Shown: piece by piece, positions 1 through 64,000 of the stretch
Layout of the letters: each line of letters begins with the position of its first letter
Position numbering within the stretch: the first letter of the stretch is position 1
Origin: an uncultured Acidobacteriota bacterium
GTDB lineage: Bacteria; Acidobacteriota; Terriglobia; UBA7540
Reading direction: 5' to 3'
DNA length: 64,000 nt
Assembly (NCBI GenBank): GCA_963804995.1
Contig: CAWDSK010000006.1
Coordinates: 1,408,001-1,472,000, forward strand
The notes under the pieces: generated by a model
Databases searched by the model: none
What the model was told of the DNA's origin: nothing
The model's input: the letters and a program-made list of their open reading frames with translations, nothing else
Made by a program: the position numbers and the translations under genes

Positions 1-1
1 G

Positions 2-928
2 ATCGAGATCAGCGAGAAAGCGGGCCTGCCGGCTCACATCCTGCACTTCAAGATCGATGGCAAGGCAAACTGGGGACAGATGGCGGAGCAGGTTAAAGAG
101 GTTCAGGCGGCGCGCGACCGTGGCGTGGACATCACGGCGAATCAGTATCCTTACATCGCCTCCATGACCGATCTCGAGACGTGCATTCCACCTAAGTACC
201 TGGCGGGGACTTCGGCGGATGAAGTGAAACGGCTCCAAGACCCCAAGGTGCGCGCGGAGATTCGCCAGGCCATCGCGACGGGATTGCCCGGCTGGGAAGC
301 AAACCAGGTGCAGAGCGTGGGGGGATGGCACGGGGTCATGGTGGCGTCGCTTCAAAAGCCGGAGAACAAGAAATACGAAGGTAAGCGCATGGATGAAATC
401 GCGAAGCTGATGGGCAAAGACCCCGTGGACGCGCTGTGCGATCTATTGGTTTCGGAAGGCGGGGCAGCGGAAGCCATCTACTTCAACATGAGTGACCAGG
501 ACGTGGAATTGGCCATGAAGGAATCCTGGGTCGGAATCGGCTCCGACGGTGGAGCGGTCTCACCGGAGATGACCTTCGTGGGCAGGCCCCATCCGCGCTT
601 CTACGGAACTTTTCCGCGTGTCCTGGGAGTCTATGTGCGCGAGAAACATGTGCTGACGCTCCCCGACGCGGTGCGCAAGATGACGTCACTTTCAGCGGCG
701 ATCACCGGCCTCACGGACCGCGGCATGCTCCGGCCGGGGATGGCGGCGGATATCACCCTCTTCAATCCCGAAACGGTGATCGATAAGGCTACCTTCGAAG
801 ATCCTATGCAGTACCCCGTGGGCATTCCGTATGTCATCGTGAACGGCACCGTGGTGATCGACCAGGGCCAGCATACTGGCGCGAAGCCGGGACGCGTGCT
901 GCGCGGTCGGGGTAAGAGCAGCGGTTAG
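2..928 (+). CDS. N-acyl-D-amino-acid deacylase / amidohydrolase (5'-truncated by window edge)
   Basis: Open frame from nt 2 (IEISEKAGLPAHILHFK); IGSDG, HPRFYGTFPRVLG and RGMLRPGMAADITLF motifs. Confidence 0.9.
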   Translation: MEISEKAGLPAHILHFKIDGKANWGQMAEQVKEVQAARDRGVDITANQYPYIASMTDLETCIPPKYLAGTSADEVKRLQDPKVRAEIRQAIATGLPGWEANQVQSVGGWHGVMVASLQKPENKKYEGKRMDEIAKLMGKDPVDALCDLLVSEGGAAEAIYFNMSDQDVELAMKESWVGIGSDGGAVSPEMTFVGRPHPRFYGTFPRVLGVYVREKHVLTLPDAVRKMTSLSAAITGLTDRGMLRPGMAADITLFNPETVIDKATFEDPMQYPVGIPYVIVNGTVVIDQGQHTGAKPGRVLRGRGKSSG

Positions 929-958
929 GGACGCGTTGCCGGGAACGAACGGGTCGCC

Positions 959-2968
959 TCACTTGGCGGGCGTGAAGATCACCGCCGCCCCGCCGCCCGG
1001 CGCGAGGTGCAGTGTGAGCTTGTCACCTGCCTTCACACGCTGGGTCGAAATCGCGAGACTCTTGGCATCCTTATCCGCATCCGCTCCGTCAGCGAAAATC
1101 TGAGTTGCAAAATCTCCCGAGCCCAAGAAGCTGAGCGGGATTTCAAGATCCCGTGCGTCCCAATTTGTCATCGCACCCAGATACCAGGTGTCGCCGTGAC
1201 GGCGGGCAATAGTGAGGTAGCGCGCCGGTTCGCCGTTCAAAACTTTCGTTTCATCCCAAACCGTGGGAACCTTATCGAGGAACTCCATCCCGGGGTTGTG
1301 GTCATAAGCTTCGGGGTAATCGGAGAGCATCACGAGCGGGCTTTCGAACACCACATACATAGCCAACTGATGGCCCCGGGTGCCCTGGCACATGGGCTCA
1401 ACATTGCGGGGTTTGAACTGGTCGCGCGTGGCGTTGTTGAAGCAGCCCGGCGTGTAGTCCATGGGCCCGGCAAGCATGCGCGTGAAGGGAATAGTGACGT
1501 CGTGTTCGGGGGTCACGCGGTCGCTCCACTTGCTGTACTCCATGCCCATCACACCTTCGCGGGTAAGGAGATTGGGGTAAGCCCGGCGCAGGCCCGTGGG
1601 CTTGTACGCTCCATGCAGGTCCACGACCATATGATGCTGCGCCGCCTTGCGGACCAGGCGCTCGTAAAAGTTCACCATCTCCTGATCATCGTGGTCCATG
1701 AAATCCACTTTGATGCCCGCCGCCCCCCACTTTGAATAGAGGTCGAGGGCTTCGTCCATCTGTTTATCGATCGCTCCCCAGTAAACCCACAGCAGCACTT
1801 TGACGCCCTTCTGCTTCCCATAAGCAATGATTCCCGGCACATCCACTTCCGGAACGTGTCGCAGGATATCTTCCGGATGCGTGTAATCCTTGGCCGGGTA
1901 CCAGCCCGCATCCACCAGCATGTACTCGAGACGGTGCTCAGCCGCGAAATCAATGTAATGCTCCATGGTGGCGGTGTTCATACCCGGCTTGAAGCTGACG
2001 CCGCGCGCGAAGCTTCCTGACCACCAATCCCACGCCGCTTTGCCGGGCTGGATCCAGGAAGTGTCCGCGAGTGCGGAAGGCGCGCTGAGGTCGAGAATAA
2101 GGTAACTGGATTCGATGAGGCCGCCCGGTCGGTCGTTGATCAGGAGCACACGCCAGGGCGAAGTCTTGGGCGTCGCGCCCACGACAACTTCATCCATGCG
2201 CTTGGAACCCTGCGAAAGTTTGCTTACCAGGGCGTTGTCGAATCCGGGGACGCCGCCGACGTACATGCCGGCGTAATCCGTCAGGTCGGCTTCCAAAAGC
2301 GCCACCCAGGGTCCGCCGGGAGTCTCCACCAGCAGCGGCAGGTTGATGATCGAAGCCGGCTTGATTTCATGCAAGCTGATGGGACGGTACTCGCCTTCGT
2401 TGCTGGTGTTGAAGCGCCCCTGGTTCAAGGCAAAAGCCGAGGCATCGCGCGCAAAATAAAAGCCCGTGTTCTCCGCCATCAGGGTGAATTTTTCAAGGCC
2501 CGCCTGTTGGGGCAGGAAGTAGCGAAAGGCCGCGCCCTCATTGTAGGCGCGGAAAATCAGGTCGACGCGGCGTCGGGGCGTTTGCTCCTCCTCGAGCGAC
2601 ACGCACAGTTGGTTGTAATGGTCGGGGACGTTCCGCTGGGCGCCGAAGGGATTCGTCCAGGCGTCGTCGTGCGAGTGCCGGTCCGTGGCGACAATCTTGA
2701 AGTCGTGATCGAGCGTCGAGGCGCCTTCGAAGTCAAGGCCCAGGGGAGAGTCCGCCAAGACAGGCACGCCCTGGTAGCTGATCCGGTAATAAGCCCGTTC
2801 CCCGGGCAAGTAGGGTTGAAGATTGGATTTGAGAGCGAAGGAAATCTCCAGTTTGCCATCGGGTGAAGCAACCGTCAGCGCTTCCGCCGCGAAGACAATT
2901 CGAGGGGGAATCAGGGTAAGCAGGATGCACGTCAACGCGAATAGAAGGTGAGATGATTTGCGTGTCAT
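959..2968 (-). CDS. Glycoside hydrolase family 97 (alpha-glucosidase/galactosidase), secreted
   Basis: Signal peptide; WIQPGKAAWDWW, GIKVDFM, REGVMGME, FTRMLAGPMDYTPG motifs; GGAGG RBS before ATG 2968. Confidence 0.93.
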   Translation of the reverse strand: MTRKSSHLLFALTCILLTLIPPRIVFAAEALTVASPDGKLEISFALKSNLQPYLPGERAYYRISYQGVPVLADSPLGLDFEGASTLDHDFKIVATDRHSHDDAWTNPFGAQRNVPDHYNQLCVSLEEEQTPRRRVDLIFRAYNEGAAFRYFLPQQAGLEKFTLMAENTGFYFARDASAFALNQGRFNTSNEGEYRPISLHEIKPASIINLPLLVETPGGPWVALLEADLTDYAGMYVGGVPGFDNALVSKLSQGSKRMDEVVVGATPKTSPWRVLLINDRPGGLIESSYLILDLSAPSALADTSWIQPGKAAWDWWSGSFARGVSFKPGMNTATMEHYIDFAAEHRLEYMLVDAGWYPAKDYTHPEDILRHVPEVDVPGIIAYGKQKGVKVLLWVYWGAIDKQMDEALDLYSKWGAAGIKVDFMDHDDQEMVNFYERLVRKAAQHHMVVDLHGAYKPTGLRRAYPNLLTREGVMGMEYSKWSDRVTPEHDVTIPFTRMLAGPMDYTPGCFNNATRDQFKPRNVEPMCQGTRGHQLAMYVVFESPLVMLSDYPEAYDHNPGMEFLDKVPTVWDETKVLNGEPARYLTIARRHGDTWYLGAMTNWDARDLEIPLSFLGSGDFATQIFADGADADKDAKSLAISTQRVKAGDKLTLHLAPGGGAAVIFTPAK

Positions 2969-2993
2969 GGATGGTCCCTCCTTGCGGGACACT

Positions 2994-3725
2994 TCATCGT
3001 GCGCAGAATTTCTTGAGCTGGCGGCAGGCTAGTTCATATTTGGGAAACTTCTTCTCAGCCTCGCGAAATTCCCGCGAGTGTATGACCCGACGATGACCGT
3101 GCCGCTCGACGGGGAAACGCATGTGCAGCATTTCGTGGTAGACAACATACTCCACCAGGTAAGGCGGGACAAGGGGCGCATCAAGCAGGCGGCTGACGAT
3201 AATCGCCCCGTGCCCGGAGTCATAGTGCCCCAGAAGGGAGCGCGCGTTCTGGTGGCTCCAGCCGAGGCGAGGCATGGGAAGCTGGTCGTGGAAGAAGCGA
3301 TGATTCAGGTGGCGGAATATCTCTTCCAGGTCATAGACCAGGCCACGGGCGGGCAACAGGCGTTTGGTCCCGCGCTCCCGCCGCACCGCGTCAATGCGGC
3401 TGCGCACCGTGGACCGGAACGTGTAGGCCAAGTAGCATTCGCGAGCCTCGCGCGAGGGACGCCGCCGGAAAATTCGCGCCAGCAGGATTTCCGCCAGCGC
3501 TTCCAGGATGATGGGCGAAGCCTCCGCCAGAACATCGGAGACGCGGGCTACCACCTTACCATTTCGCAAGGAGATAGTACTGCGCAACCCAGGAAAGGGA
3601 TGGAAGTCAGCGCAGATACCCGCGACCGGCGACTTGATTCGCAGACGGTGAAAGACCCGATGGAATAATTCGTTGAGATCGGGCGGCCCCGCCAAGGGCA
3701 AGACGAGCTGTTCGGCTGGTTTCAT
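2994..3725 (-). CDS. SprT/YgjP-like zinc metallopeptidase
   Basis: VEYVVYHEMLH (HExxH), preceded by LNHRFF and LGHYD, followed by H..EF. Confidence 0.85.
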   Translation of the reverse strand: MKPAEQLVLPLAGPPDLNELFHRVFHRLRIKSPVAGICADFHPFPGLRSTISLRNGKVVARVSDVLAEASPIILEALAEILLARIFRRRPSREARECYLAYTFRSTVRSRIDAVRRERGTKRLLPARGLVYDLEEIFRHLNHRFFHDQLPMPRLGWSHQNARSLLGHYDSGHGAIIVSRLLDAPLVPPYLVEYVVYHEMLHMRFPVERHGHRRVIHSREFREAEKKFPKYELACRQLKKFCAR

Positions 3726-3770
3726 AAGGGCAGTGGCGAATGATTGGTGGATTTTGGTTCGCCGCTCTCT

Positions 3771-3994
3771 GAAGGGCGGGGCTTTAGACCCGCCCTAGAG
3801 TTTCTACATTTCCAGCTCAGCACCACCCCCGCCGCTAGCGCGTCGCCCCTCCTCATCTGAGGAGGGGAGCCTCGCGGAACTCCCCTCCTGAATCAGGAGG
3901 GGTGGCGCGATAGCGCCGGGGTGGTTTCCGGCATGTAATTCAAGGCGTAGGTAAATGTAGAAACTCCAGCGGCGGGGCTAAAGCCCCGCCCTTC
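3771..3994. repeat. Nested palindromic element: REP-like pair > MITE > second REP-like pair
   Basis: Outer GAAGGGCGGGGCTTTAG.../...CTAAAGCCCCGCCCTTC; inner TIRs CTAGAGTTTCTACATTT (3795) / AAATGTAGAAACTCCAG (3969); core CCCCTCCTCATCTGAGGAGGGG unit. Confidence 0.8.
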
Positions 3995-4052
3995 CATCCC
4001 CCGGCAAATAAGGTTGCTATTTCCTACAACTAGCCACTAACCACTGCCTTTT

Positions 4053-4694
4053 CTAATTCTCGTCCGCGTCGGCAGGGACACCTTTCTGGTGCTCCTTCTT
4101 CCTCAGTTTCTTCTCTTCCTTGGCGCGCTTCTTCTCATCCTTCTCACGCTCCTGAACGGCGTGAGCGTCGGCCTTTTCTTCGCGTTTAATTTCCCCAAAC
4201 AACTTCACTTGCTCGGTGAAAGCCTTCGAGGCCCCGTCGAGCGCATCATCGAAATCGTCAATCGCGTCGCCAAGGTTCTTGCGGTAGGCGTCCACATAAG
4301 GATCGGATGATTGCTGAATATGCCGGAGCTGCTCCTCCTGTTTGGGTCCAGTCTCGATGAACTTCTTCAGCCCGGTGCGCATATCGCTGTGGCGGTCGTA
4401 CTGAACCTGGATCCAGTTCTTCAACTCATCGGTTATGCGAATATACTGGTCAAACTGTTGCTCAAGGTAAGCCGCGACATCGACCGTGGGATCAGGCGGG
4501 CGGTTGCGATAATCCTCAATCCGCTCGAGCCGGGTTTGGGCAAATTCCAAATACACCCCAATTCGCTCTGAAGGGTCCTGTTCTTCCCGGATCTTGTCCG
4601 CTTCCTCCTCACTCAGGTAATCCTCCTTGCGGTCAGCGCGTGTCAACCCCGGCACAGCCACGAGGAGCAGGAGTGAAGCCAATAGGGCACGCAT
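4053..4694 (-). CDS. Exported helical hypothetical protein
   Basis: Signal peptide MRALLASLLLL; helical body; K/E-rich C-terminus. Confidence 0.75.
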   Translation of the reverse strand: MRALLASLLLLVAVPGLTRADRKEDYLSEEEADKIREEQDPSERIGVYLEFAQTRLERIEDYRNRPPDPTVDVAAYLEQQFDQYIRITDELKNWIQVQYDRHSDMRTGLKKFIETGPKQEEQLRHIQQSSDPYVDAYRKNLGDAIDDFDDALDGASKAFTEQVKLFGEIKREEKADAHAVQEREKDEKKRAKEEKKLRKKEHQKGVPADADEN

Positions 4695-4701
4695 GCGGCA
4701 T

Positions 4702-5256
4702 TCACCACACTTCTGAAAAGCTGCCGGGACCCGCAAATCGCTGGGGCGTGGCAGGAGGATTGGTGGTATGAGGTTTCGAGGCGGGGAACAGCGCCTGAAG
4801 TACCTCAGTCCGAATCCGATCCATTTCCTTGGCAGCCTTCTCGATGGGAGGGCGTTCGAAATAACCCACTTTCCGGGCCATGTCTTCCAGCGTACGAGCT
4901 CGTTCGCGAAGCGCAATATCCAGCTCCTTGAATCCCTGCGGTTGTTTCGCCGCTTTCCGCCCCGATCCTTCGAAGATCTTTCCAGGAAGCCTGCATGTGC
5001 GTAACAAAGGTTTCTACCAGCTTAGCGCCCGATTCCGTGTCGCCCTTGGCATAAGCGTCCTGGGCCTGCTCGAGCTTGATTTCCGCGAGCTTCATTTCAT
5101 CCTTGGCCCTGTTTACTGGATTCTGTTCGTTTTGGATGCGTTGTACGAGTTGCTCCTCGGTCTCGCGCCCTGGGGCAGGCGAGCCAGGCAAGACCAGGAT
5201 GCCGGAAACTAACCAGCCAACCAGAATGAAGGTACAACGTCGCCACTGCATACGTA
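4702..5256 (-). pseudogene. Exported helical hypothetical protein split by a +1 frameshift near 4980 (possible sequence error)
   Basis: ORF 4805..5317 (...MQASWK) joins ORF 4702..5007 (IFEGSGRKAAKQPQGFKELDI...) if one A is removed from TGGAAAGATC. Confidence 0.7.
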
Positions 5257-5265
5257 TGATTATAG

Positions 5266-6642
5266 CTATTTCCCAAGCATTCGTCGGAGGAGCTTTGCGC
5301 GTTGTTGAGCTTGCCACTCCTGATCAGGCGCCTGGCCCTTCGAAAGTTCGAGGAAGTGCTCGTAATTCGCCAGAGCTTCTTTTCGTACGCGCAGGTGATC
5401 ATAGGACGTCGCCAAGAAGAAAAACAGGGCGGGAGGTGGGTCGGGCGCGTGCGCCAACTGCTCCAGAAGCGGAATGGCCTCCGGGTAGCGCTCTTCAAAA
5501 TAGACGCAGGTCGCAAGGCCGTAGGCAGCCTCACGGTTGTGCGGGTCCAGTTTCAGGGTGGTGCGGAACTCCGCTTCGGCTTCGGGGTATTTCTGTTGCT
5601 CCCATAGGGTCTGCCCAAGGGCGCGGTGGATATCGGCGCTATTGGACGTAGCAGCGAGGGCAAGGCGATAGTACTTCTCAGCCTCGGGGAATTTCTTCAG
5701 GGCGGAGTTGACATCACCCAGCGCCGCAGCCAGACCAGGCATATCCGGTTTGGCGTGGTAGACCGCCTCCAGATAGTCGCGAGCTTTCTCATTCTGGTTC
5801 TGCTGCAGGTACAGCCGCGCCAGGTGGAAGCGCGTCTCTAAATCATCCGGCTTCAGCGCCAGATATTTTTCAAAGTGACCGATGGCCTGGGGAGTGTCCT
5901 TCAGGTCTTCGGCGGCCAGCGCCGACCCCAGCTCCGCCTGCACAAGTTGCGGGTCCAAAGCCAAGGCTTTCCCGAACGCTGCCAGCGCCTCCGCCGGATG
6001 TTTCTCGTGGAGCTCCAGCTGGCCGAGATCAAATGGGGCCATGGCATTACGTGGGTCGAGGCGAATGACTTCCTGGAACTGCTTCGCCGCAGCGTCTGCC
6101 TGGCCGGACTGGGCGAGCGCCCGTGCATAGTAGAGGTGCGCGCGGACATGGTCAGGCTTCAAAGTCGTGGCTTTCTCAAGGTGTTCAAGCGCTGCTTGCG
6201 ATTGCTTCCCCTCAAGAAGCAGGATTCCCAGATTCAGGCGCGCTTCGAAGAGATCGGGCGCGAGTTCCAGCGTCTTTTGGTAAGCCTTGATTGCGTCAGC
6301 GTCCTGGTGAAGCCCCGTGTACGCATAGCCCAGGTTGAACCAGGCGGGGACCGAATCAGGTTGCAGTTCGATGAGGGCCTTCAGCGATTTCACGGCTTCG
6401 GCAAAATCTTTACGATTGAGAGCCTGCTGGGCGGCATCGAGAAGCGCAGCCTCCTTCGTGGCCTGCGAGGCAGCGGGCGTCGGCTTCGGGGTCTGGGCAG
6501 CGGAAGTCGACTTGCGGGTTTGCGCACCGGCCGCCCAAGCAGCAGCCAGAAGCCAGAGGGCGAGGAGGGCACTGGCGACAACGTGTGCCGGTCGCACGCC
6601 GGGTATCGAAGGTTGATCAATTTCGCGGTCGTATCGGGTCAC
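5266..6642 (-). CDS. Exported TPR-repeat protein (true start probably downstream of 6642)
   Basis: Signal-like segment followed by about 10 TPR motifs ([26 protein letters not shown]). Confidence 0.9.
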
Positions 6643-9600
6643 GCGCCACCTTGGAATTCGGAAGATACTTCGCCAGGAACTTTCCAGTGAAAGAGAGGGA
6701 ATTCTTCTTCAGGCTCTCGGGCGGTCCCGCCGCCACCACATACCCACCGGAATCACCGCCTTCCGGGCCGAGGTCGATGATCCAGTCGGCCGTTTTCAAA
6801 ACGTCCATGTTGTGTTCGATGACGAGAACCGAGGCGCCGGCGTCAATCAAGCGGCGAAAAGCTGCCAGTAGCTTGCTGATGTCGTCAAAGTGCAGCCCCG
6901 TCGTGGGCTCGTCGAAGATGAAGAGCGTATTCTCGCTGGCACGATGAGCCAGGTGGGCGGCCAGGCGGACCCGCTGCGCCTCGCCTCCGGAAAGCGTGGT
7001 GGCCGATTGCCCCAGCCGCAGGTACCCCAATCCAACTTCTTCGAGCACGCGGAGTTTGCCGGTCAGCTTGGGAACATTGGAAAAGAACGCCAACGCCTCT
7101 TTGACAGTCAATTGTAAGACATCGTAGATGTTCTTCCCTTTGTAAAGAATCTCAAGAATGCTGGGCTTGAAGCGGCGTCCGCGGCACTCCTCGCACACCA
7201 GGTCAACGTCTGCGAGGAATTGCATTTCCATGGTCACCGTGCCGTCACCCTGACAGGTCTCGCAGCGTCCCCCCGGGATGTTGAAGGAGAAGTATCCGGG
7301 GGTGTAACCGCGCTTGCGAGCCGCGGGGGTGGAAGCGAAAACGTCGCGAATGGTGTCAAAGGCCTTGATGTAAGTGATGGGATTGGAGCGCGGGGTACGT
7401 CCCAGGGGCGATTGATCCACCAGCACGATATCCGAAAGCTGCTGGTCCCCCTCGATGCGGTCGTACTCGGCGCGGGGCGCGGGCATGCCACGGCGCGAAA
7501 TCAATCCGTTGTAAAGCACATCGTGGACGAGCGTGGATTTGCCGGAGCCTGAAACCCCACTGACGCACACCATGAGCCCCAAAGGAACGTCCACGTCAAT
7601 CGACTTCAAATTGTGCTGACGCGCCCCCCGGATGCGGAGCCACGCCTTGGCGGGTTTGCGCCGCTCTTCCGGTACGGGAATCTGCAACTCTCCGGAAAGA
7701 TAGCGTCCGGTGAGCGAATGCGGATCGGCGAGCAGCCCCGCCAAATCCCCCTCGTAAATGATGCGGCCGCCGTGCTCACCTGCGCCTGGCCCCAGGTCCA
7801 GGATTTTGTCGGCTTCGCGCATCATCTCCGGATCGTGCTCAACCACCAGGACGGTGTTTCCCAGATCTCGCAGGGTCTTCAAGATTTCGATCAATCGCCC
7901 GGTATCGCGCGCGTGCAGGCCAATGGAAGGCTCATCGAGAACGTAGAGCGCCCCCACCAGATTTGAACCAAGCGCCGTGGCCAACTGAATCCGCTGGGAC
8001 TCGCCACCGGAGAGGGTGGAGGCCAACCTGTCAAGCGTCAAGTATTCCAGGCCCACCCGGAAAAGGAACTTCAAGCGCGAGCGAATCTCGTCGAGAATCT
8101 TGTCCGCAATCGTCTGCTGCTGGGGAGAGAGACGAAGCTGGTTAAAGAAGTGATAAGCCTCCTGGATCGCCATGCGGCAAACGTCGGTGATATTTTTCTC
8201 GTTGATGCGGATGTGCAGGGTCTCGCGCCGCAGACGCCCGCCCTGACAATCCGGGCAGAGGGTATAGCCGCGGTATCGAGCCAGGAAAACGCGGACGTGC
8301 AACTTGTATTTCTTGCGCTCCAAATACTCGAAGAAACCACGAATGCCCTGGAAATCGTCGTCGCCTTCCACCACCCAGCGGCGCTGCTCAGCCGTGAGTT
8401 TGTAATAGGGGGTATCAAGGGGAATCCCCTTGGCCCGTGCCACGCGACGCATTTCGTTTTGAGGCATGCGATAGCGGGGCTTGGTCCAGGGCTCAACCGC
8501 GCCTTCCGCCAGCGTCTTGTTCTTGTCAGGAATCACCAGGTCAAGATCAAAATCGATAGTGTTTCCGAAACCCTGGCAGCGCGGGCAGGCGCCATAGGGA
8601 TTATTGAAGGAAAACAAACTCGGCTCAGGTTCCTGAAAAACAATCTTGCAATGCTTGCACTCAAAGCGCTCATTGAAAACCCAGCGTTCGGAGGGCGCGG
8701 TGGGATCAGGTGCAACGAATTCAAGAATCGCTTCACCGGATTCGCGATAGCAGAGTTCCACGGAATCGATCAGGCGCTGGCGGATTTCCGGGGCGGCAGC
8801 GAGCCGGTCCACCAGGATGTAGACGGGCCGCGAAAAATCCACGTCCAACAAGGATTCGGGCGTCGAGAATTCAAACACTCGCCCGTCCTGGTAAAGCCGA
8901 TTGAAGCCGCGCTGGCGGAGAGCGAAGAGCCGGGGCTTCAAGTCCTCGCCGGGTGGGGTGGGGAGCTGCGGGGTGAGGGCTGCGACCTCAGTTGCCGCAG
9001 CCTGCTTCGGCCTTCTGGATTTGCCACGGGCTTTTGGAGACGGGAGCTCGCCTGCGCCGGGTTCGGGACTTGGGGACGCAATTGAAACCGCAGGGTTGAC
9101 CTGAAACAGAACGTAGAAACGGCGGCCTGGTTCCAGGGCCAGAACGCGTCCGGCTATCTCATCGACGTTATCCTTCTTCACGATGAGCCCGCAACGGTAA
9201 CACTCCGTGACGCCGATGCGCGCGAAGAGTAAGCGCAGATAATCATAGATTTCCGTTGCCGTCGCCACGGTCGAGCGCGGATTGCGCGTGGTGTTTTTCT
9301 GGCGAATGGCCACCGGCGGCGCGATGCCGGCAATCTCATCGACATCCGGCTTCTCCATGCGCTCCAGAAACTGGCGAGCATATGCCGACAGGGATTCCAC
9401 GTAGCGGCGCTGGCCTTCGGCATATAGCGTGTCAAAGGCCAAACTGGATTTGCCCGAGCCCGAAGGCCCGGTCACCACGGTGATGCGGTTGTGGGGGATC
9501 GTGCAGTCGATGTTCTTCAGATTATGGACGCGCGCGCCGCGGACGACAATCGCCTCGTCGGGCGAATCCGGCGGGACCGCACCGGAAACCTCGGGCGCCT

Positions 9601-9697
9601 CGGGTGGCGTCAGCAGGCTGCTCCCTACGGACGGAACCGATCCCGGCGCGTCAACTCCGGCAGGTTCTCTCGTGAATTGTTGATTGCCTTCGCTCAA
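6617..9697 (-). CDS. uvrA: Excinuclease ABC subunit A
   Basis: [10 protein letters not shown]; two Walker A motifs (GSGKS); LSGGESQRI and LSGGEAQRV; zinc fingers; [10 protein letters not shown]. Confidence 0.97.
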
Positions 9698-10046
9698 GGA
9701 TTCCCCACTCCGTTACCGGGAAGCATCGCAGCCATACGTCTGCCCATTTTCGGGGCGGACACAGCGAGCCGCGGAACAGTCAGCCCAAACTCCTAATTAT
9801 ATGTCGGAGGGAATCCGTGTGTAAAACGGAACAGGTTCAGCGCGGCGGAGCGCTTGATGAAAAGTCCTGGTGAAAAACGTAGGTAGTTGGGAAAGTTGGT
9901 GGGACCTGGCGCGCTATGCCCCTCGGAGAGCAACATCTGGGACAGTCCCACATTGACAAAAGTCGGGGGAGGTTATGACAGGACCGCCCGGAAGCAGGCG
10001 GCGGGGTGCGCGCGATTCATCCCCACCGCCTGCCCAGGTATTTATC

Positions 10047-10778
10047 TTACTGATTGGGGGGATTGGTGGTATGTGCCGGGGAAGTCGCCGGCGCGCCAGG
10101 GCCGGCGCCGGGTCGGCCGGGGGGGCGGCCTTGACCTCCACGGTGTTCCATCATGTGTTCGCGCTCCGGACCTCCCGGCCCGCCGCGACCGCCGAAGCCC
10201 CGATTCTCCATCAGGGAGTGCATTTTCTTAAGCTGCTCAGGCGTGAGGACGCTCCGGGCGGTGAGCATCGTTTCCATATGTTGCTTCGCCATCTGACCGC
10301 GCAGGTCGGAGATCGCCTGAACCTTGTTCATAATGGCGTCATGGTCCGGATTGTCAGCCCGCAGCAATTCGCGGAGCTCGATGCCGTGCAATTCCAGATC
10401 GGCGCGAGTCTTTATGGAGGATTTCTCCGACTCCACGGCGAGCGCATGCAAGCGGCCCACCTGCGCATCCGTCAGATTCAGCTCCGCGCGCATGCGGGGA
10501 TTATCTGCCAGGCGAAGCAGCGCAAATCCGTGACGGCCGCGCTGCCCACCCATTCTCTCGCGCTCAAAGCCACCCTCGCGGCCCTCCATCCCAAATTGGT
10601 GGTGACCGCCCTCACCAAATTGGTGATGGCCGCCCTCACCGAATTGATGCTGCCCTGCGGGTGGTCCCTGCCAACGCTCGGGCCCACCCGGCGCATCCTG
10701 CGCCCGAGCGACCATGGCCGCCGCGAGCGCCACCATCAGACCCATCACACCCAACGCAAATAGTTTTCGCATGTTCAA
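10047..10778 (-). CDS. Periplasmic Spy/CpxP/ZraP-family protein
   Basis: Signal peptide; LNLTDAQ and VLTPEQ (LTxxQ) motifs; Gly/His-rich flanks. Confidence 0.85.
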   Translation of the reverse strand: MNMRKLFALGVMGLMVALAAAMVARAQDAPGGPERWQGPPAGQHQFGEGGHHQFGEGGHHQFGMEGREGGFERERMGGQRGRHGFALLRLADNPRMRAELNLTDAQVGRLHALAVESEKSSIKTRADLELHGIELRELLRADNPDHDAIMNKVQAISDLRGQMAKQHMETMLTARSVLTPEQLKKMHSLMENRGFGGRGGPGGPEREHMMEHRGGQGRPPGRPGAGPGAPATSPAHTTNPPNQ

Positions 10779-11018
10779 ACCCCCTGGTGTTTCTCTTGCC
10801 TACACCTCCATCATACGATGGGGAGGCTGCCGGCGTTACATCGGATTTCACAAAGGAAGCATATTTAACATAGTTAACAACGCGCCCGTTCCTGGAGGGG
10901 CGGAAGGGGGTAAAGCCGCCCGGCGGATAGAATAACCACCCCGTCGCCTACGGCGCCACGAAAATCAGGAGGGGAGTTACGCGGAGCGTTTTCATTCCTT
11001 GTGGCGCGCCGGAGGCAC

Positions 11019-11123
11019 CTTGGAGTGCGGTCGCAGCAGCTACCGCTTTCCTCTTTCGGTCCAGACGGCAAGTAGGCGAGGTGCGGAGGAAGAAAAGCGG
11101 TAGCTGCTGCTACCGCACTCCAA
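11019..11123. repeat. REP-like inverted pair (TTGGAGTGCGGT...ACCGCACTCCAA), copy 1
   Basis: Closely similar copy at 52326..52431. Confidence 0.85.
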
Positions 11124-11172
11124 GACGCTGCGCGCATTTTCATCGTCAGGGGTGCAAAGGAGGAACAAATTC

Positions 11173-12096
11173 TTATTTGGAATCGTGCAAACCTTCCTCA
11201 ATCAGCTTATCAACATCTGCCAGTGTCGGCGATCCCACTACGATGCGTCCGTTGATGAAGCTGGTAGGGGTCTGGGAAACGCCCAGAGTCTGCCCTTCTC
11301 GCATGCTGGCCTCGACACGGGGGAGTGAGGCCTGCGAGTCAATGCAGGAGGCCAATTTCATATTATCCACTCCCACCTTCGCGGCCAAGTGGAGAAGCAG
11401 GTCGCGGATATGGTCAGCGTTCAGGGTGACCTGATTTTTAAAAATCACAGAACGGAAGGCGACGTACTTGGAGGGATCAATTTGATAGGTGCATTGGGCC
11501 GCGACGGCGGCGGTAAGCGACCAGTCGTGCACATTCACCAGAGGGAACTCCTTGAAAACCACCCGCAGCTTATCGCCGTATTTAGGGATGATCTGCGTTT
11601 CCAAGGTTCCATGGAACTCCGCGCAAGAGGGGCATTGCAGGTCAGAGTATTCCACCAGGGTGACCGGGGCAGTGGCCGGTCCCTGCGTAGCCTGGTCCGC
11701 GGTTGACATGAGGCGCACGATGTCTTTCCGTGGATCTCCATTCAGTGTGAAGATGTCCCCTTCCACCAAATAGCGTCCATCCCTCGATAGAAAAAAGGAC
11801 TGCGTGCGCTTGCCCTTGCCGTCGTCAAGCGTCAGTATGGTCTCGTAGAAATCCGGGTAGATGGACTCCCGGAATTCGCTGACCGTGAGCTTGACCGTGT
11901 CGGGAACGTTAAAGCGCTGGCGGATGTACTTGATGATCTTCTCACCCGTCGCCGCCTGGTTCAGGGCTTGCGCGGCGGAGGCGAGGTTCGGTGCGGAAAG
12001 TGCGAGACCACTGAACACAAGAAACAGGACCACAGGCCTGCGAAGTGTGGAAACAAGGCGGCTCAACAAGTCAGGCTCCTTTCGTTCGAGCAGCAA
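11173..12096 (-). CDS. DsbA/DsbC-like thioredoxin-fold protein
   Basis: EYSDLQCPSC active site; TPTSFING cis-Pro motif; N-terminal DsbC-like domain. Confidence 0.9.
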   Translation of the reverse strand: MLLERKEPDLLSRLVSTLRRPVVLFLVFSGLALSAPNLASAAQALNQAATGEKIIKYIRQRFNVPDTVKLTVSEFRESIYPDFYETILTLDDGKGKRTQSFFLSRDGRYLVEGDIFTLNGDPRKDIVRLMSTADQATQGPATAPVTLVEYSDLQCPSCAEFHGTLETQIIPKYGDKLRVVFKEFPLVNVHDWSLTAAVAAQCTYQIDPSKYVAFRSVIFKNQVTLNADHIRDLLLHLAAKVGVDNMKLASCIDSQASLPRVEASMREGQTLGVSQTPTSFINGRIVVGSPTLADVDKLIEEGLHDSK

Positions 12097-12168
12097 CGGG
12101 AAGTGGCACAGATTGAAAAGGTGATTCTAACATCCCTCAACAAAATCGTGCCAGAGACGCGTAGGGTC

Positions 12169-12278
12169 GGTCGTGGTGCAGTTGGATGTTGTAGCGGCGG
12201 CATTTGTCCCGATCCGATCGGGACGCCGCCATATAGCGAGGTAAACTCGCCGCTACAACATCAAACGGCACCACTACC
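12169..12278. mobile_element. MITE-like element carrying an internal REP-like pair
   Basis: TIRs GGTCGTGGTGCAGTT / AACGGCACCACTACC; near-perfect 8-bp flanking duplication GTAGGGTC/GTCGGGTC; related left end at ~24579. Confidence 0.6.
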
Positions 12279-12843
12279 GTCGGGTCCTTACTTTGTTCGC
12301 GGCAAGCGATCCGCCCGCGTGCTCATACGGGCCTTGTGCCGGCGCGAGATGTCCATGGTCATGGAAGGGCGTTTCGTTCCTAATCAGCCTTAGGTGGTGG
12401 GAAGGGCTGTTATCAACACCTATTCGGTTCTTGTCCGGGCTTCACCTACCCTCCATTTCACTCGATATGACTGTCGACGACCTCCTCGCGCTCCTGTCGA
12501 ACCCGAAAAAATGACACAGCCGCCCTCGGAACGTCTGTCCCGGCAAGGTGCCTGTCCGGAATCAGCCTGAATCGAGCGGGGCTTTGACGCTTTACGAGAG
12601 GCGAGATCTTACTGAATGACCCTGTTGGGGGGTGTTGTGATAGGGCCCGGAAGCGTGCGTTGGCCTACGCTATCTTGAGATAAGTGGCGCTGACCTTGCT
12701 GACACCGCCTTCTTTTGCCCAGAACGGTTCGATTTCTCGCGCCAGATCCAAGAGCAGGCAGATGAAAGAGCCGCGCCTTTTAATCGGGATTATAATCCAG
12801 GCTCCCCAGTTTGACCCGTTAACGTTCATTAAGGAGCCGCACC

Positions 12844-15086
12844 ATGGTCATGGGTTCATTCAAACAAATTTCGCCTCGCAAGGTTCTGTGTATGGCCGTC
12901 GCCGCCGCGCTCGGCGTTGTACTGGTGTACAGCGGAAATCTTTTCCAGGTTCGCGCGCAAACGGCTCCGCAGGCGGCCACGGTCGATCCGGGAGCCACCG
13001 TCCATGTTGACGTGACCCCGGAGCACATCCTGAACACAGTCTATCCCGACACCGCCACGGGGGCGTGGATGGATGACTTGACCAAGGCCCAGGTGGACAA
13101 TCTCAGCAAACCCGAGACGATCCAAGGGATCAAAAACCTGGGCTGGGGTTCCATCACCATGCGTAACAATAGCGAGTTGCGCCTGTCCGCATGGCACTGG
13201 AACGAAAACGGGACATGGAGCGATGCGGCCAGCAAGAGCGGATACTTTACAGGGAGCACCGAACTGGGGGAACCGATCCACTACGGCTATTCCTATTCGC
13301 TGCCCCATCGCGATTTCATGACCAGCGGCGATCCACCGTTAGTGGCGGGTTTTCAAAGCTACTGGAAGAGCAATCCTTACCTGACCAGCCGTTTCACGGG
13401 CGAAAGCGACGCCCTGCACCCGCAATGGGTCGTGATCGATATGGGTATGGCGCGGCCCCTCAATGCGATTCACATCCAATGGGTGAATCCCTACGCCGTC
13501 GTTTATGTCGTGCAATATTGGATCGGCGATAACTACGCTCTGGACTGGGACATGGGCCCGAATGGCGTGTGGAAGGCTTTCCCGTCAGGCACGGTGACCA
13601 AGGGCACGGGTGGGGATGTGCGTCTTAAGCTTTCGGAGAAGCCGATTACCGCCCGATTCGTCCGCGTTTTGATGTCAAAATCCTCCGGCACGTGCGACAC
13701 GCATGGTGCGCAGGACATTCGGAACTGCGTGGGTTACGCGCTCCAGACACTGTCAGTTGGGAGGATGGATGCGGGAGGAACCTACTCGATCGTCTATCCA
13801 GCGAATGGTGTGGAACCGGGGCCTTCCAGGGGAGGCCAGGGCCGGGAAGTTGGCGGCGGGGGAGCGGGCGGGGCCTTTCCCGGATCGGCGGCAGATACCG
13901 CGGGTCCTTCTGCGCTTCTTCGATCGACCCCTGGCACCAAGCCGGTAATCTGATCACCGGCGGCCGCGACCAATACAACGGCATGGACAATTTCTTTACC
14001 AGTGGATTGACCATGGGGCACCCGGCGCTGGTGGCCTGCGCGGCGATTTATGACACGCCCGAGGATTGCGCCAACGAGGTTGCGTATATCCACAAGCGCG
14101 GTTATCCAGTGGTGGGAATTGAGATCGGGGAGGAGTGCGACGGCAAGCACACCATGCCGGAAGACTACGGCGCGCTCTACTGTCAGTGGGCAGAGGCCAT
14201 TCACAAGCTGACTCCCGACGCTAAGCTGGGCGGTCCGGTTTTCGAAGGCGTCGATAAAGACATCACCCTCTGGACGGACGACCAGGGACGCACTTCCTGG
14301 TTAGGCCGATTCATCGACTACCTTAAGGCCCACGGACACCTTCAGGACCTCTCGTTCATGTCTTTCGAACACTACCCGTTCATGGTTAACGGCTTCAGTC
14401 CACCGAACGACTGGGACACGCTTTACCTGGAACCGGGAATCATGAAGCACGTCTTGCACATGTGGCGTGAGGACGGTGTTCCCAAGGACGTGCCGCTGGT
14501 TATTTCCGAGAGCGGAATCGCGGCGGGCCGAAGCGGGCGGGGCTACCTGGGCGTGACGGGCCGCGCTATCTGGGAATGCGACGCGTTCGGCACGTTCTTT
14601 GAACAGGGAGGCACGGCGTTCTACCGGCCGGCGATCAATGATGGCGCCAGCGATCGCTGGAATTATGGCGGCAGGCCTGACGGCGGCGGGGCCTACGGCA
14701 CGCCGGAATACACTCCCTTCACTTCTGCGCACCTTATCAACTTCGAGTGGCTGCAGCACGGCTCGGGAGCGAATCAGATTTCCCCCGCCTCGACCGACTT
14801 TAGGGACGCCCTCGGGCGCACGGTGATTACCTCTTACGCGGTGCACCGCCCGGATGGAAACTGGTCGTTAATGCTGATCAATCACGACTTGTATGCCGCT
14901 CACCGGATTCACATTGTCATAGACGATGCGAATCACGTGCAGCATTCTTTCGCAGGGCCTGTCGCCCTCGTGCAATACTGCAATACTCCCAGTGAGAACA
15001 AGAACACGACCCTAACCCCAAGCCCCGACGGCATGTATACCCTGCCGATCGGGTCGATCACCGTGATACGTGGAAAGGTGAAGTGA
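12844..15086 (+). pseudogene. Secreted glycoside hydrolase-like protein with inserted discoidin (F5/8 type C) domain, frameshifted near 13850-13900
   Basis: ORF 12844..13953 (WHWNENGTWS, QWVVIDMG, ARFVRVLM) continues in ORF 13692..15086 (SSIDPWH, IEIGEECDG, SFEHYPF). Confidence 0.8.
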
Positions 15087-15345
15087 ATTCCAGACAGGCG
15101 TTGGCTCGCGGTCGATTTCCTACAAATGCTTGGGTCCGAAGTGCCAAAGGGAATTGGTCCAGCCAGAAAACGACTATGTCTAGGAGCCCTGAGCGGCAAG
15201 ATTTGTTTTTGTAGACGTTGAAATCCGCCTTCCGCATAACCGAAGCGGTCTAGTGCCTGAAAGGCGCCCGCTGCGGCCTCCATCGGGGGGCTACTGCGCC
15301 CAACTATTGGGAAATCCCCTTCCCACCAATGATTTCGGGGGAACT

Positions 15346-15487
15346 GGTAGCGCACAGGTACGCGTAGTTTGCGTTCCTCCGCGGTTCTTCCCAAATACGT
15401 GCGGTGTTCAGGTTTTTATTAACGCCAACGGGAGATGAAACGCCGCACAAGAACGCAAAGTATGCGTACCCGTGCGCTACCCGCTGT
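15346..15487. repeat. GTAG-type REPIN-like inverted pair
   Basis: GGTAGCGCACAGGTACGC ... GCGTACCCGTGCGCTACC; collapsed relative at 17938..17988. Confidence 0.8.
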
Positions 15488-15682
15488 TGGAGGCAGAATT
15501 CCCCTAGCCACGAGGTCAAAAAGGAAATTCGGGTTTGCGGGCTAATTGTCGATGCGTCACCATACAATTATATTTAGGTAACGCAACATCCATGTAAGTG
15601 CTAAAATGGCTGCAAGTCCAGGAAGTTGGTGTAGGGTTCGCAGCACACCAATTCCCGCCGCGTAGAATCCTCCGTTCCGGGG

Positions 15683-17905
15683 GTGAGTATGGTCATGCCT
15701 CGTACGTTTTCTTCCAGACAAGCTTCAGTCTTGGGGGTGGCCGCCACTGCCCTCCTCAGCGTTTCTCTGGCTTTGCCCGAATGTGCACGCGCACAGGAGA
15801 GCGTGGCCCAGCCGGGGATTCAGGAGCAGGTCAACATCAAGGTCCAGGCGCCGTCAGTGGTTGTGGACGTGATCGTGACCGACAAGAAAGGCCGGCACGT
15901 CAGTGGTCTGACCGCGCAGGACTTCAGGGTTTCCGAAGGCGGCGCACCACAAAAGATCGTGGCTTTCGCGCCACCTACAGAGCAAGGCACAGGACTACGC
16001 GCGGAAGCGGCGGCTGAAACTCCAACCGCACGGCAGGGCGTGGATCTCACCAAAGTGCGATTCATCACCTTGGTGATGGACCTCGGGGACCTTCAACCTG
16101 AAAATGTGAAAAGGTCCGCGGACGCGGCCGTCCAGTATCTCGAAAAGTACGTAGCGCCCGAAGATTACGTGGCCGTCCTCTGGATCGACGAAAGCCTGCA
16201 TATCGCTGTCCCCTTCAGTCGCGACCGGCAGCAACTCGTGGAGGGACTGCGAAGGCTCGGCAACCATGTACCGATGGGGAATCTCACGGTCCAGGCGCGG
16301 TTGGAAACGCAGAGGGAAATCGACGAAATCTCGAAGTCGGTTTATGGCATGGGGGGATTCCTGCCCTATGACCCCAGCAGGCTCGCGGAACCGGGTTCCA
16401 ATACGGTGAACGTGCGCCTTTTGGACACGCTCAGGACCTTTCTCTGGACGCAGTCAAATCTCCAGGCCCGTGCGGTTTTTGTGGCTTTGCGAGCCATCGC
16501 CCAGTCTTATACCAACATTCCCGGGCGCAAAAACGTGGTGGTGTTTTCAGAAGGATTCGTACAAGCGCCGGAGGGAAAGCCTCTGATGGATGCGGTGATT
16601 GACGCCGCCAACCGCGCTAACGTGGCGTTTTATGTCATCGACGCGGCAGGATTGCAGGCAGGCTTCAGCGCAGCGACCAGCGTTGCCGACCAGACTGAAA
16701 ACGCCCGGATAGCCCAGTTATCCGAGGAAGGCCCGATGAGGAATTACGGGGGCTACAACAAATTCGATTGGATCCAGAGCATGGGATTTTACAGCCAGTA
16801 CGACTACCTTACCCAGGTCGCGTCTGCCACCGGCGGGTTCTTGTTGAAGAACCAGAACGACCTCTTGCGGGAACTGGGCACGGTCGATCGCGATTTGCGC
16901 GAGTTCTACACCCTCGTCTATCAACCCACCAACAAAACCTACGACGGCGCTTTCCGCCCGATCAAAGTCGAGCCCCTCCAGTCCGGCTTGCGCTTGCGCT
17001 ACCGGAGTGGGTATTGGGCAATCCCCGCTGGCCAGGAGTTTGTTCTGACGCCGGCCGCCGCCCAGTTGCTGGCCGGGGTTGAAAGCGGCGCCCTGAAACC
17101 CTCCCTCACTCCCAAGGTAAACTCAGCTTTGTTACTTGCCTCGAACGGGCAACTGGCTGCACCCGTGTGCGTGAGCATACCGACCAAGGTTCTCAGGTTC
17201 GATAAAGACCCGCACAAGGAAATTTATCGTGCCGGGGTAACCATGGTACTCGTGGGGCGCGACAACTCACACGGGCTCGTCAGCGCCTACCAGCGCTTTC
17301 TCACCTTCCAGTTCGGCAAGAAAGAGTGGAAGGAATTCATAAAGCACGACTCAGTTGAAATCACCGGCCGCCTGGCGGTCAACAGGCTGGAACCGCTCAC
17401 GGTTGAGGCCATTCTCCAGTTCGCCGATGGGAGCGTGGGGCGGGGCGAAAAGCAGCTCTCGATCCCGCCCAGCGACGCAAAGGGACTGCAACTGACAGGC
17501 ATCCTGCTCTCAAATCACATCGAGCCCGCGGCCGGCGCGGTCGACCCCTCCGACCCCCTGGCCGGGGAGGGCTTCCGGCTCGTGCTCCCCTCCCAGCCAT
17601 CCTTCTCGCCCTCCGACAAAATGATTGCGTACTTCATGGCGCTGAACCTGTGGCCCGATCCCGCCGCTCACCGAGCACAGATCACGCTGTCCTATGCTCT
17701 CAAGCAAGGCGAGAAAGTCCTCCGGTCGTTCCCAGCAGAATCGGTAGAGGGGGCGACAGGCGAGAGTGCCATGGTCGCATCGAAGCGGTTCGACTTGAAC
17801 CAGCTCAAACCCGGAACCTATACCATGGAAGTGACCGTGGAGGACCAAATCGCGCACGTTGTGGCGGTGCGAGATACAGGGTTCACCATTGAGGGCGGCG
17901 CCTAA
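15683..17905 (+). CDS. Acidobacterial VWA-domain protein
   Basis: VVVDVIVTDKKGRHVSGLTAQDF, GRKNVVVFSEG, ANVAFYVIDA, ATGG, YTLVYQP. Confidence 0.92.
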   Translation: MSMVMPRTFSSRQASVLGVAATALLSVSLALPECARAQESVAQPGIQEQVNIKVQAPSVVVDVIVTDKKGRHVSGLTAQDFRVSEGGAPQKIVAFAPPTEQGTGLRAEAAAETPTARQGVDLTKVRFITLVMDLGDLQPENVKRSADAAVQYLEKYVAPEDYVAVLWIDESLHIAVPFSRDRQQLVEGLRRLGNHVPMGNLTVQARLETQREIDEISKSVYGMGGFLPYDPSRLAEPGSNTVNVRLLDTLRTFLWTQSNLQARAVFVALRAIAQSYTNIPGRKNVVVFSEGFVQAPEGKPLMDAVIDAANRANVAFYVIDAAGLQAGFSAATSVADQTENARIAQLSEEGPMRNYGGYNKFDWIQSMGFYSQYDYLTQVASATGGFLLKNQNDLLRELGTVDRDLREFYTLVYQPTNKTYDGAFRPIKVEPLQSGLRLRYRSGYWAIPAGQEFVLTPAAAQLLAGVESGALKPSLTPKVNSALLLASNGQLAAPVCVSIPTKVLRFDKDPHKEIYRAGVTMVLVGRDNSHGLVSAYQRFLTFQFGKKEWKEFIKHDSVEITGRLAVNRLEPLTVEAILQFADGSVGRGEKQLSIPPSDAKGLQLTGILLSNHIEPAAGAVDPSDPLAGEGFRLVLPSQPSFSPSDKMIAYFMALNLWPDPAAHRAQITLSYALKQGEKVLRSFPAESVEGATGESAMVASKRFDLNQLKPGTYTMEVTVEDQIAHVVAVRDTGFTIEGGA

Positions 17906-18032
17906 AGTCGCGCTGGGGATCTGCAAACCAGTCAGGCAGCGGGTAGCACACAGGTACACGTTCTTTGCGTTCCTGTGCGCTACCCGCTCGGATCGAAACA
18001 CCTGATGAGAATATTGCATCCGCTGGAGGCAA

Positions 18033-18554
18033 TTATCCGGCGAAGAGTCTTTCCACCGTCTTCATGGGGATATACATCCGGTTCTGTGCGTCAGGGAAGG
18101 ACAGAAACCCATACTTGGAGTAGAACCGCCGGGCGTTGTCGTCTTTGACATCAACCATGACCGCCAGCGACGCGACGGTCCCAATGTTGTCAAACGCCCG
18201 CCGTAGCGCATCCAGCAGCAGCAAGTCTCCCATGCGTTGTCCGCGGAACCTGGTGTCGCGGGCGAGGCGCCCGATCAGCGTCGCGGGCAATTGAGGATAG
18301 CGCGGCCACTTCAGCTTCTTGAGGTCTTCCTCGGGGAGGTTGTCCGCCAGGATAACGGTTGAGGAGAGCGTGTAATAGCCCGCGATACGATTTTCCGGGG
18401 TCAACAAGACAAAGGGCGCGGCGGCATGTTTGCGTGCGTCCTGGCCTGCCTGCTCGCGCAGGTAGCGATCCAGCGGTTCGACGCCACACGTAAAATCCGC
18501 CCGGTCGTGGTCGCCCAGCGGCTCGATCCGAAAGACGGGTTGGGAAGGACTCAC
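18033..18554 (-). CDS. GNAT acetyltransferase toxin (TacT/AtaT-like)
   Basis: FTCGVEPLDRYL, IAGYYTL, LIGRLARD..RGQRMG, ARRFYSKYGF; overlaps the antitoxin stop codon. Confidence 0.92.
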   Translation of the reverse strand: MSPSQPVFRIEPLGDHDRADFTCGVEPLDRYLREQAGQDARKHAAAPFVLLTPENRIAGYYTLSSTVILADNLPEEDLKKLKWPRYPQLPATLIGRLARDTRFRGQRMGDLLLLDALRRAFDNIGTVASLAVMVDVKDDNARRFYSKYGFLSFPDAQNRMYIPMKTVERLFAG

Positions 18555-18838
18555 GGTTTTCCTATCACCTGCTGATAGTACCGGGCGGCGTCTCGCAGGC
18601 GCCGGTTGGGCAGAGGAGGATTCAACAGCGAAGCAACGAAGGCTTTGCGGTCACGCCGACTCAAATCGATCAGTTCCCGTTCGCGAATCACCCGCCGGGC
18701 AGATTCGACGGCACTGGCCACGATAAAATCCGTCAGACTTCGCCCTTCGAGGTTTGCGGCTTCCTGGCACAAGGCTTTCGTTTCAGCATTGACCCGTGCC
18801 TCGATCCGCTCCACCTTGCGCATGGCGGTTGTTGCCAT
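18551..18838 (-). CDS. DUF1778 ribbon-helix-helix antitoxin (TacA/AtaR-like)
   Basis: ERIEARV, AANLEGRSLTDFIV, FVASLLNPPLPN. Confidence 0.92.
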   Translation of the reverse strand: MATTAMRKVERIEARVNAETKALCQEAANLEGRSLTDFIVASAVESARRVIRERELIDLSRRDRKAFVASLLNPPLPNRRLRDAARYYQQVIGKP

Positions 18839-18986
18839 AATTAGTATCTCCCCGTTCAAAAACTACTTTCCTGTTGTACGGCAATTGGCCGCACATTGCA
18901 AGGAGATTTTCGGCATTGTTTACAAAGACTTGAGGGACTGGCGTTTCCGGGAGCGGCTAGCGCCCTCCCCGATTTCGTCTTAGCAA

Positions 18987-19186
18987 GCGGGGTAGCGCAA
19001 AGTCTCGTGCTCTTCGAGACTCTGCGGCTTTTCGTTTGCGGGGTGCAACTCCGGATCACCGCGCATGACACCCCGGAAAACGGGATTAGCATGTTACGTG
19101 TCAAGGTCATATGTTAATAAGACAGTTTATGTTTATCAGATTAAGAACCGCAAAGTGTGAAAGGCATACACTCTGCGCTACCTACT
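18987..19186. repeat. GTAG-type REPIN-like element with AT-rich spacer
   Basis: GTAGCGCAAAGTCTC..GAGACTCTGCGGC ... ACTCTGCGCTAC; spacer related to 60329..60688. Confidence 0.8.
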
Positions 19187-19342
19187 AATTTTAGTGAGTC
19201 ACTCAGGTGGATATAAGGAAGATATAAAGAAAAGGTAAATTTTGTCAACGCCTGTCGATTTTTCTTGACAGGCTCGAAGGCCCTGGCTTAGTTTGCCATG
19301 GGACGCTGGATCCGCAGGCTTTGATACGATTCGGCGTCTGGA

Positions 19343-19512
19343 TCCTCGGTAGGCGAGGCGTCCGCGCGACACACAAGCCACTGCCCAGTCAGTGTCCAAA
19401 GATGCTGATGGAATCGGTAGAACAGGCACTCCCGGATTAAGGGTTTGTCTAATGTGGCTGAGGTTCGAAAGCCTCTCACGGCGTGCGGTGCTGAAGCTTG
19501 GGCGAGTGAGGA
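19343..19512 (+). ncRNA. M-box (ykoK) Mg2+ riboswitch aptamer
   Basis: Ordered M-box landmarks GGTAGGCGAGGC, CACTGCCCA, TGTCCAAAGATGC, AACAG, TAAGG, TAATGTGGCTG, GTGCTGAAGCT; P1 TCCTC/GAGGA; lies upstream of Mg transporter genes. Confidence 0.88.
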
Positions 19513-19567
19513 CAACCAGCTCGACAAAGGCTGCACGTCCGGGCCTTGCGGTCAGCCCTCGGCATTA

Positions 19568-19605
19568 GCCCCTTCTCCGTCTCCTGGGGAGGGGTAATTT
19601 TGTTT
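19568..19605 (+). terminator. Putative intrinsic terminator (riboswitch expression platform)
   Basis: GCCCCTTCTCC..GGGGAGGGGT stem followed by AATTTTGTTT. Confidence 0.55.
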
Positions 19606-19713
19606 CCCTCCCTGGTTTCACGTCTCACCTGCAGAAAGGAATATGAGAAACACCGGCAACAAGCCTTGGGGTCAAGGCGCGCCTGGCGTTGCTTGTTAGA
19701 AACGGCAGTGACT

Positions 19714-19811
19714 GGGTAGCGGACCTGCGTTTCTTGCAGGTCTGCGGCTTTCAAAAGTTCACGGCGGGAAAAGCCGCAGACTTCGAAAAGCACAAAGTCT
19801 GCGCTACCCGC
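19714..19811. repeat. GTAG-type REPIN-like element in the transporter 5' leader
   Basis: GGGTAGCGGACCTGC..GCAGGTCTGCGGC ... GCCGCAGACTT..AAGTCTGCGCTACCC. Confidence 0.8.
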
Positions 19812-19888
19812 CGTTCCTGCCGGATCACACCTTTTCTCCCACTGCCATCGCGCCTCAAATCCGAACCGAGAGCCAGCGGGATGCGTCC

Positions 19889-21160
19889 ATGAACGTTTTT
19901 TCCAAGCTCTATTACCGGTACAAGAAGATCCTGAAGGTCATCAGGCTATTCCTCATCATCGCCGGCCCCGGCATCATCGTCATGGTTGCCGACAACGATG
20001 CCGGAGGCATCACGACGTATACCGCCACGGGGGCGAAGTTCGGTTTCAGCCTCATCTGGTTCCTGATCCTGCTGGGGCCGGTCGCTTACTACGTGCAGGA
20101 GATGACCGTACGACTTGGGGCGGTGACCAAACGGGGTCATGCGGAGGCTATTTTTCACGCCTTCGGATCTTTTTGGGGATGGTTTTCCCTTTTGGACCTG
20201 GTGCTGTTGAATTGGCTCACCATGATCACGGAGTTTATCGGCATGACGGCGGCGCTCGGTATTTTCGGTGTGCCGCGAATCGTCACGGTGATCCTAGCTT
20301 CGGTCATGATGGGGACCATGGTCATCCAGGGGCGCTACTGGACATGGGAGAAGGCGGCCATGGTCTTTTGTGTACTCAATCTCATTTACATCCCCGCCGC
20401 GTTCATGATCCATCCTCCGGTCAGCCAAGTTCTTCAGGGATGCTTGATTCCACAGCTTCCACCCGGAGGCTTTACGAACGAGCTGTTCTTCTTCCTCATG
20501 GCGAATATCGGTACCACGATTGCGCCGTGGATGATTTTCTTCCAACAGAGTGCCGTGGTGGACAAGAGCCTGCAGGAGAAAGACATTACCGGCGGCAAGG
20601 TGGACACGGCGATCGGCGCCTTTTTCACCGTGCTGGTAGCCGCCTTTTGCGTGATCCTCACCGGCACGCTTCTCCCCGGTCAGAACATTTACGATGCCGC
20701 CTCGGCAGCCGCCAAATTTATGGGCATCAGCAAGCAACTCGGCACCTTCCTGGCCATCGGGTTATTCGACGCGGGATTTCTGGGAGCCATCTGCATCTCG
20801 CTCGCCAGCTCGTGGGCTTTCGGTGAGGTGTTCGGTTGGGCCCACTCTCTGAACAACAAAGTGAAAGAGGCGCCCTGGTTCTACGCGTATTACTTTTTCG
20901 GCATCTTTTTGGCGGGGGCGGTGGTTCTGATTCCGCACGCACCTCTGGTGCTGATCACCCTTTTTGTGCAGGTGATCGCGGTGACCTTACTGCCTGCGGC
21001 CTTGGTCTTTCTGATCCTGCTCCTTAACAACGAGGAAACCATGGGCCGGTACAAGAATTCAATGTTCCAAAATATCGCCAACATCACGATCGTGACGATG
21101 ATCATCCTCGTTTCCACCTTGTACGGAATCAGCGCGCTGTTTCCAAACATTCTGAAGTGA
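19889..21160 (+). CDS. Nramp-related divalent cation transporter (probably Mg2+)
   Basis: GPGIIVMVADNDAGGITTY, QEMTVRLG, GTTIAPWMIFFQQS; ~11 TM segments; M-box upstream. Confidence 0.9.
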   Translation: MNVFSKLYYRYKKILKVIRLFLIIAGPGIIVMVADNDAGGITTYTATGAKFGFSLIWFLILLGPVAYYVQEMTVRLGAVTKRGHAEAIFHAFGSFWGWFSLLDLVLLNWLTMITEFIGMTAALGIFGVPRIVTVILASVMMGTMVIQGRYWTWEKAAMVFCVLNLIYIPAAFMIHPPVSQVLQGCLIPQLPPGGFTNELFFFLMANIGTTIAPWMIFFQQSAVVDKSLQEKDITGGKVDTAIGAFFTVLVAAFCVILTGTLLPGQNIYDAASAAAKFMGISKQLGTFLAIGLFDAGFLGAICISLASSWAFGEVFGWAHSLNNKVKEAPWFYAYYFFGIFLAGAVVLIPHAPLVLITLFVQVIAVTLLPAALVFLILLLNNEETMGRYKNSMFQNIANITIVTMIILVSTLYGISALFPNILK

Positions 21161-21181
21161 ACGATTGGGTCGAGGCTCAAC

Positions 21182-21358
21182 ATGATTCTTGAATTCTTTA
21201 AGAACACGATCGGCACCGTGAGGTCCATCAACCAGAAGTACGCTAAACCCCAGATCAAAATGACCCGAATGGTGAAGTTCTCTCTCTTGTTGCTCCGGCT
21301 TTATTTGATATTTCTGGTCGGGATATTGGTCTACAAGTTCATTACGATGCTCCGTTAA
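21182..21358 (+). CDS. 58-aa small membrane protein (not in ORF track)
   Basis: MILEFFKNTIGTVRSINQKYAKPQIKMTRMVKFSLLLLRLYLIFLVGILVYKFITMLR; GAGG RBS; fills the operon gap exactly. Confidence 0.75.
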   Translation: MILEFFKNTIGTVRSINQKYAKPQIKMTRMVKFSLLLLRLYLIFLVGILVYKFITMLR

Positions 21359-21371
21359 GCAGAGGTAACTC

Positions 21372-22649
21372 ATGAGCGAAACGAAAACGGCCCGGAACGG
21401 GGTAGAGAAGCGCTATTTCTTAACCGAACTCATCGGGGCACGCGCCTATCTGCAGGGGAAGAAGATCGGCAAGCTAACCGACGTCATCGTCGTAGACCAG
21501 GGCAAGCTGGCCGAGGTCACCCATTTCGAGATTAGTCGGCCCTTCGGTGACCCCGCGTTGCTGATACCGCAGCAAAAGGCCCGATCGCTTGGCCCTCGGG
21601 AAATCACCATCGACATCGAGGATCCACAGAGCTATGTACGGGGGCTTTTGCCCGGAGAAATCCCGCTGAGGGACTATCTCTTGGACAAAAAAGTTTTGGA
21701 CATCGAGGGCCGAGAGGTCGAAGTTGTCTACGACATTCGTTTGGCGGTAACTAGTGACAAGGTCTACGTGAGCGATGTCGACATCAGCCGTTACGGGTTG
21801 CTCCGCCAACTGGGACTGCGGGCTCTTGCCAACCGCTTATCCAAACGAAGCGGCGACGGCGAAAAAAACCTCATCCCTTGGTCCTATATCCAGCCCTTGC
21901 CGCCCCAACTGGGCGCACTACAAGGGGATCTCAGGCTCAGCATCCTGAAAGAAAGGCTCGCCGAGATTCATCCCGTGGACTTGGCCGATATCCTGGAAGA
22001 ACTCGACAGTTCCCAAAGGGCCACCATCATGGAGGGTCTGGATACCGAACACGCCTCCGACACGCTGGAGGAGGTTGAGCCGGCGGTGCAGCGTGATATT
22101 GTCCGCTCGCTGCGGAAAGATCGAGTGGCCGAACTGATCAGAGAAATGACACCCGGCCAGGCGGCCGATATTCTGTCGGTTCTTCCCTCCGATGACAAGA
22201 AAGCCATCCTAAGACTGCTCGAGCCATCCCAAGTCACGAAGATCGAAAAAATATTAGAAGAACAGGACCTCAACATTATCAGTTTCGCCTCGACTCGCTT
22301 TTTCAAGTTTCCCCCGGAAATCACCGTCGAGGAAGCCCAGGTAAAATGCCGTGAAATGGCCAAACGAATCGACGTTGTGATGTACCTCTACATCGTGGAT
22401 CCCAGCGACAAACTCCTGGGGGTGGCGGATATCAAAGACCTGTTCATGGCTGGGGACAACGAACTGCTGCGGGACCTGATGGTTGATAACGTCATCACCC
22501 TCAACCCCACGAGCACGATGAAAGAGGCCTTGAATCTGTTCACGCGATACAACTTTAAGGCTCTCCCCGTGGTCGGTGTGAACAACGCCATTCTGGGGGC
22601 TGTACCTTGCCGTGATGTGATGAACGTTAGGCACCGGGTTTTAGAGTAG
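21372..22649 (+). CDS. Soluble MgtE-like protein (PRC-barrel + MgtE N-domain + CBS pair, no TM domain)
   Basis: LLDKKVLDIEGR, HPVDLADILEEL, YLYIVD..LLGV, YNFKALPVV. Confidence 0.9.
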   Translation: MSETKTARNGVEKRYFLTELIGARAYLQGKKIGKLTDVIVVDQGKLAEVTHFEISRPFGDPALLIPQQKARSLGPREITIDIEDPQSYVRGLLPGEIPLRDYLLDKKVLDIEGREVEVVYDIRLAVTSDKVYVSDVDISRYGLLRQLGLRALANRLSKRSGDGEKNLIPWSYIQPLPPQLGALQGDLRLSILKERLAEIHPVDLADILEELDSSQRATIMEGLDTEHASDTLEEVEPAVQRDIVRSLRKDRVAELIREMTPGQAADILSVLPSDDKKAILRLLEPSQVTKIEKILEEQDLNIISFASTRFFKFPPEITVEEAQVKCREMAKRIDVVMYLYIVDPSDKLLGVADIKDLFMAGDNELLRDLMVDNVITLNPTSTMKEALNLFTRYNFKALPVVGVNNAILGAVPCRDVMNVRHRVLE

Positions 22650-22708
22650 ACAACCCCAGGGCCTGCCCGCGCCTACTCCAGCGTGCTGGAAGTGTGGAGG
22701 AGGCAATC

Positions 22709-22858
22709 ATGGGAACGCTTGCAAAGATTGTTTACCTCGGGTTTGGAGTGAGCTACATCTTGGGCTTGGCGTTGTACTTTTTAGCGCCGAGATTGCGCAA
22801 GCTTGTAAGGCGTAGTTTGACAAACCAGGATCGACACAAAGCCAACTATAACGAATGA
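22709..22858 (+). CDS. 49-aa single-TM small protein (not in ORF track)
   Basis: GGAGGAGG RBS; MGTLAKIVYLGFGVSYILGLALYFLAPRLRKLVRR... Confidence 0.55.
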   Translation: MGTLAKIVYLGFGVSYILGLALYFLAPRLRKLVRRSLTNQDRHKANYNE

Positions 22859-23089
22859 AGGGAGGGAGCGACAAGGCTCACCCTGAAATGGACGACGGCC
22901 TGCCGGCGCAGGGCGAGCGCAGCCCTGCGATCCTAATACGGTCTGATGACGTGAATCGCCCCGACTGGTCGGGGCGCCAACCGGATAACCGCTGGGCTCC
23001 GGAGACACCATTGATTCTTCCTCATAACGAGAGGAATAGGCAATAATGCAGGAGGATCAGGCTACCGCTCCGACGGCTCCTGACTCTAA

Positions 23090-24124
<1,035 letters not shown>

Positions 24125-24156
24125 TGTTTAATCACGATCCGTAGAGGTTGAGGACA

Positions 24157-24552
24157 ATGGAAATCAAACGAAGCGGTTCACAGCCTTCCGTCAAGGGTCC
24201 GTCAGAGTGGTTCACTGGCACGGTACGGATCGATCCGCTTTTTCAGGCGCCCGATCCGGCACTCGTTCAAGGCGCCAGCGTGACTTTTGAGCCGGGCGCG
24301 AGGACTGCGTGGCATACGCATCCACTCGGTCAGACTCTCATCGTTACGGCTGGCTGCGGCTGGGTCCAGCGCTGGGGAGGCCCGATTGAGGAAATTCGGC
24401 CCGGCGATGTGGTCTGGTTCCCGCCCGGAGAGAAGCACTGGCATGGGGCCACGCCGACCACGGCTATGACGCACATCGCCATTCAGGAAAAGCTCGACGG
24501 AAAGGTTGTCGACTGGATGGAACAGGTCAGTGACGAGCAATACCGGAAGTGA
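24157..24552 (+). CDS. Cupin-domain protein
   Basis: [34 protein letters not shown]. Confidence 0.93.
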
Positions 24553-24709
24553 TCGGTTCCCGCCGGCTGGCGCGTAGGGTCGGTCGTGGTGCAGTTTGAT
24601 GTAGCGGCGAGTTTACCTCGCCATGTGGCGGCGTCATGCCGCCTCGATAATGGCGGGGTAAACCCGCCGCTACGAAACAGGGGCGGGACCGGAAGTTCCA
24701 CGCCGCTGC

Positions 24710-25828
24710 TCACTTCGCGTTGCGCAGGGCTTCGTCCACAGCTTGGTAATAGCTTTCGGGGGAGTCCAGGCCCAGGACCTTCTTCCCATTGATAAAGCTG
24801 GTGGGTGTCCTGTCCACGTCCACGCGCTTGCCTTCGGCGCTATCGGCGTTTACGCGCGGCAGCGACGCCTTGGCATCAATGCACGCGGCCAGTTTCACGC
24901 GGTCGACCCCCGACTGCTCGCCGTAAGCAAGCAGCAAATCCCGGAGGTTGGTGATATTGATGGCCTGCTGGCTGCGGAAGATCGCCGAGCGCAGGGGCAC
25001 ATAGGAGGAGGGGTTCATCTGGTAGGCACACTGGCAGGCAATGGCAGCCGTCAAAGACCAGTCGTGAAAACCCACGAGGGGGAATTCCTTGAAGACCACG
25101 CGCACCTTGTTTCCGTATCGGGGCAACAATTGGGTTAACAGGAACTCGTGCAGCCGGGCGCACATGGGGCATTGCAGATCGCCGAACTCAACGATCGTCA
25201 CGGGAGCGTTCTCCGGCCCTAGCGAGGGCGCGTTGTGAAGCGAAAGGGTGTGCAAGGCTTGCTGCTGCGGATCTACTTGTAAATTGAAGATCTCGCTCAT
25301 GATCAGGTGCTTGCCATCCCGGGCGAGAAGCAGGGGCTTGGTCTGCTTAACCTTTCCGTCGTCGGCGAGAAGGGACCCTTCCCTGAAGTCAGGCGCGGGA
25401 GAGGGGTGGAAGGCTGTCACCGCAAGCTTTGTCGCGTCCGGAACCTTGAAGGCCTCCTTGACTCGTCGAACCATCTCAGAGTCTGAATTCTGATCGAGAC
25501 TCAGGACGGGGCCCACAACCACAATGAGATAATGCGAGTCCTTGGAGATGAACACCAACTGATTGCCCTTGTTCTTGCCGTCGTCCACAGCGACGTCGGC
25601 TTCATAGAAACCCGCGGTAAATGAATTGCGCGGCGGACCCAGGGTGAGCTTCGTACTATCGTGAACCCCAAAGCGTTCACGGATGTAGTGCAACACCTTG
25701 TCACGTGTGGCGTTGTCGAACGCCGGTGGGGCAGCGGATTGCCCCGCTCCGCCTACCAGCCGCGGGACTCCACCCCCCAGCGCCAGGAATAACGCCACCC
25801 ACAGGACCTTCGAAGGTTTGCCTTTCAA
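24710..25828 (-). CDS. DsbA/DsbC-like thioredoxin-fold protein with duplicated N-terminal domain
   Basis: EFGDLQCPMC; TPTSFING; paralog of 11173..12096. Confidence 0.9.
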   Translation of the reverse strand: MKGKPSKVLWVALFLALGGGVPRLVGGAGQSAAPPAFDNATRDKVLHYIRERFGVHDSTKLTLGPPRNSFTAGFYEADVAVDDGKNKGNQLVFISKDSHYLIVVVGPVLSLDQNSDSEMVRRVKEAFKVPDATKLAVTAFHPSPAPDFREGSLLADDGKVKQTKPLLLARDGKHLIMSEIFNLQVDPQQQALHTLSLHNAPSLGPENAPVTIVEFGDLQCPMCARLHEFLLTQLLPRYGNKVRVVFKEFPLVGFHDWSLTAAIACQCAYQMNPSSYVPLRSAIFRSQQAINITNLRDLLLAYGEQSGVDRVKLAACIDAKASLPRVNADSAEGKRVDVDRTPTSFINGKKVLGLDSPESYYQAVDEALRNAK

Positions 25829-26068
25829 GCGGGTCTTATCCTCCCTTGGGAACGAGTTCGCCTGCAGCCCATAGATGATTCTAGTGAATCTGGCGCGTTC
25901 ATGGCAAACGCGATTTTTCCGGGCAGACCTATACCAAGCCCGGATTTCTCGCGGCGGGCCTTGTAGCAGCGGTCTATGAGGTTTTCACACAGACTCTTCA
26001 GCCCCGCCTTACGACAGCTCGAAGAAAATGGTATGGCCTGGTGAGAAATCCCAGCTAGCGTCCGATTT

Positions 26069-26950
26069 TCATTTGCCCTTGGGTGTTTCCAAAGCCACTT
26101 TAGCGTTGGAAAATCCTGTCTCAATATCCCTGCCGCGGTGGTACAGGAAAACGTGCACAAGAAACATTAAGGTAAGAACACCCCCGAAGGTGCAGACGAT
26201 AGTCGCGCCAGTAGGCAAATCCAGCACGACTGAGAGATAAACGCCCAGTGCTGAAACCAGCGTTCCCATCGTCCACCCGATGGCCAGGCGCCGCCCAATC
26301 CGATCCGCAAACAGCATGGCGCCCACAGAGGGCACGATCAAGTAACAGAAAACCAGCAGGACGCCGGCGATGGCGACCGAAGACGTGACCACGAATCCGA
26401 ACGATGCGTAGAAGAGGAAGTCCCAGAATCGTACCGAGATGCCCTGGGCCTCGGCCCCCTTGGGATCGATGGAAATGAGCAGGAACTTCTTGCGGAAGAT
26501 GAAGTGGAATAAGCCAATGGCGGCATAGAGCGCCGCGGTCTTGGCCACTTCCGGCCCGGAGACGGCCAGGATGTTGCCCACCAGCATATCCTTCAGGTGC
26601 TCAGTTTCGCCGGTGGCTTTGCTCATGGCCAGAATCGCCGCGGCGGAGGCAACGGCATAGGCAATGCCGATGATGGCTTCCTGCGGAATGTGCGCGCGTC
26701 GCACGCGGAGGAGAGAAAAGATCGCCGCCCCCAGAAAAGTGAAAGCCAAGCTGACCCAGTAAGTTCTGCCGCCGTGCGGGTCCATGCCGAAAAGGATCGC
26801 CACCGTGGCGCCGAGCGCCGCGATCTGCGCCAGGGCGAGATCGACGAAGATAACCCCGCGCTCGACCACGTGCACGCCCAGGTAGGCGTGGATACCCGTG
26901 AGGATCAGACTGGCCAGGAACGGCATCAGCAAGAACGGAAGAATTTCCAT
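26069..26950 (-). CDS. Metal ABC transporter permease (ZnuB/ABC-3 family)
   Basis: LGVHVVERGVIFVDLALAQIAALG, QEAIIGIAY, GVLLVFCYLIVP, DLPTGATIV. Confidence 0.9.
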   Translation of the reverse strand: MEILPFLLMPFLASLILTGIHAYLGVHVVERGVIFVDLALAQIAALGATVAILFGMDPHGGRTYWVSLAFTFLGAAIFSLLRVRRAHIPQEAIIGIAYAVASAAAILAMSKATGETEHLKDMLVGNILAVSGPEVAKTAALYAAIGLFHFIFRKKFLLISIDPKGAEAQGISVRFWDFLFYASFGFVVTSSVAIAGVLLVFCYLIVPSVGAMLFADRIGRRLAIGWTMGTLVSALGVYLSVVLDLPTGATIVCTFGGVLTLMFLVHVFLYHRGRDIETGFSNAKVALETPKGK

Positions 26951-26968
26951 TCAACCTCCTTCGTCTCC

Positions 26969-27916
26969 CTAATGTATGGCAGCGACCGCTTTACTAAGCA
27001 ACGCAATATCGTAATCGAAAAGTTTGAAATAATCCGTCACTTCTTTTTCCCCGCCCACCGAGGGCAGCATGACCAGAACCTGTGCTCCCGTCTGGCTGCC
27101 AATGCTGTTCGGGGTCTTCAGGTCAAAGTAGGGCTCAACCATGATCAGCTTCACATTGTCACGCCGCATCATCCCGATCAGTTCCAGGGTGTGGCTGGGA
27201 GAGGGGGGGATGCCCGGGCGGGGTTCGACATAGCCCACCACATTCAAATCGAAGCGTTTGGCGAAGTTCGGCCAGGACTTATGATAGGAAACTACCTTCA
27301 ACCCGTGGAACGGCTTCATGGCTTCGTCCCAGACTTTTTCCTGAGTGGTAAGCCGCTGGCTGAACGCCTGGAAGCGTTGTTCGAAATAGGCAGTATCTTC
27401 GGGCCGCATCTCCGCAAGTTTCATCTGAATCCCATGCGCGATGCGGCGACCGTTCTCCGGGTCAAGCCAGTAGTGCGGGTTGCCCAACGGGTGCACATCA
27501 CCCATGGCCCGAGTGACCACCCCGGTGGGCTTCTCAAGTATTTCCGCGAAATCCGAGGCGTCCAGGTAGCCGGCCGCTCCCACCTGAATGCGCGGGTTGC
27601 CGGACTGGGTAATAAGAGGCGGCAGCCAGCCGATTTCCAGTTGCAGGCCGACCACGATCAGCAAGTCCGCCTTTCGCAGCTTCAGCAGGAAGCTGGGCTT
27701 CGCCTCCACAAAGTGGGGGTCTTGATAGCCGCGGGCAATGGATTCCACCTCAATGTGGTCGCCGCCGATCTCCGACGCGAGCGCGGCCAGGTCGCTGGTG
27801 GCCGTGACCACCTTGATCTTCGCGGCAGCTCGCGCCCGGACGGGGCAAAGCACGCCGAGCGCGATGGCCAAGCTCGAAAACAGCGCGAAACGCAAGAGCA
27901 CGTATTGTTGGTTCAT
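26969..27916 (-). CDS. Metal ABC transporter substrate-binding protein (ZnuA/TroA family)
   Basis: DPHFVE, GDVHPLGNPHYWLDP, YHKSW, EPRPGIPPSPSH. Confidence 0.92.
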   Translation of the reverse strand: MNQQYVLLRFALFSSLAIALGVLCPVRARAAAKIKVVTATSDLAALASEIGGDHIEVESIARGYQDPHFVEAKPSFLLKLRKADLLIVVGLQLEIGWLPPLITQSGNPRIQVGAAGYLDASDFAEILEKPTGVVTRAMGDVHPLGNPHYWLDPENGRRIAHGIQMKLAEMRPEDTAYFEQRFQAFSQRLTTQEKVWDEAMKPFHGLKVVSYHKSWPNFAKRFDLNVVGYVEPRPGIPPSPSHTLELIGMMRRDNVKLIMVEPYFDLKTPNSIGSQTGAQVLVMLPSVGGEKEVTDYFKLFDYDIALLSKAVAAIH

Positions 27917-27925
27917 CGGACCTCC

Positions 27926-29266
27926 TTAGAAGGGATGGGCGCCATGGGCTCCCAGGGAGAATTGGAATTGGAAAAGCAGTTCATTGGCGTCCCGGCCGTC
28001 CGCGTAGTGGCCGAAACGATACTGTCCCCGAATCTGGCTGAACTCGCTGGGCCAGTACGTGAGGATCGTGGAAAAGCCCGAGTCCGTGAGGCTGGCATTG
28101 GTTGCCCGGTCGGAGCGGTCGAATCGCCCCCCCACAAACCACCTCCTGCCGAGTTGGTAGTCCCCGGACGTATAAAACCCGAAGGCTTGCTGAACGGATC
28201 CGAGCTGGTCGCGCTCGCTCCAGATAAGCTCGCTGCGGCCAATAAAAGAGTGGTAGATGGCGCGCCGCAGCGGCTTCCAGTGTAGCGTGGCATCCATCCC
28301 ATAGAGTTGCGTCCGAAACGCGCTGCCCAGGTCGTTATGGCCCCGCGCAAAAGAGAAGCCGAGATCGAGATTGGTGTTGTCAGTGATGTCCTTATAGCTG
28401 CGCAGGTGCCCGACCAGGCTGACATTGCCCCGTTGGCTCGACTTGAAAACATCCCCGGAGTCTCCCCGGAAGACCTGTGCCGTCCCCTCCAGGAAGATGT
28501 TCTTGGGCGCAGGCAGAATGCGGGTTATGGACAGACCCGCATCGTCAATTCCATCCTCGCCACCTACCAGGTTTTCAGTTACCAGGGGTCGGTCAGTCCA
28601 GGGTAGCACATGATTGTGAAGCGTGTTGACCTTACCAAAAGCGGCGCGCATCTTGCCCACCCTGGCGACAAACCCTCCGGGGAGCGAAGTAAAGGTGAGG
28701 TAGCCTTCTTCCAGATTCACGCCTTCCTCACCAAAGGATAGGAAGAAGTCAGCGCGCGCGTACGGATTGACGATTGCCTGAAGGCCGACTTCAGACTCGT
28801 GCATTTCCAGGGCAGGCCCCCCGTGCATGGGGTTCTTGCCGACGGCACCAAGAAAATCGCCAATCACACTGATATCAGGGTTGAGGGCTTTCGCAGCAGC
28901 GCTCGCTCCCCCATAGACGGGTAATTGGCCGGGGGTTTCACCCGGTAAGAGGGGAGCCGCCGCGACGGTTTGGGGAGCTCGGGCAGGCGCTTGCGGCTCG
29001 GGGGGCGGCTGCGTGGCTGCCTCTGGCGCGGGCGGCGGAGGGGCCGCCGCAACCTCGGGGGTTGCATTAGGAATCTGCCCCACGGCCACGGGCGCTGCCG
29101 AGGTTACGGCCGCGAGGGCAGTCTTGAGCGCCTTGATTTCTTCCTCCAAAGCCCGGATGCGATCTTCATCGGCCTTCAGCCGTTCCTCTACCTTATCATT
29201 CGTCTGCGCCCCGAGGATTCCGGGCGCGAGAACTAACAACCAGACCAGAACCACAAGTTGTCGCAT
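27926..29266 (-). CDS. Outer-membrane beta-barrel (porin/TonB-receptor-like) metal uptake protein
   Basis: Signal peptide; coiled coil and Pro linker; NPDISVIGD, FGKVNTLHNH, SEFSQIRGQY; C-terminal LGAHGAHPF. Confidence 0.8.
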   Translation of the reverse strand: MRQLVVLVWLLVLAPGILGAQTNDKVEERLKADEDRIRALEEEIKALKTALAAVTSAAPVAVGQIPNATPEVAAAPPPPAPEAATQPPPEPQAPARAPQTVAAAPLLPGETPGQLPVYGGASAAAKALNPDISVIGDFLGAVGKNPMHGGPALEMHESEVGLQAIVNPYARADFFLSFGEEGVNLEEGYLTFTSLPGGFVARVGKMRAAFGKVNTLHNHVLPWTDRPLVTENLVGGEDGIDDAGLSITRILPAPKNIFLEGTAQVFRGDSGDVFKSSQRGNVSLVGHLRSYKDITDNTNLDLGFSFARGHNDLGSAFRTQLYGMDATLHWKPLRRAIYHSFIGRSELIWSERDQLGSVQQAFGFYTSGDYQLGRRWFVGGRFDRSDRATNASLTDSGFSTILTYWPSEFSQIRGQYRFGHYADGRDANELLFQFQFSLGAHGAHPF

Positions 29267-29472
29267 GGTAAGAATCCTCCTGGCCCCTTCGATTTAGGAT
29301 GATCGAGAAAGGCGAGATTCGGTGGGGCGGCGTGGAATCAGTGCCTTTCGGGCCCTGTGCATCACTCACTTTCTGATGCCTGCAAGCTAGCACGAGCCCG
29401 GCGTTTCGTTTAAACAATTTTCGCGAGCTGGAGCAGTCGCATGATTTCAGATCGAGAGCGTCAATTGATTCC

Positions 29473-30777
29473 TTATGGCAAGTTCCTTGTCCCTACGGCT
29501 TCCTTCAATTGCACGAGAGAGAGCAGGTAGTTCGCCAGCGCCTGGCGATAGGCAAGCTGGATGGCGCGGAAGCTGCGCTCCGCATCAAGAAAGTCGAGCA
29601 GGCTGGCCGCGCCGCGCTGGTAGGCGTATTCGCTGATGTCGCGCGAGTCTTTGGCCTGTTGCAGGTATCCCGAAGTGTAAAGCTGAACGATCTGGTCGTT
29701 GGTCTTCAGCCCCTGATAGGCGTTTTCAACATCCGTCAGCACAATTTCGGAAGCGGCGGTCTGGAGCTCCTGCGCCCCCGTAATGGCGTAATGGGTGCGG
29801 GCAATCTCGCCCTGGTTACGATCGAAAATGGGAATCTCGATATTCATGGCGAAGCTGGCGCTATTCATGGCAGTAACATGAGAATAGTCAACGGTGGTGG
29901 TCAGGTTCCGCTTGCCGTTGGCCTTCGCCAAATCGTACTGGCTTTTAGCCGCCGTTACACCCTGCTGAGCGGCTAGAAGGTCAGGGCGCTGTTTGAGCGC
30001 CAAGGATTGCAGGTCTTCCTGATTGCCGTGCACGGGAGTGTAGGTGAGTTCGCCGATGACTTCAAAATCGGCCGGAACCGATTCGAAGCCCAGGAGCTGC
30101 CGGAGGCCGGCGCGTGCCTGCACCAGGGCAATTTGCGCCGCGGAAACGTCGGTTTGAAATTGCAACAACTGCAACTTGATTTTCAGCAGGTCGGCTTCAC
30201 TGATCGCCCCGGCTTTGTACCGCGTGTCACTCAGTTTGACTGTCTGCACAAAGCTTGCCAGGTCCTGTTTAGCAAACTCCAGGTTCGACATAGCCAGAAG
30301 AATGGTGACAAACTGCTGCGCCACGTTGAAGGTCAAGCCCCGCTCCGTGTCCTTCACCTGGGAGCGGGTGACGGCGGTTGCGTCGTGCGCAGCCTGGATG
30401 CGGGCTTGACGCTTGTGACCGCGTTCAAAGGTATAGCTGAGGCCCAGGTCAAACTCCGAGATGTTGTCGAGCGTGGAGCCGGTAAGCTGGCTGGGGCTGA
30501 AGAGGGGGATGAATAAGTCGTCGTAGGTGAACACCGGGTTGGGGCGAATGGCCGCCGTGATCTCCTCCGCCTCGCTCTGCTGAATCTGGTTCTCCGCCGC
30601 CTTCAAAGCGTGATTATGCTTGATGGCAAGCTGGATGGCCTGCTCGATATCGATGCGGGACACCGGCGGAGCCTTTTGCGCGCTTGCTGCGCCGATCCCG
30701 GTAGCCAACAAAAGGACCACGGGCATCAAGAATCCCAAACGCTTCAGAGTGGAGAAAATGCCATTGACGTTCATCAT
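29473..30777 (-). CDS. TolC/CzcC-family outer membrane factor
   Basis: IPIFDRNQGEI, AYQRGAASLLDFLDAER, RPDLLAA. Confidence 0.92.
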   Translation of the reverse strand: MMNVNGIFSTLKRLGFLMPVVLLLATGIGAASAQKAPPVSRIDIEQAIQLAIKHNHALKAAENQIQQSEAEEITAAIRPNPVFTYDDLFIPLFSPSQLTGSTLDNISEFDLGLSYTFERGHKRQARIQAAHDATAVTRSQVKDTERGLTFNVAQQFVTILLAMSNLEFAKQDLASFVQTVKLSDTRYKAGAISEADLLKIKLQLLQFQTDVSAAQIALVQARAGLRQLLGFESVPADFEVIGELTYTPVHGNQEDLQSLALKQRPDLLAAQQGVTAAKSQYDLAKANGKRNLTTTVDYSHVTAMNSASFAMNIEIPIFDRNQGEIARTHYAITGAQELQTAASEIVLTDVENAYQGLKTNDQIVQLYTSGYLQQAKDSRDISEYAYQRGAASLLDFLDAERSFRAIQLAYRQALANYLLSLVQLKEAVGTRNLP

Positions 30778-30875
30778 TACGGAGCCACCACAGTCAAGGT
30801 TTTGGTAGGCAAAGCCAACCAGCTACAGGTCTCTAGGGAACCTAGGATTCATTCGTGGAAATAGGGAAGGAAGTC

Positions 30876-31223
30876 TTAGATGAGGGGTGGAGCTCGACCG
30901 AATCTGATGGCCGGCTGCAACGAGCGGTAGAATCGGTGGTTCAGGCTGGGAGGCAGGGGAACCGAAGCCGCCGGCTGAAAAACCACCACGTCCGTGGCGG
31001 GTTGAACGGCGCTCTGGCGAACAATCTGGCACGCCGTGCAGGGTAGGCCGTTCTCCCCCGTGGGCAACTGCTGAACCTGCGCCTGCACCGACGGGGTGTG
31101 CCCCAGCGTCAGCATCTCACCATGGTGATGCAGCATGGTCACGCCAAAGAGGTGAACCTGCAACAGCACCAGCGCGTAAGGCGTGACAATCCGATTGACT
31201 CGGTGAATCAGACCACTTGCCAC
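30876..31223 (-). CDS. DUF2946/CruR-like upstream ORF (HHH, CTAC, C-terminal RAPP)
   Basis: Hydrophobic N-terminal segment, LHHH, CTACQ, Pro-rich linker, GRAPPLI-stop; first gene of the metal operon. Confidence 0.75.
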   Translation of the reverse strand: MASGLIHRVNRIVTPYALVLLQVHLFGVTMLHHHGEMLTLGHTPSVQAQVQQLPTGENGLPCTACQIVRQSAVQPATDVVVFQPAASVPLPPSLNHRFYRSLQPAIRFGRAPPLI

Positions 31224-31467
31224 AATAATTATTCTACTGGAATCCTAATCCCAGCGTGGGCAAATCTTCCCCGGCCCAGCGGCCGAAGAAGTTCAAATTT
31301 GCTCCAGCGATCCTCGACCCGACGAGCGGGTTCATTTGCTATATGTAGTTATACATCTTATGTGGACGTTTTTTCAACCACTTAAGTTACAACCGGGCGT
31401 CCGCTCGACGGGGGCCGTGGTCGCCCGTGGCCTGCCGAGCCGGAGTTCTGGCCAGGGACTACTCCCC

Positions 31468-32478
31468 TCATTTATCAATCCGCCGTGACAGCGCCTTCAC
31501 CTTTTCTGCCAAATCGTCGAGCCTCGCCAGGCGGGCAATGGTTTTCTTGAATTCGCTCATGGGCCGGCTGGGTGTTCCCCATATGACCGAGCCACTGCGC
31601 ACGATTTTGCCGGGAAGAATCCCGGCTTGGCCCCCCACCGTCACCCGATCCTCAACGCGCACGTGATCGCCAATGCCAACCTGCCCGGCCATGACCACGT
31701 AGTCGCCGATCTCAACGCTGCCGGAGATTCCCACCTGCGCGGCAATGACGCAGTGGCGGCCAATCCTTACGTTGTGGGCGATTTGCACCAGGTTGTCGAT
31801 CTTGGTGCCTTGCCCGATGACCGTGGTGCCCAGGGAGCCGCGGTCGAGCGTGGTGTTGCTGCCGATCTCAACATCGTCCTCGATCACTATATTTCCCAAC
31901 TGCGGAAACTTCACGTGCTTCCCTTCGGCGAAGACGTAGCCGAAACCGTCGGAGCCCACCACCACGCCCGCGTGCAGTATCACGCGGTCGCCAATCCTCG
32001 CACCCGGATAAACGGTGACGTGCGGATGCAATACACAACGCGCGCCAACCTGCACACCCTTGCCGAGAAAAACCCCCGGGCTCAACCGGGTACCCTGCCC
32101 GACCTTGACGCTGGCCTCAATCACCACATGGGCGGCCACCGAAACGTCCGGGGCCAGTTGAGCGTCCGGCGCAACGACGGCCGTGGGATCGATCCCCGGC
32201 TTCGGGAGCGAAGAAGGCCAGAGAGCCTCGGCGGCGCGGATCAGGGCTAGCTTGGGATTACGCACCGCAATGGTGGTTCGCCCCGGCAAAGAAGTTCCCT
32301 GCGGCACCAGAAGGCATCCGGCGCGCGAGTCTGCAGCCTTCTCCAGGGCCCGCGGGCCGTCAGCGTAGGCGAGTTCGGCGGGTCCGGCAGTATCGAGTGC
32401 GGCCACCGCGAGAATTTTGCGCTCACCCTCGCCGGCAAGCGTTCCTTGCACCAACTCGGAAATCTCCCGTGCTCTCAT
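31468..32478 (-). CDS. lpxD: UDP-3-O-(3-hydroxyacyl)glucosamine N-acyltransferase
   Basis: Hexapeptide repeats; [26 protein letters not shown]. Confidence 0.96.
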
Positions 32479-32593
32479 GATGGGCCTCTCAAAGCAGTGG
32501 CTAGCGGCAACTGACGAGCCAAACGCTCCCAACCGTCAGCGATAAGCTTTCAGCCAGGATGTTAACTGAAAGCTGACCGCTGAAAGCTGACAG

Positions 32594-33574
32594 CTAGAGA
32601 GGATATAGCGGTGGCTCGCCGGGCGGGCGGGTCTTCCAACGCCGATGCACCCAAAGCCATTGCTCCGGATAGCGGCGCGCGTACTCCTCGATGAGGCGAG
32701 TGAAGTTGGCCGTGTTGGCCAGAATCTCCTCCTCGGGGTCGTCACGCTTGATCCATTCCACGGCGTCGAATCGCAGGCGGTACTTTTTCAGCTTAACGTC
32801 CCAGATCACCAAGCCCAGGACGATGGGCACGCCGGTCTTCCGGGCCACTCGCGCCGGCCCCGTCGTGGTGCAAGCCGGCCGGCCGAAGAAATCGACAAAA
32901 ACTCCCTCGCTTAACGACATGTTCTGGTCGCTCAGCACACCTACCGCCTGGCCTTGCGCAAAGGCCCGCAGAACCTCTCGAGCGAACTCCGTCTTGTCAA
33001 TTGGCTTACCCCCGCTTAGGCAGCGGTAGTAATTGATAAGATGGTCTACTAAGGGGTTGTCAAGCTCGCGGACTACAAACCGGCAGGGGTAACCATAAAC
33101 CCCGTGGGCAAAGGAACCCAATTCCCAATTGCCGAAGTGCGCCGTCAAGAAAAACATGCCACGGCCCTGGCCCTGCGCTCGCGCGTAATTCTCAAACCCG
33201 TCGTAAATGATCAGGCTCTCGATATTCTCGCGGTTCCAGCGGGGAAAATGGGCGAAGTCCGCCAGCATGCGCCCGAAATTCTGGAAGAGGCCGAAGATCA
33301 CGTGGCGCCGCTGCGACTCGGACCATTCCGGGAAGGCCAGACGGAGATTGAACATACCCACGCGCCGCAGTCGTGGCCATAACCAGTAACATAAAGTTGC
33401 CAGGACGGCGCACAGGGCGCGCGCCAGCTTGTGGGGAAGCCAGCCGAGCGGTTTCAGTAGCGCGAGCACGGCCCAGTATTGCAGCCGGTGGCTGAGTGTC
33501 ACGCGCCGTGGGCTTTCGGTCTCCCCTCGCGATGCCGGAATTTGTGAATTATTTTCACCCACGGCTGGTTTCAT
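32594..33574 (-). CDS. Lipid A late acyltransferase (LpxL/HtrB family)
   Basis: TAHFGNWE, LSDQ, FVDFFG, PEQWLWVHRRWK. Confidence 0.93.
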   Translation of the reverse strand: MKPAVGENNSQIPASRGETESPRRVTLSHRLQYWAVLALLKPLGWLPHKLARALCAVLATLCYWLWPRLRRVGMFNLRLAFPEWSESQRRHVIFGLFQNFGRMLADFAHFPRWNRENIESLIIYDGFENYARAQGQGRGMFFLTAHFGNWELGSFAHGVYGYPCRFVVRELDNPLVDHLINYYRCLSGGKPIDKTEFAREVLRAFAQGQAVGVLSDQNMSLSEGVFVDFFGRPACTTTGPARVARKTGVPIVLGLVIWDVKLKKYRLRFDAVEWIKRDDPEEEILANTANFTRLIEEYARRYPEQWLWVHRRWKTRPPGEPPLYPL

Positions 33575-33658
33575 TCCTTGCCTGGCCGCCCAGGAAATAC
33601 CCCGCGGCTTTGTCGAGCCGCTCTACCTCTACATCCACGCGTTCTGTTTCTCGAAGTC

Positions 33659-34603
33659 CTAATCGGCGCGGAGAGAAAGATTCTGTAGGAAAAAATTGAG
33701 GACCTGATTCTCGTACTCTGATTTCTCCGCCTCGGAAGCCAAGCCTTCCACGGAGTGCTCCATCACCAGCGGTTGTTTGGGCGGGGGGGCCTGGTTGTAG
33801 ATTTCCTCGGTCATGGCCGCGAGGGAGGGATGGTCTCTCCCCCAAATAAATAGCTTGGGCACCCCCTGGAGCTTGGATAATCCCGCCATCATCTGATAGG
33901 AGACCATGCCCGTTGTGCCTACGCGGAACTCCGTCTCGGTAATATTACGGAAAAGCTGGCTAGAGCCCCCCAGGAGGCGATCGATCTGCGTATCATACAT
34001 CTGCAGGGGAGTGGTATACGTCGTATCGACAATCAGCGCCTTCACTTTGGGGTTTATTTCCGCGGCCACCAGCGAGGCGTAGCCGCCCATGGAAGGCCCG
34101 AACAATCCCACGCGGTTGGGGTTCACCCCCACCTGCTTGGTAACAGTTTCAATGGCGGATATCAAATCGGAGGCTTGGCGATCTCCCAAATTCGAGTAGG
34201 CCTCCTTGGCCCTGGGCCCATGAAAATTGAAGAGGAACACATTGAAGTGGTTGTCACGCAGGATGGCTCCCAACGATAAGAAATCGGATCGATTTGAGTC
34301 ATACCCATGCGAGAGAATAATGACCGGGGCGCCGCGCAGCCCCAGTAACAGCCAGCCCTCATGCTCGCCGCCGGAGCGGTCGGAAAAGTTCACGGGAATA
34401 TAATTACTCAAAAGATAGCTTTGCGGCGTGACGGCTTCCTGGGCAGTGCGGCGCGTCAGGATGTAGTAAGTCATGCAGGCGCCCACCGCAACTATGGTCA
34501 GGAAGAGAGCCACGATCAGGACCAGGATTCCGCCGGCAAGCCGAAGGAAAAACTGGCCCCACAGTGAGGGTGCCGCAACCGCAAAACCTTTTCGACGCGC
34601 CAT
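33659..34603 (-). CDS. Membrane-anchored alpha/beta hydrolase
   Basis: N-terminal TM; HGY oxyanion region; GPSMGG nucleophile elbow. Confidence 0.85.
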   Translation of the reverse strand: MARRKGFAVAAPSLWGQFFLRLAGGILVLIVALFLTIVAVGACMTYYILTRRTAQEAVTPQSYLLSNYIPVNFSDRSGGEHEGWLLLGLRGAPVIILSHGYDSNRSDFLSLGAILRDNHFNVFLFNFHGPRAKEAYSNLGDRQASDLISAIETVTKQVGVNPNRVGLFGPSMGGYASLVAAEINPKVKALIVDTTYTTPLQMYDTQIDRLLGGSSQLFRNITETEFRVGTTGMVSYQMMAGLSKLQGVPKLFIWGRDHPSLAAMTEEIYNQAPPPKQPLVMEHSVEGLASEAEKSEYENQVLNFFLQNLSLRAD

Positions 34604-34841
34604 GCCGCTGACTCTTCTCTTGTTCTGATCCTCCGTGCCCGGAGGCCGAAAGGGCTCAACAAGCAAAATGCTACCACAACCGCTTTTCCTCACCACAATA
34701 ACTTTTAAGGGAAGAACCTTGTACCCTCCCCCTGGCCCCTCCGAAACCCAAAATCGACAGCCCCGATTTCCCCTTTCTCCCTTTACTTTTTCCGCTCAAC
34801 CAAGGGTATAATGCCCGCATCTTTGAAAGGAGTCTGCATTC

Positions 34842-36263
34842 ATGGCTAAAGAGTCGGAACTGAATCGCCGCGATTTCCTGAGGACCAGCGTGCGCACCGG
34901 CGCGGGACTTGCCGCGCTCGGCGGCCTGAGCTTTTTTCCAAATCCCCAACGGATCTTTGGAGCGAACGACCGTGTACGCGTGGCCGTGATCGGCCTGCAC
35001 GGGCAAGGCTGGGCGCATGTGCATGAGTATTCCAAGATGTCCAACGTAGAAATCGCTGCCGTTTGCGATATCGATGACAGTGTGACGCGCCAGCGCCTGG
35101 GCGAGATGGAAAAGATGGGGCTCAAGAAGCCCGCAACCTTCGTCGATATCCGCAAACTGCTGGAAGATAAATCCATCGATGCAATTTCCATTGCCACGCC
35201 CAACCACTGGCACTCGCTCATGGCCATCTGGGGCTGCCAGGCCGGCAAGGATGTTTACGTTGAGAAACCCATGTGCCACAACTGGTGGGAAGGCCGCCAA
35301 TTGCTGCGCGCCGTGGAGAAATATGGCCGCATAGTGCAGCACGGCACCAACAGCCGCTCCGGCACCGCCATCATCGAGGGCATGCAGAAAATGCGCGAGG
35401 GTTTGATTGGCGACGTTTATCTCTCACGCGGTCTCTGCTTCAAATGGCGCGACACGATTGGCCATGCGGCGGAAGAATCCGTGCCCACGGGCGTCAACTA
35501 CGACCTCTGGACCGGCCCCGCCCCCCTCAAGCCTTTTACCAAGAACCGGTTTCACTACAACTGGCATTGGATCTGGGATACGGGCAACGGCGACTTCGGC
35601 AACCAGGGCATCCATGAACTCAACGTGGCACGCTGGGGATTGGACGTGAAGTTCCCCAATCGCGTCTCGGCCATCGGGGCGCATGTCATGTTTGACGACA
35701 ACCAGCAAACGCCCAACGTCCTGAACGTCGCCTACGAGTTTGACATGCCCGGTGGAAAAAAGCGGCTCATGGAATTTGAAGTGCGCCACTGGATCACCAA
35801 CCATGAAGCGGAAATTGGCACGTCCGCTTTCGGTGAAGAGGGAGTCGCGCCCGCGCTCGGAAACCCCCAGGAGAAAAAGAGGTCCAAAGGACCCCAGAAC
35901 ACGGTGGGGAATATCTTTTACGGCTCCAAGGGCTATTTGGCCTTTAACGGTTACGACAGTTACAAGTCGTGGATCGGCGAAAACCAGGAGCCCGGACCGT
36001 GTTCCACCGCCCGCGGGAACAATTGGGCCAATTTCATTGACTGCGTGGTGAGCCGTAAGAAGGAACAGTTGAATGCGCCCATCCAGGAGGGCTACATCTC
36101 CTGCACCCTGTTGCACCTGGGCAACGCGGCTTATCGAGTGGGTCGCACCCTGCAGTTTGATCCCGAAAAGCAGGAAGTGATCGGCGACGAGGAAGCCAGC
36201 AAAATCCTGCGCGATGCCGACCGCGGCTATCGGAAACCCTACGTGGTGCCGGAAAAAGTTTAG
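34842..36263 (+). CDS. Tat-exported Gfo/Idh/MocA oxidoreductase
   Basis: NRRDFL Tat motif; ATPNHWH, VYVEKP, YDLWTGPAP, GNQGIH. Confidence 0.95.
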   Translation: MAKESELNRRDFLRTSVRTGAGLAALGGLSFFPNPQRIFGANDRVRVAVIGLHGQGWAHVHEYSKMSNVEIAAVCDIDDSVTRQRLGEMEKMGLKKPATFVDIRKLLEDKSIDAISIATPNHWHSLMAIWGCQAGKDVYVEKPMCHNWWEGRQLLRAVEKYGRIVQHGTNSRSGTAIIEGMQKMREGLIGDVYLSRGLCFKWRDTIGHAAEESVPTGVNYDLWTGPAPLKPFTKNRFHYNWHWIWDTGNGDFGNQGIHELNVARWGLDVKFPNRVSAIGAHVMFDDNQQTPNVLNVAYEFDMPGGKKRLMEFEVRHWITNHEAEIGTSAFGEEGVAPALGNPQEKKRSKGPQNTVGNIFYGSKGYLAFNGYDSYKSWIGENQEPGPCSTARGNNWANFIDCVVSRKKEQLNAPIQEGYISCTLLHLGNAAYRVGRTLQFDPEKQEVIGDEEASKILRDADRGYRKPYVVPEKV

Positions 36264-36401
36264 GCCGGATTTCTTACTACGGATTGCGAGGGCGGCGCCC
36301 ACACAAGCCGTCGTGGCGAGTGGCGCTGCCCTTATCAAGACCATCCCTAAATCCCCCGTTCAACACCACCCCGGCGCTCCGTGCGCCACCCCTCCTCATC
36401 T

Positions 36402-36500
36402 GAGGCTGTCTCAAAACTAGGTATTTCTGACTTTTGCACAGCGTAAGTTATTGATTATTCGTCGTAAAAACCGTGAATTTGCCAGTTTTGAGACAGCCTC
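36402..36500. mobile_element. 99-bp MITE (IS1182-like ends) inserted in a REP-like hairpin
   Basis: Perfect 17-bp TIRs GAGGCTGTCTCAAAACT/AGTTTTGAGACAGCCTC; ATCT duplication; empty-site version at ~3847. Confidence 0.85.
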
Positions 36501-36639
36501 ATCTGAGGAGGGGAGTGCTTTAAAGAACTCCCCTCCTAATTTAGGAGGGGTGGCGCTCAGAGCGCCGGGGTGGTTACGGTGGCGCCTTGAGCGCCGGGGG
36601 GGCCGCAGCCTCTGAAACTCGGCACGGGGCAGTCAACAA

Positions 36640-36770
36640 CTGCTTTCTGCATTCTGCTTTCTGCATTCTGCATTCTGCTTTCTGCCTTCTGCTTTCTGCT
36701 TTCTGCTTTCTGCCTTCTGCATTCCGCTTTCTGCCTTCTGCATTCCGCTTTCTGCCTTCTGGCTACTGCT
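36640..36770. repeat. Heptamer tandem repeat (TTCTGCH)n, about 17 units
   Basis: CTGCTTT CTGCATT CTGCCTT ... seen directly. Confidence 0.95.
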
Positions 36771-36887
36771 CCACCGCCCCGCCCCTCCTGCCTTGACTTC
36801 TTTCCCTCTCCGTCTTACTCTGACATTTCGGGCTTGCTCGAAATTAGTCCATCTCAAATTCTAAATCCATTCTGATCGAGGGCCGCA

Positions 36888-37322
36888 ATGAGTCTCCTCA
36901 AGATTGCCAGTGTACCTCCCGCCGCGGTCTCACCCGACGCAACCGTGCTGGAGGCCGTGGAAGTAATGGCGGAGCACGGTGTGGGTGCTGTGGCCGTGGT
37001 TGACAACGGCCAGTTGCGCGGCATCTTTACGGAACGCGACGTGATGATGCGTGTCGTCCTGCGCCACCGCAGCCCCAAGGACACGCATGTGGGTGAGGTG
37101 ATGACTTCTCCCGCCGAAACCATCACCGACGAGACCACTGAGGAAGACGCGCTCGTGCACATGGTGGAGCGTCACGTGCGGCACCTGCCCATCGTCAGCG
37201 CGGAGGGCAAGGTTAACGGCATGCTCTCCGTCCGCAACCTGCTGGAGCATCGCGTGGACGAGCTCGCGCGCGAGCTCCATTCCCTCGATCAATACCTCTC
37301 CAACGACGGTCCGGGCGGCTGA
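36888..37322 (+). CDS. CBS-pair protein
   Basis: GIFTERD, VGEVMT, HVRHLPIV, GMLSVRNL. Confidence 0.92.
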   Translation: MSLLKIASVPPAAVSPDATVLEAVEVMAEHGVGAVAVVDNGQLRGIFTERDVMMRVVLRHRSPKDTHVGEVMTSPAETITDETTEEDALVHMVERHVRHLPIVSAEGKVNGMLSVRNLLEHRVDELARELHSLDQYLSNDGPGG

Positions 37323-37361
37323 ATTCGCCCGGCCCTCTCTGCCCGGCGATACAGAAAGGGA

Positions 37362-39104
37362 CTAAAGGGGGTCGTGCGGACCGACACCATATGCACCCAA
37401 AACATTGCGCAGCGTTACGATGCCTTCTAGCTTGTGCACATCAGCACGATTAACTACCGGCAAGAGTTCGAGTCGGGCTGTGCCCATGCGCGCAAGTGCC
37501 AGGTCAAACGACTGGTCGGTGTGGACGTGCGGAAAAGCACGTGCATCCACAAGCTCACCCAGTTGCTTAGCGGCCGCGCCTTCTGCGAGTTCCCGCTCAA
37601 GCGTCGCTAGGCTGATAACGCCCACCACGCCTCGCCGATCAGTCACCGGCCAGGCGCGGAATTGACTGGCGTGCGCCTGCTCGAAGGCCGCGCGGACTGT
37701 CATCTGCGCCGACAGTACCTCCGTCGCGGCTTGCATCACCTGGATTACCCGGCGTCTCCCATGCCGCTGGCGTGTCTCGGCGCTGGGCAGGTGGATGCCA
37801 TCCTGCAATGCCAGAGCTTCGTAGATCGGCTGCCGCTGGAGCCGCGCGGAGATGAAAAAACTCACGAGGTTGGAAATCATCAGCGGGACGATAACCGCAT
37901 AATCTCGAGTCGTCTCAAAGATCATCATCACCGATGTCATAGGTGCACGCACGATGCCGGCAAACAGAGTGCCCATGCCGACTAGAGCGTATGCACCGGG
38001 TGTTGCGGTGTAGCCCGGCATCAAGTGGTGCGCGATGCTGCCTAGAGTGCCTCCGAGCATAGCCCCGATAAACAGGCTGGGGCCAAAAATGCCGCCAGCG
38101 TTTCCCGAACCGTAGCTCGTGGTCACTGCCAGAAGTTTCAGGACCACTAGCAATGCCATCAATTGGAGGGCCATCCTCCCATTCAGGGCCTCGCCGACAT
38201 ACCCATAGCCAACGCCCAATACCTGGGGCACAAACCAGCCGATCAGGCCGACCAATAACCCTCCCGCCACGGGTTGGAACCAGAGGGTCTTCTTCGGGAG
38301 CCACAGGAAGCATTCCCGCGTTCTGAGCAAGAGCTTTGTGAACGCGACGGACACCAGACCGCCTACCACACCGAGCACTGCATAGACAGCAAATTCCACC
38401 GGGTGGACGAGCTTGTATTGTGGCACCTGGAAGAGAGGGTTATTGCCGAGGAGTAACCGCAGCACCATCCAGGAAGTCGCCGACGCTAGCACGACTGAGC
38501 CCAGCACTGGTGCGTGTAGGTCCCCCGTAACTTCCTCAAGCGAAAACAGAACTGCTGCCAGGGGGGTATTAAACGCTGCGGCAATTGCGGCCGCTGCCCC
38601 CACTGGGATGAGCGCCTTCACTTTCTCGGGAGGCAATCCCAGGCGACGGCCCAACACCGAAGCGATACCCCCGCCAACTTGGACGGAGGGTCCCTCGCGC
38701 CCCAGCGGGATTCCACTGGCGAGCGTAGCTGCAGTGCAAAAGAATTTTCCGAACATCGTAGCTGCGGTAATTACGCCTTCGTGGGCGAAGAGCGCAGCTT
38801 TCGTCTGCGGCACGCCGCTGCCCCGCGCATCCGGAAAAAAGCGGAACAGCAGATACCCCATGCCCAGCGAGCCCAACACCGGGATTAGCAGCCGTCGCCA
38901 AGCAGCACTGCCTATGGGATAGAGATGCATCCCCAGCCGTTCGGTCAGCAAAATGAAAGCAACAACCGCCAGGCCGGTCAGGGCACCGATAACTAGCGTT
39001 AGGACCAGGAATATCTGGTCCTCACGTTGCTGTAGGCGGGCTATCCACCGCGACAGCGGGGTTCTCCACCAGATCCCTTTCGGTTTCTCGCGGGCTCCGC
39101 TCAT
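37362..39104 (-). CDS. ClC-family chloride channel/antiporter with CBS tail
   Basis: GSGVP, GREGP, AAFNTPLA, GGIFGPSLFIG motifs. Confidence 0.95.
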   Translation of the reverse strand: MSGAREKPKGIWWRTPLSRWIARLQQREDQIFLVLTLVIGALTGLAVVAFILLTERLGMHLYPIGSAAWRRLLIPVLGSLGMGYLLFRFFPDARGSGVPQTKAALFAHEGVITAATMFGKFFCTAATLASGIPLGREGPSVQVGGGIASVLGRRLGLPPEKVKALIPVGAAAAIAAAFNTPLAAVLFSLEEVTGDLHAPVLGSVVLASATSWMVLRLLLGNNPLFQVPQYKLVHPVEFAVYAVLGVVGGLVSVAFTKLLLRTRECFLWLPKKTLWFQPVAGGLLVGLIGWFVPQVLGVGYGYVGEALNGRMALQLMALLVVLKLLAVTTSYGSGNAGGIFGPSLFIGAMLGGTLGSIAHHLMPGYTATPGAYALVGMGTLFAGIVRAPMTSVMMIFETTRDYAVIVPLMISNLVSFFISARLQRQPIYEALALQDGIHLPSAETRQRHGRRRVIQVMQAATEVLSAQMTVRAAFEQAHASQFRAWPVTDRRGVVGVISLATLERELAEGAAAKQLGELVDARAFPHVHTDQSFDLALARMGTARLELLPVVNRADVHKLEGIVTLRNVLGAYGVGPHDPL

Positions 39105-39251
39105 TTCTGTACGCCCTCCTTGCCATAACATATCTCACCGGAATTGTTTTTGGCCACTGGGAACCACGTTTCTTATTGCCAATCGCATCATCCAACGTGG
39201 TCGATTTCGCTGGAAATGGACGCGTCGTCGTACCCGCCAGCTTTCACGAGC

Positions 39252-39850
39252 AGCGCGCCGACCTGTTCTGGAGGTCTGCGGTTCGTCCGTGATTGACAAT
39301 AAAAGCCGCGGACCTCAACGACCGGCCGCGCTACACTGGCTCGGCGAACTAATCGAATGCATAGCCCTCTCCGAGGGGAGAGGGCTATGGATTCAAATCA
39401 ACTTCACTCTCTCATCCGAGCGAACTAACTTCACCCTCACCCCTGGGGAGAATGCGAGCGCAAACTTTAGAAATATCACGATGTGAGCTAATTCGGAAAG
39501 GGAATTGAAGCAATCGTAGCGCCCCGATGCATCGGGGCGGTTCTTCATTAGATTCACACTGCCGAATCCGAGGGCGGCCCCCATTATTGACATCTGAGAT
39601 GTTTCGCATGAAGGGCCGCGGACCTCAACAGCGGAGGTCCGCGCTGCACAATCTTGCGCCTTTCCCGTACCAACCATCCCGACACGAGCACCGGGACACG
39701 TTCGTAGCGCGGTCCCCCGCCTTTGGGGTCCGCGGTTTTTCGTTTGAAAATTCTTCAAATGCCGAGCCCGGGCGGGTGTTTCACCACGATACGTTCGCCC
39801 AATTGGCACACGAAAAACCGCAGACCTCAACGGCGGAGGTCTGCGCTACG
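39252..39850. repeat. Cluster of GTAG-type REPIN-like elements
   Basis: Several GCGGACCTC..GAGGTCYGCG units, including 39703..39850. Confidence 0.8.
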
Positions 39851-40155
39851 ATTGCTTGCCGCGAACCCTGGCCGGCTGCGAGCAGGGAGCAGGTGACAGG
39901 GAACAGGGAACAGCAGGTTGCGCAGAGTCTCGGAGAGCATGAGACTCTGCGCTGCCTGCTCGGCCCATTACATTAGCGCATCGGCGTTGTCCCAAGCCCG
40001 CGTAGCGGGCGACATCTGGAAGAGGCGGCCGAAAAATCTGCGCAGCGTTCTTATGGGACGCGTTCGCCGGATACTCCCCTACGGGGCTCACACGCCGCCT
40101 TGCGTTGCGCGGTCCCATGGCTGCGCCAGCCCGGTCGGAGAGGGGACGGCTGGGG

Positions 40156-41590
40156 TCAAGACTCGCCGACTTTAGCTTTGGCAGCAGACATCTTCGGACC
40201 CAACATGATCCGGAGCACTTCCTTATTGATGACATAGTTGCCATGCGCGGCCGCGGGGTTGGCGAAAATCCAATGCCACCACCTGTTCCGAACATAGAGG
40301 TTGGTGATCAACAGACCCTTCTGCGCGGGAAGGCGCCAACTCAGCAAATCGCTGGGATCGCTCCACGCCACTACCTGAGCTGGCTTGGCCACGGACTCTT
40401 CTGCACCGCTGCGTCGCTTGGCAAAGGCCTGGCGCAGATTCTCCCACCTCGTCATCAGCGTGTTGAGAACCCCCCAGGTCGCCGCCGGCACCACTCCCGG
40501 CACAGGTTCAGGTGCGGCCGGCTTGGGTCCTGCCAGGTTCGCCAATTCCAGGAGGGGAATCTGATTGGCAAAGAAATACACCAACGAGGTGCGCTCCAGG
40601 ATGTATTGGGCGGCGGCGTCCTCGGCGGCCATCCCGCTCTCCCACGGGGTCAGCCCCCTCTGCGGCAGGGCTTCCTGCTGGCCCATATTGAGGGTTGAGA
40701 AGACCAGATAGCTTCCCAAGCTGTGCGAGACCACGATGAACTCGCGATCAATTCCATGCGGATCCTTCAACTGTTGCTCCCAGTCGTTGGTTTTGGACCC
40801 ATCCGCCTTGAATATCACCGCTCTAAGAAATAGCTGCCGCATCCCCTCGCGAATAAGGTATTGCAGGGAACCCACGGACAGCATGGCATCTGCGAATCCC
40901 CAATCGAGAAGGTTGGTCTTGATGTGGCGATTGATGAGCGCACCTTTGGGCCGGATGGCTTCCAGAGTCTTTGCCTCCTGGGGGCTAATCCAGGTGTAGG
41001 CTCGAAACCGGCCCGGGTGGGACGAGTCCATTTCCTCGGCCTGCGAACAGAAATTAAGCATGGAGGCGTCGGGCCCTGCCAAGCGCGCATCACCGGCCAT
41101 GATAGCGCGGCACTTGACCGGAATCATCAGCGGCCACCAGTTGATCTCATCCACGACGAGAGGGCCGCCGTCGCTGCGCCGCAATACATAATGATCGACA
41201 AACGGATCGGAGGCGCTCCACTCCTGCTTGTTCCCCCAAACCGCATTTCCCATGTAGGCGAAGGCCGGAGGCTCCGCGCCGTTCTCAAACTCACCGCGGT
41301 CGGCGTAGTCTCTTCCCACCGGGGCCGCCGGAACCGTGCAATCTTTCAGAAAGGCGCAGATTGCCTTCTGAAATGTCCGCGAACCGCCGGCGCCGGTCGC
41401 GCCAATCCCATGCACATAAAGAATGTGCAGTGGGCGCTGCCCCGCATGGCGCAAGGATTCCCCAATCGAGGAAACCTGGCTTAGACTCTGAGGCCCATCG
41501 TCGATGACCTTGCCCTCTGCCCGGCCATTGCCCAAGGCTCCGGCAATGAGTGATAGAATGAGAAGCATGTTGTAAGGACGGGTTGTCATC
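40156..41590 (-). CDS. Exported hypothetical protein, alpha/beta-hydrolase-like
   Basis: Signal peptide; YVHGIG, VSHSLGS, WSDPSDLLS, AHGNY. Confidence 0.75.
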
Positions 41591-41913
41591 ATACCTCCTG
41601 AATTCATTCGCACAATTTATGTCCCCCGCCAGAAGGGGGAGGTTTAGATTAAACCTCTTTCTCCGAATTATGATTATGGCGTGGGAATGATACCTTGTTA
41701 ACACGTCATGGCCGCTGAAATTTAGCCAGCAAGTATTGCCGGGGCTGGAAGGGGGCGCCCCGTTTTGCGCTGTGGGGGTGAGGGGTCTTTGCACAGCCGA
41801 TGCAAATGGACCGAAGGTTGTGCCCGCATACATTCCCAAACGCGGCACGTATGCACGACCCGCGGAGCACGGAACTACAGGGAATAGGAAACAGAAGTAC
41901 AGGTGACAACAGG

Positions 41914-42055
41914 CGTAGCGCGGTCCCCCGTCTTTGGGGTCCGCGGTTCTTCGTTAGATTCACACACCCGATTCTGAGAGGAGATCCCTGTGGTTGAATT
42001 TTGCGTTTTTTCGCGGGAAGAGCCGCAGACCTCAACAGTGGAGGTCTGCGCTACG
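41914..42055. repeat. GTAG-type REPIN-like element
   Basis: CGTAGCGCGGTCCCCCG..GGGGTCCGCGG ... GAGGTCTGCGCTACG; resembles 39703..39850. Confidence 0.85.
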
Positions 42056-42581
42056 GTTACTCATAACATTCCATCGTGTGGTGCACAGAATGATCCCCCG
42101 CCGGGCATGTTGTAGGAGCGCTTCCCGATCAAATCGGGACAGGTCGCGAAGCGCCCTCGCGGAAATGCGGCTGGATCCTGACCCTGGTGTTGCGGAACCG
42201 GTCCTACTCTTCCCCTGGCGCTATGGGGAAAATGGTGACGCTCGCTGCACTGGCTTTCGGACACACCTGAAAATAACGCATCCAATCAATCATTCCAGCA
42301 GGTGCACCATCATGCATATGCACAACAAGTAAACAGCACACATTTTGACATACATCAAAGTCTCAAAAAATAGTTTTTCTAATAGCGCGCTGCGACAAAA
42401 AGTGGTAAGGTCTACCCGCAGTTTGTTGTTGTAATTCCCTCAAGTCTCGCAGAAGCGAATTACGTGCGTCGTGCGGCTCCACGATTTTGCGAAACCAGGT
42501 ATTACAGTGTGCCGTTGGAGGCATTCCCGCCGGTGGCATTGCTACAAATTGCCAAATCACACACACTAAGGTGCTAGCAAA

Positions 42582-42848
42582 ATGAAGGAACAAGGGACAG
42601 TCAAGTGGTTCAACGCGGCTAAAGGTTACGGGTTCATTCAACGCGAAAGCGGCGAAGATGTATTCGTACACTTCTCAGCCATCTCGGGCGATGGTTATCG
42701 CTCACTCGAAGAGGGCGCCCGGGTAAGTTTTGAAGTGAAGAACGGTCCAAAGGGATTGCAGGCGGCGAACGTTCGAGCGGATCTAATCTCCGCAAGAGTG
42801 GCTAGCTCAACTTCTGGTGGAACGGCAATAAACCTCCTCCGAGACTAA
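42582..42848 (+). CDS. Cold-shock protein (CspA family); true stop probably 42786
   Basis: [34 protein letters not shown]. Confidence 0.96.
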
Positions 42849-43040
42849 TCGAAGGCGGAGGGGGGACGCCTGTCGGTAAGTGAGTTATTTTCTGGGGCCA
42901 AGCGGATCCTATCGCGCCGGGCAGGTGGAGAAGTTTGCAGTCCGCGCCCTACCTGTCTCCGAATCATCAGGGCATTCAACCATCCATAGGGTATAATTGT
43001 CAGCCCGGGTCCCGCCCGAGCCGATATTTTTGGGAGTCAT

Positions 43041-43919
43041 ATGTCTAACCTGAGCGCTGTACTGCCCTCTACTGCACCGAACGTTCCCGTTCGCGATCAC
43101 TTCGTTCCTGTCAAGGCCGCTTTCATCATCGCCATGCACCTGGGCGTCATCGCGGTTTTCTGGCAAACCACGTGGGCAGCCGTTGGCCTCTGCATCCTCA
43201 TGCACGCCCTGTTCGGAGGACTGGGAATCTGCGTCGGCTATCATCGCCTGCTCACGCACCGCTCCTTCAAATGTCCAAAAGCCGTGGAATACACCCTGGC
43301 TCTGCTGGGCACGCTGACGCTCGAAGGCGGTCCTGTCGATTGGGTCGCGCACCATCGGCAACACCACCAATACTCCGATGCAGAGGGTGACCCGCATAGC
43401 GCGCGCGACGGCTTCTTCTGGAGTCATGTCCTGTGGATGATGTGGGTGCCCAATAAAAAAGACTGGCAGGACCTCACGGAGCGCTACACCCCGGACTTGC
43501 TCCGCCAGCCCTTTTACGGGTTCTTGGGGCGCTTCTACTTGGAGCTCTCCATCCTGCTGGCCATCGGGTTGTACCTCCTCGGCGGCTGGCCGTTTGTCGT
43601 CTGGGGAATGTGCGTGCGGCTCGTCGTCACCTATCACAGCACCTGGTTTGTGAATTCCGCCAGCCACACCTTCGGATACAGGAATTTTGAACTTTCAGAC
43701 CTCTCCACCAACTGCTGGTGGGTGGCCCTGATCACTTACGGCGAAGGCTGGCACAATAACCACCATGCATTTCCCACTTCCGCACGCCACGGGCTTCGAC
43801 CCTGGGAAATCGACCTTTCATACGCTTTTATCCGCATGCTTAAGACCGTGGGACTGGCTTGGGATGTGCGTACGCCGCCGGCGGAGAAACTCAAGTTTGA
43901 TACTCCCCGCGCGGCCTAG
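43041..43919 (+). CDS. Delta-9-type acyl-lipid/acyl-CoA desaturase
   Basis: His boxes YHRLLTH, HRQHH, WHNNHH. Confidence 0.95.
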   Translation: MSNLSAVLPSTAPNVPVRDHFVPVKAAFIIAMHLGVIAVFWQTTWAAVGLCILMHALFGGLGICVGYHRLLTHRSFKCPKAVEYTLALLGTLTLEGGPVDWVAHHRQHHQYSDAEGDPHSARDGFFWSHVLWMMWVPNKKDWQDLTERYTPDLLRQPFYGFLGRFYLELSILLAIGLYLLGGWPFVVWGMCVRLVVTYHSTWFVNSASHTFGYRNFELSDLSTNCWWVALITYGEGWHNNHHAFPTSARHGLRPWEIDLSYAFIRMLKTVGLAWDVRTPPAEKLKFDTPRAA

Positions 43920-44124
43920 TGTGGTGTCCCGTGCTAGAGTTGACAATGGGTAGAACCCCCTCACCCGTCTGGCCTCGGCTGATGAGAACGCCTCGGCCAG
44001 CCACCCTCTCCCCCAAAGGGGCGAGGGCAAGAGAATTAACTCTCCCCTCGCCCCTTTGGGGGAGAGGGGCTGGGGGGAGGGGGTCGGACAGTCTTGTCAA
44101 ATATTAACCGGGACACCACACTAG
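43916..44124. mobile_element. IS630-like MITE with REP-like cargo, copy 1
   Basis: CTAGTGTGGTGTCCCG ... CGGGACACCACACTAG; near-identical copy at 63479..63689. Confidence 0.85.
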
Positions 44125-44181
44125 ACTTGGCAGGCAGTCGTAAATTGCCTGCCCGGGACCAATCCTGCAAGGAGCCAATCC

Positions 44182-45762
44182 ATGATGCGAAAGTGTCTGC
44201 TGATGCTCGTGGTGCTTTCTGCTCTGACCACTTTTGCCGATGTAGGAGTGGGCAAGCGTTGGTGGTCCTACGTCGAGTACCTGGCAAGCGACAAGTTGGA
44301 GGGACGCCGTACAGGTAGCGAGGCACATCGTATCGCCGCGGAATACGTGGCTGCGCACTTCAAGCAGGAAGGCCTCACCCCGGCCGGGACACAGGGTTAC
44401 ATCCAGCCCGTGAAGTTTTACTCCCGCACCATCGAGGAGAAGGGGTCAAGCCTGGCTCTGATCAGAGGAGGCAAGCGTGAACCCCTCCGCCTCGGTGATG
44501 ACGCCATCATCCGCGCCTCCGTGGCTCCGGCGCCGTCGATCAACGCACCGTTGGCATTTGTCGGCTATGGCCTGAGTGTCCCGGAGCTGAAGTACGACGA
44601 TTTGGCCGGCCAGGATCTGCACGGCAAGGTCGCTGTGTACGTCACCGGTGGACCGACCTCGCTTCCCATTGTGTTGCGTGCCCATGCACAGTCCATCGAA
44701 GAACGCTGGCGTGCGCTGCACCGCGCGGGCGTCATCGGCATCATTTCAGTCTACAACCCACACCATATGGATATCCCCTGGTCGCGCGCCATGGTGCTGC
44801 GGTCTCAGCCTGCCATGCAGTTGGCCGATCGGGAGATGGACGAAACGCCGGGCGATCAACTGGGGATTGGCTTCAATCCCGCGGAGGCGGAGAAGCTGTT
44901 TGCGGGCTCCGGACACACCTTCGAGGAAATGGTGGAGATCGCGGACCGTGGCACCCAGTTGCCGCGCTTTCCCCTGGCGGTATCACTCGAAGCGCACGCG
45001 AAGTACGCCCAACAGGAAGTCACTTCACAGAATATTGTGGGGATTCTCCCAGGGTCCGACCCGGCGCTCAAAAATGAATACGTGGTCCTCTCCGCACACG
45101 TGGACCATCTGGGCGTTGGTGAGCCCATCAATGGCGACCGGATTTACAACGGGGCCATGGATAACGCGTCGGGCGTGGCGACACTTCTCGAAGTTGCCGA
45201 CGTACTGCATGAGTCCGGCGTCAAACCGCGCCGGTCGTTGCTCTTCCTGGTGCCGACGGGTGAAGAGGCGGGCCTTCTGGGCTCGCGATATTACGCCGCG
45301 CATCCCACCGTTCCCATCACGCAAATCATCGGAGACTTGAACATCGACATGTTCCTCCCGATCTTCCCCTTGAAACGACTGACCGTCTATGGCCTCGAGG
45401 AGTCTGACCTGGGGGCGCTTCTGAAGAACGTGGCGGCAGCGGAGGGAGTTGAGGTGCAGCCTGACCCCGCTCCGGAGCGCAATGTCTTGATCCGCAGCGA
45501 TCAGTACAGCTTCATCAAGAAGGGTATTCCTTCCATCTTCTTTTCGTTCGGGTACGTCAAGGGCTCACCGGAGGAGGCAACTGCCAAGCAGTGGCTTACG
45601 AATCGCTATCACGCGCCTTCGGATGACACCCATCAGCCCGTAGATCTGGCCGCAGCCGCCAAATACAATAAGATCGTGTTGCGGCTTGCCGAGGCAATGG
45701 CCGACGGCGCCAATCGCCCTCAGTGGAATCCCAATTCCTTCTTCCGGCGGTATGCGAAATAG
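44182..45762 (+). CDS. M28-family peptidase with PA domain
   Basis: SAHVDHLG, NGAMDNASG, GEEAGLLGS, RSDQYSF, YHAPSD. Confidence 0.95.
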   Translation: MMRKCLLMLVVLSALTTFADVGVGKRWWSYVEYLASDKLEGRRTGSEAHRIAAEYVAAHFKQEGLTPAGTQGYIQPVKFYSRTIEEKGSSLALIRGGKREPLRLGDDAIIRASVAPAPSINAPLAFVGYGLSVPELKYDDLAGQDLHGKVAVYVTGGPTSLPIVLRAHAQSIEERWRALHRAGVIGIISVYNPHHMDIPWSRAMVLRSQPAMQLADREMDETPGDQLGIGFNPAEAEKLFAGSGHTFEEMVEIADRGTQLPRFPLAVSLEAHAKYAQQEVTSQNIVGILPGSDPALKNEYVVLSAHVDHLGVGEPINGDRIYNGAMDNASGVATLLEVADVLHESGVKPRRSLLFLVPTGEEAGLLGSRYYAAHPTVPITQIIGDLNIDMFLPIFPLKRLTVYGLEESDLGALLKNVAAAEGVEVQPDPAPERNVLIRSDQYSFIKKGIPSIFFSFGYVKGSPEEATAKQWLTNRYHAPSDDTHQPVDLAAAAKYNKIVLRLAEAMADGANRPQWNPNSFFRRYAK

Positions 45763-46294
45763 CGGGCTGTCGACGAGAACGCGCTGCCGAAACCGGCCTC
45801 CACACGCCTCGCCCGGCGGGTGTTTGGAAAGAACGCGCTATCGGGGCACGGCGCGCCACCCCTCATCATCTGAGGCGGGGAGTGTTTTTAAGAACTCCCC
45901 TCCTGATTTCCGTGGCGCGTCGAGCGACGGGGTGGTTATAAGTTTCAGCGCCGAGCGGTCGCCCTCCATTAGGATCGGCGGACTTTCAGCCGCGGCGACC
46001 CCTACGGATTCCCCTCCGAAACACTAGGTCACTGTAAAAGCGGTTGTGCGGCTGGCACACGACATGCTATAGTAGGCATCGCGAAATATGTAACTCGTTC
46101 GACCCAGCACCAGTAGCCCCTGCGTTTTGGACAACCATCCCGGAGGTCACGCCACTACCCCCTGAATCGGCCTCCTGCGGGCCTAAACTATGCTCAACAG
46201 GAATTCACTCGCACTAAGTTGCTTTCAGCCTGGATTCCCGGGTGAGGGGTACCCCGGTCGATTCCAAATCAAATATTTGTCCCGAGAGTAGAGA

Positions 46295-48304
46295 TTGCCG
46301 GTCATGCCAAAATATGTTTCAAGGGTTGCAGCCAGGTGGGCTTTGGCGTCCATGTGTCTGGGCGCGGTGCTTGGCGCCTGTGAAGGGATTTTCCTTCTCC
46401 AGCAAGGCAACGCCAGCTTTCCTCACGCTGCGGCTGGACCCGCCATCTTGGTTCTTGCTCCTTTGGCCGATGCCTTGTTCTTTGGCTTCGTAGGCCTGAT
46501 TCTGGGTACGGTTCGGGGACTCTGTAACCGGAACAATTGCCGGATCACCGAGTATCTGGTGGCAATTTTGTGTTTCACCGTTGGCGCCTATATTTCGACG
46601 GTGGCAATCTACGTGTTGTCCCGGAAATCGCCCGAGCCTGCTACGATTTTGTCTGTCGTGAGTTTCTCACTGTCCGTGGGGTTCATAGTAGGCATCGCGT
46701 CAATGTGGGTCAGGCCGGTCCTCCAACAGTATTCGGGCGCCGTGCTGGCCTTCCCAACCCGCCGCCAACTGAAACTCTTCCTGGCAGGCGCGTTCCTTAT
46801 CGCGGTCGTTCTTTTAAATTCTGTGAGCTCCAAGATCGGCGCACCTGCTGCAATCCAGGACTCAAGCCCGGGTGCAGGACGGGCAACGGCCAATAAACCA
46901 AACATCATCATGATTGCGCTTGATACCGCAAGGGCGGACCACTTTTCCAGCTATGGTTACTCCCGCCCGACCACTGGCAATCTGGACAATCTGGCGAAAC
47001 AAGGAGTCCTGTTTGAGACGGCTGTGGCTCCCGCTCCCTGGACTTTGCCATCCTTCGCGTCGATATTTACAGGCCTCTTGCCCCATGAGCACGCCGCCAA
47101 TGCCACTTCACCCTTGCCCAATGGCTTGTTGACGCTTGCCTCCATCCTGAAACTCCGTGGATATACGACCGTGGGCTTCAACGCAAATTTCATAATGGGG
47201 AACAAACGAACCGGCCTCGCACAGGGATTTGATTTCTATGAAGATGGCGACGACTCGCTGCGCTCGGACCTGGACAGCATCGGCGCGGTAAAGCTGTTTT
47301 TGTATTTCTTCTACCATCCTTTCTTCCGTGTGGACCCCCTGCGGCGCCGCAATGCTCACCAGGTCAGCCAGTCCGTTACGCATTGGTTCAGGAATCGCTC
47401 CCCGCAGCCCTTCTTTCTCTTTATTAATTTCTATGATGCTCATGAACCTTATAGCCCTATCTCTGAAATAGGGGATGAGTTCGGGAACGCACACACCACC
47501 TTGGCCCACCGGGTCGATGGAGAGATTCACGGGTTCTCGCGCCTCGTCGCCGATCCGAAATCCGCGGCGGAGCTGGCAACGGTGGTTGCTGGGTATGACA
47601 GTGGGATTGCCTATGAAGACAGGCAGATTGGTAACCTTCTGCGGGTGTTGGGAGCATCTCCTGAGTGGTCGAATACTTACATTGTCGTTTTCGCCGACCA
47701 TGGCCAAAGCTTGGGCGACCATGGCCACTATGGTCACCTCTGGGGAAACGGTTGGGAGTTGCTGCATGTCCCCCTGATCATCGCCGGGCCTGGAATCCCT
47801 GCCGGACGACGGGTCACCAATCTGGTAAGTCTTCAACAACTGTTCGCTACGGTCCTGGATTTTTCCGCGGGCGCAAGTCCAGCGCCGGAACCGAAGAGTT
47901 TGCGCTGCTATTGGACTTTGCCTCCGGCCTCTTGCAATTCGCAGCCTCAGGTGATCTCCGAATTGGCCTTTGCTGAGTCCATCAGTTTGGTAACCCCCGA
48001 GTGGCATTTCATAAGGGATCATGACGGCAACAGAGAGCTTTACCACCGGCCCAGCGACCCCCTGGAAAATGCGAATATTGCCCTGTCTCCCGGTTACCAA
48101 AATGAAGTCGATGCCTTGCAAAACCGTCTGTTTGAACAGTTAGAGGCTACTTCTCGTCCGCGGGAGGGGGAGAATTACTTGCGAGGCGTGGGGGAACACG
48201 ACTTTTCCCTACTCACCAGGACGAACCTTCCCAGGCCCAGCTCTGGCAACGAGCAACCCTCTACACTATCCAAAGGGTTGCTGTACAGCCTTCCCTATCA
48301 ATAG
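46295..48304 (+). CDS. Membrane-anchored sulfatase-like hydrolase/transferase
   Basis: About 5 N-terminal TMs; PNIIMIALDTARAD, WTLPSFASIFTG, DAHEPY, ADHG, HVPLII. Confidence 0.88.
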   Translation: MPVMPKYVSRVAARWALASMCLGAVLGACEGIFLLQQGNASFPHAAAGPAILVLAPLADALFFGFVGLILGTVRGLCNRNNCRITEYLVAILCFTVGAYISTVAIYVLSRKSPEPATILSVVSFSLSVGFIVGIASMWVRPVLQQYSGAVLAFPTRRQLKLFLAGAFLIAVVLLNSVSSKIGAPAAIQDSSPGAGRATANKPNIIMIALDTARADHFSSYGYSRPTTGNLDNLAKQGVLFETAVAPAPWTLPSFASIFTGLLPHEHAANATSPLPNGLLTLASILKLRGYTTVGFNANFIMGNKRTGLAQGFDFYEDGDDSLRSDLDSIGAVKLFLYFFYHPFFRVDPLRRRNAHQVSQSVTHWFRNRSPQPFFLFINFYDAHEPYSPISEIGDEFGNAHTTLAHRVDGEIHGFSRLVADPKSAAELATVVAGYDSGIAYEDRQIGNLLRVLGASPEWSNTYIVVFADHGQSLGDHGHYGHLWGNGWELLHVPLIIAGPGIPAGRRVTNLVSLQQLFATVLDFSAGASPAPEPKSLRCYWTLPPASCNSQPQVISELAFAESISLVTPEWHFIRDHDGNRELYHRPSDPLENANIALSPGYQNEVDALQNRLFEQLEATSRPREGENYLRGVGEHDFSLLTRTNLPRPSSGNEQPSTLSKGLLYSLPYQ

Positions 48305-48554
48305 CAGGTAGCCGGCAGCGCGCGGGTAGCCGCCGTTTGGCTTCCTCCGCGGCGCGGCCGAAAATAGGGACGCATTACGCTAGGATGAATGTCTTTCGGA
48401 TGCAACCCCCCGCCGGGAGGCAGGCATCCATTCATTGCAAAACGCACAGGGGCATTGAGAACTCCCCAAATTGAAAATTTCTTGGTATGATGTGGACAGG
48501 CTAGGGCTAAAGGGACCCCCCGGGTCCGGGTTGTAAAAGTGCGGAACGAATAAC

Positions 48555-48905
48555 TTGCGACGGTTAGGAAAATCTCGACACCGATACTGGGTGCATGCAC
48601 TCATTGCCTGCCTTGCCCTGGCCGGTGAATTTCAGCTTCTCTCGGTCGAAGTCTTCCATCACCACGAATCTTCTGCGAGTGTCTGCCGTGCTGGACACGG
48701 CACGACACACCTGCATGCGAGTCAGGAAGTCAGCCCGTTCTGCCCGCTTTGCCAAGTGGCTCGCAGCAGCTCGGTTCGGCCCGCGGCCCGGGCCCTCCTC
48801 TCGAAGCCGCATCTCGGAACACCCTACCACCTGACAGCTTGGGAACCGAGGTACTCTCTTAACCTCGCCCAAGCGTTAGGCGCCCGCTCCCCTCCCCTCT
48901 CCTGA
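48555..48905 (+). CDS. DUF2946/CruR-like upstream ORF (HHH, CPLC, C-terminal RSPP)
   Basis: Basic + hydrophobic N-terminus, FHHH, HLH, CPLCQ, GARSPPLS-stop; 55 nt before a TonB receptor. Confidence 0.75.
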   Translation: MRRLGKSRHRYWVHALIACLALAGEFQLLSVEVFHHHESSASVCRAGHGTTHLHASQEVSPFCPLCQVARSSSVRPAARALLSKPHLGTPYHLTAWEPRYSLNLAQALGARSPPLS

Positions 48906-48959
48906 AAATTTTCCCATCTCGCTTCACCTCAAAATTCTCAGGAGCAAAAGGAGCAGGGC
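48882..48959 (+). promoter_or_regulatory. SD-sequestering hairpin overlapping the uORF arrest codons
   Basis: CTCCTGAAAATTTT (48899-48912) pairs 13/14 with AAAATTCTCAGGAG (48931-48944); GCCCGCTCC pairs with GGAGC-A-GGGC over the SD. Confidence 0.7.
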
Positions 48960-48960
48960 C

Positions 48961-51744
48961 ATGGTCGAAAGGCGACCCCTTTTATTTTTCTCTATTGTTT
49001 TCTTGTGGGCAGTGACCCTTCCCGCGGTGATACTCGGGCAGAACCTGGGGAGCGCCGGGACGGTCCACGGCACGGTGGCGGATCCCTCCGGCGCAGTGAT
49101 CCCCGGCGCCACAGCGACAATTCACAACCCCATCACCGGTTTTGAACGCACCGCCTCAACGGACAGCTCGGGCGGGTTCAGCTTCACCAACGTCCCCTTC
49201 AATCCGTATCACCTGAGCGTTACCGCCACGGGCTTCGCCCCCCAGGCGCAAGAGGTGGACCTTAACTCCATGGTTCCCGTCAGTCTAAAAATCACGCTGC
49301 AATTGGCCGGCGCGAAAACCACGGTAACGGTCACGGGCGAAGCGGCGGATATCATCGAGACGGATCCCACGACCCATACGGATGTGGACCGGGCACTCTT
49401 CGATAAGCTGCCGCTCGAAAGTCAATCCTCCTCCATCAGCTCATTGATCACCCTTTCCACACCGGGAGTCACCGCGGATTCCAACGGCCTCTTCCACGGA
49501 ATGGGCGATCACGCAGAAAATTCGTTCTCGGTGGACGGCCAGCCCATCACCGACCAGCAAAGCAAGATCTTCTCGAATCAGATTTCTCTCAACTCCATCC
49601 AGTCGTTGGAGGTGATACCGGGGGCGCCACCGGCGGAATTCGGAGACAAAACCAGTGTGGTCATCGTCGCCACCACACGGTCGGGGCTTGGGGTCAGCAA
49701 GCCGACCGGAAGCATCACCGCTTCCTATGGCACATTTGGTTCGGCAAATGGCGGCTTCAATCTCGCCTATGGCAAGGACAAGTGGGGCAACTTCATTTCT
49801 GCCAATGGTCTGAACACCAGCCGGTTTTTGGATCCACCGGAATTCAACGTGATGCACGCCCGGGGGAATCAGCAGAATCTGTTTGACCGGTTCGACTTCA
49901 AACCCTCGGACAGGGATACCTTCAATTTGAACTTCGGTTTCACGCGGTCCTGGTTCCAGACGCCCAATTCGTTCGACGCCCAAAACGCCACAGCATGGTC
50001 CGGACTCGTGGTCGACAATGGAGGATTCGGGCCCGACGGCCGTCTGGTGGGTTCCGAGGACCAGCGTTCCCAAATTAAGACAATCAACGTTGCCCCCAGT
50101 TGGTCGCGTCTGGTCAATGGCAACACTGTGGTCTCACTCGGTGGTTGGGTCCGGCACGATCAAGCGAACTACTACCCGAGCGCCAACCCCTTCGCCGACC
50201 TTACGCCAGGTCTTCAGACACAGACCCTCAGCCAAAATCGCACGCTTACCAACGCAGGCGCGAGGGCGAATATCTCTTACGCGAAAGGCATCCACAACCT
50301 GAAGGCGGGAGTCAACTTCCAGCACACCTTTCTGACAGAAAACGACTCCTTCGGGATCGTCGATCCCACCTTTAACCCAGTCTGTTTTAACCCTGACGGG
50401 AGTCCTGACACCAACCCGGCGCTGACGAATCCGGCGAATTGCAGCGGCCTGGTGCAGGCAAATCCCGGATTTGTACCGCTGCTGGGTTGCTACGATCTAA
50501 CCCGTACGGGGTCACTCCCAGCGTCCGACGGTTGCCCGAATCCGACCAGTGGGTTGTACGCTTTCCGCGGTCACTCGGATATTAAAGAGGTGGCCCTGTA
50601 CATTCAGGACACCATCAAAGCGAAGAATTGGATGTTTAACCTCGGGCTGCGCGGCGATTTCTACAATGGCATAACGATTGCCCGTCTGGTGGAACCTCGC
50701 GTCGGCGTTTCCTATAACATCAAGCATACGAACACCGTGCTGCGGGCGTCTTACGCTCGCGCCATGGAAACGCCGTTCAATGAGAACTTGGTCCTGGCCA
50801 GCAAGGGGTGCGACGACCCCGTGGTCAATGATCTCATGTCTATCAGCCAGGGCTATCCCTGCCTCACCGTTCCCCTGAGCCCCGGTACGCGTAATGAGTT
50901 TCATGCCGGCCTCGAGCAAGCCTTCGGAAAATACCTGGTTGTGGACGGCGAATACATTTGGAAGTATACGCATGGGGCTTACGACTTCAGTATCTTCGGC
51001 GCCACGCCGCTCACTTTTCCCATAGTGTGGGACCACTCGAAAATCCCCGGATATGCCGTCCGCCTAAGTGTCCCGAATACCCACGGATTTACCGCATTTG
51101 TGGTCTTCTCCAGTGTGGCGGCACGCTTCTTCACACCCCAGATCAGCGGAATTGGAACTACGCCGACGAGCGCGGGCGCGGGTGGAGTTTTTCGCATTGA
51201 CCACGACGAGGTGTTCAATTCAACCGCTCACCTGCAATACCAGCCGTTTAAACGCGGCCCCTGGGTTGGCTTCAACTGGCGCTACGATAGCGGCCTCGTG
51301 GCAGGTCCCACACCGTGCGCGGGCGGCAATTGCAATAACGGGCCGAACGGGACGGACACGGTCGTGGACTTTTCCGGGTTGACTCCCGACCAGCAATTCC
51401 AAGCAGGACTCTCCTGCGGGGGCGTTTTTGCGACCCCCACGACTCCGATCAATTCAAGTGGCCTGTGCCCGGCGAATGACTACTCTTCCAAATACATAAA
51501 GATTCCAGCGGCAGGCACCGAAAACGACGATCACAACCCACCCCGTATCGCCCCGCGCAACCTCTTCGATATATCGGTGGGCCACGACAATCTGTTTAAC
51601 GGTGACAAACACAAATGGAGCGTCCGCTTTACGGTCATCAACCTGACCAATAAAGAGGCGCTCTATAACTTCCTTTCGACCTTCAGTGGAACCCATTACG
51701 TTACGCCGCGAACCTTTACGGCGGAACTGGGCTTTCACTTCTAA
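48961..51744 (+). CDS. TonB-dependent receptor with carboxypeptidase-regulatory-like N-domain
   Basis: GTVADPSGAVIPGA, VDGQPITD, EPRVGVSY, C-terminal PRTFTAELGFHF. Confidence 0.93.
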   Translation: MVERRPLLFFSIVFLWAVTLPAVILGQNLGSAGTVHGTVADPSGAVIPGATATIHNPITGFERTASTDSSGGFSFTNVPFNPYHLSVTATGFAPQAQEVDLNSMVPVSLKITLQLAGAKTTVTVTGEAADIIETDPTTHTDVDRALFDKLPLESQSSSISSLITLSTPGVTADSNGLFHGMGDHAENSFSVDGQPITDQQSKIFSNQISLNSIQSLEVIPGAPPAEFGDKTSVVIVATTRSGLGVSKPTGSITASYGTFGSANGGFNLAYGKDKWGNFISANGLNTSRFLDPPEFNVMHARGNQQNLFDRFDFKPSDRDTFNLNFGFTRSWFQTPNSFDAQNATAWSGLVVDNGGFGPDGRLVGSEDQRSQIKTINVAPSWSRLVNGNTVVSLGGWVRHDQANYYPSANPFADLTPGLQTQTLSQNRTLTNAGARANISYAKGIHNLKAGVNFQHTFLTENDSFGIVDPTFNPVCFNPDGSPDTNPALTNPANCSGLVQANPGFVPLLGCYDLTRTGSLPASDGCPNPTSGLYAFRGHSDIKEVALYIQDTIKAKNWMFNLGLRGDFYNGITIARLVEPRVGVSYNIKHTNTVLRASYARAMETPFNENLVLASKGCDDPVVNDLMSISQGYPCLTVPLSPGTRNEFHAGLEQAFGKYLVVDGEYIWKYTHGAYDFSIFGATPLTFPIVWDHSKIPGYAVRLSVPNTHGFTAFVVFSSVAARFFTPQISGIGTTPTSAGAGGVFRIDHDEVFNSTAHLQYQPFKRGPWVGFNWRYDSGLVAGPTPCAGGNCNNGPNGTDTVVDFSGLTPDQQFQAGLSCGGVFATPTTPINSSGLCPANDYSSKYIKIPAAGTENDDHNPPRIAPRNLFDISVGHDNLFNGDKHKWSVRFTVINLTNKEALYNFLSTFSGTHYVTPRTFTAELGFHF

Positions 51745-51886
51745 CCTCACTCCATCAGCAGGCAGGCCCCGGCGGACAGAATTCCTTTCCGCCAGGGCCG
51801 GCCTTGATCTTCACCGCATCTACCCGTGAAAGGGGGGGCGGCTCGTGAAGGCAAGTGGCTGAAGCGCCGTTTCTAAGGAGGACATC

Positions 51887-52312
51887 GTGAAATTCCGATC
51901 CCTAATTCTATGCTGCGCGTTCGTCGCCCTGTGCGGTTTGGGCCTGGCGCAGAAGACTAACGTCGTGACCGTTCCCGCCCCCCACACTGCGGCGACCTCG
52001 GGCAAGCAGATGTATCAGGCATACTGCGCTACCTGCCACGGGATCGGAGGGAAGGGGGACGGGCCTGTCGCCAGCGCGTTAAAAGTTCCCCCGGCGGACC
52101 TGACGGCACTTTCGAATAGGAATAATGGCAAATTCCCGTCGGTGCAGGTCGTCAATATCATCACCGGCCCCTCCGGCGCAGCAGCTCACGGCACTAAAGA
52201 AATGCCGGTCTGGGGTCCAATTTTCAGAACGATGGAACACCAACACGAGTCAGAGGTACGCCTGCGCGTGGCTAATCTCACGGATTATATTAAGTCGTTG
52301 CAGCAGAAGTGA
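51887..52312 (+). CDS. Monoheme cytochrome c
   Basis: Signal peptide; CATCH; distal Met in EMPVWG. Confidence 0.92.
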   Translation: MKFRSLILCCAFVALCGLGLAQKTNVVTVPAPHTAATSGKQMYQAYCATCHGIGGKGDGPVASALKVPPADLTALSNRNNGKFPSVQVVNIITGPSGAAAHGTKEMPVWGPIFRTMEHQHESEVRLRVANLTDYIKSLQQK

Positions 52313-52325
52313 AAAGCCCTCGTGC

Positions 52326-52431
52326 CTTGGAGTGCGGTAGCAGCAGCTACCGCCTTCGGCCTTCGGTCCAGACGGCAAATAGGCGAGGGCCGGAGGAAGA
52401 AAGGCGGTAGCTGCTGCTACCGCACTCCAAG
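52326..52431. repeat. REP-like inverted pair, copy 2
   Basis: Similar to 11019..11123. Confidence 0.85.
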
Positions 52432-52723
52432 CTGCCTTCGGGGCACCAAGTTTTCATGACAGGGCAGCGAGCAGCAGGCTTCGACCCTCAAACGCTTGCC
52501 TGGAGCTGGCAGAATTATTTACTGACAACAAATATTTTCTTCTTGTATAAAATCTTCATAAATTGTCAAATGTGTTACGGTACTAGTTGAAACCTCGCAC
52601 CTCAACTCAGACTGGGGGTTTCAGGATAGGGCTTGATCAACCATTGACGGATTCCAGGTTGGGGACTTGGAACTTTTCGTCACGGCACGTCTTGTCGTTG
52701 TTCAATATCGGGGAAAAGGGGCT

Positions 52724-52930
52724 ATGGCTGCCATGAAGACAACGAGTAGAGCGACACATAAGATGGCCAGGAAAGCCTTCGGATTATTGCTCGATTTGCG
52801 AACGCGTGACAACGCCCAGCATCTCCTGAGTCAGGCCATCGCGTTTCTTGAAATGCTGGCGCAGGAGAAGGACATGAATGCCGCCCCCATGATGATTTCA
52901 ATTCGGGCGATGCAGCTTCGAAAAAACTAG
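52724..52930 (+). CDS. Small hypothetical protein
   Basis: Purine-rich RBS; amphipathic 68-aa ORF; no recognised motif. Confidence 0.5.
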   Translation: MAAMKTTSRATHKMARKAFGLLLDLRTRDNAQHLLSQAIAFLEMLAQEKDMNAAPMMISIRAMQLRKN

Positions 52931-53144
52931 GTGCAGGGAGTTACTATCCCTCGCAGACGGTCCTCGGCAATCGACCTTCAGGGTTCTTCCTAACCACTCT
53001 TCGCGCTGCCTATACCTTATTCCGCCGGGCTCGAAATGGTGCGCCCGCCCTCGCAGAATTGTCCCTTGCGCAGTCGACACTTCCGCCTGCGATCTGGTCA
53101 GCCCCTAACTTTAAACCAAGAACGGGGCGCCTCACGCCTGGGGC

Positions 53145-53663
53145 CTACTCGCCGGCGGCCGCGGCGCCACTTGACGGAGAGCTGGGCAAAGCCTCATGGC
53201 CCGCTTTGAGTTTGGCAATCTCGCGTTGCAGTTCGGTTGCCAGGTCCTCAAGGATGCGGAGCTGCTCAGTGCGGCGCTGGACCAACGATTCCAGACGTGT
53301 CACTTGACGTTGCAGCTTGTGATTCTCGCGGCGAAGGTAGATGAAGCTGCCTCCCGGGACCACGGCGGAGCCCCCCGCCATGATCTCGCCTGGCTTGGCA
53401 GTCTCACCGGTTTTGACGGTGGGGAACGGCGCGACCCGGGCTTGGGTTTGCTTGATGAGCGCGTCCAGCTCCTTCCGCTCCGCTCCCGGCGGACAAAGCT
53501 GGCGTAAGGCATTGAGTCTGGCCAGGTCAGGATTGTTTCGGCCGCGCTCCCAGTGCTGGACGGCTCCTTTGGTCGCGTTCAACAATCGCGACAAGCCTTC
53601 CTGGCTCACTTCCAAGCGCTTTCTGACCTTTCGAATAACCTTTGCTGGCGTTCCTGTTTCCAT
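53145..53663 (-). CDS. XRE-family HTH regulator with C-terminal coiled coil
   Basis: IRKVRKRLEVSQEGLSRLL..VQHWERGRNNP; heptad-rich C-terminus. Confidence 0.85.
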   Translation of the reverse strand: METGTPAKVIRKVRKRLEVSQEGLSRLLNATKGAVQHWERGRNNPDLARLNALRQLCPPGAERKELDALIKQTQARVAPFPTVKTGETAKPGEIMAGGSAVVPGGSFIYLRRENHKLQRQVTRLESLVQRRTEQLRILEDLATELQREIAKLKAGHEALPSSPSSGAAAAGE

Positions 53664-54488
53664 ACCCGCGCACCTCACTTTCAGGAAAATCCATCCCGCT
53701 CCGAACTTCTAGCCTAGATTCATGCTTTCGAATCGTGGCGCCCGAGCCCAACGCTCATCATCTCCCACCAGCAATCCCGGTGTGGGGGGTTGGTTTCATT
53801 ATACTGGCCTACTGACAACCGGACATCTCTCGGCTAGGTTACTCGCCAACCTTGGGTTCCAAGCGCCGCGTATCATACCACTTTCCAAGTGTCGAAGGGA
53901 TAAACAAATCGGCGATTTTTTTGCTATCAAAGGGTCATCGGCTTTCGGCGCAAAGGACATCGACAAAATAGCCTAGATTGGCCCCCACGGGCACCTTTGC
54001 CCTCTCTCAGCCCTTGACCTGCATGTGCTATCGATGTCAGACTGACGGCGACCGTCGTCCCATAGCTCGCTTGCCACCTGTGCGACTTTGCGTTGCTGGC
54101 ACCCTTGGCATAAACCGACAAAATGTCTTAAAATGGGCTAAAGGGTTCCAGGGTGTAGTACGTTGATACGTGGTGCAGTACAGGGGCTTGTTGGGGGTTT
54201 GTCGGGGATTTGCTGGGTATCCAGCATTGTAAAGCGTCGTAATGGCCGGCCTCCAGGGAAAGCTCAGGATGAGGCCGGAAAGGGCGAAGTCACTAATTCT
54301 CGTCCGGCCCGAACCGCGGCACAGATGGATGCCTTCATTAAACCAAACCTGCCCACTGACCTGTCTGCATGGACCAGCTACCTCTAAAGGCATGGCCAAA
54401 GGTCCACGGCAAAGACGGGCAACTACGGACGTGAATTCAGCCATCACACGTCCTTTTAGGGTACCAAGAGAAACAAAAAGGAGACTCA

Positions 54489-55808
54489 ATGGCAGACATG
54501 CAATCCATTCCAGAGCCAGGCGGAATTACTCCGGAGTTCCGCTTGGACGTCCAACTTCACGAACTGCTGACAAAACCACCCTCGTCCATGCTGCTGCCCC
54601 CAGCTCCCACCGGGGAGCGGCAGGTGCTGCCGGAACCCGTATTTCCCCGGCACCCGGGGCTTCTGGTTGAACACCATCCGGCTGATTGGGACCCTCGGGC
54701 CCACCCTGAGAACCCTTACCGGCGCCGCTGGTCCACCCCCCTGATCTACCGTGCCATGCGGGGGTGGATGTTTCCGTACATCAAGTCCCGCCTGCTGCCA
54801 GGAGATTTTCACCCCATCATTGCCTACCTCTTCACAGAGTGGAAATGCAATCTCGATTGCCACTACTGCTGGGCGTTCGACAACAGCGTAAAGGGCATGA
54901 GCGAGGACACGGCCAAACGTTCCATCGACTGGCTGCACTCCACCACCTGCCGGGTGCTGGCGCTGATGGGCGGTGAGCCGCTGCTGCGTCCGCAGTTCGT
55001 CCACAAGGTGGTGGATTACGCCGCGCAGAAAGGCTTCTGGGTCTATCTGCCCACCAACGCACGCCTGCTGCGGCCGGAGGTCATCGACCGCCTCGCCGAT
55101 GCAGGAGTGGCCGTCGTGAATTTCGCCGTGGATGCCGTGGAGGAAAAACCAGGGCTGCCCAAGGCGTTGGCTCCGGTGCGCAAGCATTTCGACTACCTCA
55201 TCCAGCGGCAATACCGCTACGGCACCATTGTGTTCTTCAACATCAACATCTGCCGGAATAACATGGAGGATGTAAAGCGCTTGACCGAGATCGCACACGA
55301 CAATGGCATCGTCACCGACTATCACATCAACGAGTCCCCCATGCTCCAACAGGAACACTTCCAGCACTACGATGAGAATGACACCTTCATCCGCCAAGAA
55401 GATTGGTCGCGCGTGGATGACCTCGTCGAGTGGCTGATCGAAAAGAACCGCTCCGGCTACAAGATGGTGAACTCCGTCAAGCGCCTGCGCGACATGTGCG
55501 AGTTCATGCGGGGGAAGGTTGAGCCCTGGAACTGCCGCGCGGGTCAGAACAACGTCATCATCCGCGTGGACGGCACCCTCGCGCCCTGCTTCCCCATGTA
55601 TTCCGCCAAGTACGATTGGGGCACCATCGAAAACCATAAGTTCGAAGTCAAGCAACTGGACGAGATGAAGACGGTGTGCCAGACGCACTGCTTCTCGACC
55701 CTCAACCATAACCTCGGCTACTGCTACAACGACGCTCGCGTCATCAAGTGGATCCTGCGACAGGCCGCGCGCGGCTTCCAGGGCGTCACCGGGAGCTTCG
55801 AGGATTAG
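54489..55808 (+). CDS. Radical SAM protein with SPASM/twitch-like C-terminus
   Basis: CNLDCHYC, GGEPLL, CRAG..DGTLAPC; AAGGAG RBS. Confidence 0.93.
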   Translation: MADMQSIPEPGGITPEFRLDVQLHELLTKPPSSMLLPPAPTGERQVLPEPVFPRHPGLLVEHHPADWDPRAHPENPYRRRWSTPLIYRAMRGWMFPYIKSRLLPGDFHPIIAYLFTEWKCNLDCHYCWAFDNSVKGMSEDTAKRSIDWLHSTTCRVLALMGGEPLLRPQFVHKVVDYAAQKGFWVYLPTNARLLRPEVIDRLADAGVAVVNFAVDAVEEKPGLPKALAPVRKHFDYLIQRQYRYGTIVFFNINICRNNMEDVKRLTEIAHDNGIVTDYHINESPMLQQEHFQHYDENDTFIRQEDWSRVDDLVEWLIEKNRSGYKMVNSVKRLRDMCEFMRGKVEPWNCRAGQNNVIIRVDGTLAPCFPMYSAKYDWGTIENHKFEVKQLDEMKTVCQTHCFSTLNHNLGYCYNDARVIKWILRQAARGFQGVTGSFED

Positions 55809-55940
55809 ACAGTCAAGTCGGGAGTCCAGGGTCCTAAGTCCGGGGCCCAAGAACGTGGTTTTGGATGATCCGACCATCGGACCACAGAGTGATCTCGCGA
55901 TTGAGTGATGAGGTGATGGCCGGTCCCCCTCTCGATTTGT

Positions 55941-56540
55941 GGGCTCATGGACTAGTGCCAACCCGCCGATAACCGATATGGGGTAGTGCGTCACGGCGGG
56001 GGGAGAAGGGATTCGGGGTTCGGGTCTCGCTATACGAGGCCGGGGACTAACTGTGAGCTGTCGATTGTGAGCTGTCTGCACGGGGAAGTGCGTGGCGGCG
56101 GGGACGAGCGATCGGGAGATCGGTTGATCCGGAGATCGGGCGATCGGGTCATTTGTGAATGGCAATTTGTGATTTGCGATTTTCGAAGCCAGCATTTGAT
56201 TCATCTTCTCACCTGGCACCGCCGATAACCGAAGCGGGGGAGTGTGGGCCGGCGGGGGCTGGCGATCAGGAGATCAGGTCATTTGTGAATGGCGATTGGT
56301 GATTGGCGATTTTCGAAGTCAGCATTTGATTCATCTTCTTACCTGGCGCCGCCGATAACCGAAGCGGGGGAGTGTGGGCCAGCGGGGGCTAGTGATCGGG
56401 AGATCGGGTGATCCGGCGATCGCGTGATCGAATGATTGGAGCAGCACGTTACTGCCAGGCTCCGGTCGGCCGAATTGGGCTCATGTTCCTGTGCCATCCA
56501 TCCGATTACCGATGTGGGGAAGTGCGTCACGGGCGGGCGG
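55941..56540. repeat. Composite repeat tract with a 130-bp tandem duplication and CCGATAACCGA motifs
   Basis: 56142.. and 56272.. units nearly identical; motif recurs at ~55966, 56222, 56352, 56502 and 59326. Confidence 0.8.
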
Positions 56541-56900
56541 GGTTCGGCCGGAGCGGTTAGCTGCTCGCCGCGAGTCTTCCGGGCCGTCGCGCTGCCCTGT
56601 CCTTGCAGTGACAGCCGGTAGCTGAGACAGGGGGCTGCGGCGGGTCGGTTAGGGCAGCGGGCCTCACCGCCTTTGACCTCCCGTCCAACGCCTGTCGCGC
56701 CTTCCGGCTTCGCCCCAATCATCGCGTCGCCTGCTCTTGCCAGCCCCGTCTCCGATGGAGGGTCCCTCTTTTCTCTTTCCTCCGCACTTTCAATAACCCC
56801 CTTTATTTTCATAAACATCGTGGGTTAGCGACTATAACTAGGGCGACAAATCACATGACAAACAATGGCAGTAGAAGTTGGGTGTTCCGGTCCGCATTAA

Positions 56901-57065
56901 CTAACTGGCCTTCCGGTTGGCACGTCTCTGCTCACGGCCCTGCTTGAGTTGAGCATCAAGCTCTTCTTTGCCCACCGAAAGCAAGCGCCTGAGCCCCGCC
57001 TTAAACTTACGCGGCGATATTTTGACTTTTTCTTCGACGCCAGTTTGTCCCGTGTCTTTATACAT
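56901..57065 (-). CDS. 54-aa basic ORF overlapping the transposase stop
   Basis: MYKDTGQTGVEEKVKISPRKFKAGLRRLLSVGKEELDAQLKQGREQRRANRKAS; GAGG RBS inside the tnp 3' end. Confidence 0.55.
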   Translation of the reverse strand: MYKDTGQTGVEEKVKISPRKFKAGLRRLLSVGKEELDAQLKQGREQRRANRKAS

Positions 57066-58011
57066 CCTCACCTTCTTTTCCGGTCAATTCGTTGTACGTC
57101 ACTCTCCGACCGTCTGCCTGTTTTAAGGCCGTCTGGAATCTCTCTCCGTCTGTCATCGTGCGAGTATTGAATCGGAAGGTAGCACTATCGAGATAGCGGT
57201 CAAGGTGAAAAGCGTCAACGGAATGATGCGTCCCGTAAATTGTCCGCTTGAACAGGCTCCAGAAGTTCTCAAGGCCGTTCGTGTGAACACGGCCCCGGAC
57301 AAATTCTTCGGCGTGATTGATGACTTCGTGAATGTAATTCTGCTCTTCGATTCCGTCATAGGACTTCAATGCGTCAGAGTAGATGACGGAGCCGGGAGCA
57401 ACGTTGCGGCTGATTTGTGCTTGAAGCTCTCCCTTGCGCACAGTCCGTACCTTTTTGGCGCGAATCGTACCATGCCGCTTGAGAAGTCCCATGACCGCGC
57501 ACTTGCCGATTGACCCACGGCCAAGATGCTGCCTTTTGCTCGCGTGCTTGAAGCGCTCTTTTCCGCCGATGAAAGTTTCGTCAACTTCGACTTCGCCAGA
57601 CAGCGGGTCGCGATCTCCGTTTTCGCGCATCGTGAGCCGGATTCGGTGAAGCATGAACCATGCGGTCCTTTGCGTCACATTGAGCGCCCGGCCAAGCTGA
57701 TAGGAACTCACATCTTTTTTCGATGACATCTCAAGCCAGAAGGCGGGAAGCCATTTATCCAAGCCAAGCGGGGAGTCCTCGAAAATCGTTCCGACCTTGA
57801 CCGTGAACTGCTTTCGGCAAGTCTTGCAGCGCCAGATGATTCCACGTGTCTTGCTATTGATCGTCCAGACCTCTGTCCCGCCGCAATCCGCACGCGGGCA
57901 AGTGACCTTACCATTGGGCCACCGGACATCTGCAAGAGCCTGATGGCATACTTCCGGGTCGGAGTAGTATCGAACTGCTTCAAGCAACGTTTCTGGTATG
58001 TTGTTAATCAT
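57058..58011 (-). CDS. IS1595-family (ISXO2-like) transposase
   Basis: Zn ribbon; AWFMLHRIR, VEVDETFIGG, YSD, HTNGLENFWS, FRFN. Confidence 0.96.
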   Translation of the reverse strand: MINNIPETLLEAVRYYSDPEVCHQALADVRWPNGKVTCPRADCGGTEVWTINSKTRGIIWRCKTCRKQFTVKVGTIFEDSPLGLDKWLPAFWLEMSSKKDVSSYQLGRALNVTQRTAWFMLHRIRLTMRENGDRDPLSGEVEVDETFIGGKERFKHASKRQHLGRGSIGKCAVMGLLKRHGTIRAKKVRTVRKGELQAQISRNVAPGSVIYSDALKSYDGIEEQNYIHEVINHAEEFVRGRVHTNGLENFWSLFKRTIYGTHHSVDAFHLDRYLDSATFRFNTRTMTDGERFQTALKQADGRRVTYNELTGKEGEDV

Positions 58012-58065
58012 GAGTACAGTTTACGCCACTAATAGTTGTTTGTCAAGTACAAAATGAAATTATTT

Positions 58066-58734
58066 TTAGGGCGCTCCTATGCTTGGGTCTTGAAGGAATT
58101 CTTCAAGTTTTTGCTGGTCGCTCATCAATAACTTCCAAGTTTCATAGTATTCGGGTGTCATCCCTCCACCAAGGTAGGACTCATTACCTCTCGATTGACT
58201 GCGAAATCTCGCGAGGTACACATTCCCCCTGGGAATCGTTTTAAGATAATTCTCGATGGCTTTATGCCAGCTTTGAACAGACAATGCCCACTCATGCTGG
58301 TCCTTGTCTGGATAGACACTTCCCGGAAAAAATCTCGTACGTAGCGAGTTCCCCGTATCTATGTATCGGCTGATTTTCCCCTGTATGGAGCGTCGCGCCT
58401 TCTCAGTAGCTTCATCCGCAGATGACTTGCTACTATTAATCACGGTCGGAGGTGGCATATTGTTTGTAACTTGAACGGTCGGAGGCTGCTTGGTGTTATG
58501 CTCAATCTCAGCCAGTTGCCTACGTATTGCGGATTGGGTCTGCGCGTTCTTAGCTGCCTGAAATGCGATCAAGAGCACAGCCACGGCTCCGCAGGCTAAG
58601 AACTTGATTTTATAATGCTTCCGCGTGATCGGATCGTCTGTGGGGTGCAAAGTCACATGCACCCCCTGATAGGCCATATAAATCGTGAGGAGAGCAGACG
58701 CGACTGCCAATAACACGGTAATTGTCGTATCCAT
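58066..58734 (-). CDS. IS passenger: two-TM hypothetical protein
   Basis: 222-aa low-GC ORF inside the TIRs; two hydrophobic helices, Pro/Thr linker, helical C-domain. Confidence 0.8.
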   Translation of the reverse strand: MDTTITVLLAVASALLTIYMAYQGVHVTLHPTDDPITRKHYKIKFLACGAVAVLLIAFQAAKNAQTQSAIRRQLAEIEHNTKQPPTVQVTNNMPPPTVINSSKSSADEATEKARRSIQGKISRYIDTGNSLRTRFFPGSVYPDKDQHEWALSVQSWHKAIENYLKTIPRGNVYLARFRSQSRGNESYLGGGMTPEYYETWKLLMSDQQKLEEFLQDPSIGAP

Positions 58735-59597
58735 CGCATAAAACTACTGCCTGTACATTTGTTTGTCAAGTGATTCATCGCCATAACTAGCTTATTTTTC
58801 ATAAACATCGTGGCATTAGTCAAAATTTCACTTCCTTCTTTCTTTGTTTTCAACAACATCGTGGGTTTAACCTTCATTTTTAGTTCCCCATTTTTCCCTC
58901 ACCCCATTTGCAACAGAATCGATTAACTCTCCTCATTTCAATGAGATAGAATTTTGCCAAGTTTCTTCTCCTCTTCGCTAACCCCTTTTGCTTTCTATAA
59001 CATCGTGGCTTAGGGGCCTGAGTAAATTTCCGCAGATTGAATTAGTCTTGTTGTTTCAATGAGTTACATTTTGAGAGTTTTTGCTCCTCTTCGCTAACTC
59101 CTTTTGTTATCTGAAACATCGTGGCATAGGGCCGTTAGTCAACTTGACGCGGTCGGGGCGAATTCTATCCTGATCCTATCGGGACACCCACCTTTGGCGA
59201 GGTAAACTCGCCGCTACGTCCTCCATTTGACCCACGACCTGACGCCTCTCTGCGGAGCCTGATCGGGGGGTCGGGAATTGCCCAACTCCAGGTCGATCGG
59301 TGATCTCAGGTTCGTGTTCCAGCCCGCCGATAACCGGAAGTGTTCGGGGAGGGCTCTGAAGGTCGGCGCTGGTTCGCCCCGAATTTCCGTATAACCTGTG
59401 CATTTTCGGCCCACAATCCCGATCGATTGCCATTTATCATCGCAAAATCCCGAAATTTTCTGCAAAAAGGTCGAACAATAGCCTGACAAATTGTCGTCCT
59501 CTCCTGTGTTTTCATACACATCGCCGGAGGTTCCTTCATTTTTAACATCTCTACGGATCTGTGCCCCTTCCCGGACGTTCGTCGGCGTGTTCGTGAA

Positions 59598-59751
59598 GCA
59601 TGGCAGACCCCCGATTTGGGGGCCCGTGGTTCTTCGAGTGCTGCCTGGATACATTATGGCGCTCCGCTTCCTCACCTCTATTGTGCTCTTGGTAGACTGG
59701 GCTATGTCAATAGGCAATGTATAGGTTTGGGCTACCGGTAGCCTAAGAATG
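59598..59751. repeat. ~155-bp direct repeat, copy 1
   Basis: Aligns with 63225..63384. Confidence 0.9.
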
Positions 59752-60328
59752 CAAGGCGGGCAGCAAATTGGCCGAAAAAAGTGGCGCGGCTGACTTGCAC
59801 CGATGAATTGGGTCGCTACCTCGGGCCGTTAGACTATGTGGAAACATAAATTCGCTATCCGGTCCAGGGGCAATTCAGCGTGATCGTCCCGTGGGCCGTG
59901 CCGGTGGAAGGCCCCGTTAGGGCGATGATGGTGCCCTTGTCAAAAGGTGAACGAGTTGATCGCCTGCTGGCACTGGCCCCACAGCCGGGGCGGCCCCCTC
60001 TTGCTTTTCTTGCTGGTCACTCCCCACTGTCCTTTATGGCATCCTCTTTTCCCTGTTCCCTGTTACCTATCTTTCGCCTTTCCGCTTGTTGCTGGTGATT
60101 GTCCTGCTGTTCCCTGTTACCTGTTCCCTATTCCCTGTACTTCCGTTCCCTGTTCCCTGATGCGCTGGGCCGGGCTAAACTCCGAAACTCAGAAAGATGG
60201 TTCTTCATGGCCTTCTCCTCGGGACTGCTGTTACGGTTGCCGCGCGTGCGGCCCGCGTTCCTTCGACTGCGCTCAGGACAGGCTCCGCTGAAACCAGAAT
60301 TCTCCGATGCCCAGTAGGCAGTCAGAGT

Positions 60329-60688
60329 CGGTAGCGCAGAGTCTCGGGCTTTTGGAGACTCTGCGGCTTTTCGTTTGTTGGGCGCGGCTTCCGATCACCA
60401 CTTATTTCCCCCAGGGAAACTGGATCACCACGTTAGGTGGTTCAGCCTTGTGTTAATAATACCGTGCATGTTTATCATATTAAGAACTACCTGCTGCGTG
60501 TTAATAATACAGTGGATGTTTATCATATTAAGAACCGCAGAGTCTGAAAGGCACAGACTCTGCGCTGCTTGTGTCCCCCAGGGAAACTGGACCGCCACGT
60601 TAGGTGGTTCAGCCGCGTGTTAATAATGCAGTGGATGTTTATCATATTGAGAACCGCAGAGTCTGAAAGGGCCAGACTCTGCGCTACC
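60329..60688. repeat. Expanded REPIN-like element with internal tandem duplications
   Basis: Three copies of GTGTTAATAAT..ATGTTTATCATATTRAGAAC; two copies of CCCCCAGGGAAACTGGA. Confidence 0.85.
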
Positions 60689-60720
60689 CAGTCTGCGCTA
60701 CCTGCTACGCAGTCCGACGT

Positions 60721-61347
60721 TTACCAATATCTATCACGAACCACATCGACTCGGACTAGTTTTGACCTGCGGAACCGAAGGTCAATCTTTTCGTAAACAC
60801 TGATTAAAGCCGGGGGTGTAGAAAAACCGTCTATGAAGCGCGTAACTTCTTCAGGTGTAGGGGGGCGATCGTAGGAGGACTCGTACGTGAGGCGATCTTC
60901 CTGCATCTTAGTTGGGGGACCAAGAAGGGCCACGACCTCGCTGCGACCCATCCCCAGCTTTAGTCCACTCGCTGTCGACAGCGAGCTCGAAACGAGCCTT
61001 GACTGCGCGCACCGGCTGATTGATTGGGTCGATCCCTGGTAGAACCGAAATTCCACTACACCTGTAAGCCAATTATCGAACTCTAAAATGGTCCCGCCAT
61101 TTTCCGGCGAAGCGTAGCACCGGGAGGCTTCTTCGATGTGTCTGGCTTGTTTCACCGGTGCGGTACCAAGAATACGCTCAACATCTGCAACTTCACTACT
61201 CCCTAGCCTGATCCCGAGGACCTCGAAGTTCTTGGGATCCAGCTTTTGTCCTTCGGCCAGAGCGCCTGTGAGAACAAAGAAGAGTATCGAAACCAGACCG
61301 CCAACCAAAAGCATCATGTTTGCACGAGAAGACAGGTGTGTTGTCAT
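60721..61347 (-). CDS. Putative periplasmic immunity protein
   Basis: ATGA overlap with the toxin stop; signal/TM segment; two G[IL][RK]LG...V...LG repeats. Confidence 0.7.
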   Translation of the reverse strand: MTTHLSSRANMMLLVGGLVSILFFVLTGALAEGQKLDPKNFEVLGIRLGSSEVADVERILGTAPVKQARHIEEASRCYASPENGGTILEFDNWLTGVVEFRFYQGSTQSISRCAQSRLVSSSLSTASGLKLGMGRSEVVALLGPPTKMQEDRLTYESSYDRPPTPEEVTRFIDGFSTPPALISVYEKIDLRFRRSKLVRVDVVRDRYW

Positions 61348-63140
61348 GGGATAACCTCTAGCGTCCCACCGTCACATTGAGCAAGTTTCTGCCTGCTTTC
61401 TTTCGAGGGGAGAACGATGCAGCCGGCGGACGCCTTACCTGTTGGATCAGTGTCGCCATGGATCATGAATGAACGCGTCGCGCCGCTACGACCGGGTGGG
61501 ATGAGAACGTCGCCGGTTGCTGTTAAGTCAAATTGAGGATTCCCCGCGTGTCCGTGATAGCCTTTTCCAAAGATCCATGTCCCCATCGGGATGGGACCGC
61601 CTTGAATAGCGGCGCCGTTGGGTGCCACTTTCCCGGGGAGGTCGGTTTCGGCCAGATTGTTCATTGCATAACCATACCCAGAGTATCCATACGTATCGAT
61701 GAAGTAGTAGTCGCCACCTGAGCTAGGCCCGAAGCACTGGATATGTCCAGTCGAGATCGAAAATGTACATCCGCACGATAGACCGAAGGGATCAAGAAAG
61801 AGAACAGGGTTGTTGAATACATACGCATAGAAATTGACATCTCCACTGCGCCATCTGGCTGGATCCTCGCTGAGGAAGCGGCCTGTAGCTGGACCGTAGT
61901 ATCTGGCGCGGTAGTAGTAGAGGCCGGTTTCGGAGTCGAATTCGCGGCCGGTGTACTGGAAGGGATTAGTGACCGTCCCGGTTGAGGCCGTGAGGTTGCC
62001 GAAGGAATCGTACACGTAGCTGGCGGCGAGTTGGCCCGAGCCATCCGTCAGGGAGGTTATAGAGCCCAGGCCGTCCGCGTGGATAGTAAGATGTGCGTAA
62101 GTCCCTGATATATGGCCAGCGGCTCGTCGATGCCTGCGCCTTGCGTGTAGTGGGCCAGCAGGTTGCCTCCTCCGCCCAGTTCCTCAATCATGTTGGCGCC
62201 GTCATAGGCGTAAATCGTGGTGGCGCTGCCGTAAACCTTGCGAATCCTTCGTCCCAAAGGGTCATAGTTGAAATTCACGGTCCCACCGGTTCCCGGCAGG
62301 GTCACGCTGGTGAGGCGGTTCTCGAAATCCCAGGTGTAGTAGGTCGTCCCGGTCGTGTCGGTTTTGCTCAGCGTGTTTCCGTTATTGTCGTACGTGTACG
62401 TGGCGGCGGAGGTGGAGGTGAGCTCGTTCGAAGCGTTGTAGTTGTACGACGTGGGTCCGGCCGAGGTCAGCCGATTGCCCACCGCGTCGTAGGTGTAGCC
62501 CTCCGCCAAGTTGCCTCCCACCACCGCCTGCGTCAACTCGTAGATGTAGTCATAGCTGTAATTGGAGGTCACCGAAACGGGATTGGGGTTCGCCTGCTGG
62601 ACGGCCGTCTTGCTGGTGCGGTTCCCCGCCGCGTCGTAAGTGTAGCCGGCGCTCCCCGGCAGGTAGCCTCCGAGGACGCCGAGCCGGCGCGAAAAGGAGC
62701 GTAGCGCGGACCTCCGATTTTGAGGTCCGCGGCTCTTCCTGCGAAAAATCTCAGACCTCTGCTCCCCTCCGATTCGGTAGCGTGAACTTAACGAAGAACC
62801 GCAGACCTCAAAAGCGGAGGTCTGCGCTACCACACCATTCGGCCGCGTCAGGGAAGTCCGGCGCCCCAGATTGTCGTAACTGAAGGTGTATGTGCCGGAG
62901 GGGGCCGTGACCTGCGTCAGGCGGCTCAGCAGGTCGTAACTGTAATTGACTGCCCGGGAATTCGGAAGGGTCTTGCTGGTCAGGCGATAGAGGGCGTTCC
63001 TTCGACTGCGCTCAGGACAGGCTCCGCCATAGCTGATCGTTTGCAGCTTGCGGTCCGTCTTGGTCAGCAGATTGTTCATCGCGTCATAAGTGTAACTCTC
63101 GCTGAGCGTCGAGGGGAAGGTGATAACCCGCCCCAGAGCG
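61344..63140 (-). pseudogene. 5'-truncated, frameshifted Rhs protein with C-terminal Tlde1 (DUF2778)-like toxin domain
   Basis: YD repeats; Rhs core PFQYTGREFDSETGLYYYRARYY..DPFGL; CT with GYSG, GPIP.G, IHG..SAGCI; two extra bases at ~62083-62097. Confidence 0.88.
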
Positions 63141-63224
63141 TCTCCGTGACCTCTGTGTGAAAGCTCTTCGGGACGCAGAGGACACAGAGAAATGTTTGCT
63201 AAAGAAACAAGCATTCACGGTATG

Positions 63225-63384
63225 GCATGGCAGACCCCCGATTTGGGGGCCCGTGGAACTTCGGTAGAAAGTGCTGCCTGGACGCATCATGGCGCTACGC
63301 TTCCTCACCTCTATTGTGCTCCCAACTGACTGGGCTATGTCAATAGGCAATGTACGCTTTTGGGCTACCGGTAGCCCAAAAATG
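63225..63384. repeat. ~155-bp direct repeat, copy 2, with perfect 24-bp palindrome
   Basis: TTTTGGGCTACCGGTAGCCCAAAA at 63358..63381. Confidence 0.9.
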
Positions 63385-63478
63385 AAATAGATCGGACAAC
63401 TCGCCCGTTTGATGCAGCGCTGACCAGTTTTTCACGCCCCTTCCTGGTGGCTAGTGTATGCTTCGCGGCATCGGGCAG

Positions 63479-63689
63479 CTAGTGTGGTGTCCCGTGCTAG
63501 AGTTGACAATGGGTAGAACCCCCTCACCCGTCTGGCATCGGCTGATGAGAACGCCTCGGCCAGCCACCCTCTCCCCCAAAGGGGCGAGGGCAAGAAAATT
63601 AACTCTCCCCTCGCCCCTTTGGGGGAGAGGGGCTGGGGGGTGAGGGGGTCGGACAGCCTTGTCAAATATTAACCGGGACACCACACTAG
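63479..63689. mobile_element. IS630-like MITE with REP-like cargo, copy 2
   Basis: Differs from 43916..44124 by a few substitutions and a 2-nt indel. Confidence 0.85.
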
Positions 63690-63719
63690 AATGACGCGCC
63701 GTTCGAGGAGCCCGTTCTG

Positions 63720-64000
63720 ATGCGTCTGGTTTACACTGCGGACCTGCACGGTGATCTCACCCTCTACCGCGCCGCGGGTGAGGCGGCGGTCCGGCTGCGG
63801 GCCGACGCACTGATTTTCGGTGGTGACCTTTGCCCCGGCACGCCTTCGGGTGCCTCTCTGCGCCTGCCGATCAACCAGCCGGAGTTCATCCTGTACCAGC
63901 TTTCGCCGCTCATTTACGAGTGGAAGGAGGCACATCCTACCCTGCGCGTGTTCGCGATCCCGGGCAACGACGACTGCCAGACCGTTCTGCCCGCGCTCGA
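63720..64000 (+). CDS. Metallophosphoesterase (3'-truncated by window edge)
   Basis: MRLVYTADLHG, FGGDL, IPGNDD; GAGGAG RBS. Confidence 0.88.
   Translation, partial: MRLVYTADLHGDLTLYRAAGEAAVRLRADALIFGGDLCPGTPSGASLRLPINQPEFILYQLSPLIYEWKEAHPTLRVFAIPGNDDCQTVLPAL

Follow-up and report, generated by a model that had tools for sequence, protein, structure and literature searches.

CruR (Bp2923; DUF2946, PF11162), the leader of cruR-bfrG(crtA)-bp2921 in Bordetella pertussis, carries a CxxC motif 45 residues ahead of RAPP (PMC9426467), and its ribosome arrest has been shown (PMC12992588). CutF, the leader of cutFOG in Rhodobacter capsulatus (PMC9973294; bioRxiv 10.1101/2025.02.05.636593), is an exported metal-sensing leader in which the next gene's Shine-Dalgarno (SD) sequence is shielded by a stem-loop that the stalled ribosome unfolds. 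In SecM, ApdA and ApdP, which are likewise small exported proteins, an RxPP core lies close to the C-terminus and a stem-loop masks the SD (PMC10987492, PMC12992588). Arrest in RAPP-like peptides places the two Pro codons in the P and A sites. Mutagenesis of ApdA and ApdP found that RAPP, RSPP, RGPP and RDPP support arrest. RAPP and RGPP leaders ahead of TonB receptors have already been listed as general in Gram-negative bacteria, with RSPP as a natural motif (PMC10987492, PMC12992588).

Here, we describe a window of 64,000 nt (the whole stretch of DNA analyzed) from an uncultured acidobacterium, in which a short leader open reading frame ends 55 nt before the ATG of a TonB-dependent-receptor-like gene (Table 1). 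We consider it moderately probable that this leader, with CxxC 44 residues ahead of RxPP, stalls its own ribosome and so holds open a hairpin predicted to cover the receptor SD, and that the receptor is translated when a metal, likely divalent and for example zinc, is scarce. The leader is likely a divergent relative of the copper-sensing CruR and CutF and not a new principle, as each ingredient (the CutF hairpin, CruR, the permissive RSPP) is already published. A preliminary description of this DNA had regarded RSPP as a variant motif and the switch as not known to be described in Acidobacteriota; as an arrest motif RSPP is already known to be partially permissive (PMC12992588), it is one of four motifs in the leader family, and an SD stem-loop unfolded by a metal-sensing leader has a precedent in CutF (PMC9973294).

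Table 1. Features of the leader-receptor locus and of the paralogous leader, in window coordinates.
Feature	Position	Strand	Basis or remark
Putative extended -10 element TGG-TATGAT, ~63 nt ahead of leader start	48483..48491	+	By eye
Leader ORF (uORF), 116 aa, CruR/CutF-like arrest-peptide candidate	48555..48905	+	ORF call, homologues; start TTG, weak
Hydrophobic signal/anchor segment, residues 11-35, after basic N-terminus	48585..48659	+	Hydropathy
HHH, residues 35-37, candidate metal ligand (conserved HxH)	48657..48665	+	Homologue counts
HxxxHLH, residues 48-54 (H48, H52, H54)	48696..48716	+	Found here, without conservation
CPLC, residues 63-66, the invariant CxxC, 44 residues upstream of the arrest-motif Arg	48741..48752	+	Alignment A1
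Outer stem 5' arm, GCCCGCTCC, anti-SD in the window register	48882..48890	+	Folding; register varies among homologues
RSPP codons CGC TCC CCT CCC, residues 111-114, predicted stall site and part of anti-SD	48885..48896	+	P-site 48891-48893
Inner stem 5' arm, CTCCTGAAAATTTT (Leu-Ser-stop codons and 7 nt)	48899..48912	+	Folding
C/U-rich loop, 18 nt, part of C>G bubble (rut-like)	48913..48930	+	Base composition
Inner stem 3' arm, AAAATTCTCAGGAG	48931..48944	+	Folding
Receptor SD (GGAG) and outer stem 3' arm, GGAGC-A-GGGC	48950..48959	+	Folding
TonB-dependent-receptor-like protein, 927 aa	48961..51744	+	Pfam PF13620 (CarboxypepD_reg), PF07715 (plug)
Paralogous leader (HHH, CTAC-44 aa-RAPPLI)	30876..31223	-	28% identity to main leader, E 6e-06

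The reading frame, its signal/anchor, HHH, HxxxHLH and CPLC motifs, its RSPPLS C-terminus and its distance from the receptor were all as the preliminary description had given them. Five of the first 12 residues are basic, the best 19-residue Kyte-Doolittle mean of the hydrophobic stretch is 1.77, and the AlphaFold model (mean pLDDT 52) is confident only in helix 6-36. In 62 close loci the start codon, 62-64 codons upstream of CxxC, is TTG (49), GTG (11), ATG (1) or CTG (1). Gene callers miss or mis-call the leaders of this family, which start at TTG and GTG; as called, P0001-P0006 carry 45-69 spurious extra N-terminal residues. An element resembling TG(G/C/A)TAnnAT stands at the distance of the putative promoter in most of 62 upstream regions (by eye, uncounted); a sigma-70 consensus scan gave 0 full sites, and inspection by eye revealed no Zur-like palindrome. 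The one terminator-like match of that scan, at 48963-48977, was discarded as chance level (1 versus 0.9 expected). An Rfam scan of the locus returned no RNA family and therefore no known riboswitch, and a Pfam/NCBIfam search returned no family for the leader itself. Metatranscriptome X1 (share 0.05) consisted of contigs only, from relatives mostly less than 90% alike, and left the leader without cover.

Homologues show this to be a genuine CruR/CutF-like (DUF2946-like) leader and bear out the arrest-type, CruR-class reading previously proposed. We reduced 80 receptor loci to the 76 with at least 400 nt of upstream sequence (L009, L039, L048 and L052 have a missing or short 5' end) and found the leader in 29, with a CxxC-to-RxPP gap, in an unconstrained search, of 44 in 28 and 45 in one. 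In alignment A1 both CxxC cysteines and the R, P and P of RxPP are invariant, and H35 and H37 are conserved at 90% or more. The motif variants following CxxC are RAPP, RGPP, RSPP and RDPP, which among the RxPP words listed for Acidobacteriota proteomes are also the four with the strongest depletion (0.08-0.20 of expectation). A close set of 67 distinct regions comprises 35 RAPP, 26 RSPP and 6 RGPP, from which L198, with a different downstream gene, was dropped; a divergent set of 30 receptor leaders comprises 19 RDPP, 8 RAPP, 2 RSPP and 1 RGPP. L210 (already among the close loci) and three loci with gaps above 75 nt were dropped from the divergent set. A long-gap set was taken without L077 and one duplicate. 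The first Pro codon is CCT in 60/66 close loci against 14% genome use. We rejected the bare pattern CxxC-42..46-RxPP-stop as evidence, since its 7 six-frame matches in the genome are at chance level (controls: AxPP 5, RxAP 10, KxPP 1, QxPP 1); the leader stands above chance because it is conserved in homologues and because of the recoding control described below.

The leader shares with CruR its place as first small gene of the operon ahead of a TonB receptor, an N-terminal membrane segment or export signal, a CxxC at fixed distance from a C-terminal RAPP-like motif, a semi-conserved third Cys, poor structure and, at the 3' end, a C>G bubble. Unlike CruR, its family has four motifs and a conserved HxH, the gap to the receptor is 55 nt and not 162 nt, the SD is masked by stems, the receptor belongs to an unrelated family, and the context is ZneA/ZnuA-like where that of CruR consists of copper genes. 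The preliminary description had named DUF2946 as the profile to search: the window protein gave no match to PF11162 (cut-off 23.7 bits), whereas 26/29 aligned members matched at E<=1, with one (L070, 27.2 bits) above the cut-off, and the ESM Atlas neighbour cluster carries DUF2946 at 0.97. With CutF it shares a length below 150 aa, PP within the last 15 residues, a signal, a short gap and an SD-shielding stem-loop. CutF has CxxxC, PPP, EF-P dependence and a downstream multicopper oxidase, where the window leader has CxxC, RSPP and a TonB-type receptor and places the anti-SD within the arrest codons. The known RAPP-like peptides, SecM and ApdA/ApdP among them, differ in that they monitor Sec/YidC and carry no metal ligands.

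Folding of the locus produced both stems in the MFE and centroid structures (-37.6 kcal/mol, z -2.77, 4/200 shuffles as good). The stop region pairs 13/14, as first reported, with a single A-C mismatch between the inner-stem arms; for the SD, pairing with the R-S codons has a predicted probability of 0.92-0.96. Opening the SD costs 8.6 kcal/mol, against genome medians of 4.1 (GGAG, n=250) and 4.4 (GGAGG, n=250), and 0/40 synonymous recodings attain the native value. A ribosome stalled at RSPP could also reach the hairpin, as had been supposed: a modelled footprint lowers the opening energy to 3.2. We interpret the leader as a likely metal-sensing translation switch because codons of a stalling-type motif are predicted to pair with the receptor ribosome-binding site.

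SD masking is conserved in effect while its register slides. Median opening energies are 7.9 in 66 close loci and 9.2 in 25 divergent short-gap loci, and recoding of five other loci attained the native value in 0-2/40 cases. With the modelled footprint the median of the 66 close loci falls to 4.1, with a drop of more than 1 in 61; in the divergent loci a residual median of 6.5 (5.1 with a longer footprint) stays above the genome median, and a drop of more than 1 is seen in just 10 of the 19 long-gap loci. Cognate leader-end/SD duplexes were stronger than swapped ones (-18.2 versus -15.1; 26 and 17 non-redundant loci, which are related), and 20000 permutations never or hardly ever matched this (p ~0.002 for the SD alone); the cognate partner was the best partner in only 2/26 rows. 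Stems are rebuilt from different sequence, as CGGCUGA/UCAGCCG (L211), CUCCUAAGCG/CGCUUAGGAG (L225) and GUGCUCCUCC/GGAGGAGCAC (L232). The SD finds its partner somewhere within the R-x-P-P-L-S codons in 60/66 close loci, and in the consensus folds of both clades the Pro-Pro codons are the ones used. The A-R-S codons, which the preliminary description had paired with the SD, do so here and are the MFE partner in only 3/26 RSPP loci; we rejected them as a conserved anti-SD. The usual anti-SD is the Pro-Pro and stop codons, and A-R-S is largely private. Column covariation, also put forward as a check, is weak: RNAalifold over all 66 close loci found no consensus structure, none of the 9 and 10 pairs in the clade consensus folds is compensatory, and the inner-stem covariation score is not above shuffles (98/500), whereas pairs with two-sided changes are (7; 5/500).

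Any SD pairs with a C-rich tract, which is equally a Rho signature. A Rho-type mechanism, shown for CruR, was absent from the preliminary description, and its signature is present at the locus. Termination of the CruR type stays a rival because this C-rich signature overlaps the stall site: a stalled ribosome would hide a C-rich rut site, metal would release the ribosome and Rho would then terminate transcription ahead of the receptor gene or in its early part, and SD pairing would be a by-product of the pyrimidine-rich tract. The genome encodes rho, the best 78-nt window of the bubble over the stall site has a C-G of 0.346 (attained by 29/5339 gene ends; median 0.31 in 66 close loci, 64/5339), a 52-nt stretch holds 19 YC dinucleotides and 3 G, the unpaired C/U-rich loop is conserved in the RSPP clade, the rare CCT codons recall the CruR rut, and this mechanism was shown in CruR, the one CxxC/RAPP leader ahead of a TonB receptor that has been tested. 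We nevertheless regard this account as rather unlikely, given gaps of 46-68 nt in close and divergent short-gap loci versus 162 nt in cruR, a rut site that the folded hairpin would interrupt, and G-rich 3' arms that rebuild stems locus by locus, of which a rut site needs none. Rho termination and SD masking would push expression the same way, and both may be at work.

The ligand is suggested by gene context. Behind the paralogous leader, a gene run (24710-30777) encodes OEP, beta-barrel-like, ZnuA/AztC-like, ABC-3 permease and DsbA-like proteins. RND pumps lie within 4 kb of 11/29 leader loci versus 0/47 leaderless loci, and the leader-associated pump matches ZneA (770 bits) better than CusA (502). 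Paralogous leaders head operons for ZneA-like efflux as well as for ZnuA/B-like uptake, which points to a divalent metal; on this context one other than copper is plausible, and Zn, Co, Ni or Mn is somewhat likelier than Cu to be the metal sensed. The preliminary description had proposed a His-rich site that may sense Zn/Ni/Co. HxxxHLH occurs in 1/63 close homologues, the window leader itself (HLH alone in 17/63, all within the RSPP clade), and was rejected as the sensing site, the conserved ligands being HxH after the membrane segment (63/63; HHH in 59/63), CxxC and a third Cys (57/63). LytTR-type repeats noticed by eye are not established, because a quick regular expression matched only 6/47 leaderless and 1/29 leader loci. 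In the receptor, His 179, 184, 299, 648, 748, 757 and 912 are invariant in 72/72 aligned sequences; a PDB sequence search gave only weak matches, to the plug of YncD/PqqU. The receptor AlphaFold model, made with no alignment, had a pLDDT of 33, and neither it nor the leader model was used for fold search.

Periplasmic thiol oxidation or export capacity might be sensed in place of a metal: a CxxC disulfide, formed with the third Cys, or a Sec pull would release the arrest and match receptor synthesis to folding capacity (about five disulfides). Ten nearly invariant receptor cysteines, the frequency of the third Cys, the signal/anchor of the leader, a disulfide-driven release proposed for CutF, and DsbA-like genes behind the receptor or paralogous operon (L204, L207, L211, L212, L205, L213 and the window) are in keeping with this. 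We consider it improbable, as HxH is invariant, paralogues head a heavy-metal RND pump and ZnuA/B-like genes, one at locus L198 lies before a MerC-like gene, and at the stall CxxC would be hardly periplasmic. It is equally improbable that the leader with RSPP, though of true ancestry, has weakened or become constitutive and retains little regulation in this lineage. The A-to-S change gives just intermediate arrest in ApdA/ApdP, the second Pro codon is relaxed to CCA in 17/26 RSPP loci, and the window protein has lost its DUF2946 match; against this, the RSPP clade keeps CxxC, HxH, the spacing of 44, the Ser codon TCC (26/26) and a fully paired inner stem, and RSPP recurs in 5/56 divergent leaders.

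In the metal-switch model that we favor, the ribosome would arrest with Pro113 in the P site, by analogy with CruR, ApdA and ApdP, where RSPP is partially permissive. Its footprint (~48878-48905) would cover all of the anti-SD together with one half of the inner stem, and the SD would therefore be as accessible as that of an average gene. CxxC, 47-50 residues from the P site and just beyond the exit tunnel, may then bind metal with the help of HxH; binding would fold the nascent chain and pull it free of the arrest. The released ribosome would terminate, the stems would re-form and the receptor would be turned off, after which Rho may truncate the untranslated message. The polarity of the response is not fixed, because the same leader family heads both efflux-type and uptake-type operons: release of the arrest by metal, as in CruR, is the likelier polarity; prolongation of the arrest by metal, as in CutF, where a longer stall under copper leads to induction of a detoxifying oxidase, has a lower probability. 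More tentatively, Terriglobia at large could possess zinc-type, non-copper nascent-peptide sensors built on one scaffold (HxH, CxxC, 44 residues, RxPP) that comes in four arrest strengths (RGPP, RAPP, RDPP, RSPP), with an anti-SD in the arrest and stop codons, driving uptake (receptor, ZnuA/B) and ZneA-type efflux, possibly with opposite polarity, and taking the place of a LytTR two-component system that controls the same receptor in Bryobacteraceae.

Within a very large class of leaders, only CruR and CutF have been tested, both responding to copper and both from Proteobacteria: CruR has a Rho output and a stall that metal releases, CutF a hairpin output and a stall that metal prolongs. The family described here joins a CruR-type peptide to a CutF/SecM-type output in a divalent-metal context, in an abundant and almost unstudied soil phylum. 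With four motifs, a fixed 44-residue ruler, a sliding anti-SD register and both uptake and efflux targets, it forms a natural series that probes how metal binding becomes force on the nascent chain and what determines polarity.

The leader ORF was found in the sequence as the preliminary description had it, with its length, listed motifs and distance to the TonB-type receptor gene all present. Its basic N-terminus is followed by a hydrophobic stretch (residues 11–35), and it carries the motifs HHH, HxxxHLH, CPLC and RSPPLS. By itself the motif pattern is not unusual, with seven six-frame matches in the 7.55-Mb genome (controls: AxPP, five; RxAP, ten).

Coordinates of the leader, its receptor and other features of the window
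Feature	Position	Strand	Remarks
M-box (magnesium) riboswitch	19338–19517	+	Rfam RF00380, 107 bits
Gene run behind paralogous leader	24710–30777	−	OEP, barrel-like protein, ZnuA/AztC-like, ABC-3 permease, DsbA-like
Paralogous leader	30876–31223	−	HHH, CTAC-44-RAPP; ~98-nt gap to gene run, no clear SD stem
Leader ORF	48555–48905	+	116 aa, TTG start; 55 nt upstream of receptor
Receptor	from 48961		927 aa; 55 nt downstream of leader; carboxypeptidase-regulatory and TonB plug domains
Small c-type cytochrome gene	51887–52312	+	142 nt downstream of receptor
Transposase-like ORF	57058–58011	+	

Eighty receptor loci were drawn from genome collections, nearly all of them labelled Acidobacteriota, from which the window is likely Terriglobia. 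Upstream sequence reaches at least 400 nt in 76, and 29 of these have a leader that carries CxxC and a C-terminal RxPP. The CxxC–RxPP gap, left unconstrained in this search, was 44 residues in 28 loci and 45 in one (L053 and L054, both among the 29, share one sequence). Hits to the profile of the close clade, the near homologues of the leader, occur in 99 genomes out of the 133 in the same family; seven unpublished genomes count in this tally and in no other result. Using a pattern restricted to gaps of 43–46, we collected 67 distinct close regions ending in RAPP (35), RSPP (26) or RGPP (6), with a gap of 44 in 65. Another 56 weaker, divergent family matches were found, 55 of them with a gap of 44; of the 56, 30 stand ahead of this receptor (RDPP 19, RAPP 8, RSPP 2, RGPP 1). 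Of 62 leaders, 60 start with TTG or GTG. This degree of conservation marks the leader as a genuine gene. Its conserved candidate ligands among close homologues are HxH (63/63), CxxC and a third Cys (57/63). The HxxxHLH motif noted earlier occurs in 1 of 63, the window leader alone, and in the long-gap group (105–150 nt from leader to receptor) a His follows CxxC instead (21/21). Loci labelled Verrucomicrobiia (L053/L054), Anaerolineales (L117) and Gammaproteobacteria (L058) match Acidobacteriota sequences exactly or closely and are likely mis-binned contigs.

Membership in DUF2946, raised in the preliminary description, was not borne out for the window leader, which the HMM did not match. Aligned leader members gave E ≤ 1 in 26 of 29 cases, one of them above the cut-off, and the ESM Atlas neighbours are hypothetical Acidobacteriota clusters plus one DUF2946 cluster (0.97, 36% of members). 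We file the leader as DUF2946-like, in the class of the copper leaders CruR (Bordetella pertussis) and CutF (Rhodobacter capsulatus), and not as a formal Pfam member. Published accounts describe these systems as follows. CruR has 45 residues between its motifs, compared with 44 in the window leader, and tolerates 1–2 extra residues but not 5; its output is Rho (PMC9426467). CutF instead unfolds an SD stem-loop; CutF-like proteins number 5,334, most commonly neighboured by OEP and then by TonB receptors, and Ni/Co sensing has been proposed for some (PMC9973294; further CutF literature, bioRxiv 10.1101/2025.02.05.636593). In the RAPP-type arrest peptides ApdA/ApdP, G, A, S or D at the second motif position retains full or partial arrest; RGPP, RAPP, RDPP and RSPP occur in Acidobacteriota proteomes at 0.08–0.20 of expectation, and RAPP leaders upstream of TonB receptors are general in Gram-negatives, with arrest shown for CruR (PMC12992588). 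Further sources cited are PMC10987492, PMC12914433 and PMC4176598. Acidobacteria terms are absent from the supplementary files of PMC9426467 examined and 'Acidobacter' from the main text of PMC9973294, and the close-clade motifs are unmatched in the part of supplement 8 of PMC12992588 examined. In a literature search with thin coverage of subscription papers, no Acidobacteriota study dealing with a leader of this kind turned up; published supplementary lists may name members.

Folding of 48860–48990 recovered both stems of the hairpin suggested earlier in the MFE and centroid structures (z −2.77, 4/200 shuffles), with the receptor SD (GGAG) paired to the R-S codons at probability 0.92–0.96. 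Opening this SD costs 8.6 kcal/mol in the window; the median is 7.9 for the 66 close loci and 9.2 for 25 short-gap loci among the divergent ones, compared with genome medians of 4.1 for GGAG (n = 250; 12 reach 8.6) and 4.4 for GGAGG (n = 250). A modelled ribosome footprint at the first Pro, which shows geometry and not stalling, lowers the energy to 3.2 in the window and to a median of 4.1 in close loci. For footprint size, tunnel length and P-site assignment, values were assumed on the basis of standard background and the papers cited. Synonymous recoding of the leader end reached the native energy in 0/40 cases in the window and 0–2/40 in five other loci. At the first Pro, 60 of 66 close loci use CCT, a codon whose genome-wide share is 14%, and two invariant upstream prolines (−50, −26) are mostly CCG.

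Swapping leader ends between loci showed that cognate leader-end/SD duplexes are stronger, both among 26 loci less than 75% alike (−18.2 vs −15.1; SD-only p 0.002) and among 17 less than 65% alike (−19.1 vs −15.8; SD-only p 0.001), a difference to which G+C content may contribute. Against this, just 2 of 26 rows have the cognate partner as the best one, and the loci are related. Divergent loci rebuild the stems from different sequence, including a TGA/TCA to TAA/TTA exchange. RNAalifold gave no structure over all 66 close loci and no compensatory pair in folds of two clades. Of the inner-stem cells, 78.9% are paired; two-sided changes occur in 7 of 13 pairs (5/500 shuffles), yet the score for covariation is unremarkable (98/500). 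The R-S register described as anti-SD, the leader-end codons pairing with the SD, holds in the window but is the SD partner in just 3 of 26 RSPP loci, the others using S-P (8), P-P (10), L-S (4) or a position elsewhere (1), and the GGGC extension is private to the window genome. A modelled stall frees the SD only in part in divergent loci, where the median is 6.5, falling to 5.1 if the footprint is lengthened; in long-gap loci it lowers the energy by more than 1 kcal/mol in just 10 of 19. What is conserved is thus the pairing of the SD with the C/U-rich region of arrest motif and stop, and it is most pronounced where the gap is short.

Small GC-rich hairpins, two or three per gap, recur in the long-gap group (L029–L083, 105–150 nt from leader stop to receptor start), one example being a CCGCC..GGCGG stem whose loop is U-rich; to the extent that Rfam was tested, it does not contain them. 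L216 (9335–9143 region), L223, L101 and L104 show signs of duplication and nesting, with an RSPP-type hairpin/SD copy within the 5' end of a receptor frame that follows an RDPP leader and, ahead of RSPP leaders, a gap region of RDPP type.

A stalled ribosome might instead act through Rho, as in CruR, where a C>G bubble marks the rut site that it conceals (PMC9426467). The genome has a rho gene, and a C>G bubble covers the stall region, with a value (0.346) reached by 29 of 5,339 gene ends. The leader–receptor gap is short, however, and G-rich 3' arms track the leader end, and for these reasons we favour the hairpin. Both outputs mean that stalled is on, and they can coexist.

Paralogous leaders in 15 relative regions head OEP-MFP-RND genes in nine and ZnuA/B-like runs in three. 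The window OEP is an orphan; in most relatives an MFP and a ZneA-like RND pump come next, and the single RND tested is nearer ZneA (770 bits) than CusA (502). Of 29 leader loci, 11 have an RND gene within 4 kb; of 47 leaderless loci, none does. In L204, L207, L211 and L212 the receptor lies downstream of the RND gene in the same direction; these loci have tandem leaders, leader(RAPP)-OEP-MFP-RND-leader(RDPP)-receptor-DsbA-like, the second beginning right after the RND stop. At L198 (147–1120) the gene behind a close-clade leader encodes not the receptor but a membrane protein resembling MerC (PF03203, E 5e-21). His residues are invariant in the receptor, whereas the leader and leaderless groups share no conserved Met. 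Leader context and receptor residues suggest a divalent metal without singling one out, and leaders that head both efflux and uptake targets would fit either polarity.

Among other window features, the genes at 19889–22649 behind the M-box riboswitch are presumably an NRAMP/MgtE-like membrane gene and an MgtE-N/CBS-like gene, and we take the transposase-like ORF to be IS1595-like by motifs. The cytochrome gene probably lies outside the leader–receptor unit, because one is near only 1 of 29 leader loci.

A LytTR regulator adjoins the receptor in 35 of 47 leaderless loci versus 1 of 29 leader loci. The leaderless copies (L011, L012, L014, L017, L020, L027 and others) are mostly from Bryobacteraceae, and LytTR-site-like repeats are visible by eye 100–1200 nt upstream. 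One receptor family appears to be under two unrelated control systems, leader and LytTR. The leader itself, a real and conserved CruR-type peptide, likely combines a CutF/SecM-type output with a non-copper context.
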